DNA of 64,000 nt, from assembly GCA_964016885.1 (NCBI GenBank), contig OZ024740.1, positions 56,296,001 to 56,360,000 on the forward strand, read 5' to 3'. Shown here piece by piece: positions 1-64,000 of the stretch (the stretch's first letter is position 1; every line of letters starts with the position of its first letter). Under the pieces are notes generated by a model. It saw only the letters and a list, made by a program, of their open reading frames with translations. It made no database searches and was not told where the DNA came from. The position numbers and the translations under genes were made by a program. Origin of the DNA: Eledone cirrhosa. Its lineage: Eukaryota.

Positions 1-3000
1 ATCCACTAACCCTACTGCTAATCCACTGCCCTTTCCTGCTAATCCTCTGCCCTTTCCTGCCAATCCACTGCCCTTTACTGCCAATCCACTGCCCTTTACT
101 GCCAATCCACTGCCCTTTACTGCCAATCCACTGCCCTTTACTGCCAATCCACTGCCCTTTACTGCCAATCCATTGCTTTTTACTGCCAATCCACTGTCCT
201 TTACTGCCAATCCACTGTCCTTTACTGCCAATCCACTGCCCTTTACTGCCAATCCACTGCCCTTTACTGCCAATCCACTGCCCTTTATTGTCAATCCACT
301 GTCCTTTACTGCCAATCCACTGCCCTTTACTCCCAATCCACTGCCCTTTATTGTCAATCCACTGTTGTTTACTGCCAATCCACTGCCCTTTACTGCCAAT
401 CCACTGCCCTTTACTGCCAATCCACTGCCCTTTACTGCCAATCCACTACCCTTTACTGCCAATCCACTGTCCTTTACTGCCAATCCACTGTCCTTTACTG
501 CCAATCCACTTCCCTTTACTGCCAATCCACTGTCCTTTACTGCCAATCCACTAACCCTACTGCTAATCCACTGCCCTTTCCTGCTAATCCTCTGCCCTTT
601 CCTGCCAATCCACTGCCCTTTACTGCCAATCCACTGCCCTTTACTGCCAATCCACTGCCCTTTACTGCCAATCCACTGCCCTTTACTGCCAATCCACTGT
701 CCTTACTGCCAATCCATTGCTTTTTACTGCCAATCCACTGTCCTTTACTGCCAATCCACTGTCCTTTACTGCCAATCCACTGCCCTTTACTGCCAATCGA
801 CTGTCCTTACTGCCAATCCACTGTTCTTACTGCGAATGCACTACCCTTTACTGCCAATCCACTGCCTTTTACTGCCAATCCACTGTCCTTACTGCCAATC
901 CATTGCTTTTTACTGCCAATCCACTGCCCTTTACTGCCAATCCACTGTCATTACTGCCAATCCACTGCCATTTACTGCCAATCCACTGTCCTTACTGCCA
1001 ATCCATTGCTTTTTACTGCCAATCCACTGTCCTTTACTGCCAATCCACTGTCCTTTACTGCCAATCCACTGCCCTTTACTGCCAATCGACTGTCCTTACT
1101 GCCAATCCACTGTTCTTACTGCGAATGCACTACCCTTTACTGCCAATCCACTGCCTTTTACTGCCAATCCACTGTCCTTACTGCCAATCCATTGCTTTTT
1201 ACTGCCAATCCACTGCCCTTTACTGCCAATCCACTGTCATTACTGCCAATCCACTGCCATTTACTGCCAATCCACTGCCTTTTACTGCCAATCCACTACC
1301 CTTTACTGCCAATCCACTGTCCTTATTGCCAATCCATTGCTTTACTGCCAATCCACTGCCTTTTACTTCCAATCCACTGTCTTTACTGCCAATCCACTGC
1401 CCTTTACTGCCAATCCACTGCCCTTACTGCCAATCCATTGCTTTTTACTGGCAATCCACTGTCCTTTACTGCCAATACACTGTCCTTTACTGCCAATCCA
1501 CTGCCCTTTACTGCCAATCCACTGTTCTTACTGCCAATCCACTGTTCTTACTGCAAATCCACTACCCTTTACTGCCATTCCACTGCCCTTTACTGCCAAT
1601 CCACTGTCCTTACTGCCAATCCATTGCTTTTACTATCAATCCACTGCCCTTTACTGCCAATCCACTGTCCTTACTGCCAATCCACTGCCCTTTACTGCCA
1701 ATCTACTGCCCTTTACTGCCAATCCACTGTCCTTACTGCCAATCCACTGCCGTTTACTGCCAATCCACTGCCCTTTACTGCCAATCCACTGCCCTTTATT
1801 GCCAATCCACTGTCCTTACTGCCATTCCACTGCCATTTACTGCCAATCCACTACCCTTTACTGCCAATCCACTGCCCTTTACTGTCAATCCACTCTCCTT
1901 ACTGCCAATCCACTGCCATTTACTGCCAATCCACTGCCCTTTACTGCCAATCCACCGTCCTTACTTCCAATCAACTGTCCTTACTCCCAAATCACTAAGC
2001 TTTACTGCCAATCCACAGTCCTTACTGCCAATCCACTGTCCTTACTGCCAATCCACTGCCCTTTACTGCCAGTCCACTGTCCTTACTGCCAATCCACTGC
2101 CCTTTACTGCAAATCCACTGTCGTTTACTGCCAATCCACTGTCCTTACTGCCAATCCACTGCCGTTTACTGCCAATCCACTGCCCTTTCCTTCTAATCCA
2201 CTGCCCTTTACTGCCAATCCACGTCGCTTTACTGCCAATCCACTGTCCTTTACTGCCAATTCACTGCCCTTTACTGCCAATTCTCTGTCCTTACTGCCAA
2301 CCCACTGTCCTTTACTGCCAACCCACTGCCCTATACTGCCAATCCACTATCCTTACTGCCAATCCACTGCCCTTTCCTGCTAATCCACTACTCTTTCCTG
2401 CCAATCCACTGCACTATAATGCCAATCCACTGCCCTTTACTGCCAATCCACTGTCCTTTACTGCCAATCCACTTATCTTTAATGCCAATCCACTGTCCTT
2501 TACTGCCAATCCACTGCCCTTTACTGCCAATCCACTGCCCTTTTTTGCCAATCCACTGTCCTTTACTTCCAATCCACTGTCTTTACTGCCAATCCACTGC
2601 CCATTACTGCCAATCCACTGTCCTTACTGCCAATCCATTGCTTTTTACTGCCAATCCACTGTCCTTTACTGCCAATCCACTGTCCTTTACTGCCAATCCA
2701 CTGTCCTTTACTGCCAATCCACTGCCCTTTACTGCCAATCCACTGTCCTTACTGCCAATCCACTGTTCTTACTGCGAATTCACTACCCTTTACTGCCAAT
2801 CGACTGCCCTTTACTGCCAATCCACTGTCCTTACTGCCAATCCATTGCTTTTTACTGCCAATCCATTGCTTTTTACTGCTAATCCACTGCCCTTTACTGC
2901 CAAACCACTGTCCTTACTGCCAATCCACTGCCCTTTACTGCCAATCCACTGGCCTTATTGCCAATCCATTGCATTACTGCCAATCCACTGCCCTTTACTG

Positions 3001-6000
3001 CCAATCCACTGTCCTTACTGTAAATCCGCTGTCCTTACTGCCAATCAACTACCCTTTACTGCCAATCCACTGCCCTTTTCTGCCAGTCCACTGTCCTTAC
3101 TGCCAATCCACTTCCCTTTACTGCCAATCCACTGTCCTTACTGCCAATCCACTGTCCTTACTGCCAATCCACTGCCCTTTACTGCCAATCCACCGTCCTT
3201 ACTTCCAATCAACTGTCCTTACTCCCAAATCACTAAGCTTTACTGCCAATCCACGGTCCTTACTGCCAATCCAATGTCCTTACTGCCGATCCACTACCCT
3301 TTACTGCCAATCCACTGCCCTTTACTGCCAGTCCACTGTCCTTACTGCCAATCCACTTCCCTTTACTGCCAATCCACCGTCCTTACTTCCAATCAACTGT
3401 CCTTACTCCCAAATCACTAAGCTTTACTGCCAATCCACCGTCCTTACTGCCAATCCAATGTCCTTACTGCCAATCCACCGCCCTTTACTGCCAATCCACT
3501 GCCCTTTACTGCCAGTCCACTGTCCTTACTGCCAATCCTCTGCCCTTTACTGCAAATCCACTGTCCTTTACTGTCAATCCACTATCCTTACTTCCAATCC
3601 ACTGCCGTTTACTGCCAATCCACTGCCCTTTCCTTCTAATCCACTGCCCTTTACTGCCAATCCACGTCGCTTTACTGCCAATCCACTGTCCTTTACTGCC
3701 AATTCACTGCCCTTTACTGCCAATTCACTGCCCTTTACTGCCAATTCTCTGTCCTTACTGCCAATCCACTGTCCTTTACTGCCAATCCACGTCGCTTTAC
3801 TGCCAATCCACTGTCCTTTACTGCCAATTCACTGCCCTTTACTGCCAATTCTCTGTCCTTACTGCCAACCCACTGTCCTTTACTGCCAACCCACTGCCCT
3901 ATACTGCCAATCCACTATCCTTACTGCCAATCCACTGCCCTTTCCTGCTAATCCACTACTCTTTCCTGCCAATCCACTGCACTATAATGCCAATCCACTG
4001 CCCTTTACTGCCAATCCACTGTCCTTTACTGCCAATCCACTTATCTTTAATGCCAATCCACTGTCCTTTACTGCCAATCCACTGCCCTTTACTGCCAATC
4101 CACTGCCCTTTTTTGCCAATCCACTGTCCTTTACTTCCAATCCACTGTCTTTACTGCCAATCCACTGCCCATTACTGCCAATCCACTGTCCTTACTGCCA
4201 ATCCATTGCTTTTTACTGCCAATCCACTGTCCTTTACTGCCAATCCACTGTCCTTTACTGCCAATCCACTGCCCTTTACTGCCAATCCACTGTCCTTTAC
4301 TGCCAATCCACTGTCCTTTACTGCGAATTCACTACCCTTTACTGCCAATCGACTGCCCTTTACTGCCAATCCACTGTCCTTACTGCCAATCCATTGCTTT
4401 TTACTGCCAATCCATTGCTTTTTACTGCTAATCCACTGCCCTTTACTGCCAAACCACTGTCCTTACTGCCAATCCACTGCTTTTTACTGCCAATCCACTG
4501 CCCTTTACTGTCAATCCACTGTCCTTACTGCCAATCCACTGCCATTTACTGCCAATCCACTGCCCTTTACTGCCAATCCACTGGCCTTATTGCCAATCCA
4601 TTGCATTACTGCCAATCCACTGTCCTTACTGCCAATCCACTGCCCTTTACTGCCAATCCACTGTCCTTACTGTAAATCCGCTGAATTTACTGCCAATCAA
4701 CTACCCTTTACTGCCAATCCACTGCCCTTTTCGGCCAGTCCACTGTCCTTACTGCCAATCCACTTCCCTTTACTGCCAATCCACTGTCCTTACTGCCAAT
4801 CCACGGTCCTTACTGCCAATCCAATGTCCTTACTGCCGATCCACTACCCTTTACTGCCAATCCACTGCCTTTTACTGCCAGTCCACTGTCCTTACTGCCA
4901 ATCCACTTCCCTTTACTGCCAATCCACCGTCCTTACTGCCAATCCAATGTCCTTACTGCCAATCCACTGCCCTTTACTGCCAATCCACTGTCCTTTACTG
5001 CCAATCCACTTACCTTTAATGCCAATCCACCGCCCTTTACTGCCAGTCCACTGTCCTTACTGCCAATCCTCTGCCCTTTACTGCAAATCCACTGTCGTTT
5101 ACTGTCAATCCACTATCCTTACTTCCAATCCACGTCGCTTTACTGCCAATCCACTGTCCTTTACTGCCAATTCACTGCCCTTTACTGCCAATTCACTGCC
5201 CTTTACTGCCAATTCTCTGTCCTTACTGCCAATCCACTGTCCTTTACTGCCAATCCACTGCCCTTTACTGCCAATCCACTGCCCTTTACTGCCAATCCAC
5301 TATCCTTACTGCCAATCCACTACCCTTTCCTGCCAATCCACTACTCTTTCCTGCTAATCCACTGCACTATACTGCCAATCCACTTACCTTTAATGCCAAT
5401 CCACTGTCCTTTACTGCCAATCCACTGCCCTTTACTTCCAATCCACTGCCCTTTACTGCCAATCCACTGTCCTTTACTGCCAATCCACTGCCCTTTACTG
5501 CCAATCCACTGTCCTTACTACCAATCTACTCCCCTTTACTGCCAATCCACTGTCCTTACTTCCAATCCACTGTAATTTACTGCCAGTCCACTGCCCTTTA
5601 CTGCTAATCCACTGTCCTTATTGCCAATCCACTGCCCTTTACTGCCAATCCACTGTCCTTACTGCCTATCCACTGCCCTTTACTGCCAATCCACTGCTTT
5701 TTACTGCCAATCCACTGCCCTTTACTGCCAACCCACTGTCCTTACTGCTAATCCACTGCCCTTTACTGCCAATCCACTGCCATTTACTGCCAATCCAATG
5801 CCCTTTACTGCCAATCCACTGTCCTTACTGCCAATCCACTACCCTTTACTGCCAATCCACTGCCCTCTACTGCCAATCCACTGCCCTTTACTGCCAATCC
5901 ACTGCCCTTTACTGCCAATCCACTGTCCTCTACTGCCAATCCACTACCCTTTACTGCCAATCCACTGCCCTTTACTGCCAATCCACTGCCCTTTACTGCC

Positions 6001-9000
6001 AATCCACTTCCCTTTACTGCCAATCAACTGTCCTTACTGCCAATCCACTACCCTTTACTCCTAATCCACTGCCCTTTACTTCCAATCCACTGTCCTTTAC
6101 TGCCAATCCACTTCCCTTTACTGCCAATCCACTGCTCTTTACTGCCAATCCACTGCCCTTTACTGCCAATCCACTGTCCTTACTGCCAATCCACTGCTTT
6201 TTACTGCCAATCCACTGCCCTTTACTGTCAATCCACTGTCCTTACTGCCAATCCACTGCCATTTACTGCCAATCCACTGCCCTTTACTGCCAATCCACTG
6301 GCCTTATTGCCAATACATTGCATTACTGCCAATCCACTGTTCTTTACTGCCAATCCACTGCCCTTTACTGGCAATCCACTGTCCTTACTGCCAATCCACT
6401 GCCCTTTACTGCCAATCCACTGTCCTTACTGTAAATCCGCTGTCCTTACTGCCAATCCACTACCCTTTACTCCCAATCCACTGCCCTTTACTGCCAGTCC
6501 ACTGTCCTTACTGCCAATCCACTTCCCTTTACTGCCAATCCACCGTCCTTACTTCCAATCAACTGTCCTTACTCCCAAATCACTAAGCTTTACTGCCAAT
6601 CCACGGTCCTTACTGCCAATCCAATGTCCTTACTGCCAATCCACCGCCCTTTACTGCCAATCCACTGCCCTTTACTGCCAATCCACTGCCGTTTACTGCC
6701 AATCCACTGCCCTTTCCTTCTAATCCACTGCCCTTTACTGCCAATCCACGTCGCTTTACTGCCAATCCACGTCCTTTACTGCTAATCCACTGCCCTTTCC
6801 TGCTAATCCTCTGCCCTTTCCTGCCAATCCACTGCCCTTTACTGCCAATCCACTGCCCTTTACTGCCAATCCACTGCCCTTTACTGCCAATCCACTGTCC
6901 TTACTGCCAATCCACTGCCCTTTACTGCCAATCCACTGCCCTTTACTGCCAATCCACTGTCCTTACTGCCAACCCACTGTCCTTTACTGCCAATCCACTG
7001 CCCTTTACTGCCAACCCACTGTCCTTACTGCCAATCTACTGCCCTTTACTGCCAATCCACTGTCCTTACTGCCAATCCACTGCCCTTTACTGCCAATCCA
7101 CTGTCCTTTACTGCCAATCCACTTATCTTTAATGCCAATCCACTGTCCTTTACTGCCAATCCACTGCCCTTTACTGCCAATCCACTGCCATTTACTGCCA
7201 ATCTACTGCCCTTTACTGCCAATCCACTGTCCTTACTGCCAATCCACTGTCCTTACTGCCAACCCACTGTCCTTTACTGCCAATCCACTGCCCTTTACTG
7301 CCAATCCACTGTCCTTACTGCCAATCTACTGCCCTTTACTGCCAATCCACTGTCCTTACTGCCAATCCACTGCCCTTTACTGCCAATCCACTGTCCTTTA
7401 CTGCCAATCCACTTATCTTTAATGCCAATCCACTGTCCTTTACTGCCAATCCACTGCCCTTTACTGCCAATCCACTGCCCTTTACTGCCAATCCACTGCC
7501 CTTTACTGCCAATCCACTGCCCTTTACTGCCAATCCACTGCCCTTTACTGCCAATCCACTGTCCTTACTGCCAATCCACTGCCCTTTACTGCCAATCCAC
7601 TGCCCTTTACTGCCAATCCACTGTCCTTACTGCCAACCCACTGTCCTTTACTGCCAATCCACTGCCCTTTACTGCCAACCCACTGTCCTTTACTGCCAAT
7701 CCACTGTCCTTACTGCCAATCCACTGCCCTTTACTGCCAATCCACTGTCCTTACTGCCAATCCACTGCCCTTTACTGCCAATCCACTGTCCTTTACTGCC
7801 AATCCACTTATCTTTAATGCCAATCCACTGTCCTTTACTGCCAATCCACTGCCCTTTACTGCCAATCCACGGCCCTTTACTGCCAATCCACTGTCCTTTA
7901 CTGCCAATCCACTGCCCTTTACTGCCAATCCACTGTCCTTACTGCCAATCTACTCCCCTTTACTGCCAATCCACTGTCCTTACTGCCAATCCACTACCCT
8001 TTACTGCCAGTCCACTGCCCTTTATTGCCAATCAACTGCCCTTTACTGCCAATCCACTATCCTTACTGCCAATCCACTACCCTTTACTGCCAATCCACTG
8101 CTCTTTACTTCCAATCCACTGTCTTTACTACCAATCCACTGCCCTTTACTGCCAATCCACTGTCCTTACTGCCAATCCATTGCTTTTTACTGCCAATCCA
8201 CTGTCCTTTACTGCCAATCCACTGTCCTTTACTGCCAATCCACTGCCCTTTACTGCCAATCCACTGTTCTTACTGCGAATCCACTACCCTTTACTGCCAA
8301 TCCACTGCCCTTTACTGCCAATCCACTGTCCTTACTGCCAATCCATTGCTTTTTACTGCCAATCCACTGCCCTTTACTGCCAATCCACTGTCCTTACTGC
8401 CAATCCACTGCTTTTTACTGCCAATCCACTGCCCTTTACTGCAAATCCACTGTCCTTTACTGTCAATCCACTATCCTTACTTCCAATCCATTGCTTTTTA
8501 CTGCCAATCCACTGCCCTTTCCTTCTAATCCACTGCCCTTTACTGCCAATCCACGTCGCTTTACTGCCAATCCACTGTCCTTTACTGCCAATTCACTGCC
8601 CTTTACTGCCAATTTACTGCCCTTTACTGCCAATTCTCTGTCCTTACTGCCAACCCACTGTCCTTTACTGCCAATCCACTGCCCTTTACTGCCAATCCAC
8701 TATCCTTACTGCCAATCCACTACCCTTTCCTGCCAATCCACTACTCTTTCCTGCCAATCCACTGCACTATACTGCCAATCCACTTACCTTTAATGCCAAT
8801 CCACTGTCCTTTACTGCCAATCCACTGCCCTTTACTTCCAATCCACTGCCCTTTACTGCCAATCCACTGTCCTTTACTGCCAATACACTGCCCTTTACTG
8901 CCAATCCACTGTCCTTACTACCAATCTACTCCCCTTTACCTCCAATCCACCGTCCTTACTGCCAATCCACTGTCCTTTACTGCCAGTCCACTGCCCTTTA

Positions 9001-12000
9001 CTGCTAATCCACTGTCCTTATTGCCAATCCACTGCCCTTTACTGCCAATCCACTGTCCTTACTGCCTATCCACTGCCCTTTACTGCCAATCCACTGCTTT
9101 TTACTGCCAATCCACTGCCCTTTACTGCCAACCCACTGTCCTTACTGCCAATCCACTGCCCTTTACTGCCAATCCACTGCCATTTACTGCCAATCCACTG
9201 CCCTTTACTGCCAATCCACTGTCCTTACTGCCAATCCACTACCCTTTACTGCCAATCCACTGCCCTTTACTGCCAATCCACTGCCCTTTACTGCCAATCA
9301 ACTGTCCTTACTGCCAATCCACTACCCTTTACTCCTAATCCACTGCCCTTTACTTCCAATCCACTGTCCTTTACTGCCAATCCACTTCCCTTTACTGCCA
9401 ATCCACTGCTCTTTACTGCCAATCCACTGCCCTTTACTGCCAATCCACTGTCCTTACTGCCAATCCACTGATTTTTACTGCCAATCCACTGCCCTTTACT
9501 GTCAATCCACTGTCCTTACTGCCAATCCACTGCCATTTACTGCCAATCCACTGCCCTTTACTGCCAATCCACTGGCCTTATTGCCAATCCATTGCATTAC
9601 TGCCAATCCACTGTCCTTTACTGCCAATCCACTGCCCTTTACTGGCAATCCACTGTCCTTACTGCCAATCCACTGCCCTTTACTGCCAATCCACTGTCCT
9701 TACTGCCAATCCACTACCCTTTACTGCCAATCCACTGCCTTTTACTGCCAATCCACTGCCCTTTACTGCCAATCAACTGTCCTTACTGCCAATCCACTAC
9801 CCTTTACTCCTAATCCACTGCCCTTTACTTCCAATCCACTGTCCTTTACTGCCAATCCACTTCCCTTTACTGCCAATCCACTGCTCTTTACTGCCAATCC
9901 ACTGCCCTTTACTGCCAATCCACTGTCCTTACTGCCAATCCACTGATTTTTACTGCCAATCCACTGCCCTTTACTGTCAATCCACTGTCCTTACTGCCAA
10001 TCCACTGCCATTTACTGCCAATCCACTGCCCTTTACTGCCAATCCACTGGCCTTATTGCCAATCCATTGCATTACTGCCAATCCACTGTCCTTTACTGCC
10101 AATCCACTGCCCTTTACTGGCAATCCACTGTCCTTACTGCCAATCCACTGCCCTTTACTGCCAATCCACTGTCCTTACTGTAAATCCGCTGTCCTTACTG
10201 CCAATCCACTACCCTTTACTGCCAATCCACTGTCCTTACTGCCAATCCACTTCCCTTTACTGCCAATCCACCGTCCTTACTTCCAATCAACTGTCCTTAC
10301 TCCCAAATCACTAAGCTTTACTGCCAATCCACGGTCCTTACTGCCAATCCAATGTCCTTACTGCCAATCCACCGCCCTTTACTGCCAATCCACTGCCCTT
10401 TACTGCCAATCCACTGCCGTTTACTGCCAATCCACTGCCCTTTCCTTCTAATCCACTGCCCTTTACTGCCAATCCACGTCGCTTTACTGCCAATCCACTG
10501 TCCTTTACTGCTAATCCACTGCCCTTTCCTGCTAATCCTCTGCCCTTTCCTGCCAATCCACTGCCCTTTACAGCCAATCCACTGCCCTTTACTGCCAATC
10601 CACTGCCCTTTACTGCCAATCCACTGTCCTTACTGCCAATCCACTGCCCTTTACTGCCAATCCACTGCCCTTTACTGCCAATCCACTGTCCTTACTGCCA
10701 ACCCACTGTCCTTTACTGCCAATCCACTGCCCTTTACTGCCAACCCACTGTCCTTTACTGCCAATCCACTGTCCTTACTGCCAATCCACTGCCCTTTACT
10801 GCCAATCCACTGTCCTTACTGCCAATCCACTGCCCTTTACTGCCAATCCACTGTCCTTTACTGCCAATCCACTTATCTTTAATGCCAATCCACTGTCCTT
10901 TACTGCCAATCCACTGCCCTTTACTGCCAATCCACTGCCCTTTACTGCCAATCCACTGTCCTTTACTGCCAATCCACTGCCCTTTACTGCCAATCCACTG
11001 TCCTTACTGCCAATCTACTCCCCTTTACTGCCAATCCACTGTCCTTACTGCCAATCCACTACCCTTTACTGCCAGTCCACTGCCCTTTATTGCCAATCCA
11101 CTGCCCTTTACTGCCAATCCACTATCCTTACTGCCAATCCACTACCCTTTACTGCCAATCCACTGCTCTTTACTTCCAATCTACTGTCTTTACTGCCAAT
11201 CCACTGCCCTTTACTGCCAATCCACTGTCCTTACTGCCAATCCATTGCTTTTTACTGCCAATCCACTGTCCTTTACTGCCAATCCACTGTCCTTTACTGC
11301 CAATCCACTGCCCTTTACTGCCAATCCACTGTTCTTACTGCGAATCCACTACCCTTTACTGCCAATCCACTGCCCTTTACTGCCAATCCACTGTCCTTAC
11401 TGCCAATCCATTGCTTTTTACTGCCAATCCACTGCCCTTTACTGCCAATCCACTGTCCTTACTGCCAATCCACTGCTTTTTACTGCCAATCCACTGCCCT
11501 TTACTGCCAATCCACTGTCCTTACTGCCAATCCACTGCCATTTACTGCCAATCCACTGCCCTTTACTGCCAATCCACTGGCCTTATTGCCAATCCATTGC
11601 ATTACTGCCAATCCACTGTCCTTACTGCCAATCCATTTCCCTTTACTGCCAATCCACTGTCCTTACTGCCAATACACTGTCCTTACTACCAATCCACTGC
11701 CCTTTACTGCCAATCGACTGTCCTTACTGCCAATCCACTATCCTTACTCCCAAATCACTAAGCTTTACTGCCAATCCACTGTCCTTACTGCCAATCCACT
11801 GTCCTTACTGCCAATCCACTGCCAATCCACTGCCCTTTACTGCCAGTCCACTGTCCTTACTGCCATTCCACTGCCCTTTACTGCAAATCCACTGTCCTTT
11901 TCTGCCAATCCACTATCCTTACTGCCAATCCACTGCCGTTTACTGCCAATCCACTGCCCTTTCCTTCCAATCCACTGCTCTTTACTGCCAATCCACTGCC

Positions 12001-15000
12001 CTTTACTGGCAATCCACTGTCCTTACTGCCAATCCACTGCCCTTTACTGCCAATCCACTGTCCTTACTGTAAATCCACTGTCCTTACTGCCAATCCACTA
12101 TCCTTTACTGCCAATCCACCGCCCTTTAATGCCAGTCCACTGTCCTTACTGCCAATCCACTTCCCTTTACTGCCAATCCACTGTCCTTACTGTCAATCCA
12201 CTGTCCTTACTGCCAATCCACTGCCCTTTACTGCCAATCCACTGTCCTTACTGCCAATCCACTGTCCTTACTCCAAAATTACTAAGCTTTACTGCCAATC
12301 CACTGTCCTTACTGCCAATCCACTGTCCTTACTGCCAATCCACTGCCGTTCACTGCCAATCCACTGCCCTTTACTGCCAGTCCACTGTCCTTACTGCCAA
12401 TCCACTGCCCTTTACTGAAAATGCACTGTCCTTTACTGCCAATCCACTATCCTTACTGCCAATCCACTGCCGTTTACTGCCAATCCACTGCCCTTTACTT
12501 CCAATCCACTGCTCTTTACTGCCAATCCACTGTCCTTTACTGCCAATCCACTGTCCTTTACTGCCAATTCACTGTCCTTACTGCCAATCCACTGCTTTTT
12601 ACTGCCAATCCACTGCCCTTTACTGCCAATCCACTGTCCTTACTGCCAATCCACTGCCATTTACTGCCAATCCACTGTCCTTTACTGCCAATCCACTGCC
12701 CTTTACTGCCAATCCACTGCCATTTACTGCCAATCCACTGTCCTTTACTGCCAATCCACTATCCTTACTGCCAATCCACTGCCCTTTCCTGCCAATCCAC
12801 TTGCTCTTTCCTGCCAATCCACTGCCCTATACTGCCAATCCACTGCCCTTTACTGCCAATCCACTGTCCTTTACTGCCAATCCACTTACCTTTAATACCA
12901 ATCCACTGTCCTTTACTGCCAATCCACTTACCTTTAATACCAATCCACTGTCCTTTACTGCCAATCTACTGCCCTTTACTTCCAATCCACTGCCCTTTAC
13001 TGCCAATCCTCTGTCCTTTACTGCCAATCCACTGCCCTTTACTGCCAATCCACTGTCCTTACTACCAATCTACTCCCCTTTACTGCCAATTCACTGTCCT
13101 TACTGCCAATCCACTGTCCTTTACTGCCAGTCCACTGCCCTTTACTGCTAATCCACTGTCCTTATTGCCAATCCACTGCCCTTTACTGCCAATCCACTGT
13201 CCTTACTGCCTATCCACTGCCCTTTACTGCCAATCCACTGCTTTTTACTGCCAATCCACTGCCCTTTACTGCCAACCCACTGTCCTTACTGCCAATCCAC
13301 TGCCCTTTACTGCCAATCCACTGCCATTTACTGCCAATCCACTGCCCTTTACTGCCAATCCACTGTCCTTACTGCCAATCCACTACCCTTTACTGCCAAT
13401 CCACTGCCCTTTACTGCCAATCCACTGTCCTCTACTGCCAATCCACTGTCCTTTACTGCCAATCCACTGCCCTTTACTGCCAATCAACTGTCCTTACTGC
13501 CAATCCACTACCCTTTACTCCCAATCCACTGCCCTTTACTTCCAATCCACTCTCCTTTACTGCCAATCCACTTCCCTTTACTGCCAATCCACTGCTCTTT
13601 ACTGCCAATCCACTGCCCTTTACTGCTAATCCACTGTCCTTACTGCCAATCTACTTCCCTTTACTGCCAATCCACTGTCCTTACTGCCAATCCACTACCC
13701 TTTACTGCCAATCCACTGCCCTTTACTTCCAATCCACTGTCCTTACTGCCAATCCACTACCCTTTACTGCCAATCCACTGCTCTTTACTGCCAATCCACT
13801 GCCCTTTACTGCCAATCCACTGTCCTTACTGCCAATCTACTCCCCTTTACTGCAAATCCACTCTCCTTACTGCCAATCCACTGCCCTTTACTCCCAATCC
13901 ACTGTCCTTACTGCCAATCCACTGTCCTTTACTCCCAATCCACTGCCCTTTACTGCCAATCCACTGCCCTTACTGCCAATACACTGCCCTTTACTGCCAA
14001 TCCACTGCCCTTTATGCCAATCCACTGTCCTTACTGCCAATCCACTGCCCTTTTCTGCCAATCCACTGCCCTTTACTGCCAATCCACTGCCCTTTACTGC
14101 CAATCCACTGCCCTTTACTGCCAATCCACTGTCCTTACTGCCAATTCACTGCCATTTATGCCAATCCACTGCCCTTTACTGCCAATCCACTGTCCTTACT
14201 GCCCATCCACTGCCCTTTACTGCCAACCCAGTGTCCTTACTGCCAATCCACTGCCCTTTACTGCCAATCCACTGCCATTTACTGCCAATCCACTGCCCTT
14301 TACTGCCAATCCACTGTCCTTACTGCCAATCCACTACCCTTTACTGCCAATCCACTGCCCTTTACTGCCAATCCACTGTCCTCTACTGCCAATCCACTGT
14401 CCTTTACTGCCAATCCACTGCCCTTTACTGCCAATCAACTGTCCTTACTGCCAATCCACTACCCTTTACTCCCAATCCACTGCCCTTTACTTCCAATCCA
14501 CTGCCCTTTACTGCCAATCCACTTCCCTTTACTGCCAATCCACTGCTCTTTACTGCCAGTCCACTGCCCTTTACTGCCAATCCACTGTCCTTACTGCCAA
14601 TCTACTTCCCTTTACTGCCAATCCACTGTCCTTACTGCCAATCCACTACCCTTTACTGCCAATCTACTGCCCTTTACTTCCAATCCACTGTCCTTACTGC
14701 CAATCCACTGCCCTTTACTGCCAATCCACTGCTCTTTACTGCCAATCCACTGCCCTTTACTGCCAATCCACTCTCCTTACTGCCAATCCACTATCCTTTA
14801 CTGCCAATCCACTGTCCTTACTGCCAATCCACTGCCCTTTACTCCTAATCCACTGTCTTTACTGCCAATCCACTGTCCTTTACTGCCAATCCACTGACCT
14901 TTACTGCCAATCCACTGCCCTTACTGCCAATACACTGCCCTTTACTGCCAATCCACTGCCCTTTACTGCCAATCCACTGTCCTTACTGCCAATCCACTGC

Positions 15001-15162
15001 CCTTTTCTGCCAATCCACTGCCCTTTACTGCTAATCCCCTGCCCTTTACTGCCAATCCACTGCCCTTTACTGCCAATCCGCTGTCCTTACTGCCAATCCA
15101 CTGCCCTCTATGCCAATCCACTGCCCTTTACTGCCAATCAACTGTCCTTACTGCCAATCCAC
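1..15162. repeat. Tandem satellite, 21-bp unit ACTGCCAATCCACTGCCCTTT interspersed with 20-bp variant ACTGCCAATCCACTGTCCTT; runs off the left edge of the window
   Basis: Direct reading: uninterrupted array of roughly 700+ units ending abruptly at ...CTGCCAATCCAC (15162). Recurrent diagnostic variants indicate higher-order duplication. Confidence 0.98.
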
Positions 15163-15391
15163 AAGGAAAGCATAGAGAAATTAAATGAATTTTTCAATAT
15201 TACTTAAGTAAATGAACAATAATATACTCACAATGGTATAAATCAAGATGAACTTCTTAAATGTTTTAGGAAAGAAAATCAACAACCAAGCAGAGACTGA
15301 AATGTATATTACACATCTAGAAACTATAATCAATATTTATGTTCCACTTCGTGCCATCGAAGGCAATATGCGCTATATTATTTAGCTGATT

Positions 15392-15574
15392 GGCGGTGGA
15401 TTGGCAGTATCGGTAGAGGGTCGGACGCCATGCTTTCCAGCATAGTTACGTCCCTTTACCATCTGAGTTCAAATCCCGCCGAGGTTGACTTTGCCTTTCA
15501 TCCTTACGGGGTCGATAAAATAAAGTACCAGTAATGCACTGGTAATTGCTGGCCTTGTGCCTAAAGTAGAAACA
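15392..15574 (+). mobile_element. Full-length tRNA-derived SINE with target-site duplication
   Basis: 5' GGCGGTGGATTGGCAGTATCGG (A-box-like), GAGTTCAAATCC (B-box), central GCCTTTCATCCTTACGGGGTCGATAAAATAAAGTACCAG. Flanking direct repeat ATTATTTAGCTGATTGG at 15377-15393 and 15575-15591. Confidence 0.93.
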
Positions 15575-16697
15575 ATTATTTAGCTGATTGGATACGCGCT
15601 ATTGAGTCGAATGTAAGCACTAGTAAAATAAAACTTCAAGAACATAAAGATATATTCCTCGACAGCTGTTATCCACTATCCTTAATAGATAATGGAATAC
15701 AACCGTCCAATCCAACACGATTTATGTTCCGATACTAAGACAAACAAACGAAACATACCAGAATGGAAAGTGCTTCCATATGTTTCAACAGAAAACCCTA
15801 CAATCAATGAAGATTACAATAGTATTTTTCAAAACAGTACAACTACTGCTACTGCCACTATAACTATGAGTGTAACCATTAGACTACTATTGCCACTACA
15901 ACTATTAATGTAACCCTTAGAATGCTGTTACCCCTGTCTCTACCAATACACCTGGATTAATCGAGTTTTACAAACTGATACTACTATAAAAAGTAAAAGC
16001 TAATCAAATTATCGAAAATAATATCAACAATTACAAACAACGGATCAGTCAATTCTGTGGGCTATTCAAATGTGAAATATGCTTAAATGCTTCATAAGTG
16101 TCGGAATTCCGTTTTAAACAAGACTTATGTGATAGCGTCCGAGAAAGGCACCATAAGCAATACTAATATGCTCATTTAAAATCAACAAATGTTGGTTTGT
16201 CCCCCTCACATTTTAATGCAAACGAGTATTATTGCCATTATAACTATTAATGTAACCTTTAGACTGTTGTTACCCTTGCCACTACTGCTATAGTTGTGGA
16301 TTCCAATCAATGAGAGAGAAAAACCACTACTACTACTATCGCTGACGCTGCAACAACTACCACTACTACTAGAGTTCTCTCTTCCTTGCGAAATAATAAA
16401 AAAAATGAAAAATCTAATAAGAATGGACAACGTTAAACATTTCATATCTTATCTGTTCTAAAACTAAGTGATACTGCAGCATCGTCATTAACAAACTCCG
16501 CAATTACAGAAAATATAAATAAGTTATACGAAATATATACAAACATGCAACTTCTATCATAGAAAAAAAATCAGTACATTTTTTTACTGTAGATCTAAAT
16601 AACAAATATCTAAATAATTTCATGATTAATATGTAAACACCCTCCTTTTTCTACGATGATATTTTCAATGTACAATTTCTCCTCCTGTCTTTAATAT

Positions 16698-16804
16698 AAT
16701 TGTTTCTACTTTTGGCACAAGGCCAGCAATTACCCAGTGCATTACTGGCACTTTATTTTATCGACCTGGTAAGGATGAAAGGCAAAGTTAACCTCGCGGG
16801 ATTT
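16698..16804 (-). mobile_element. 3' half of the same SINE family
   Basis: Reverse complement of the 15475-15574 portion of the SINE. Confidence 0.85.
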
Positions 16805-17188
16805 AGTTGTAGGTATTAGTTTAGCTCTTTGCACTCTAAAATGGTCAGAAAACTTCGATATGCGGTAAACATAAAATATACATAAAATGTACCGCATATC
16901 CAAATAGATGTGTGTTATGTTAGTTTCAGGAAAAACTGCCAAAACACACACTACTACACGGAACTCTCTCCCAATGCAACTCTCTATATCAATTAACACC
17001 ACATTCTCAACCTCTCTATATCCATCGGATACTCTATATCCATCGGAACTCTCTTCAAATCCCCCCTCTCTACATCAAGTATGCAACACTCTCTCCCAAC
17101 TGACTTTTTTCCCATTACCTACCTTAAGTATCGAGTACTCTGGTGGGTTATGATCCACCTGGCTCCTTGCCACACTTCCTTCGTTTTA
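16803..17188 (-). repeat. Unclassified interspersed repeat (family also at 35318-35612 and 36948-37092)
   Basis: 16803-16945 is the reverse complement of about 35470-35610. 17087-17188 is the reverse complement of the ACAAAG(G/A)AAGTGTGGTAAG... start seen at 35320 and 36951. Confidence 0.6.
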
Positions 17189-17189
17189 T

Positions 17190-17256
<67 letters not shown>

Positions 17257-17265
17257 AATGTATGC

Positions 17266-17692
17266 ATAGTATATTTGGCAATATACTTTATGTTTAATTA
17301 AAAACATTTTGAAGACGATTAGCAATGAGTTTTAAAATAGTGACTATGTCACTTACTTATTCTCGGCAAAAACAAAGAAAAATTATCGACAGTCTGTATC
17401 TCGCTCGTTAGCTTATATCACGACCACACACTCCTTTGCTTCTGCTCTGAGATTTATAGAAGCTGGATTCTTATAGAATATCTAATATTTAAGAGCTGAT
17501 TAAACAGAGCGATTGCCGGTCGAGCAAAAATTAGGTATTAGTATTGGTGCTCTGAAATAGCGATGTATACATGAATGCATGTATAGTATACTTGGCAATA
17601 TACTGTATGTTTATTTTAAAACATTTTGAAGACCATTCGCTATGAATTTTAAAGTAGTGACTATGTCACTTACTTATTCTCGGCAAAAACAA
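17266..17692. repeat. Imperfect ~110-bp direct repeat pair (about 17266-17374 and 17583-17692)
   Basis: Both copies end in TAGTGACTATGTCACTTACTTATTCTCGGCAAAAACAA. Confidence 0.85.
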
Positions 17693-17890
17693 CTAATATG
17701 TGATTTCCTCATTTTTTGAAATCATTGAATTGAGCTGAAGTATAGTGCTGAAATTCGTAATGCTTATGTACAGGAGAATAGTTGTTCAACACTAAGTGTT
17801 GTTGCTTAAATCACAGGAAAGCTTTGAAGTAGTTATTGCTATTAACCCTACTTCCGTCACAAAAACAGTTCAACTTTTAAAGAGAGTCAC

Positions 17891-18038
17891 CTGATGATGT
17901 CATTCACAGCAATAATCATTCTCGGTTGTCGTGTCCACGAGTCTCGTACAACATAAGTTCTGCTACTGGTAAAATAAATCCCCTTGTTTTTAGTCGTGCT
18001 CCGAAATACAATTTCCATAATAATATTCTTTTCAACCA
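17891..18038 (-). CDS. bHLH-PAS-type gene, visible exon 5 of 5: PAS-B C-terminal (PAC) strands
   Basis: Acceptor ttactttcag, donor AG|gtgact (or read-through to TGA at 17887-17889). 148 bp, phase 1 to 2. Encodes (M)VEKNIIMEIVFRSTTKNKGIYFTSSRTYVVRDSWTRQPRMIIAVNDII, in frame with the upstream exon. Confidence 0.88.
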
Positions 18039-18199
18039 CTGAAAGTAAAACAGAAAACAATATATATGTATATAAGTTTGGTGGATAGAACTGGTCATTC
18101 CGTATCGCCAACCATGATGTAATATTTGGAAGAGCACTCAACGTTATGCAACTTATCCATCTTCGATGTTGAATCTTGTTGGTGGTGCGAGAATGCAGT

Positions 18200-18850
18200 T
18201 AATTATTATTGAGTAAAATAACAGGAGGTCCGACTGGGGAAATACGTTCAAAGATTTATTTCAGTAAACACTATGTACATTTCAGTGGCCAGGTTACGTA
18301 AGTTCCTGGTGACATCATCAGTTGTATATTGCATAATAGTTATATAATACAGGAATAATGGTAAACACAATCCAACAGACTATAAGGAGGGATAGTAGGT
18401 AAAAAAAACGCGGAAAAACGTGTTTGACTCGAAGGCGATCAAGGGGACCAGTTGTTTTCAGTTTGGCTGGCCACCTTCGAGTCGCTCTATGCTCAAAGCT
18501 AAATTCTAATGTTATTCTAAGTTAAGCCATCTTATACAGCTTCATATGCAAATGAGATTAATCACCTCATTTACACAGACGAGAAAACTATATATTCTCG
18601 CCTGTTTTCAAAGTCCAGCAGTTGCGAGAGCGGATGTGATCGTCCTGATGAGGACCTGTTCAGTTCCAAAGTTTGTCTTATTGGGCGTATGTATTTTACC
18701 ATAGCCTCGGTTTGGTAAACCAAATCAATGAATGACGTGCGGTGGAGGAATGAAACCACCGATGTCATGATCTTAAAACCAACACCCAACACACTAGGGT
18801 GTGTGCATTCGTAAATTATCAGGCTTGTTATAAATGTTGAGAATTATCCT
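18200..18850 (-). mobile_element. Probable Penelope-like element remnant (possible GIY-YIG C-terminal remnant plus hammerhead-bearing terminal repeat)
   Basis: Hammerhead motif at 18268-18325 lies downstream of degenerate ORF 18571-18792 (FKIM...TEAMVKYIRP...LELN). Boundaries are approximate. Confidence 0.35.
18268..18325 (-). ncRNA. Degenerate minimal type-I hammerhead ribozyme motif (Penelope-type)
   Basis: Minus strand: acaa-CUGAUGA-(stem II with ccagg/ccugg)-GAAAU-guac-AUA-gugu. Palindromic helix-III loop GUAC. The stem II closing pair is mismatched. Confidence 0.6.
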
Positions 18851-19572
18851 TGGAGTACTAACATATTCAGCACCAGCCAGATTTTTCAGGACCTTCCTTT
18901 TTAGGGCCACAAAATAATTCAGTCCCCAACTACTAACCCTCCACAAAGATCAGGTAATACACACAATGGTATATTGCTCCTATATTTCAAATGTTGCTAC
19001 TGCTACCCACACTAACGACTGATTAACGTATGGTATATACTCCCACGAGATTTCTTTCCATATATGTGACTGTGTTCGTTTTTGTTTTTGGTGTTTTTTA
19101 TTTTGTTTTGTTTTTCTGCAGCCGTTGACTTGTAAAAGTCCAAGAGGAAGGCGTTAACAACATCAATCTCACTAGTTTCAGAAGGACTGTGAAGGTCATG
19201 ATACTGTTCTTTCCTCCAAATCAATCCAGTTGCAAACGAATATATTAGTTTGTGTTTGTTCCGCAAAATTAGAAAGTGCTTTATATAAATAAAACCGTGT
19301 TAGTAGAATGTTCCTAAACCGAATTATTTCCTCTTATTCAAATGTTTAGTATGACACGGGTGAATCGTTTTCGTTGGAGTGTTTGAGATATTACTGTAAT
19401 TAAAAACTCACCGAAGTATGAGATCGGCGTTACGCAGCTGCACGAAACCTTCTGGGATGAAGAAATAATCAGATTACCGACCCAAACAGTTATGTACAAA
19501 ATACTTGTGGTAGATTCAAAGCGAAAAAAAGATAATTCCTACATTATAATGACTTTGTCAGCGGTAACTTAC

Positions 19573-19679
19573 TTTCCTTGTGGGCTTTAGCAACATATTC
19601 CATATCTCCACCATGAACAAATAAATAAGCTGATTTCCCCAGAACGTCTTTTATGTTGAAACCAGTCAGCTGGAGGAAC
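19573..19679 (-). CDS. bHLH-PAS-type gene, visible exon 4 of 5: PAS-B core
   Basis: Acceptor tacttttag, donor gtaagt. 107 bp, phase 2 to 1. Encodes (R)FLQLTGFNIKDVLGKSAYLFVHGGDMEYVAKAHKE, matching the PAS G-x-S-x-Y-x-F-V-H-x-x-D pattern. Confidence 0.92.
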
Positions 19680-20309
19680 CTAAAAGTATACATGTATAGA
19701 TACATATATACACATACACATGATATATATATATAGATTAGCATCAATTGAAAAAATGTTAAACATTTTATCAAGTCAAGAACACGGTTACTATATAATT
19801 ATAAATATATCCTATCAAATGTGTTATGTTTATAATACATGCTTAGGCGAATAGCCAATTTTTTTTCGGTCGTACTACGATATGAATCATTTCTAAATTA
19901 TTATGATACGTGTTAGGGGAAGCAGTGTTTGAATTACCTAGTTTGCTTATATATTTATTTTGTTTCATAATCCAGGTGGTGTTTGTCTTGTAAGCCTTAA
20001 TTTTTTTTGCCCTTCCGTAATAAGATGGCTATTGAAAAAATACGGCTTCTGTTTTAAAACGAGTTCAAAAATTAGTACAAACATTACAAAAGCATCAATT
20101 TGACATTTGTGATAACCTGCGAATGGTGCAGCAGTAGTTTCTGAAATATCGTTCCAGAGACGAATTCCATCAGAGCGAGGAGCCATGAAGAAAACTAAAG
20201 TCTGCTATAAATGAAGACTAGTCGCTTCGGCTACAAACCCCGGTACTGCGGCCGTCATGCAGAGGAAAGGAAGATAAAAAAAAATACCAGGGATTGTCCG
20301 GCCACTTCC

Positions 20310-20375
20310 TCTTCGCACTGGTTGCCGTCGAGACCTCAGGTGTCTTCGCACTGGTTGCCGTCGAGACCTCAGGTG
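20310..20375. repeat. Perfect 33-bp tandem duplication within a GC-rich island (about 20217-20570)
   Basis: TCTTCGCACTGGTTGCCGTCGAGACCTCAGGTG x2. Confidence 0.9.
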
Positions 20376-21127
20376 TACTTGCACCCTGTACTGCCGAGCT
20401 CCGATGGAAGATCGGAATATCGGTGGTCCGTCTAAGGAAGGAGCCCCGTGAGGTGGGTGGCTGTTGCAGTAGGTGTCGCTGGCCATCGTCCGTGGGAATG
20501 ATTTAGCTGTTTTTTCTGCGGGGCGCCTTAGGCACAGAGCCCAATCACCCTCACCCTCCACACTCCCTTTTTTTAAAATATGTTCTTATTTTATATTCCA
20601 TTCTTTCTTCAGAATTTTTTCTTCTATTAAATTGTATTTACATGATATATGTTTACATAAATAAAATCAATAGAAATATTGGTAAGTAATTTGAACAGTT
20701 CGACGTCCATGTTAGTATTTCCTATGACTGTTCAAAAAGGGTTCAACACAAATTGAGTGAAAATCAGAAATCACCGTATCTAGAGGTAAGTTCATCGCTA
20801 CAAATACGCAGTATGGTTGAGCTAGGATGTAATATGTATATTTAAATGCATTCCCTCTGCAACCATTTAAATTACTTCCCTGTCAATTGAAGGAAAGTGT
20901 TTGTACTAAAACATAAAAACCATGAATAAAATGACAATCAAGAATGATGGAATAAAATAAAATGGAAAATGGACAAATATTGTTGGTGCCGAATAAATGG
21001 ATAAAGCGGAAGTGGTAATGTTCCAAACCTCAGGGAAAATTCCTTTGATTAAAATGCAAACTTGCCGAAACACCCATGTTTTCCTGTTAATTCTACATCC
21101 TCAAATGTTTATTATTATGTGTGTCAA

Positions 21128-21550
21128 GCGGTGGATTGGTAGTATCGGTAGAGGATCTGACACCATGCTTCACAGCAAAGAGTTGCGGCCCTTTGCGTTC
21201 TGAGTTCAAATCCTGCCGAGGTTAGCTTTGCCTTTACGGGGTCGATAAAATAATTGTTTCTACTTTTGGGACAAGGCCACAATTACCCAGTGCATTACTG
21301 ATACATTATTTGATCCACCTCGAAAGGATGAAAGGCAAAGTTAACCTCGGCGGGATTTGAACTCAGAATGGCAAGGGCCGTAACTCAATGCGTCAAAGCA
21401 TGTCGTCTGACCCTCTACCGATACTGCCAATCCACCGCCTCGATAAAATAATGGGGTCGATAAAATAATGCACCAGTAATGCAGCGGAGTCCCGTCAATC
21501 GACCTTTCCCTCTCCCCAAATTTCTGGCCTTGAGCCTATAGTAGAACTCA
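21128..21550. mobile_element. Nested SINEs: a minus-strand copy (21255-21439) inserted in an older plus-strand copy
   Basis: Plus SINE head at 21128 resumes at about 21453. The inner copy is flanked by the TSD TCGATAAAATAAT (21242-21254 and 21440-21452). Confidence 0.85.
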
Positions 21551-22053
21551 TTATTACGTGTTGTAGTTGAAAAAGATAGATCCTCCCATGAATCAGTTAG
21601 AAGGACTATGTTGGGTCATATATTATATAACAGCGACCTTTGGTCTACTAATAAAAATATTTCATGTTTCTGAAAAAGAAATTAACGTGATACGCAGATT
21701 ATGAGTGGATATTTCATGAAAAAAGGCAAATTATTTTCTTTCAAAATGCCACCCAGGGTTTATTATTACCCCCTCTCTCTCTTCATATATATATATATAT
21801 AATATATATTCAAAATCCTTTCCAGTTGGACCTATGTCGATCAGTACATAGTTCCTATGTATATTCACGACTGTTATACGTATGCATTTACGTATGAGTG
21901 GGTATATGCGTATATAAATATATACATATACATGTGTGTATAAATATACACTTATACATGTGTGTATGCATATGTATATAATAAAAAATATATACATGTT
22001 TAGGTGTGTGTATTTATGTCTGTGTAGTATGTACCTATATGTATATATAGATA

Positions 22054-23014
22054 TGTTTCTTTTATTTGCCACCAGGGCATCAAAAGTGGGACAAGTACAA
22101 AATGGGGGAGTTTACAAAACAAGGCGTCCTCAATAAGGAGGAGGCAATAACAAAATATAAAATAAAATAAAATATAACAGAATAAAATATATAACAAAAT
22201 CCTCAATAGAGAGGAAGCGCATTGGGGGGTCGCACACACCCCCGAAAAAAGTGTGCAACCCTTTTCCTCAGGAGCACAGAGAAGGGGTGCTCCCTTGGTC
22301 TTTCATCTTCCTCACCTATAGTCTGATGTAGAGTGAAGGCCCATTCACACGGGCCATTCTCGCCACTTTCACCCATCTTTCATAAAAACGGCTGGGGTGC
22401 AGCACCTCTCGCTCCATCCTGATCCTTCTTCCGAAATGATATCGGAAGAAACGGACCAGTTGTTGGCCAGAGAGAAAGGTGTCTGACCTCAGTCCTTTCA
22501 GACGCGTCCACCATACAACCTCTTTCGCCATGGCTATTACGCACAGAAACACCGCCTCTCCTTCGTTTTTGAAGAGGGGAGGCGGCTTGATCGTTACAAT
22601 AGACTCGGTGGTCAACCGGATCGGTCCCACCCTTGACAGCAGTTGTTCGACATAGCCCCACAGATCAGCAATTCCCGAGCAGTGTACCAATGCGTGTGCA
22701 ACGGTTTCCTCGTCGCACACGCATCTGGGACAGATCTTTTTCGAGGGGTCCCTACCCGGGCGCCCGTGTCTGTAGAGCCTTTCTCGAACGGACAGAGCCC
22801 TTCTGTAGCACTGCCAGGCCAGCGACTTCTGGAAGTTATCCATGGGTCCCGGGCTGAATGTCCTACCGAACAGGTTGGCCAGTTCGTCTTCCTCCATGCC
22901 AAGGGCTTCTCCGAGGGCGTCGTCGCACCTGCTAACCACCAGCCCTCTATAGAATGACGAGGTGGATTCTCCACCGACAGTCGGGTCCGCCTGCCAGAGA
23001 GCCGTGAGCTCTTG
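22054..23014 (-). mobile_element. 5'-truncated L1/Tx1-like LINE (ORF2 C-terminal zinc-binding region plus 3' UTR)
   Basis: ORF ...KKICPRCVCDEETVAHALVHC... is homologous to 29176-29987. TSD TGTATATATAGATA at 22040-22053 and 23015-23028. Confidence 0.9.
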
Positions 23015-23283
23015 TGTATATATAGATACATACACAATTAGACTTTGAATGTTCAATTCACATACTAATACGCACGCAGGCGCACACACAGCCACATATG
23101 AATCGTTACACACACACACGCACATGAATATACGTGTATATATATATATACGCACGCAGTTGCTCTACCTATTGCACTCCAACACCCACATAAGCCTACA
23201 TACAAAAAACAGGACCGATGCTTATATATATATACACATCTTCTCACAAATTACAATAAACCCTATATTTTTTAGGCATCACC

Positions 23284-23368
23284 AGTCTGAAGAGCAGGTC
23301 GATAACGAAGTTGGGTCAATAACCTTTATGGATGACCCTGAGCTGATCCTCTTCGAAACGTGCGTAAC
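23284..23368 (+). ncRNA. Degenerate hammerhead-like motif with long stem II
   Basis: gu-CUGAAGA (23287-93)-long insert with gggtca/tgaccc hairpin-GAAAC (23355-59)-gugc-GUA-ac. Stem I is only about 2 bp. Confidence 0.45.
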
Positions 23369-23498
23369 ATACACAATCTAAATTTAAATGCATACAACGA
23401 AACTTCGTCGTTCTTATTAATGTATACACTCTGCCTGTGCATCGAGTGCTGGTTTTGCTACCACCACCAGTATAACAGTGAATGACTTACACAATATT

Positions 23499-23534
<36 letters not shown>

Positions 23535-23694
23535 AGGAAGGTTCACAAACAGCACTCTGTGCTATGGTAGAATGTATATATATAGATATAATATATATAT
23601 ATACATTCTACCATAGATAGTATTAGCAAAAGGAAAGACCAATGGAAACATCGTTTCCTCTGTCCGATTTGCCGAAAGTCAATCGTTCCTTATT

Positions 23695-23733
<39 letters not shown>

Positions 23734-23798
23734 AAATGAAGTAATTCCGTCGGAAAAGTCCAGGAAAAAAGAGTGCTCTATGTAGGTAACAGAGCTTA

Positions 23799-24090
23799 AT
23801 AGTTATGTAATAAACAACATAAGGCAATTATTCCATTTACCAGTGGTTTCTTAAAAGCAAAAAATGTTGCTTTCAATCATCAGAATGAAAAAATCCTGGT
23901 CAATTTATTGATATTGGATTCTAAAAACAAAAATGCAATCTATATCTTAGATATAGATTGCATTTTTGTTTTTAGAATCCAATATCAATAAATTGACCAG
24001 GATTTTTTAATTCTGATGATTGAAAGCAACATTTTTTGCTTTTAAGAAACCACTGGTAAATGGAATAATTGCCTTATGTTGTTTATTACA

Positions 24091-24097
<7 letters not shown>
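23799..24097. repeat. Near-perfect palindrome, 149-bp arms, 1-nt spacer at 23948
   Basis: Arms read as reverse complements around TATATCT-T-AGATATA. One mismatch noticed. Confidence 0.95.
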
Positions 24098-24170
<73 letters not shown>

Positions 24171-24181
<11 letters not shown>

Positions 24182-24400
24182 AAGCTGGAAAATATATTTA
24201 AGGGTCTGTTTTTCTTTTTTTTATCCTTTTTATTTTGATTCGTCAAAATGACATTATTGTAAAGATAACGTTATTGAAAAATGTTTTCAATAATATTATC
24301 TTTTCAATAATGTCCCTTTGACGAATCAAAGAAAGGATAAAAAAAGAAAAGCAAACCCTTAAATATATTTTCTGTGCTATTTCCAACTTCACCTTTTCTC
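24171..24400. mobile_element. Imperfect palindromic MITE-like element between (AG)n and (AT)n tracts
   Basis: GAGAAAAGGTGAAG...CTTCACCTTTTCTC termini with fold-back symmetry centred near 24281. Confidence 0.65.
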
Positions 24401-24441
24401 TATGTCCACTGTTCTATATAGAACCTTACTTCCCTTTTCCA

Positions 24442-25180
<739 letters not shown>

Positions 25181-25647
25181 TATATATATATAAGGAACGA
25201 TTGACTTTCGTCAAATCGGACAGAGGAAACGATGTTTCCATTGGTCTTTCCAATTGCTAATACTATCTATCGGTCACAACTCCAGGTCGAAGGAGCAACG
25301 TGAAATAAAGTGTCTTGCTCAAGAACATAACTCATCGCCCGGTCCGGGAGTCGAACTCACAACCTCACGATTCTCTAACCAATCAACCAGACGCCTTTAT
25401 ATACATGCTCATTTTGGTTTAATCAATATACATAAAATATATATCGATTATGTTTCTCAACAAAAAATCCCCAATGGAGAACATTGCAACATTCTTCCTT
25501 GGGTAGATGACTAATAATTTTGAGTAGTGTGATATTTACATAGCAGACCTAACCTTACCGATGAAGAACATTATGGTCTTAAGTTGCTTATTACCCAAAT
25601 CGATAATTGGTGATTGATACACACTAAGGTGATATATATATATATAT

Positions 25648-25961
<314 letters not shown>

Positions 25962-26321
25962 GAAAGAGAGAGAGAAAGAGAGGGAGAGAGAGGGGGAGAG
26001 CGTTGACCATGTAGAAGTTATCTCCTGTCCATTCCCATTAAATCAATTAACGAGAGAGAAAGGGGTGAACACACCCACTAACAACATCACATGAAGCACA
26101 CCCAGCATTAACTTCCATTTATGTTTCGTAAACAACAAACAAACTAACGCTCGAGTCAAATTTTAGTTGAATGAGGATTATCTCCTGATCCTTAAAACGA
26201 TATAGGTCCAAGTTTAAGGACAACCTATAACTGAGTCTAGACCTTTCATGCCAAGTTTGAACCTGATTGGTTTACTGGATTTTGAGTGCATTGGTAATAA
26301 ACAGACCAACAAACAAGCAAT

Positions 26322-26406
<85 letters not shown>

Positions 26407-27768
26407 TGAAGACGGCAGGTAGGAAAGACGTATGTATATTTTCTTACTTTGATAATTTGTAATATATTTTACATAGATCACTAATAGAATGAACATACGG
26501 AGAACTACTCCCAACCCAGAAACGATCGTAAAATAATGAGTTTTACTATGAATTACCCGTATTTTGTTTAATTTCATTGTTTTAACTATATATATATAGT
26601 TAAGTGGTTGTATATCTCGAAATCACCAGGATCACAGTACTCCGGTTTGGTGTGATTATCGGTCATCCAGCTATGTTGTTGGTGGTTGGATTCAATTCTA
26701 TTGCCCCGAACGTAGGACTTTGGTGTCGATAGAACATTAACGAGGCAGGGTGAGATCGCATCTGTGGTACAAAACGGTACACAAGGAGATTCTTCGTCTT
26801 CGTTTCATCCGGGTCCAGCAGTCACGTGCAAGAACCGCTACGTAGTAATTGTGGGGTTAATCGGTCAAGTCAGCAACTGACCGAAAATTCTCTTAGGAAT
26901 TCAGACAGGCATGACAGGCACATTTAGGTCAGCAGCTTCTTTATGTGTACGTGTGTCCGACACACACAGACACACATTTATATGTATTTCAACTCAAAAA
27001 ACTCAAAAACAAACGCGCATGACCGCACAGATAAACAATGGACTATGCCACGTGGCTTGAACTTGTAAGTGAATTGAAGGTTCTGTAACTCTGATACACA
27101 GATTATTTATTATTAAGTTGTATAAACTTGACATAACTATTATCATCTTATATTCTCTCAACTAATCACATTTGATCATATTTCTCTATCCCGTTTTCTA
27201 CCCCCATAATTATAATATTTTTATTTTTATTTGAAAAAATCGGTTTTTTTACATTGTGTTATCCCCTCCAAATACTCGCTTATATTTCTTTATATATTCT
27301 CTCTATATATTTTTTTACATATATATTTTTTATCTTTATTATTTCCACTTTTATCCTCCTTTATATTTTACCTTATTCTTACTTTTATACCTTATTATAG
27401 TGTAATCTTCCCCATGCCTTATTATACATTATTAATTATAGATTATTATTATTACTCTTTTTCCGTTTCTAATTACCTCATGTACTCTCTCCTCCGTTAT
27501 ATATATATATATTGTATGCCCTTTGTGTTTGTGTAGCCTCTGCACACCCTCTGCACCATACTATCGACGCCACCCCATCTATGGTTCAGCTAACCACTCG
27601 ACTCCCGGGAATGAATATGACCGCAGCTAGTAAACAAGGACCCACACCCCACCCTCCCGCACCAAAATTAGACTTATCGTCCCCTACTTTTGCTCTTTAC
27701 TCTCTTTACTCTTTGTTCTTGAATGTTTGGTTGGTTGAGTCCATAACACCAATCAAACCCCTTTTATA

Positions 27769-27813
27769 GCTCTGACGAATACTACGGTTACGTAAGGAAG
27801 AAACATTGTAAGC
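27769..27813 (+). ncRNA. Minimal type-I hammerhead motif (Penelope-type), stem II partly decayed
   Basis: gcu-CUGACGA-(uacg guua cgua hairpin)-GAAAC-auu-GUA-agc. Followed by CAATAAAAATCTTTTGATGT, similar to the tail of the 47585 copy. Confidence 0.65.
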
Positions 27814-27856
27814 CAATAAAAATCTTTTGATGTTGTAGACGCTCTTGTGTTCTTTA

Positions 27857-28095
<239 letters not shown>

Positions 28096-28539
28096 GTGTG
28101 TATATATATATATGTGTGGGTGTGTGTATATGCTTATGTATAGATACACACACACATATCTATCTATATATATATTCCGCGCGTACGCGTGCCCTACAAA
28201 ATAGTTCAGTTGTACGCTCACGATAAACAACAGAGGCCATGTATTGTCCCTCTCCGACTAAAATCTTTTTCCCCTCGGAAAACACCCAGTTGATGGATGC
28301 GAAATCCGAAATATAAGGACAATTAAATCACTTCCAATGTAACTCTATCTCGTGTTATTCTTTTTACACCTTTGTGTACGTTCTACTACACCATCTACGT
28401 CTCATTCTACATTTCCTCTTACATCTCTCTCATTACCACATGATTCTGTTACCCGGAAATTGACCCATATGCATTGTTGAGGCTTCCAAAACGCCCAATT
28501 TTAATATTCCACAATGCTTCAAGCAAACTTCAACACTCT

Positions 28540-28583
<44 letters not shown>

Positions 28584-28936
28584 TATAGATATATGTGTCT
28601 GTGTGTACAGATATAAAGCGGGAAAACAAATATATCTATAATTGTATGTGTGCACACCCCTGCCGAAATTTGAAGTAATCAGAAAGCAATAGAAAAGTCG
28701 ATGCTCTTGCTCATTACAAATATTTTGTGTCTACTATCAGGGACGTTGGAAAAGGGGGAAGGGGCAGATGGGTAGTACTCCCCCCCCCCCAATAATTATA
28801 TTTTTCTCCCCAAACTACTAAAACGCACATCTATTTGTATATGCGCTACAATTTATCTACATGTTATGTAGAGACAGGTGGGAGAGATAGATATAGATAT
28901 CGAGAGGGGGGAGAGTTTGGAGTTAATTGATATAGA

Positions 28937-31900
28937 TTTCTATTTATTTGCCACCAGGGCATCAAAGATTGGGACAAATACAAAGGGGGGAGTTTACATG
29001 CATTTAAAAAGACGTGTAAAAAACATATAACAAATTAAATTTAATAATCAATGTCCTCAATAGGGAGGGGCGTTGACATGGGTCGCACACACCCCCGAGA
29101 AAATGTGCAACCCTCCTCTTCAGGAGCACAAAGAGCGGGTGCTTCCTTCCTCTTCTCATTCTTCTCCTCTCTCACCTACAGGCTGATATAGAGAGAAGGC
29201 CCATTCACTCGGGCCATTCTCGCTACTTTCACCCATCTTTCATAAAACTTGCTGGGGTCGAGCACCTCTCTCTCCATTCTGATCCTTCTTCTAAAGTGGT
29301 ACTTGAAAAAAAAGACCAGTTGTTGGCCGGAGAGAAAGGTGTCTGACCTCAGCCCTTTCAACCTTGTCCACCATACAACTTCTTTCAACATGGCTATCAC
29401 ACAGAGGAAAACCGTCTCTCCTTCGTTTTTGAAAGGGGAGGCGGTTTGATCGTGACAATGTTCTCGGTGGTCAACCGGATTGGTCCCACCCGCGACAGTA
29501 GTCGTTCTACATAGCCCCACAGGTCAGCAAGGCCCGGACAGTGTACGAATGCGTGTGCGACGGTTTCCTCGTCACGCACTTATCTTGGACAGATCTTCTT
29601 CGAGGGGTCCCTACCCGGGCGCCCGTGTCTGTAGAGCTTGTCCCGAACTGGTAGAGCTCCTCGGTAACATTGCCAAGCCAGGGACTTTTGGAAGTTGTCC
29701 ATCGGTCCCGGGCCAAACGTCTTACCGAACAGACTGGCCAGCTCGTCTTCCTCCATGCCCAGAGCCTCTCCGAGAGCGTCGTCGCACTTACTGCACACCA
29801 ACCCTCTATAGAATGTTGAGGTTGAGTCTCCACTGATTGCCGGATCCGTTAGCCAGAGGGCCGTGAGCGCCTGGGCACATTCAATGTGCCAGACGCCCAC
29901 TTTTCTCGGTCTTTGCTTGACCCAGGATTGCAGCTCGGTGAGTGAGACGAGTCTCGGAAAGGCTCGCCTCACAAACAGGGCCCACACTGATCGGTGAGGA
30001 ATACCTGGAGGTGCCGTAGCCTTAATGCGTGTCTACGCATCGTCAGCCACGGCATCCCCAGCCTCCGTTCGAAGGGTGGTGACAGCAGATGGATCTTCTC
30101 ACCAAAGCAGCCCGCTTCTTCCAAAGAAATCGGAAGAGCGCGCGCTCCATTTTTGCGAGTGTTTTCTCTGGGCAAGGCACGACGGTCAAGCGGTAGTAGA
30201 TGACGGACGCTATATAAGCGTTCGCCACCTCCGCTCGACCTTTCAGGGATAGTTTGCACTCGGCCCACTTCTGGGCGAGTGCAAAGACCTTGCCCGTTAC
30301 CTCGTCCCAGTTTTTCTCCACTTGGAGGTCCAGTCCGAACCAGACCCAGAGCAGCTTCACCGGTCCCTCCGTCCAGCGTCCGACGGTGCAGTCGGAGGGC
30401 ATCGTTATGCCCCTCCACGTCCCGAGTTGCAAACCGACGGACTTGTCCCGGTTCAGCTTGGCTCCTGTGAACCTTTCATATTCCTCACGTAAGGTGCCGA
30501 TCTGCCCGATTTCCGAGGCGCACGACACCTTTACTGTCACGTCATCGGCGTAGGCCGACACCGCTTTCCGCAATCCCGGTTCAAAGCGGATGCCCTGCAA
30601 CAGCTCCAGCTTCCGCAGTAGTGGCTCGAGAGCCAGCACATACAGGAGGGAGGAGAGAGGGCATCCCTGTCGAATGGATCGCGTGATTTGGAACGGCTCC
30701 GAGAGGTAGCCGTTCACCTTGACCCTCGAGCAGGTGTTGCTGCTGTGCATTGCAGCAATCCAGCCCCTGAAAATGGGTCCGAAGCCTGCCGCCGCGAGCA
30801 CCGCATCCAGATACCGATGGTCAACCCTATCGAACGCCTTAGATTGATCCAAGTTGATCAGGGCCCCACCAAAGCCGGGTTCGTTCCTTACCCTCTCTAC
30901 GATGTATCGCATGAGGTGGAGGTTGTCGTGTATGGACCTGGACGGGATTGCGCATGTCTGCGCTTCTACCACCAGGTTCCCGGCGACAAGCGCCAACCTC
31001 TTCGCTAACACCTTGGCCAAAATCTTTAACACTGTGTTTAGCCGAGTTATGGGCCTGAAGTTATCTATGTCATCCCCCTTGTTCTCGTCCTTCCTCACCA
31101 GCGTGACTACGCCCTTGGTCACAGAACTGGGAATTCTCCCGTTCTGTTGCCAGTTGCAGTAGACCGCCACGAGGAGACCGGAGAACAAGCCCGGCATCGC
31201 TACATAAATTTCGTATGGTAGACCATCGAGACCCGGAGATTTGCGTTTGCCGCATTGGCTCAGCCCTTCCCCTATTTCAGCGGCTGAAATCGGCCTCTCG
31301 CAGGTCTTCGCCTCCCCGTCCGAGAGCCGCGCCAGACCCTCGAGGTATGGACCGAAATCCATGGCCCCCACCCGGCCCGCCGCCCCTCCCGAACAGTCGT
31401 GCAAAGCGCCGTTGAAAGGCCGCGCTCATCCGCTCAGGTTCAAGGATCACGCGTCCATACTGGTCCTTCAAAGACCGAATCGTCGACTTGTTTCCACTTT
31501 TTGCCTTTGTCACTCGGGCCCAGCTAACAGCTTTGGCTCCCTCGTTACCCAGAGCACGTATTTTACTCCTGACAACGCAGCCCTCGTGCTTCACATCAAA
31601 GAAATTGTCTAGGGCCGTTCTTGACGCCAGCACGCCGGCCACGTTGCCACTCCTAATCGCCTCTTCTACTCTATTTGTTAATTCCCTTTCAGTTCTATTC
31701 CTATCTGATGCTAATTCCCGACTAAAACCTATCGATTCTATTCTAATTTCTCTCTTGAGAGAGCCCCACCAGCTGCTGTTGACAATTGCCCCCGTCAAAC
31801 GCTGCTTAACTAGTGTGCTAATCCGCTTACTGTAAGCTTTGTTTGTCGGTAAAGACAAGTTTAGCTTCCAGTAACCGGGTCCCTGTCTATGAGTTCTATC

Positions 31901-33619
31901 AAGGTTGACCACTCCGGTCACCAACTTGTGATCCGAATAGTCAACCATGAACATTCGTGGACAGCTTAATATGTCCCTATCCTTATTTCTAACTAGGAAC
32001 CTATCTAGGTACGACCTAGATGTTCCGCTGAGATTAGTCAACGTCCACAGTGGCACAGTCGGAAAATCTAGTCGATTAATCGTTTGAGGCTGTTACACCC
32101 CCCTCTATCGGGACATGCCCATACATAGTCCCAACGTGCATCCAGGATACCATTCCAGTCCCCCACTAAAAGCAAGAAGTGAGACGTTCCCAGGAAATTC
32201 TCCAGGCGTCGGAAGAAGTCCGGTCGCGGTGTCCCAGATGGGGAATGCGCTGCCACCAGCCTGAAAGCTCCACCTTCACCACTGCCAACGTCTAAATCCA
32301 CCAATCGACCCTCCGGGTCCAGGTGTACCTTCTGTGTGGCAAGACCCAGGTATTTTCGCAGCAGAACGACAACCCCACCCCCACCCCTTGGCTGACAGAG
32401 AGATGCGTAGATCTCAAAGTCGTCGAAGATGGGGGCCAGTTGGCGCTCGCTGCTGATCCTGGACTCGCAAATAACCATTACATCCACTCTGTACGACCTG
32501 AGGTCATTTAAGAGTTTGCCCTGTTTCCAGGACATCCCCAGGCCGCGTGCATTCACACATCCAACTCTTATATTGGCCATGTTGGTGCTGAGGAGTTAAA
32601 AAGGAAGAGGAAAGGAAATTAGTTACCTCTTCGTCTCCTGGGACCAGGCTGCACAATTTCCATGGGGGTGTTGGAAGGGTTGTTTGGTGAGGTGGTGGTT
32701 TGTGGTGGGGTGAGGACATCAGTGTGTGGTGGGATTAGGGTGTTTGGTGGGGTGTAGGGGTGGTGAAACATCTCAATAGGACGTTGTTAAGTGGTTTGGT
32801 GCAGTTGGTCCCCGCATGCATTGGATGGTTCTTTTTCAAAGTTACATAGGTTTCCGTTGGGACCCAAATCATCATTAGGTGCGGTTTGTTCGCTGCGTAG
32901 ATGAAAGTGATCCCTTCGGTTTCCACCGAAGGGTTATTTTCTATTGCTTTCATCAACGTTTTATTGTTCTTGTTAATGTATGTATAGAGTTTTTGTTGTG
33001 TTGTGTTTGTTTTTGTTTGTTGTTCTTGTGCGTGTTTGCGTTTTGTAGTATGTCTTATGTTTTGGGGAGGGGTGTTTTTTTTTGTTTGTGATGTTTGTTC
33101 TGTTTGTGCTGGTGGTTGTGTGTTTGTAGCATTTTTGTTAATGTGGTGCCTTTTTTTTTCCTTTTCACCTGTTGAAAGAGTTCTACCTCGTCGTCACTGT
33201 ATGACGTTGATACGGAGTCCTCTTCCGTGTTGTTGGGGAGGGGTATATTTTGGGGTTTTGTTGTGGTTGCTTTTGTATTTGTTTTAGGTGGGGAGGGGTT
33301 GGGTGGAACAGTGTTTTGTGTTGTTATTTTTCCGTGTTGTTGTGGTTGTTGTTGTTGTTGTTGTTGTGGTGGTGGTGGTGGTGGTGGTGGTGGTGGTGGT
33401 GGTGGTGGTGGTGGTGGTGGTTGTGTTGTTGTGTTCGGGGTTGGCAGAAGAGCCTTTTTTTTTTGACTCGTTAATTGAGGACAGGCAGCCCTCAGGTGAC
33501 CCCTGTTTAAGCAGTGGTGACATGACGGTCGCCTTCCCTCCACTGAAATGTTTATATAAGTTAGCCCGTCCAGAGGCACGCGTTGTGGGATATTCGCTAT
33601 TCGTTCTGGGCTCATTGGT
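28937..33619 (-). mobile_element. L1/Tx1-clade LINE, ~4.7 kb, 5'-truncated in ORF1, ORF2 broken by stops and frameshifts
   Basis: ORF1 zinc knuckle CHHCLNRGHLRAAC (33055-33615). APE endonuclease (MANIRVGCVNARGL...GDWN...LDRFL...SDHKLV, 32580-31900). RT (PGLDG, FRPI, DQSKAFDRVDH, RQGCPLS, AYADD; 30043-31404). C-terminal CxxC...H...C. TSD GTTAATTGATATAGA at 28922-28936 and 33620-33634. Confidence 0.95.
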
Positions 33620-34320
33620 GTTAATTGATATAGAGAGTGTGATTGTGAGAGTATGTTGTATGGTTGATGTAGGGAAGGGGAGAGTTTGGTGGTAATGAAT
33701 AGGGGGAGAGGATTGATAGTGATATGTTATTGAAAGATATAGAGAGGGGGACAGTTTGGTAGTGATAGATGGAGTGAGAAGGAATGAGAGAGAGTGTTGA
33801 ATGGTAGATATAAGGAGGGGGATAGTGTGGTGCTAATTGATATAGAGAGCGGGAGATTGGATGTCTATTGATATAGAGAGGGCGAGGTTTAATGTTTATT
33901 GATATAGGGAGGGGGATTGGTAGAGAGTTCCGTGTAGTAGATATAGAGAGGGGGAGAGTTTGGTTTTTATTGATATAAAGAGAAAGATTGGAAGATAGTT
34001 CTATGTAGCAGATATAGAGAGGGGGAGAATTTGGTGATTGTAGATATACAGAGCAGGATAATAGGAGAGTGCCGTATAGTAGATATAGAGAGTGTGAGAG
34101 TTTAAGAGGGATTGATATACAGAGGGGGGGTTGGGAGAGCTAAGTGTAGATATTTATAGAAAGGGAAACAGTGTATTAGTCTTAGATATAGAGAGTGGGA
34201 TAAGAGAGGCAGTGTCATGGTAGATATAGAGAGGTGTGGAGTTTGGTTTTAGCAGATACAAAGAGGGGGATCACAAGAGAGTTTTGTGTGATAAACATAG
34301 AGTGGAGGAGAGTTTGGTGG
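33620..34320. repeat. Degenerate purine-rich minisatellite, ~30-bp units containing GATATAGAGAGGGG
   Basis: About 20 recurrences of (A/T)GATATAGA. Continues on the other side of the Tx1-like insertion (28880-28936). Confidence 0.75.
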
Positions 34321-34321
34321 C

Positions 34322-34645
34322 ACTCTCGGGTCCCAAATAATAGGAGGGGTGGTAATAAATGGGGGGGATCAGTAATTGTATAGTGAACGTTCGTAAATAT
34401 GGGATTTCTTGTTATGTTCTTCTTTTGTCATATATAATGTTGTTTTAATGTAAAATAAAATTATTAGATTCTCCAGCTGCTGTATCAATATGAATCACTT
34501 GCAATAAAATTTCGCCGGAGATAGATTAGCAAAATTTAATAAGCGGGTGCGGGATGGGGTGGAAATAAAAGCCGAGGTAGTGGTGGAATAAATGTGACAA
34601 ATAAATAAGCGGGCGGTGGGGGACAATTATTCAAGACCTAAGAGT
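34322..34645. mobile_element. Possible pogo/Tigger-type MITE
   Basis: Imperfect TIRs ACTCTCGGGTCCCAAATAA / TTATTCAAGACCTAAGAGT. Confidence 0.45.
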
Positions 34646-34845
34646 AAGTGAACTATTGACGGACGTAAGAATGAAAACTCAATACCGAAGTCGAGTTTAA
34701 ATATTCATTTGTTATGACTAAGCCTTGTAACTGTGAAATCACACCTGCGTAATCAAAGGATCATCAGACAAGACTGGTGATTCTGTAAGTGCGCAGGTGA
34801 AACTTTAGAGTAACAAACCTCACCAATAGCCATAATAAATTGAAA

Positions 34846-34887
<42 letters not shown>

Positions 34888-34889
<2 letters not shown>

Positions 34890-35285
34890 GATGGCTACAA
34901 ACTCTGCTAAGAGTATTGCAATCGTTTATCAGATTCAGATGTGTGACGCTCGGATATGGCTTTTCAAGCCTGCTAGAGACTTGCACTCCTTCGCACACTG
35001 ACGACAGCTATAAATCTCCCTGGCCTGAGGTCTTGCATCAGGTTGCCTGTGAATCCTCACAATACCGTGGAGATGATAGTTCTCTGGTTCTCTTTCAACA
35101 TGGCTGAGACTGTGGCTCCTGAAACCAGATTTGCTCAAGCAAAATATTTCCACACTCAGGGCACTTCTATTCAATAGAGAGACCGATCGTTTTGAGAGAT
35201 ACACCAGGGCATTGCTTACGCACATCCCGTTTGATTGTCTCATGCGCTATGCGTCTGTCCTCAAAATTATGGACCCCATCGTTCA
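34888..35285 (-). mobile_element. RTE-clade LINE 3' remnant
   Basis: Encodes C2H2 remnants CLSKSGFRSHSLSH and CRQCAKECKSLAGLKSHIR, like the C-terminus of the RTE at 40.2-43.7 kb. Ends ...AGCCATCATG(TA)n. Confidence 0.75.
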
Positions 35286-36481
35286 CCATTCCGCGTTAAG
35301 TTTCTCTTTCAATATATATAACAAAGAAAGTGTGGTAAGATACCAGATGGACAATAACGCATCAGAATACACGATACTTAGAATAGTAGAGTGGGTAATA
35401 GGAAAAGAGTCAGGACCCCGACGGCTGAACTCTATATAGTAGCGGGGGAACTGAGGGGCTATGCCAATAGTTATGTTTGTACCCCAAATTACCAAAACAC
35501 ACATTTATTTGAATATGCACTTCAATTTATGTACATGTTACGTTTATCGCATACCGAAGTTTTCTGATCATTTTAGCGTACAAAGAGCTAAACTAATCAC
35601 TACAACTAAATTGTCTAAATTTTCCCCCACCCACCAATTCAAAAATGCTTCCACCGCCCTGACTGTTAGCTGGATATTACACATCCGAATTGTAACTAAA
35701 ACATTCGCCACTCCTCATGTAATGAAGGGAAACTGTTTGAGATTCTATATTTAAGATATTATATTTAAGACGTTATAATTGTTTATAATACTTTTATAAA
35801 TTCTATAGTAATATTTCAAATTCTAATCCTTGATTGTTGTTGGTTAGTGGGTTACGACTACTGGAATGGGATTATGAAGTGTATGTGTATATATATATTT
35901 TCAAAAGATTTTAAAGATGAATATTGTGTAAATGTATATATATACGTAAATGCACCCGCTGTTGCTTAAATTATTATACATTCATGTTACATAGAACTGC
36001 CGAACGTACACAATACATAGAAATGAACTCAACATTTACAAAGAAAATCATGTACTTTAACTTTTAACAATGAAAATATTAAACCCACTTTAAGAAGATG
36101 CTACGATTTATACTTGAATAAATATTAATAGTTGAAGTGTTAAACATGCAAACAGAAGTGAAATACTCGTCATATACTTTAACATATTTTCAGATTTACT
36201 AAGTTTTATTTTACCATAGTTCAGTTCCATAGATGTATCACCATATCTCACATATATAAGCACCACTCGAGCTTTAAGAAAAGATACCATGAAAAGCCAT
36301 TCAAGGATTTCACTAGAATACCCTTCCTCTCAACGTCCTACGAAAGGTATTTAAAAAGACGTTCCAGTTAGCCCCCAGCAACTATATGACAACAGTTGAG
36401 CTTCAAGCCATGATTCTACATATCGGTTCATTACAGGAAACGTTATAAAGGACTTACTGAAGCATTATTTCATGTACTTTA

Positions 36482-36538
<57 letters not shown>

Positions 36539-36588
36539 CTGTAAAGAGGGGGATGTTGATACGTCTGTGTGTCTGTGTGTGTGTGTGT

Positions 36589-36630
<42 letters not shown>

Positions 36631-36714
36631 GTGCTTCCTGCAAGAGGGAGTGGATATATGGGGTGTTTGCGTTTATATATATGCATATATATTTGCATAG
36701 TAATGTATATATAC

Positions 36715-36749
<35 letters not shown>

Positions 36750-36765
36750 ATATAGACATGCACAT

Positions 36766-36798
<33 letters not shown>

Positions 36799-36883
36799 GA
36801 TATATATATATGTATACATATATACATATATACATATATATATATACATATATATATTCATATAAATAAATATATACAAATAA

Positions 36884-36950
<67 letters not shown>

Positions 36951-37003
36951 ACAAAGGAATTGTGGTAAGGAACCAAATGGACCTTAGGGTAGTAGAGTGG
37001 GAA

Positions 37004-37092
37004 ATAGGAAAAACTATGACCCGACGGCAGAGCTCAAGAAATAGCCGTCGAAACGGCTTGAGCTCTGCCGTCGGGGTCATACTTTTTCCTAT
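37004..37092. repeat. Fold-back hairpin (~35-bp GC-rich arms) terminating a truncated repeat copy
   Basis: ATAGGAAAAACTATGACCCGACGGCAGAGCTCAAG ... CTTGAGCTCTGCCGTCGGGGTCATACTTTTTCCTAT. Confidence 0.85.
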
Positions 37093-37137
37093 ATATATAT
37101 ATATATACATATATTCATATAAATAATATATACAAAT

Positions 37138-37324
37138 AATTGTTTCTACCTTTGGCACAAGGCCAGCAATTATCCAGTACATTACTGGTACTTTATTTTA
37201 TCGACCCCGCAAGGATGAAAGGCAAAGTCAACCTCGGCGGGATTTGAACTCAGATCGTAAAGGGACGTAACTATGCTGGAAAGCATGGCGTCCGACCCTC
37301 TACCGATACTGCCAATCCACCGCC
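37138..37324 (-). mobile_element. Full-length tRNA-derived SINE
   Basis: Reverse complement of 15392-15574. Flanked by AATATATACAAATAAT duplication. Confidence 0.92.
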
Positions 37325-37340
37325 TAATATATACAAATAA

Positions 37341-37721
<381 letters not shown>

Positions 37722-38276
37722 AATAGTATATATACATACATATGAATACAAGTACTCACGCACGCACTCACAGAAAAACACAGAGAAACACACACATGTA
37801 TATATACATATATATTTAAATATGTATGTGCATGTGTAGGTGTTGTTTTATGTATAACCGTACACGATATGATATTCAAAAATTAACAGTAAAAGCACTC
37901 GTTGCCTGTAAGTATAATTTCTGTTCCCAATGAATGAGGATGACTGTATCTTCAATTTTGCTGCTGCTATAGTCTTCGTGATATACTCACCTTCATACTT
38001 ACATACATTCATGCATGCATACATACATAAGTACACTCATACATATATATCATACGTATATATCATAAGTATGTTTGTATGTGTGTGTACATATATATAT
38101 ATGAAAGTGTATATGTATATACACTTTCATATATATATATGTACACACACATACAAACAGCCGCACGCACACACATCCACACACACACACACATATACAT
38201 ATATATGTGTGTGTTAAATGAAACAAACAAGACACAGGAGGCAATTTTACATAGATCTCTCTCTCTCTCTCTAAAT

Positions 38277-38320
<44 letters not shown>

Positions 38321-38554
38321 AATATGTAATACATATATATTATATTACTGAGATTTCTCTATGTTTCTACTCTGCCACTAATTAGTAATTGAAACTTAGA
38401 GAACCAACACAGGTATATATTTTTTTACTTATATCTGCACACAAACACAGAAAGGCACAACGATATACATCCATATATACACACGTAGAAGCATTCATAC
38501 ATACATATATACATGCGTACATAGGTACACACATACATATATACATACCCACAG

Positions 38555-38968
38555 GGTGGCTGCCAACTCGTTTTCGAGTACGGCCACTACTTTATATCCA
38601 TGTAGGAGAACCCCTACCGATGCGCTGAACGAGTGTGGCTTTTTAGTCCAGCCAGCGACTTGAAAACTCTGGTACAAACACTACACTTGTGACAATTATT
38701 GACACATAGTGCTGGGCCTATGGTACCATGTGCCGACAAGTGCAGAGTGATCTCCAGATATAAAGCAATGCCTGTGACGTGAAGCTTTTATAGTGAGCAA
38801 AGGCACCTCACAAAGCCAGTCCCACTCTCTTAACCAAGATGATATTTACCAAAAAGAAGAACAAGTCAACATCATTGGATACCATCAGGGTTGCAGGTGT
38901 TATATCAGAGTTTTCCTTCTCCTAGAATTCTGCCTTGACAAAGGCTAAGGGATCATCTCTCCCGGTGT
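38555..38968 (-). mobile_element. Non-autonomous RTE-derived element (family A)
   Basis: Near-identical to 44628-45026 and to the reverse complement of 46184-46596. 3' end is homologous to the last zinc finger of the RTE LINE (GTGTGGCTTTTTAGTCCAGCCAG vs ATGTGGCTTTTTAGCCCAGCCAA at about 40182). Confidence 0.8.
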
Positions 38969-39024
38969 TATATCAGGGTTTTCCTTCATACATACCCACA
39001 TACATACTTACATGCATATACACG

Positions 39025-39056
<32 letters not shown>

Positions 39057-39144
39057 CACGTACATACACACATACATACATACATACATACATACCCACA
39101 TACATACATACATGCATATACCCGTACATACATACATACATACA

Positions 39145-39176
<32 letters not shown>

Positions 39177-39893
39177 CACGTACATACACACATACATAAA
39201 TACATACATACATATATACATACATACATACATACATACATACATACATACATACATACATACATACATACATACATACATACATACATACATACTAACT
39301 GCCTCAATACAAACTTGAGAAGCTAGGCTTCATAGGAACAGAAAGAACACAACTAGTTAGGAACAGTAAAAATATGTAAAACATTCCAGAAATGTTGCAT
39401 CTAATAACTGCATATACACATGTACAGATGCAAAGCATATACATATGCACACATACAACTCAAAACATACACATCCACACATACAATAACATCCATATCT
39501 ACACATGCATGCATACGTAGTCTACCTAGTTGATGTTGTGTAAATTCCAATGAGAGAGTCTTGTGTCTATGTTAGAAACCGACTCTCTCTTTATTAGGAA
39601 AAAATGTGTGAAATTATAAAACCAGAAGAACATACATACATACATCTTTAATATTGTAATGCCATCTGCTGGACAGCTACCTTCCACTACTGTGCATGCC
39701 TTCTTTTCCCTGTCCCATATCATTATATCTGGTCTTTTATACTTGTATGTATGTATGTATGCATGTATGTATGTATGTATGTATGTATGTATGTATGTAT
39801 GTATGTATGTATATATATACATACATACATGATGGCTGCCCCCTCGTTATCGAGTATGGCCATTGCACGAGGAGAAAGAAAAAGAAAAAAAAG

Positions 39894-39927
<34 letters not shown>

Positions 39928-39951
39928 AAAATAAAATAAAAAAAAAAAGAA

Positions 39952-39984
<33 letters not shown>

Positions 39985-40152
39985 CATACACATATACACA
40001 CATATACACACACACATACATTAATAACAATAATAATAATAACAATCATAACAACAATAATAATGACAACAACAATAATAATATACATATACATATATAT
40101 ATACACACACACGCACACACATAAGCATATCTACACACACACACACACACAC

Positions 40153-43100
40153 GCGATAGCAACTAACAGCGCTGAGATCGAATGTGGCTTTTTAGCCCAG
40201 CCAATGATCTAAAATGTCTTGCACAGAGTCGGCAACCAAAACATTCACTGGGAATAGTCGGCTGTGGTTGGAGTTCGTGTACTTTTGCATGTCGCTTGAG
40301 CCCTCCTGCTGATTTACATTCTCTACCACATGTTTGGCAAGCATGATGAGTAGCATCTCAACAGCAGCCTGGTAGTCAACCACTGGTCTTACTTTATGAG
40401 TGCGAAGATGACTTTCGAGTCCAGCTTTGCTTAGGCAGAGTCTCGCACATACGCTGCATGTCAGCACCATAGGAGGACCCTCGCCGTCTGGAAGTGCAAC
40501 AGCAATGCCCTTCCTCGCATCCCGCTTTACTTTCTCGTATGCGATTCGAGATGCCTCAAAGGCAACTTTTCCCTCATATACAGTCTTTCTCCATTTATTA
40601 CGATCAGCAGCAATATTCTCCCATGTATCAGCAGAGATGTTAGCGTCTTTCAGAGAGGCTTTCAAGGAATCTTTATACCTCTTTTTTGGTTTATGTGGCG
40701 GTCGTTTTCCTTTAACCAACTCTCCATAAAAGAGTTGTTTTGGTATTCTAGAATCCTTCATCCTGGCAAGGTGACCACTCCAACGGAGTCGTTGCTTCAG
40801 CACAAGAGCTTCTATACTGTCACACATAGAGCTTTCCAAAATCTCGACATCACTGATGTGGTCCCTCCAGTGAACGCCATGGATCCGTCTGAGACACATC
40901 TGATGGAAACGCTCCAATTGCTTAAGGTGATGTCGATATGTGACCCAGGTCTCGCAGGCATAAAGAAGACAAGAGAGCACACATGCCCTGTACACCTTTA
41001 CCTTTGTCCTCCTGCATATATCTCGCCGACCCCAGAGTCGCCTTTCTAGCTTTCTGAAAGCACCACTTGCTTTCCTAATCCTAAGTGAGATTTCACTGTC
41101 AAGGTTACTGCATCGATTGACAGTGCTTCCCAGGTAGACAAACTGATCAACCATTCCAAGTCGTTTGCCATACACATAGATGTTTAGTTCAGTGTACTGC
41201 TTACCAGGGGCAGGTTGGTACATGACGACGGTTTTCTTGAGACTGACAGTCAGACCTAGGGCAGTGCAAGCGTCAGAAAATGTATTCAAAATGTGTTGCA
41301 TATCACTCTCTGTGTGCGCTACAAGATCGCAATCATCTGCATACAAGAGGTCTCTTATGATTGATGTAAATACCTTTGTCTTCGCAGCAAAGCGCCTGAT
41401 GTTAAATATGCTGCCTGAGGTTCGATATCGGATGTAAACACCATGCTCACAATTCCTGAATGCAATACAGAAAACCATTGCAAAGTATATGGCAAACAGG
41501 GTCGGTGCTGGAATATCCCCCCGTTTCACTCCATTTTTTACTGAGATAGGCTCCGACATGTTACCCCCGACATTAACCCAAGCCTTCATGTCGTCATGGA
41601 AAGACCCAACTAAAGCAAGGAACTTATCAGGGCAACCAAGTTTCTGGAGAACCTTCCATAATGCATCTCTGTTAACAGTATCGAAAGCTTTTGTCAGATC
41701 GACAAAAACCTGATACAGATCCAAACCTTGTTCCATGCACTTCTCCTGGAGCTGTCTAGCTGAGAAGATCATATCAGTAGTGCCGCGTCCAGCACGAAAA
41801 CCAGATTGACTTTCAGGAAGAACACAATCTGCAATGTGTGTCAGCAGACGGTCCAGAAGCACCCTACATAAAACTTTCCCTACGACAGAAAGCAATGATA
41901 TACCTCTGTAGTTCCCACAATCGTTCCTGTTACCCTTTCCCTTGTACAAGACCACCATTACTGCATCTCTCCAGTCCTCAGGTACGGATTCATTAGCCCA
42001 TATCCTGCCAAACAAAGAGTAAAGATGTTGCAGGAGTCTCTCGCCACCATATTGTAGGAGCTCAGCATGTATGCCATCCATACCTGGAGATCTTCCACTG
42101 TTCAGCTTCGAAATAGCCACTGCAACCTTCACAAGCGTCGGAGGTTCTGCGAGAGCTACTTTCACAGGACTTTCTGGAATGAGATTGAGGAAATCTTCAC
42201 TGACAACAGACGGCTCATTCAAAAGATCATCAAAGTGATCTCGCCACCTTCGTAGAAGTCCTTGTGAGTCACGAAGAAGTTATTTGCAATCCTTGCTGCG
42301 AAGCGGTGTCACCAGAGAAGAAGACGGTCCATAAACCTCACGCAAGAGACTGTACAACAGCTTTGTGTTATTGGAATCAGACGCAGTTTGTATCTCACCA
42401 GCCTTCTCACTCCACCACTGATCCTTCATCTGAGAAAGACTCCGCCTAACACGTGATTTTACATCCCTGAGTTCCTCATGCAACGTATTCCTCTCCTGTG
42501 GTTTTGCCGTCAAGTAGCGTGACAGAGCACGCCTCTTATCAGCCAACAAGTCTTCTATGTGTACATCATTCTCATCAAACCAGTCCTGATGTTTCCTCTG
42601 CGCCAATCCCAGAACACGCCTGCCTACGTCATAAACCGACTTTTTAAGGGTCGGCCAATCCTCACCAAGATCTGCAGCCTGCATCTCTTCTTCCAATGTC
42701 CTCTTCACATTTTTATCCTTAAGACGAGCAGCATTCAATCTTTTGGGCAGGGCAACACCAGGAGCCCGGATTTTACGTTTAGTGATTAGTTTCACTTTTG
42801 CGCGTACCAGGCGGTGGTCCGTCCAGCACTCAGCTCCACGAAGAACACGAACACTCTGCACATCCTGTCTGTCACGCATCCTGACTAGGACGTAGTCCAA
42901 AAGATGCCATTCCTTAGATGCAGGATGCATCCATGTGGTCTTGAATTTGTTCTTTTGTTGGAACATGGTGTTGGTAACACACAGATCCAGCTCCTCACAC
43001 ATCTGAAGCAGGAGCATACCATTGCTGTTACACTTTCCCACCCCATGCCTTCCGATTACATTCCATGTGTTAAAATCCCTACCCACTCTAGCATTAAAGT

Positions 43101-43715
43101 CACCAAGCACGATGACTTTGTCTGCCTGAGGGATATTTCTTAAAACACCTTTCAAGGCATGGTAAAAGGACACCTTTTCCTCATCGACAGAACTCATAGT
43201 TGGAGCATACACACTCACCAGGGTAGCATATCTTCCCTTGTCCAGCGGAACTCTCATGGACATAAGACGCTCACTAATCCCTACTGGGAATTCTTCTAAT
43301 TTGTTCACAAGCACAGTCTTAACAGCAAATCCTACCCCAGCCTCTCTTCTGGTTCCTTCATCTCTTCCTTTCCAGAAGAATGTATATTCTCCACGAAATT
43401 CCGTAAGATGACCATCTCCAGCTAGCCTCGTCTCAGATAAAGCCACGATGTCAAGATCGTAACATCGAAGCTCCTTTGTAACAAGAGCGGTCCTTCGTTC
43501 AGGACGCCCCAAGGAATCCCTGTCAAGCAGCGTTCGTACGTTCCGGCAGCCAAGACTAAATGCCTTGTTTGGCTCTATTACAATGGCAGGATGACGAGCG
43601 GGCCCAGGCTGTGATAACCTGGGGCCCCTGCCCTTATTGCCAATGATCTTTTTTGTTCCAGAACCTAAATTGCCAATTATCTCTTTTATACTGTTCTGGA
43701 ACATCATTGAATTGG
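40153..43715 (-). mobile_element. RTE-clade (BovB-like) LINE, near-intact single ORF
   Basis: APE endonuclease ORF 43707-42280 (LSETR, GDFNARVG, LDYVL, TDHRLV) continues in the same frame after one TAA into RT ORF 42222-40192 (DLTKAFD, LYADD, YLGS). Three C-terminal C2H2 fingers, with a frameshift near 40345. (TG)n tail. Confidence 0.96.
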
Positions 43716-43744
43716 AAAAAAAAAAAAAAAAAAAAGTAATAATA

Positions 43745-43775
<31 letters not shown>

Positions 43776-43800
43776 TAGTACACTATTAATAATTATTAAT

Positions 43801-44085
43801 GCACTCGTGCAATGCCTGTGCGTGACGAATATTTTTAAAGTGAGGAAAGACTGTGCACTGAGCCAATCCCACTCTCTGAGCGACAGTAGCTATAACCCGA
43901 AAAGAAGAAAAGATCAACATCATCGGTAACTACTGAGCCGAAGGTTTTATGTCTGAGTTAATCCAGTTTCCTGAGATGCCTTCTCCTAGAAGAATGCCCT
44001 GACAAGGGCTAGGGGTTCTTCACTCCCAGTGGTTTAACTGCGCGATCGGGCATCCAGCCCGATTATTTCTATGTCCCCGCGCGCG
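43801..44085 (-). mobile_element. Non-autonomous RTE-related element (family C), interrupted; its other part is at 39830-39873
   Basis: The uninterrupted relative at 62692-63010 joins GATGGCTGCCCCCTCGTTATCGAGTATGGCCATTGCA to AATGCCTGTGCGTGA... through only a short AT-rich linker. Confidence 0.7.
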
Positions 44086-44627
44086 CAAAAAAAAAAATCA
44101 CTTATTGACACTTATACGTACGACACACACACGCGCATACATATGCGCGCACACAGCAACACTCATACATACAAACAAACACACACACGCTACTCTACTC
44201 ACTTACACACACACACATATATATATATATTACAGTCATTACTGATACAAGATTACAAGATTATGTCAACTGTTGACTTTCAAGAGTTTGTATAGTTGAA
44301 GCCGATCGTACTACAGTCCAGTATTATTATAATTGCTTTACAGCATAGAGTCACGGCCCTCCACGCTCTGAGCTCAAATCCCGCCGAGGTCAACCTTGCC
44401 TTTCATCCCCACGGAGTCAACAAAAGAGAGTACCAGTGATGCGCTGGCCAGTCGCTGGATCCGTGCCAAAAGCAGAACAATTATTATTAAAGTTGTTTTC
44501 TTAAGGCCCGGTCGCTGGAGATGGTGATGGCGGCGGCGGTAGTGGTGGTGGTGGCAGTTGATGTTGTTGTTGTGTTGTGTGCGTGTGTGTGTGTGTTTTG
44601 TTATTTTGAGTTTTTACATACATACAT

Positions 44628-45026
44628 GGTGGCTGCCAACTCGTTTTCGAGTACGGCCACTACTTTATATCCATGTATGAGAACCCCTACCGATGCGCTG
44701 AACGAGTGTGACTTTTAAGTCCAGCCAGCGACTTGAAAACTCTGGTACAAACACTACACTTGTGACAATTATTGACTCAGTGCAGGGCCCATGGTACCAT
44801 GTGACGACAAGTGCAGAGAGATCTCCAGATACAAAGCAATGCTTGTGCCGTGAAGCTTTTATAGTGAGCAAAGGCAATGCACAAAGCCAGTCCCACTCTC
44901 TTAACCAAGATGATATTTACCAAAAAGAAGAACGAGTCAACATCATTGGATACCATCAGGGTTGCAGGTGTTATATCAGAGTTTTCCTTCTCCTAGAATT
45001 CTGCGTTGACAAAGGCTAAGGGGTCA
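44628..45026 (-). mobile_element. Non-autonomous RTE-derived element (family A)
   Basis: Near-identical to 38555-38968. Confidence 0.8.
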
Positions 45027-45104
45027 TACATACATACATACATACATACATACATACATACATACATACATACATACATACATACATACATACATACATA
45101 CATA

Positions 45105-45468
45105 CAAGTATAAAAGACCAGATATAATGATATGGGACAGGGAAAAGAAGGCATGCACAGTAGTGGAAGGTAGCTGTCCAGCAGATGGCATTACAATATT
45201 TAAGATGAGCGAAAAGGAGAATATCTATGCAGAACTAATGAGGAATCTGCAGATACTCCACTCTGACTGTACCTTCAGATTTATACCTGGGATTATTGGG
45301 GTACGGGGTGCATTAGTAACTGCCCACTACAAATCTTGAGAAGCTGGGCTTCAAAGAATCAGAAAGAACACAACTAGTTAGGAAATTACTGGTACAATCC
45401 ATTAATTGGACAGTAAAAATATGTAAAGCATTCCAAAACTTCTGCATGTAATAACTGCATATACACAA
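45105..45468 (+). mobile_element. R4/Dong-like LINE 3' fragment (restriction-like endonuclease region)
   Basis: KRPDIMIWDREKKACTVVEGSCPAD... is homologous to NRPDIVVWDHTLKTCSGVEISCPLD at 61.7 kb. Related pieces at 39295-39425 (+) and 39648-39745 (-). Confidence 0.8.
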
Positions 45469-45704
45469 CGTTAAGGGAATTTCAACTTTCCGGCCTCCTA
45501 TCGCTTTATTCTATAATATATATATATATGTATGTATCTTGTTATACTTGGGGAGGGTCATATTGTTATAATATTGCCAGAAATAATAACAGAACACACT
45601 CACTGTTTGATTTGTGTTGGTTTCGGCTTCTATATCTTTCATATTCCCATAGTTAATTTATTTGGCAATCAATGTTCATCATTGATTGACCAGTGGTTAA
45701 ATAC

Positions 45705-45751
<47 letters not shown>

Positions 45752-45853
45752 ATCAAAGTTCTTTCGTTGCACATCTGCAACATCATCAGTGGTACTATTA
45801 TGTTTCCTCCCATTGTATTGTAATGTCTACGTCATTTTTATTCAATTTATATG

Positions 45854-46596
<743 letters not shown>

Positions 46597-46597
46597 A

Positions 46598-46655
<58 letters not shown>

Positions 46656-46695
46656 AGAGTAAAACAAAGAATCCTTTAATACATCAAAAGTTTTT

Positions 46696-46740
46696 ATTAG
46701 CCGACAATGTTTCGTCCTATTAAGGACTCATCAGGGCAAT
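46696..46740 (-). ncRNA. Minimal type-I hammerhead ribozyme, canonical core
   Basis: Exact reverse complement of 47585-47629. Confidence 0.85.
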
Positions 46741-47223
46741 CGAAACAACAAGAGGTAATTTCGGCAGATACAAGCCAGAAACTCTGAAGAATATGGAGTT
46801 TACATACACTAATGTCTTACAAAGATATACGATAATAAAAATGAAGATAAAAATAATAAAATTATAATAACTAAGGATGTAGATAACATTAAGAACCATA
46901 TTACAAATATAGTCCAAAGTCACCAACTTAAATCTAAACAAATTTGGTTATATAGAGCAGGAATTATATATAACACAGTATAATACATTATAATAATAAT
47001 ATATCTATACCAACACTGAAATTCCAAATCAAAAATCAAAAGGTACAATATATACTGTTTATTATTTATTATAAGTGTTTCTTGTAATTATTGCCTCATG
47101 TATATTGGGTAGATGTATTAGCATTATTTTCACTATTACCATGCTTATTTTTGATATTTTTGATGTTCAAACTTCCAATAGGGCTTAATTTCTGTGTAAT
47201 AGAAAATAGATATGTGTATTGTA

Positions 47224-47257
<34 letters not shown>

Positions 47258-47584
47258 ACATATATACATGTATATATTGTACCTTTTGATTTTTGATTTG
47301 GAATTTCAGTGTTGGTATAGATATATTATTATTATAATGTATTATACTGTGTTATATATAATTCCTGCTCTATATAACCAAATTTGTTTAGATTTAAGTT
47401 GGTGACTTTGGACTATATTTGTAATATGGTTCTTAATGTTATCTACATCCTTAGTTATTATAATTTTATTATTTTTATCTTCATTTTTATTATCGTATAT
47501 CTTTGTAAGACATTAGTGTATGTAAACTCCATATTCTTCAGAGTTTCTGGCTTGTATCTGCCGAAATTACCTCTTGTTGTTTTG

Positions 47585-47629
47585 ATTGCCCTGATGAGTC
47601 CTTAATAGGACGAAACATTGTCGGCTAAT
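47585..47629 (+). ncRNA. Minimal type-I hammerhead ribozyme, canonical core
   Basis: auugcc-CUGAUGA-GUCCU-uaau-AGGAC-GAAAC-auu-GUC-ggcuaau. Stem I gcc/ggc, 5-bp stem II, 2-bp stem III, GUC triplet (predicted cut after 47622). Confidence 0.85.
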
Positions 47630-47961
47630 AAAAACTTTTGATGTATTAAAGGATTCTTTGTTTTACTCTCTTAATTTTTCGGCTCTGCTTAACTGCATTG
47701 AGCTATACCTTTTACTGTCATTTCTATAATACGAAGAGGGTGTTTGACTCAAACACGCTCCAGTATTCTAATCCTTATATATATATATATATACATTTGT
47801 GTATATACATTTGTGAACATTATTTTCCCAATTTGTAGAAAGCTTATAATGAAACGATCGTTTGGAAAGAGAGATGTATTTTAATTATGTCTCATATAAA
47901 ATAATACAACTGGCTATCCGCAAAATACGTATAGTTAGCACCCCAAACCTTTCTTATATCG

Positions 47962-48077
47962 AGGATGAAAGGCAAAGCTAACCTCGGCGGGATTTGAACT
48001 CAGAATGTAAAGGACCGTAACTATATGTTGCAAGGCATTTTGCCCGACGCTCTACCGATGCTGCCAATCCACCGCCC
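47962..48077 (-). mobile_element. SINE 5' half
   Basis: Reverse complement of the SINE head with A and B boxes. Confidence 0.85.
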
Positions 48078-50154
48078 TATTGTGTGTTTAATAATGTATA
48101 TTGTTGTTGTGTGTGTATGTCTGTTTTTTCGTGAATTGCATATGAAATATATGAAAGTTGACTACCCACATTTTTGAGGGACGAATACAGGGGAATAGGG
48201 CCAGAGGTTGACTGAAAAGGAGATGTACAGGTGATATTAAGAAATGGACAGGAAGGAGTTAGCGGAATGTACAGCAATGCAAGAGAGAGGAAAAGATGGA
48301 GAGTGCTGGTCCATAGGTCCATGAACCTCCGACCCTCAGATATGAGGACGGGATGAGAAGGAAGGATATGAAATTATGAATATATTCAATAAAAGAAACA
48401 TTACCATTCGTCTGAATCCGAGCATATCTCGTTATTAGCAAAAGAACTGGAAGAGAGAAAAAAAAGGAATAACAATAAAACCATTTTCCTAAATAATTAT
48501 TTTTGATATAGTTAGAAATTGGTGGGTGTGAGAATTACCCATTATATTGGCCCCAGTATATCATTTGTACTTTATTTTACCGACTTTGTACCCATGAAAG
48601 CAAAGTTGATCTCGGCGGAATTTCAACTCAGAACGCAATTAGCTCTAACTAAAAACTGCAATGCTATTCTGCCAATCGCCACATTCATTTTCCTAAGTAA
48701 TAGAAAAACAAAGATATGCTTGAAAATATTCCAAAGTGTAATGAATTATAAAATCACTGAAGTTAAGATGAGCAATCAATAGCAATCATGTCAGCTTGAA
48801 ATGACCTTAAAGCAAAGTTATTACAGACACAGAGAGGCTTCTCCTTATTAGACGCCCAATAAATATTTCAAATTTTCTCTGCAACCCCAATGAGTTGTTG
48901 TTGCTGTTGCTAGAATTCATGTTGTTTAGCCCTAGGTCAGTTTTATTCAAACAGACGTATGGTCAGTGGCATTCCAGTAGTTAGTATGTGGTATTCTATC
49001 CACACTTAGTAGGATGTTATACAATGTAAAGTGTATGCTGTAAGAGAGAATTGGTTGCTATTTAAAGTCCTCCGTATATAGCCTATCTACGTACAGCTAA
49101 ATCACATAAATGAAATAGCATTGATTGAGTATAATTATCCATATATGATATAAATATTTATATGGTAGGGTAGAGCCAGGTTAGATGCTATATGGTATTT
49201 TATTCAATATGCCAAACCTATATGATAAGAAACAAATGTAATTATTAAAACCGTCTTGCTTATATTTATTCACGTTTTTCCTGAATCATAAGAATGAGGC
49301 AACAGCTATGACAAGTTTCCAGGCCTCCAAAACTAGTGAGGAAAAAGAAGGAAGAAAGGATGAAAGAAATGCAGGTATCCTCAAACAGGAGGCCTGGTTC
49401 GAATTCTTGCAGCAGAACGGATTCTACTGAAGGCATCTAAATAGCAGGTGTTTGGGCAAACCAGATGATGTAATAAGATTAACACTCATGTAAGCTACAG
49501 AAAACTTTGAACTCAGAACGCAAGGAGCTGGAAGAAATGGTGTCTCTTCCGGTGTTCTATCAACTCTATAATTCCACCACCTTGGACTGGTAGTTTATTT
49601 TATTGACGCGATAAATTATAATTATAAGCGTGTATCATAACAAAAACGTGTGCATTTTGCATAGGTGTTTGATACAATATAGATATTTACGGCCTCTACT
49701 TTGTTGTATTGCATTACTACATTTCTGTTGATTTCAGGGCGAAAGGGTGAGGGGGAAGAACATACTGAATATACTTGCTTGAATAATACCTCAACTAGGA
49801 GACAGACACTGTAGTTAGATAACCATAAGCTGTATTTGTGAAACAGACAATTATTGAGCGTTAAATCTTAAATCATTAAAGACTGTTGAGAAATTCCATA
49901 ATGCCTTCTGGAAAATCGGTATAGAAATATGGATACAAATATAAGTTATTGTCTATAAATTACCTACTGTCATATACAACACTGAATATTACGTATTTCA
50001 GTGATAATTCAAATTGTTATCTATACTATTCTTAATTTCTCATAACGGACGGTGCTTCTGTCCAAGATATGCTGCAAAAGAAAACTCCCAAAAGAGAGTT
50101 ACAGTGGTTTAATAATGGAGAAGACAGGAAAACAATATTAAGACAATAACCTAC

Positions 50155-50293
50155 CTTGGTGTAATATCAAGAAATCTGCCATTGAAATCGTGCCTACTAA
50201 TGTATTGAATCTGCATAGTCTCGGCAAATATAGATATCTCCTTATAAAGAGGTTGAATGACGGGTTTAAGAATGGCAATCAGCCAAGTCTCCT
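50155..50293 (-). CDS. bHLH-PAS-type gene, visible exon 3 of 5: end of PAS-A, linker, start of PAS-B
   Basis: Acceptor tttattgctgccag, donor AG|gtaggt. 139 bp, phase 1 to 2. Encodes (E)ETWLIAILKPVIQPLYKEISIFAETMQIQYISRHDFNGRFLDITP(R), with the SRH motif typical of the PAS-B start. Confidence 0.9.
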
Positions 50294-52940
50294 CTGGCAG
50301 CAATAAAAAGAGGAATAAAAAATTGTGGTAATTAGAGCGAGTGACTAATATAAGACATTTAATAATAAATCTAAAACTCATTTCACATAACTTACATTGA
50401 TGAATCATTGATATTTACATTGGCTGTCATATTTTCTATGTTAGATTATAATTTGATCTCAGCAAAGAACGAAAGATGCGCTGCTAGACAATGGCATCTA
50501 ATTACCGTCAAGAGAGTCTACTCCATTTTGTTAAAACTCCATACTAGAGAAGACTCACTCTAAAAGCAATCTTTCGCTATTATATTCTCCATCACATATC
50601 TACTTAAAGTCAGAATATTTCATAGCATTTATTTTGCTGTATTAACTATAAAGCGTGTTTACTACATTCTAAACAGTAAGAGTGCTAATGTAAAGTAATC
50701 ACAACTCTTAAAGATTGCTCTGTATAATTATATATTTTCCTTTAAATTCAATCATCTCACTCTGAAATCAATCCAACTCTTTTATCTTTTATTCCTTGAA
50801 TTTTCGTTCAGCTTCTTTTATTATGTGTTAGAGGATGATCGTGCAGGATATGAAATATGTAAGTTTAAATTTAGCTTATGATCATAATATTAATAAATGT
50901 CCGACAGTAATTCTTCTTCAGAAAAAATAAAGTCATGAGACGTTGACCTTATGCACGATCATTATTGCCAAAAGTTTAAAACAGCTTGTGAATTAGTTAG
51001 CAGGCCAGCAAAGGAGCATTTATGTGGTAGCTCGTTGTATTGGAAATCACAATCAAATTCCCTCAAATTTCATACTGCTGCCTTAAGAAAAAGATGGGTT
51101 TGGCTATGTATTCTGGGATATATGGAACCATATAAAGCAATATGGAACATCTTTTATCATAGATGTGTTCAATTAGAGTTAGTTTGGAATCAAACAACAA
51201 GAAAAATGACGGCAACTTTTTTATTTATTCGATATAATAAAATATTACCTCTTCAACAAATGTGATATTATTGCATAATTTTCTCCATTCAGAAAGTATC
51301 GGTGAAGGTGTCTATGCTTTTTTATTTATTTCTGTAGTATCGGAAATCAAATGAAACTGCCTCAAAATCGAAGGAAATCAGAATTATGAAGCTTACATTT
51401 GATTTGCACCATATATGTTTTGTTTTATTTAACACTAAACTACAAATATGTAAAAAGAGGAATATAATCAATTAAATCAACCTCAATTTATATACCTTGT
51501 ACTTAGATTTAATCCCTAGAGCAGGGATGTGCAAATATTTTATGTCCTACGTATTTAATTTTACCCCTGACCCACCTGTATATTATATCATCTTACGAAT
51601 AAAAACGGTTTGCTGCTCTCAATGAGCACCTTAATCACCCATCTACGACAGCTTCTGATTTAGAGGAATGAATAACAAAGATCGGCCTTGACAAAAGTTG
51701 GATTGATAGTGTAGAACTATTTTAAATATTGTTATGATTTAATTGGATACATACTGTTTTTATGCAGGTACTAATCATAAAACGTAGAGAAAATTTGTTT
51801 AAAACTGCGTTACATTCATATTGTAGATGCAATGGAAAGAATACATGTTATAACTTAATATTATTTATAACCAACCAGTAATGTGTCATAGAAAAATTCA
51901 AATGTCCTCTATTCAATGATTCAAACTTACTAATCATGAATAACAGTATACGTAAATTCATACATGGAAAATGTATATTATTAAAACAACCTGTCTGGAA
52001 TTCTCCAGATTTCTGTGTCACTCTCTTTGACAATTTCAAATTCTAGCAAGTCATTAAATACTTGTTTAGCAATCAGAAAGGTAGCTTCTACTAGTAGCCA
52101 GGCCTCACACAACTGATTGTGAACCACAATTCATAATATTATGAGAGTGTGATCACGGGCTTGTAGTCACACCGACATCTTGTAATCTCTATGTCCGTAT
52201 TACTGTTTGTGTGCATTGTTATTCGAATTCAGTCAGCTGACTTTAAACGAGTAAAGCTACGAGATAGAAGCATACTTGTTCGTCGTCTATGGCAACACTA
52301 AACAGGGTTATTCAACAAAAGCAGCTAATGTTTATTTACTATGAATAGATTAATTGTTAAGATATACAACTTAAAATGTTATGAAGTTGCTTATGAAGAT
52401 TAACTGGCGACTAAAAAAAATAACTTATTAAAACAAGATAGGTACCTCAGCAGGGGTAGAGAAAGAGAAATCTAGGGAAAGGGGTAGAGAGAGATAGGGA
52501 AAAGGAGAGAGAGGGAAAGAGAGTAGGAGAGAGAGGGAAAGAGAGTAGGAGAGAGAGTGGGAGAGAGAGATTAACGGGCGCTTTACAGTGTAATCTGTGA
52601 TACAGCCACTCGTTAAGAGTTAGACATGTGCTTCAGAGATTATATAGAGAATCATGGAAATTACAGACTCCAAGATTTACGCCAGTTACTATTATCCCAG
52701 TCACAAATAATTCATGTTAGCAATGCTATATGAGAGAAGATATTCATTCACAGGAAAATAATAATAACAACATGCTCAAGAATTCTTCACGCACCATGAG
52801 AGCGGCATCTCGAAAACAAATTATGCATTGTGGTAATCATTGACACAATTCTAATTGGTGGCATTTAGTGGTAAACCACAAGGTTACTGTCTATTTATTT
52901 GCATACTAATTAATGAATTTCTTTATTATTATTACGATAA

Positions 52941-53123
52941 TTGTTTCTACTTTTGGCACAAGGCCAGCAATTACCCAGTGTATTACTGGTACTTTATTTT
53001 ATCGACCCCGTAAGGATGAAAGGCAAAGTTAACCTCGGCGGGATTTGAACTCAGATCGTAAAGGGACGTAACTACGCTGGAAAGCATGTCTGACCCTCTA
53101 CCAATACTGCCAATTCACCGCCC
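52941..53123 (-). mobile_element. Full-length tRNA-derived SINE
   Basis: Reverse complement of the SINE consensus. Flanked by TTTATTATTAT..GATAAT duplication. Confidence 0.92.
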
Positions 53124-54534
53124 TTTATTATTATGATAATAATAATAATTATTATTGTTATTATTTTAGTTTTCGTATATTGACACGTGTGTGCCAAACG
53201 TCCCGTAAAGTTGTTTTTTTATTTATATTTGATATTGTTTGGGGGGGTTAAAGCAACCGTGATCCTCGGTTGGTTTTATTCTGTCTGTAGCCCTCAATGG
53301 TTAAATCTGAATTTATTGTACAAATACACCCCTCAACATCATGAAAAAAACATAACAGAGGAGAAAAAATCGCCCAAAGAGAACAGCCGGCTGACAACAA
53401 AATGATGGCTGTTAAGTAAGTGGTCCTACTGTCATGATTGTATATCTCTTGAGAGACATTTGTACTATTTGCTGTGTTTGTGACACCTTGAAGGTGCTGG
53501 TGCCCAAAATCTCCCTAGATGTTTCTATGTCCTCCCATTGTGTTACAAAGGACATCAGTTATTCGGTTGCCCTCCTTAGTAGCACAAAGTTCGGTGTGTG
53601 TGTGTGTGATTGATTTATGCTCTGTCTGTGTCTTGTATGTTTGTATTGTTCTTGTCGCTGTTTTTTATTTGTGAGTAGTTGTAGTTGTGGTGGTGATGAT
53701 GGTAGAGTCGGTGTATTTAGTGTGGGTGGGTTCTTTCTGGAGTCTGTATTAGGGTAATTTTCTTTTAGTGTTTGTCTTTTCTTTTTGAATGTTAGTGCTT
53801 CTCTTCATCTTCACTGCGAGATGAGCAGGTACTCGTGTCTGAGAAATCTGACTCGGATGATTGGTGGGACTGTTTATGTAGGTGTCTATGTGTTTTTAAT
53901 TGTTTAGAAGGGAGAGGGGACAGTGAGAGCTGCGCTGGAAGGCCCACTGGGTGGATTTCTTAATTGTTGTTTTATGTTATTGTTTATGGTGGTTCTTCTG
54001 CTGCTGGCCTCGTTTTGTTGGTTCTGGGGCTGCTATCACTGCAGGGGTTAATGAAAAAAAGTTCTAAATAAAACAGGAAAGCTTTTTTAGTAGGGAACGG
54101 AAATTAAAGGGACGTGTTTGTCGGGTCCCGAATTCTTAGAGAACGATGAATTTGATCGAATTCTTTCGAAAAAATAAAAGGTAGCTTGGAACAATTTTCG
54201 GCTGGTGTCTTAGAATTGTCTTGGAAATCACAGAACGATAAACTACCAAGAACTTGTGTAAAATATATTGTTTTCCTATCAGCGATTGAGCTGTAATATG
54301 TCCTTGAAGATCCACTTATTTCAATCACAATTGGATTTCATCTTGATTTCATATTGATATTGTAGCCATGGAAAAACCACAGCAGAGTAAATGACGGCCA
54401 AATATATTAGAAGATTACTGTTGGTTAGTTTTAAAAAATAGGACAGAACTACTTGAATACAAGAGGAAGACTAAACAATGTTGTGTAATCAACATGAAGT
54501 GAGTGTCATTTTTTGTATCATTATTAGTTATTAG

Positions 54535-54832
54535 GGCGGTGGATTGGCAGTATCGGTAGAGGGGTCGGACGCCATACTTTGCAGCAAAGAGTTACGGCCC
54601 TTTATGGTCTGAGTTCAAATCCCGCCGAGGTTAACTTTGCCTTTCATCCTTACGGGGTCGATGAAATAAAGTACCAGTAATGCACTGGTATAATTGCTGG
54701 CCTTGTGTCAAAAGTAGAAATAATTATTAGTTATAACGGTTAACTTTGCCTTTCATCCTTACGCGGTCGATAAAATAAAGTACCAGTAATACACTGGTAT
54801 AATTGCTGGCCTTGTGCCAAATGTAGAAACAA
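54535..54832 (+). mobile_element. SINE with tandemly duplicated 3' half
   Basis: Full copy 54535-54723, then a repeat of GGTTAACTTTGCC...GTAGAAACAATT at 54738-54832. Confidence 0.9.
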
Positions 54833-55839
54833 TTTTTAGTTATATTTTATGATAATTAGAAAGTACGATTGCACTATGCAATGGTGCAATACATTGTATA
54901 TTATCAAAACAGTTTTATTATATTACGTATACACTGCATGTAGTGATGCGCTATATTCTCATTAACGTTTTAATTAACAGTGAAACAATGACTTCGATTA
55001 CACGACCGGGTTATGCAAGAAGAAAGGAAGAGTGGGGGAGAGAGAGAATGTAGTGATGCGCATTCTTCTTGCTGCTTCTTTTCTTTTCCTCTCCCCTTTC
55101 CTACCGCCGTTATTGCTTGTCACTCCCTCTTGCTGCCACCTTCGCAGCGCCAAGGCTTTCATTGTCCTATATAGCAGCGACTTGGTAGCGAGAAGACGCA
55201 TTTTAGTTCTCTTTCTTTCTGATCTGTCTACCTAATTTGTTAATTTTATCACGCAAACATAATACCAACAGAGATACTTAGTTTTTTGCTGCACGAGCAA
55301 ACAATTTTATGTGGTCCTCTTAATTTAAATGGTGTGAAACCACGGTCGGTCTAAGAGCTGATGACGTAAAAAGTGTGCTCTTGTCTCGTCCATTTTCTTC
55401 CTTTTCTCCTTTCTTCCTATCACTTCTGCGAATTAACACACTTCTAGCAGCTGATTTCTGTCCTTTGAGGTATATTTTACCCGACGCTGTCATTAACGGC
55501 AGTTTTGCTGTTTTAACAGCTTCCTTTCGTTGAGTTCTTCTCATTATTCTACAAATTCTAATACACTCGCGCTTCTATTCGATTTTCGAGAAAACTTTGT
55601 TTATATATATATAAATGTGTGTGTGTATGTGTGTGTGCAAACATACATACATATATACATACAGAGAGAGAGAGAGAGAGAGAGAGGGAAAGAGAGAGAA
55701 AGAGTGAAGGATCTTAAATGGCAAGCTTTTTGCTAGCTCCGGCACCTAAAAAATGGTAGCCTTGCACTCCTGCTTGTTAGAACAGATTTTTTATACTTGC
55801 ATCACCAATGAATCAATTGTACTATTTCTTCAAACTTAG

Positions 55840-56050
55840 GGGTGGGGGATTGCCAGTATCGGTCGATATTCGGACAATAAATACACTTTGCGATATATGT
55901 TTACGGCCCTTTACATACTGAGTTCAAACCCTTTGCCTTTCGTCCATACGGCCGTCAATAAAATAAAGTACCAGCAACGCACTGGTGTCGATTTAATCGA
56001 CTTTCCCCTCTCTCAAAATTGTTGGCTCTATGTTAATTCAGAAACCATTA
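55840..56050 (+). mobile_element. Older diverged SINE copy
   Basis: GGATTGCCAGTATCGG...GAGTTCAAACCC...AAATAAAGTACCAG. Confidence 0.7.
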
Positions 56051-57214
56051 CATCTTCAAATATATTTGAGGTTGCTTTTTGTGGCTAGTGCTGCTGTTGC
56101 CAGTGCTGCTGTCACCGCTTCTGGGATTACCTTGGGGGAAGAAAACTGTAATAAACAAGAAAATCAAATTTTTTGTTTTGTTTTTTTTTCTGGTTTAATG
56201 TAACTAAGAGTACATTATGAAATAGCTCCTTCAAGTTTTTATGACCTTGGAATGTGATTTGAGAAACATTTGACTGCTATTTCTTTCAGGTTTTGAACGA
56301 CGTAGAAGGTTTCTCATTAGAAGTATATTTTTACCATACAGAAATCTAATATTTGTTCTTGGTGTTGGCATTTTGACCCAGGTTAACTATGATTGAGTAG
56401 TTATATGATTAAAGACATTCCTAACGTGAATATTCCATCATTTTAATGACTAACGCTATATCATTTGATATAGCTTTTCCTTATTGAAGATAATATAATG
56501 CGAATTGAATGAGATTTGGCTGCTATATTCTAGTAGTTGATTGACACATAGTGGCTCTCTCATTTGCAGTTATTTCTCAAGGCATTAATGTATTTAATTT
56601 TGTCATATAATTTCTGAGTCGAATTCTCACTGGCACCAAATTTGAATTTTGTTCTTACTTCGTCGATAATATACATCTGGTATATATGAAAATATTTGAG
56701 TAAATCCTTGAGTGATTATGCACTAATGTTCTAAGAGCCTGAACGGAAATGGATTGTGAAGTATTGTGAGGTATTTTGAGGTATTTTGACGCGATCAACC
56801 TTATTTTAATGTTTATTTATGGAGGGATAGCAGTGCTTGTTTTGTGACTCCTTTCAGAACTTTTCATATTAGTGGAAAAGATGAAGGCATTCTCAAACTG
56901 AAGACCTGGTCCGAATGCTTACAGCAGAGTGAATTCCACTAAAAACTTCCAAAGGCAGTGTTAAACTTGGCGACCGAGAATCGTTAACTTTACATAAAAC
57001 ATTGTTAAACCTTTATAAAGATTTAGATTTGGAGTTTTTCAAAAGTAACATTTGTAATCTGCCGTTTGAAGTAAAACATCATTTTAATATTAGTTACGTA
57101 TATTTAAACAGTCAAGCAGACAATTAATTTAGTATGTGAATTCTACTTTTAGATGATAAGGAAACTGTTCTGAAGAAATCACTTAAATTTCTTTAGAATG
57201 TAATAAATATTTAC

Positions 57215-57355
57215 CTTTCATTTCGATTTTCCCTTCAGATTTACAACATTTAATTTGACCCATAGCATGTAATGTTTCGTATAAACATGGATGAAATTTA
57301 TTTTTCTTGATCAAACGGATCGTAAATTCTTTGTGGTTTTGTAAGCGACCTCTCT
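57215..57355 (-). CDS. bHLH-PAS-type gene, visible exon 2 of 5: PAS-A middle strands
   Basis: Acceptor tttttttttag, donor AAG|gtaaat. 141 bp, phase 1 to 1. Encodes (E)RGRLQNHKEFTIRLIKKNKFHPCLYETLHAMGQIKCCKSEGKIEMK (F-x-x-R-L...Y-E-x-L-H-x-x-G). Absent from the ORF track. Confidence 0.85.
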
Positions 57356-57566
57356 CTAAAAAAAAATAAATGCATTTTAAGATTAATAGTTTTTTTTAAA
57401 ACTATGTGATTTTTATGTGTTTCTGAAATTTCTTTTGAAGTTGAGGATCAATTAACTTTTAATTAGTAACTTTAAGTATTTAGTACACACAGAATAGGGT
57501 CAAATAAATCAATATATTGGTCAATATCTACAATAATATTAATTTATACATCTCCATATATATGCA

Positions 57567-58875
57567 CGAGGTACACTCAAGAAGGTTTGAGACTGTTTTC
57601 GGGTACTTTTAATTGACCTACATAACTGTCACTCTAATACATCCTTGATATGGTTAAAATAAGCAAACATGCTAAATCTTCTTTTTCCAGGTTGAAGGTT
57701 CGAGCTGATACAGCACTTTAAAAATTACCCGCCATACACGTCTTGTCCCAGCTGGCGTGTTCCTCAAAGCAGTCGGGATATGAGGATAACTTGGATGCAA
57801 TAAGGTTTTGTGTCAAGCTCGGCAATGATGCTGCAGAAACCTATAAAATGGTCAAAACTGCTTACGGACTAACTTTCATGAGCGGAACAACTGTTTCCGC
57901 AAGGATAAGAAAGTCTAGGAGGGCTGGAAGCAAGTGTGGGACGACAAGTGGTGTGGCAGAGCGAGGGACATAATGACGTCAAAGCTGGACGACAAAATTC
58001 GCAAATTTCAGCATGAGGTCCGTTGTGCGTCTCTTCTGACGATTGTTAAATAATTTGAATTGCCCGAGGGCACTGGACAGAGAGTCGTTCATCAGAATCT
58101 GAACATGCGCAAAGTCTTTGTAAAGCGTGTTCCCAGGGTGCTCAATGAAGACCAAAAGTGAAGGCTCGTTGATGACAGTATGGAGATGGTTAAGTGGATC
58201 ATTTCGAATCCAGGTTTTCTTGAGTTTCTGATAACCTATGACGAGAGCTGGATCTACTGTTGTGCTCCAGAGACCAGGAGAAAAAGTGCCCATTGTAAAC
58301 ATTCTGACTGACCCAAGAAGGCCCCGCAAAACAAGTCCACTGGAAACTCATGATAAACGCATTCTTTGACAGCAAGAGAATCATCTACATCCACTGGGTA
58401 TCCCACGGCCAGACACTCAACAAAGAGTACCATGTAGAAGTTTTGAGGTAGTTCAGAAAAAGATTTAGTCGCAAGATACCAAAACTCTTCAAGTCTGGTC
58501 AGTGGCACCTACACAAGGACAATGCTCCCTGCCACCAATCCATCCTGGTGACCAATTACTTGGCCGATATGGGGATCAACAATGTCCTTTATTCTCTCTA
58601 TAGTCCAAACTTAACTCGATGTTATTTCTGGATGTTCCCGAAGCTGAAGGAGAAGCTCAGGGGTATCCATTTTGAGGATCTGGGGGAGATGAAGGAGGCT
58701 GTGACAAGCGCCCTCGACACCTTCACTTTGTAGTTCTACAATGGGTTCTTCCAGAGTGCCACAACTGCATTGAATTTGGAGGACCCTGCTTTGAGGGAGA
58801 CTAGAGTTTTGTACTGATCTGAGTTAAATAAGTGTCTCTATGATAAAAGTCTCAAATGCTCTTATGTGTACCTCG
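57567..58875 (+). mobile_element. Mariner DNA transposon, degenerate transposase
   Basis: TIRs CGAGGTACAC... / ...GTGTACCTCG followed by TA. Fragments AIRFCVKLG..ETYKM, ITYDESWIY, WHLHKDNAPCH, YSPNLTRCYFWMFPKLKEKLRG. 1.3 kb. Confidence 0.93.
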
Positions 58876-58981
58876 TATGCACTATGAAATCATAGTTTAC
58901 ATGTGTGGAGTTTTTTTAGATTTATATTCTTTGTAAACACATACGGGTACATATATATATACAGATACACACATATCTCTT

Positions 58982-59065
<84 letters not shown>

Positions 59066-59586
59066 TAAGAAGATAGTTTCCTCTATATACACATAGACTT
59101 AAGTATATACGTGTACGTTTAGTGTTATATATATGTATACATAGATAATTATATAAGTATAATATAAATATTATATTATAGAAATCTAAATAACGTATTT
59201 ATTGTATGAGGGAAAGTAAGAAAGAAAGAGAGAGTATATTTAAATGTGAAATAGGCCCAAAGGAACTAATGTAAGGATTCTCCCCTCTCCATGTATATTT
59301 ACGCTAACATGAGAGGGCCGTATTATACTACATATGTGCAAATACCAAATTTAACAATGTGAGCTATTTGGGTTGCTTAGAACTCCATGATAATCTCCAC
59401 TGGCAGCATACAACTTCAAACTGTAATCTTAAACTAGAGATTCAAAAGATTAACTAAAATTGTAACCGAGAATTTTACAAGGGTGTACCAAAGTGCTAGT
59501 TCGTTAAAGATTCCTGTAATATGAATGCTGATAATTCTGGTGATAAAGATTTGTAAAATGCTACCCACTTCGTTCTATATTATATA

Positions 59587-59761
59587 ATTGTTTCTACTTT
59601 TGGCACAAGGCCAGCAATTACCCAGTACATTACTGGTACTTTATTTTATCGACCCCATAAGGATGAAAGGCAAAGTTAACCTCGGCGGGATTTGAACTCA
59701 GATCGTAAAGGGACGTAACTATGCTGGAAAGCATGTCCGACCCTCTACCGATACTGCCAAT
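59587..59761 (-). mobile_element. SINE, slightly 5'-truncated, about 100 bp from an exon donor
   Basis: Reverse complement of the SINE consensus, ending at ACTGCCAAT. Confidence 0.9.
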
Positions 59762-59864
59762 ATATAATAAAATTTGAATAAGAACAAAAGAGTATAGAAA
59801 GGGAAGTAGTTACAAAAGAAAAATTTTGTAATTGTATGAGTTATATTATATATCTCGTACAAAC

Positions 59865-59955
59865 CATTTTCATCAGTTATGTGGAATTGTTCCTCAAGTA
59901 CTTGAGCATCGTTTGGATGGATTAAATTATACATGGATTGACCAATGACATCAAT
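59865..59955 (-). CDS. bHLH-PAS-type gene, visible exon 1 of 5: PAS-A core
   Basis: Acceptor ttttttccttcaag, donor G|gtttgt. 91 bp, phase 0 to 1. Encodes IDVIGQSMYNLIHPNDAQVLEEQFHITDEN (G-Q-S-x-Y-x-x-I-H-P-x-D). Confidence 0.92.
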
Positions 59956-60259
59956 CTTGAAGGAAAAAAAATAATAGTAATTCTATATAACATCTCTGCC
60001 ATTCTAATGTGTATATTATGAATGAAATAGTTATGTTTTAACTAAAATGTCTTCGACACTGGAAACATGACTTTTCGGTCTCTGAATTAAAAATAACAGT
60101 CAAGAAACAAATTTTAATTCGAATATTAACACTGATATCTTACCCTTTGTTCATAATTAGCTGACTCTATTCTTAGTACTGTTTTCATTTGTCATTTATA
60201 CATACATACAAACAGACATGCATACATACATACATACATACATACATACATACATACAT

Positions 60260-62125
60260 TAAGGCTTTACAGTTAGCCAAAGTCCCACAACTATTGGTAG
60301 CTGCTGTTGAACGCCTGACCAAGAACTAGTACACCAATTTGATCCTTTGAGGTGAGAAGGAGCAAGTTAAGACTGATAAGATACATTACCAGAAGGGCAT
60401 CTTTCAGGGTGATAGCTTGTCAGTGCTACTCTTCGTTCTCTCACTGAATCCACTATCTTACCTACTCAGGAAACAAGGCGGACAAAGAAGTGGGTCCAGA
60501 AGTATCTCCCATCTTTTCTTTGTTGATGACCTGAAGTTGTATGGGCCAAATATCAATGACATCAAGAAACAATTGGACCTCATTACACAATTTTCAACCG
60601 ACATCAAAATGAAATTTGAGGAGTCCATGTGTGCATATTTGGCAGTAAAACGTGGAAGAGCTGTGCCCTCCTCTAGAAATCTTGAGATGAACGGCCTGAC
60701 AATACAACCTCTACAGTCAGGTGACAACTACAGATATCTTGGACAGGATGAGAATGTCAGATATGATGGACCCATAAATAAGGAGAGAACCAGAACTGAA
60801 TACCTCAGAAGAGTAAAGAAAATATGGTCATCAGAACTGTCAGCGTACAACAAATACATTGCCCACAATACTTATGCTGTGCCAATTCTAACGCCAACAT
60901 TTGGCCTGCTGAACTGGTCATTGCAAGAACTAAGTGAGATGGATGTTAGAACTCGCAAACTTCTCAGTGTTACTGGGAACTGTAACATCAATGGTGATGT
61001 GGATAGGCTATACTTCTCATTCAAGGAAGGTGGCCGGGGTCTAAAATCAATATTAACAACATATGAGACCCGTATAGTAACACTGAAGCAACACCTTCAA
61101 CAGAGGAAAAAGATTGGCAACCATCTTGCCCAGGTTTATGAGCATTAAAAAAAAATATCATTAGAATAGCGACTGATCTGGAGGAGAGATATGGAATAAA
61201 GCCTGATATAAATCTCTCACCCAGAGAAATCGGAAGATCCTATTCAATAATCAAACAAGATTAAAAAAATTAACCAATTTACAGAAAAAGTTGTGCATGG
61301 ATACTTGAGACGTAAAACACAGACCATAGAGGGGATAAACCACTCAAAAAGCCTAGCATGGAGTTCCGACAAGTTTATGACATCATACCTTGAGGGATAT
61401 CTCTATGCAATACAGGAACAAGAACTCCCTACCAAATATCTGCTGCACAAAAGGGGAGGGACATCAGCTGACAATAAATGTAGGCTATGTAAAACAAAGA
61501 TCGAGGATGTAAGCCACATTGTTGCCAGCTGCGAAAGAATGTCATCTCGCTACTACCTCCCCATGAGACACGATGGGATAGCTAGAACCATCTGGAACGC
61601 ACTTCGGCAAACAAAATTAACAACAAACGAGGAAGAATATATTGAGACAGATAGCACTAAGGAATACAGGTGGAACCTGAAAATAAAAACTGCCACCAAA
61701 TTAAAGCACAACCGGCCTGATATTGTTGTTTGGGACCACACATTGAAAACGTGTTCTGGTGTGGAGATCAGCTGCCCACTTGATGTAAACGTTGTCAGAA
61801 AAATACAGGAGAAGGATGACATCTACGGACCATTGATGAGGAGTTTACAAATCCAGTATCCAAGATACACCTTTAGCTTCATACCCATCATTATTGGAAC
61901 TACGGGTTATATACCAACCCGTTTGGACCAAAGTAGGACTGAACTTGGATTTGCCGACAAAAAGCGCAGCTCCCTAATTCATAGTCTACAAATGGCTGCG
62001 ATAGCTGGCACCTTCAAAATTTGCAAAACATTCTTGCGATTCAAGGTGACAATTTCTTTTCTTTTACAACCTTGCCACCAGGAAGGTGGCCGGTCGAAAA
62101 AATATACTCGAAATTAAGAGAAAGA
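60260..62125 (+). mobile_element. R4/Dong-clade LINE, 5'-truncated (RT, CCHC, restriction-like endonuclease)
   Basis: GIFQGDSLS, HLFFVDDLKLY, YRYLG, EGGRGL (60417-61148). CRLC..EDVSHIVASC, RHDGIA, NRPDIVVWD..VEISCP (61293-62117). Flanked by (CATA)n. Confidence 0.92.
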
Positions 62126-62144
62126 GATAACATATATACATACA

Positions 62145-62673
62145 TGATGGCTGCAAACTCTGCTAAGAGTATTGCAATCGCTTATCAGAGTTTGGTTCAC
62201 TTTTAGGCTACGGCCAGCCACACGAACCTGTAACATATCCTGAACAAGCAATGCCAGTGCTTTGAAAGTTTTTTAAGTGGGGAAAGGCCTTGCACTCGAC
62301 CAATCCCACTCTCTGACCATCGAAAACACTACTCGAAAAGGAGTACTGGTTAGCATCATCGGATGATTCCGAAGCCGCAGGTTTTTTTGTTTTTTTTTCA
62401 CTTTCCCTCTCCTAGAAAGGTGTTGTGACAACAATGGGGGGGGGGGGGGTCCTTTCACTCCCAGGGAAAAAAACTACTATTTGGATGGCCATTGACTCTT
62501 TTGAGTTCCTCCGCCCATCGGCGGGTGTTGTATTTCATCCCGCAGGATGTCCAAATATCACCCTCCTCACCAAGCTAGCTTGGCGGGGTTGCCGGTTCAG
62601 TCGCCGACGCCCGATCATGAGACAGGTTTTACTGGGTTACATGTTACCAGTAGCACTTGAGAGCGACCTGACA
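62145..62673 (-). mobile_element. Bipartite non-autonomous RTE-related element
   Basis: 3' end matches 34888-34930. Head 62465-62673 is the reverse complement of the 45987-46183-type head. Confidence 0.7.
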
Positions 62674-62691
62674 TAAATACATACATACCTA

Positions 62692-63010
62692 ATGATGGCT
62701 GCCCCCTCGTTATCGAGTATGGCCATTGCATAATATAACATTATTAATAATTATTAATTAATGCCTGTGCGTGAAGAATCTTTTTAAAGTGAGGAGGAAA
62801 GACTGTGCACTGAGCCAATCCCACTCTCTGAGCGACAGTAGCTATAACCTCGGTAACTACTGAGCCGCAGGTTTTATGTTGGAGTTATCCCAGTTTCCTG
62901 AGTTGCCTTCTCCTAGAAGAATGCCCTGACAAAGGCTAGGGGTCCTTCACTCCATGTGGCTTAACCGCACGATCGGATATCCAGCCCAGTTATTTCTATG
63001 TCCCCGCGCA
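62692..63010 (-). mobile_element. Non-autonomous RTE-related element (family C)
   Basis: Matches 39830-39873 plus 43810-44085. Confidence 0.7.
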
Positions 63011-63044
63011 TATATATACATTTGCATACACGTATATACATATA

Positions 63045-63563
63045 TGATGTCTGCAACTCGATTTCGAGTAATGCCATCGCTTAATACTTAAGCATGAGCA
63101 TCACGGACGTAGCTTTTTAGTCCTGCTAGAAACTTTCCTATGGTCAGCAATGCCATGCATCGCAAACAGTGTCATATATCAAGCGATGCCTGTGCTTGAA
63201 GCTTTTTTAAGTGTGGAAAGGCTTTGCACAGGGCCAATCCTACTCTCTGAACATTGAATGCTTTTACCCAAAAAGTAGAATTGGTCTACATTGGATGCAA
63301 ATGAACTCGCAGGTTTTATATCTTTTATATCAGAGTGACCTTCTCCCGCGCTACAAAAAAAAAAAAAAATGTCAAGTCACTTTTCAGCGCTACTGGTAAC
63401 ATGTAACCCAGTACAATCTGTGCATGATCGTGTCATCACCGACTAAACCGGCAACCCCACCATGCTTGCTTGGTGAGGAGGGTGATTGTAGACACCCTGT
63501 GGGATGAAAAACAAAACACGTCAAAAGGCGGAGGAACTCAGGAGAGTCAATGGCCATCCAATA
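63045..63563. mobile_element. RTE-related non-autonomous element with inverted head
   Basis: 63045-63350 resembles family A/C on the minus strand. 63388-63563 is the RTE-like head on the plus strand. Confidence 0.55.
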
Positions 63564-64000
63564 AAAAAGTACACACATACATACCTACATACAAACATAC
63601 ATGCATACATAAGTACGTGCGTGCACATGTGTGTATTTACACTTGCGTCTGTCTCTTTTTGTATATATTTTCATTAATTTAGTGATTTGACAAGAAGAGA
63701 TCGATAAAATAAGTACCATTCTTGAGAAAATAAAGACTTGGTCCATATGAAAGACTAAAATCATTTTAAGACAATGATGCGCTGATATGACCAGAGTCTA
63801 CTGACTAAAACCAGTAAAAGAATGGCGCACTTTAGAACAATTAACAATATTTTGGCGCACTCTATTCAAAAATGACTTTTTTTAATACATATTAAAATAG
63901 CATAAATATGAAATATAGATAATTGTTCCAGTTCACCCAGCTGGCAAAAATGCGTTGTATCTGTAATTCTTATTGTGACTCGCTGAATCACTCTGAGAAC

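What the first reader, a model, noticed from the sequence alone, without database searches (positions are those of the whole stretch)
46652..47673. Paired intact hammerhead ribozymes in a near-perfect 404-bp inverted repeat inside the PAS gene intron
Seen: each arm carries gcc-CUGAUGA-GUCCU(uaau)AGGAC-GAAAC-auu-GUC-ggc followed by AATAAA. The arms differ at about one base, so the structure is young, and no coding capacity is present. Established: minimal type-I hammerheads with very short helix III occur in Penelope-like terminal repeats, can cleave as dimers, and such repeats are often inverted. Inference: a transcript from either strand contains one sense ribozyme plus its full antisense. 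In the host minus-strand pre-mRNA the antisense arm is made first and could sequester the ribozyme at 46696-46740 in a 400-bp duplex. This would be a self-masking ribozyme cassette, or a non-autonomous ribozyme-bearing retroelement.
Basis: partly seen in the sequence, partly recalled or inferred. Interest (0 to 1): 0.75.

Follow-up and report, generated by a model that had tools for sequence, protein, structure and literature searches.

The report
Two-armed Penelope transposon fragment with hammerheads
This inverted repeat is a truncated, back-to-back copy of a young Penelope-type jumping gene lying in a host intron, and its two hammerhead-ribozyme motifs are likely a by-product of one RNA being copied from both sides of a DNA cut rather than a purpose-built switch.

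Summary
In detail: 404-nt arms with one mismatch, each with an intact minimal type-I hammerhead, inside a 28.7-kb intron of a bHLH-PAS gene. It is not a stand-alone cassette. That family has 1,018 exact hammerhead copies in the genome, intact 897-aa ORFs whose predicted fold matches telomerase best, and (TA)n targets. Opposite-strand hammerhead pairs from truncated Penelope elements are published (PMC4209133); 28 of 78 sampled loci have one. Antisense-first masking is predicted (71 kcal/mol) but follows from the geometry of any such insertion, and the lone ribozyme is predicted not to form helix III. More interesting: copies end at two fixed sites 103 nt apart; all 36 two-armed loci scored use one of each, and five short arms stop exactly at the other site. 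That points to both target strands priming on one RNA. The scan found the same end rule before on other DNA of this genome (e1-10307541, e1-10355689). No RNA data were available; cleavage is untested.

The parts
46602..46651 (.). (TA)n target microsatellite, left flank
   Evidence: no target-site duplication can be read inside the microsatellite
46652..47055 (-). Short arm: inverted, 5'-truncated 3' end of the element, ending at fixed site A (no tail)
46700..46737 (-). Minimal type-I hammerhead motif, sense in the host pre-mRNA; predicted cut 46703/46702
47056..47776 (+). Long arm: last about 620 nt of the element's 3' UTR/pLTR plus tail, ending at fixed site B; 98.6% identical over 721 nt to the pLTR upstream of an intact ORF (L071)
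47056..47269 (+). The 214-nt 'spacer': element 3' UTR present only in the long arm; junction at 47055/47056 without microhomology
47588..47625 (+). Minimal type-I hammerhead motif; predicted cut after C47622; 1,018 exact genomic copies
47627..47632 (+). AATAAA just 3' of helix I; present in 14 of 15 aligned variants, AGTAAA in the sister family; function untested
47674..47776 (+). 103-nt tail between end sites A and B; in full elements it leads on to the ORF; holds predicted hairpins with weak covariation
47777..47793 (.). (TA)n target microsatellite, right flank
48405..48446 (-). Host bHLH-PAS exon upstream of the insertion (5' splice site GT at 48404)
19680..48404 (-). Host intron, 28,725 nt, phase 2, holding the insertion
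19573..19679 (-). Host PAS-B exon downstream of the intron

Best explanation
The inverted repeat is a 1.1-kb, doubly 5'-truncated insertion of a young Hydra-clade Penelope-like retrotransposon into an intronic (TA)n tract, likely made when both ends of the cut DNA primed reverse transcription on one element RNA at two fixed internal sites, so the paired hammerheads are likely a by-product. Shown: the parent is a 4.84-kb unit (897-aa ORF, 1.9-kb 3' UTR, hammerhead, site A, 103-nt tail, site B). The arms are joined at their truncated 5' ends, one stopping at A and one at B, each fused to (TA)n. Inferred: the element's endonuclease would cut both strands of the (TA)n; one end would prime at A and the other at B on the same RNA; the B copy would either stop at A or displace the A copy; the two cDNAs would then be joined. 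The hammerhead is under selection in the parent element and likely cleaves only as a dimer or with protein help. In the host pre-mRNA it is predicted to be buried in a 404-bp duplex, leave with the intron and have no role.
For: Parent element with intact ORFs at 93-100% aa identity; the Hydra motifs are present and conserved in 88 aligned proteins (PMC8557442 section 11); the 8 best Foldseek rows of the model are telomerase RTs. 110 of 114 ends abut TA runs; 36 of 36 two-armed loci among 78 scored carry one A and one B end, none AA or BB (about 7e-12 if ends were chosen independently). Five B arms begin at the first base after site A. Hammerhead 97% versus upstream UTR 63% identity in 21 copies; core intact in 51 of 57 pLTR copies from ORF-selected loci; 135 of 135 cells paired with one compensatory pair. 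In vitro, a Poseidon element nicks and extends both strands and starts at two internal sites that bound the tail (PMC11167929). A second, unrelated inverted hammerhead pair lies in the same intron.
Against: One shared RNA is not proven: arm-to-arm distance was below the distance to the nearest other locus in only 12 of 36 two-armed loci, equal in 5 and larger in 19; two RNAs on an asymmetric dimer could give the same A/B rule. PMC11167929 saw no difference in start site between the two strands. Pfam and PDB sequence searches did not name the ORF (profile search only E=0.028 to a retron RT), and the endonuclease rests on sequence motifs alone. The conservation figures come from copies anchored on a detected hammerhead, and the compensatory change is one event in three related sequences. 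Sampling was by exact hammerhead match on one contig.
Confidence: 0.8

Rival explanations
1. Same element and same by-product status, but the inverted arm arises by fold-back self-priming or template jumping, or from two separate RNAs, rather than by twin priming on one RNA.
For: Self-priming was proposed from palindromic junctions in rotifer Penelope elements (PMC3846280, passages). A few loci here are near-perfect fold-backs (L143; L079; the 23799-24097 pair with 1 nt between arms). The shared-template test was not decisive.
Against: Tail-only B arms share no sequence with their A arm, so they cannot be fold-back copies of it. Fold-back gives no reason for the second arm to stop at the other fixed site in 36 of 36 loci. 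In most loci the two arms break off at different 5' points.
Confidence: 0.25
2. Self-masking ribozyme cassette: the antisense arm is kept because it stops the sense hammerhead from cutting the host pre-mRNA, or gates that cut as a regulatory switch.
For: Geometry and folding agree: the antisense arm is transcribed first and forcing the hammerhead fold costs 71 kcal/mol. The insertion is 628 nt from a 5' splice site. Selection could in principle spare masked intronic insertions.
Against: 28 of 78 sampled loci have the same paired layout with arbitrary arm lengths. The copy is 99-100% identical to dispersed copies, so it is recent. Helix III has pairing probability 0.00 in the lone arm, and metazoan minimal hammerheads did not cleave as monomers (PMC4209133), so there may be nothing to mask. 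42 of 78 sampled loci were scored single-armed, unmasked, with the ribozyme intact.
Confidence: 0.05
3. Non-autonomous ribozyme retroelement (retrozyme or foldback-type unit) that moves as this 1-kb inverted structure.
For: Non-coding, hammerhead-bearing, high copy number; animal retrozymes are argued to derive from pLTRs (bioRxiv 10.64898/2026.07.22.740005, abstract and introduction).
Against: No fixed unit: 5' ends scatter over 5 kb of the parent and the sequence runs straight into the RT ORF in longer copies. No head-to-tail array of a short monomer was seen for this family among the loci fetched.
Confidence: 0.03

Closest known systems
Hydra clade of Penelope-like elements, including Hydra-1_Obim from Octopus bimaculoides (Craig et al. 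2021, PMC8557442)
   Same: Single ORF with RT then C-terminal endonuclease; RW(K/R), DKT, CxCX5C, CxxC and CxH motifs, no CCHH; (TA)n targets; hammerhead near the 3' end with a short palindromic helix III; 5'-truncated inverted copy at the 5' end.
   Different: A different family: its hammerhead differs from the one listed for Hydra-1_Obim; unit 4.84 kb versus generally under 3 kb; 897 aa with a low-confidence insert at about 490-627 absent from most homologs; 1.9-kb 3' UTR; tail 103 nt versus the 30-40 bp quoted for Penelope-like elements; still amplifying, with intact ORFs.
[quoted passage not shown]
   Same: Short helix I, G10.1-C11.1 pair, palindromic helix III suited to dimers; dual motifs 100-700 bp apart on opposite strands ascribed to truncated elements.
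   Different: Here helix II is 5 bp, there is no extra base between A9 and G10.1, helix III has 2 bp and a 3-nt loop with a central mismatch in the dimer, and the motif is highly uniform across copies; activity untested.
Poseidon element PAc of Anolis, in vitro (Frangieh et al. 2024, PMC11167929)
   Same: Two internal start sites that bound the tail, AT-rich targets, little homology between start site and target.
   Different: Other clade; there the sites lie inside the ORF and no strand bias of start site was seen; here both sites lie upstream of the ORF, 103 nt apart, and are used one per end.
LINE-1 twin priming (recalled from memory, no call)
   Same: Both target strands prime on one RNA, giving an inverted 5' part.
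   Different: In LINE-1 the second primer lands at variable places and the two segments barely overlap; here both starts are fixed and the arms usually overlap by hundreds of bases.

Membership tests
Penelope-like elements (EN+) | Telomerase-related RT in a single ORF | tested here: met
   897-aa ORF with invariant D266 and YRDD; model pLDDT 82.7; best Foldseek rows 1-8 and best VIA row (Z 14.3, rmsd 7.8, 324 aligned, tied within 1 with four other RT rows) are telomerases
Penelope-like elements (EN+) | C-terminal GIY-YIG endonuclease | tested here: inconclusive
   IVY-x-TYIG, R793, E852, N865 conserved in 82-86 of 88 aligned proteins; no Pfam hit; the domain folded alone gave pLDDT 30
Penelope-like elements (EN+) | pLTRs from partial tandems, inverted 5'-truncated copy, tail at one end | tested here: met
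Hydra clade | RWK and DKT motifs | tested here: met
   RWR at 38-40 (K in 43, R in 32 of 88 rows), DKT at 129-131
Hydra clade | CxCX5C linker, CxxC and CxH around E and N, no CCHH between GIY and YIG | tested here: met
   C748/C750/C756, C846/C849, C874/H876; one cysteine only between IVY and YIG
Hydra clade | (TA)n insertion preference | tested here: met
   110 of 114 ends
Hydra clade | Hammerhead near the 3' end | tested here: met
Hydra clade | Placement in the published RT phylogeny | not tested
   No tree built; published Hydra proteins compared by eye only
Hydra clade | Generally shorter than 3 kb (typical, not defining) | tested here: not met
   Unit 4,840 nt
Type-I hammerhead ribozyme | Conserved core and three helices | tested here: met
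   Core invariant in 15 chosen variants, 135 of 135 cells paired; intact in 51 of 57 copies; no Rfam hit at gathering score
Type-I hammerhead ribozyme | Self-cleavage after C17 | not testable with these tools
   Needs in vitro assay or raw RNA reads
Naiad clade | N-terminal endonuclease, no canonical hammerhead | tested here: not met
   Endonuclease motifs are C-terminal and a hammerhead is present
Non-LTR retrozyme | Non-coding short monomer in head-to-tail arrays | tested here: not met
   Sequence continues into an RT ORF; no short tandem monomer in the loci fetched

The most novel reading that the evidence does not exclude
Inverted Penelope insertions are made by fixed-site twin priming: a dimeric RT-endonuclease cuts both strands of a (TA)n target and each DNA end primes at its own fixed site (A or B) on one RNA, the downstream copy stalling at or displacing the upstream one. 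This one rule would explain the one-sided tail, the inverted pLTRs and the opposite-strand hammerhead pairs, and would replace the self-priming model. This active family offers about a thousand natural products and intact ORFs to test it.
Probability: 0.55. Interest if true: 0.55.

Novelty: new member of a known kind. Interest (0 to 1): 0.3.

Why it matters
As a locus it is ordinary: one of hundreds of inverted Penelope fragments, a layout in print since 2014. Its value is as a specimen. How Penelope-like elements, the sister group of telomerase, build their inverted ends is still open, and this family shows a strict one-of-each end rule (36 of 36) with arms that stop exactly at the partner site, which makes single-RNA twin priming directly testable. 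It also shows that Hydra elements are young and abundant in an octopus-like genome and seed introns with long near-perfect double-stranded RNA.

Tried and rejected
Rfam at gathering score: 0 hits in the window. Pfam on the element ORF and 6 homologs, and PDB sequence search: nothing informative. The ESM Atlas gave no result. The endonuclease domain folded alone gave an unusable model; no GIY-YIG chain was among the 50 VIA rows, which the RT domain filled. No RNA holder listed; the three runs found are one sample and behave as DNA (contigs cross introns), so they say nothing on expression, cleavage or editing, and contigs break at the repeat so no empty allele could be scored. Shared-template test inconclusive. 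Hairpins near sites A and B: predicted, but the covariation term is unfavourable (+0.54) and z-scores are 0.4 to -1.5. Naiad and selenocysteine reading rejected: endonuclease C-terminal, intact ORFs open without internal stops. Retrozyme reading rejected (see rivals). Literature searches for a published one-of-each end rule or twin priming in Penelope elements and for antisense-masked intronic hammerheads listed nothing on point; only listings were seen, and subscription papers, including the older Penelope papers that first described the tail, are outside the library.

Full report
Observation. The two arms are at 46652-47055 and 47270-47673, 404 nt each, 214 nt apart, with one difference at 47583/46742. 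Each carries a minimal type-I hammerhead motif (47588-47625 on +, 46700-46737 on -), with the predicted cut after C47622 and AATAAA one base after helix I. Rfam finds nothing in the window at gathering score. The 38-mer occurs 1,018 times in the genome (510 forward, 508 reverse), the reversed control 0 times. The host gene is a minus-strand bHLH-PAS gene: its closest stored protein, named HIF-1-alpha-like from Octopus by its source, has HLH and PAS domains and maps to six exons in the window. The insertion lies in a 28,725-nt phase-2 intron, 48404..19680, 628 nt from the 5' splice site.

What the sequence is. A DNA search with the right arm scored 40 of 1,783 candidates and returned 40 full-length matches (two are the window's own arms) at 99-100% identity, many as outward-facing pairs. 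A protein search with that ORF scored 114 of 30,755 candidates and found intact copies. Six of 16 fetched regions (L071-L073, L075-L077) hold an open 915-codon frame, 897 aa from the first Met, and L074 a 916-codon one. The unit is 4,840 nt: ORF, 1,885 nt of 3' UTR to the hammerhead, end site A, a 103-nt tail, end site B, then the next ORF start. The window's long arm (47056-47776) is 98.6% identical over 721 nt to the pLTR upstream of the intact ORF in L071. The insertion is therefore 46652-47776, flanked by (TA)n on both sides, with a blunt junction at 47055/47056.

Family. A model built on 88 proteins (mean pLDDT 82.7) matches telomerase RTs in the eight best Foldseek rows and the best VIA row (Z 14.3, rmsd 7.8, 324 aligned; other RTs tie within 1). 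The features that Craig et al. give for the Hydra clade (PMC8557442, section 11) are present: RW(K/R), DKT, CxCX5C, CxxC and CxH, no CCHH, and (TA)n targets. The endonuclease assignment rests on motifs; Pfam and PDB sequence searches were blank and the isolated domain did not fold. No tree was built. The published octopus family Hydra-1_Obim is 2.5 kb and has a different hammerhead (supplement), so this is another, longer family.

The ribozyme. In 21 copies from ORF-selected loci the hammerhead is 97% identical to the window's, against 63% for the upstream UTR; these copies were anchored on a detected motif. Without that filter the core is intact in 51 of 57 pLTR copies covering it. In 15 hand-picked variants all 135 cells pair, one helix I pair changes on both sides in three related sequences, and 1 of 500 shuffles reaches the covariation score; this is modest but consistent support. 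The lone motif folds better into an inactive hairpin (-9.4 versus -4.9 kcal/mol), helix III has pairing probability 0.00, and two copies can form a short intermolecular helix III (-3.7 kcal/mol). This fits the report that metazoan minimal hammerheads do not cleave as monomers and cleave weakly as dimers (PMC4209133, results and discussion read) and that the Anolis one needs the element protein and is dispensable for insertion in vitro (PMC11167929, parts 1-2 of 4 read). Cleavage here is untested.

How common the layout is. The first 100 listed exact sites on contig C1 fall into 83 insertions; 78 were scored by script (60 with 6-10 kb, 18 with 1.5 kb each side, the window's own included). 36 are two-armed and 42 single; 28 have the hammerhead in both arms; 110 of 114 ends abut TA runs. 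Single calls among the 18 narrow loci may miss a distant arm. Arm lengths range from about 50 nt to nearly 5 kb. A second inverted hammerhead pair from an unrelated family with 3,878 pattern matches lies in the same intron. Cervera and de la Pena already describe dual hammerheads 100-700 bp apart on opposite strands as truncated Penelope elements.

The end rule. All 36 two-armed loci have one end at A (47673-47675) and one at B (47776-47779); none is AA or BB. With ends drawn independently at the observed 65:49 ratio this has probability about 7e-12. Of the five insertions left out of the script, four show A plus B and one has no inverted arm. Diverged subfamilies and the sister family show the same by eye (L086, L177, L180, L183, L190, L191, L195). 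Five B arms (L114, L116, L123, L125, L155) begin at the first base after site A, as expected if the B copy ran into the A primer on the same RNA; such arms share nothing with their A arm and cannot be fold-back copies. Against this, arm-to-arm distance beat the nearest other locus in only 12 of 36 cases, tied in 5 and lost in 19, although a few older loci share many rare variants between arms (L112: 28). The literature knows the tail as optional at one inverted pLTR (PMC3846280, passages; PMC8557442, passages), proposes self-priming, and shows two-strand nicking and two start sites in vitro without strand bias. Searches listed no paper on twin priming in Penelope elements. The scan itself noted the same rule on other DNA of this genome (e1-10307541, e1-10355689); I had the twin-primed reading before that look-up, and those notes are not independent support. 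Their hairpin lead tested weakly here.

Self-masking. But any transcript entering an insertion with outward-facing 3' ends reads antisense first, from either side, so no selection is needed. The copy is recent, unmasked copies are as common as paired ones, and the monomer is probably inactive. A selective filter on intronic copies cannot be excluded without annotation. No RNA run was listed and the runs laid were DNA.

Papers seen: PMC8557442 (abstract, introduction, passages, section 11, supplement tables and search hits), PMC11167929 (parts 1-2 of 4), PMC4209133 (parts 1-2 of 4), PMC3846280 (passages), bioRxiv 10.64898/2026.07.22.740005 (part 1 of 5; supplements not available). LINE-1 twin priming and the RTE label are recalled, not checked.

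Verdict. Real feature, known kind: a truncated, two-armed insertion of an undescribed, active Hydra-clade Penelope family. Interest 0.3, carried by the strict end rule rather than by this locus.

Noticed in passing
window 23799-24097: A second inverted hammerhead pair (149-nt arms, 1 nt apart) in the same intron, from another family: its pattern has 3,878 matches in the genome (control 0), many as outward-facing pairs. One arm has a mismatch in helix I. Parent element not traced.
   Followed up: partly
L083, L085, L086, L196: Sister Hydra family (about 65% aa identity over the RT part, intact 829-aa ORFs) with a longer helix II, U at the cleavage position, a compensatory helix I pair, and the same two-end layout. 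U17 variants also dominate the DNA contigs laid on 47622.
   Followed up: partly
L071 ORF residues about 490-627: Long Asn/Ser/Arg-rich insert between RT thumb and linker, low confidence in the model and absent from most homologs; resembles the N-rich inserts reported in rotifer Penelope ORFs (PMC3846280, passage).
   Followed up: partly
L032, L037, L038, L039 (C4 77.73-77.77 Mb): Four near-identical two-armed insertions spaced about 10-12 kb apart, likely a tandem segmental amplification after insertion.
   Followed up: no
L078 362-1208; L080 7943-8255: Unrelated tandem hammerhead-bearing repeats with periods of about 420 and 312 nt next to family copies; candidate retrozymes.
   Followed up: no
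window 13-15162: 15-kb array of a 20-21-nt satellite, 86-87% matches, with strong strand skew.
   Followed up: no
window 40192-43782 (-): LINE with endonuclease and RT in one frame broken by a single stop at 42280-42282; RTE-like by recall.
   Followed up: partly
window 29000-33700 (-), 60351-62117 (+): Two further decayed non-LTR retrotransposons with RT hits, the first also with an endonuclease hit.
   Followed up: partly
window 46184-46516 with 38635-38967 and 44779-45027: Dispersed 95-96% identical repeat lying just left of the (TA)n that the Penelope fragment entered.
   Followed up: no
window 17890-59958 (-): Host bHLH-PAS exons are 72-100% identical to an Octopus protein named HIF-1-alpha-like by its source; true orthology unresolved.
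   Followed up: partly
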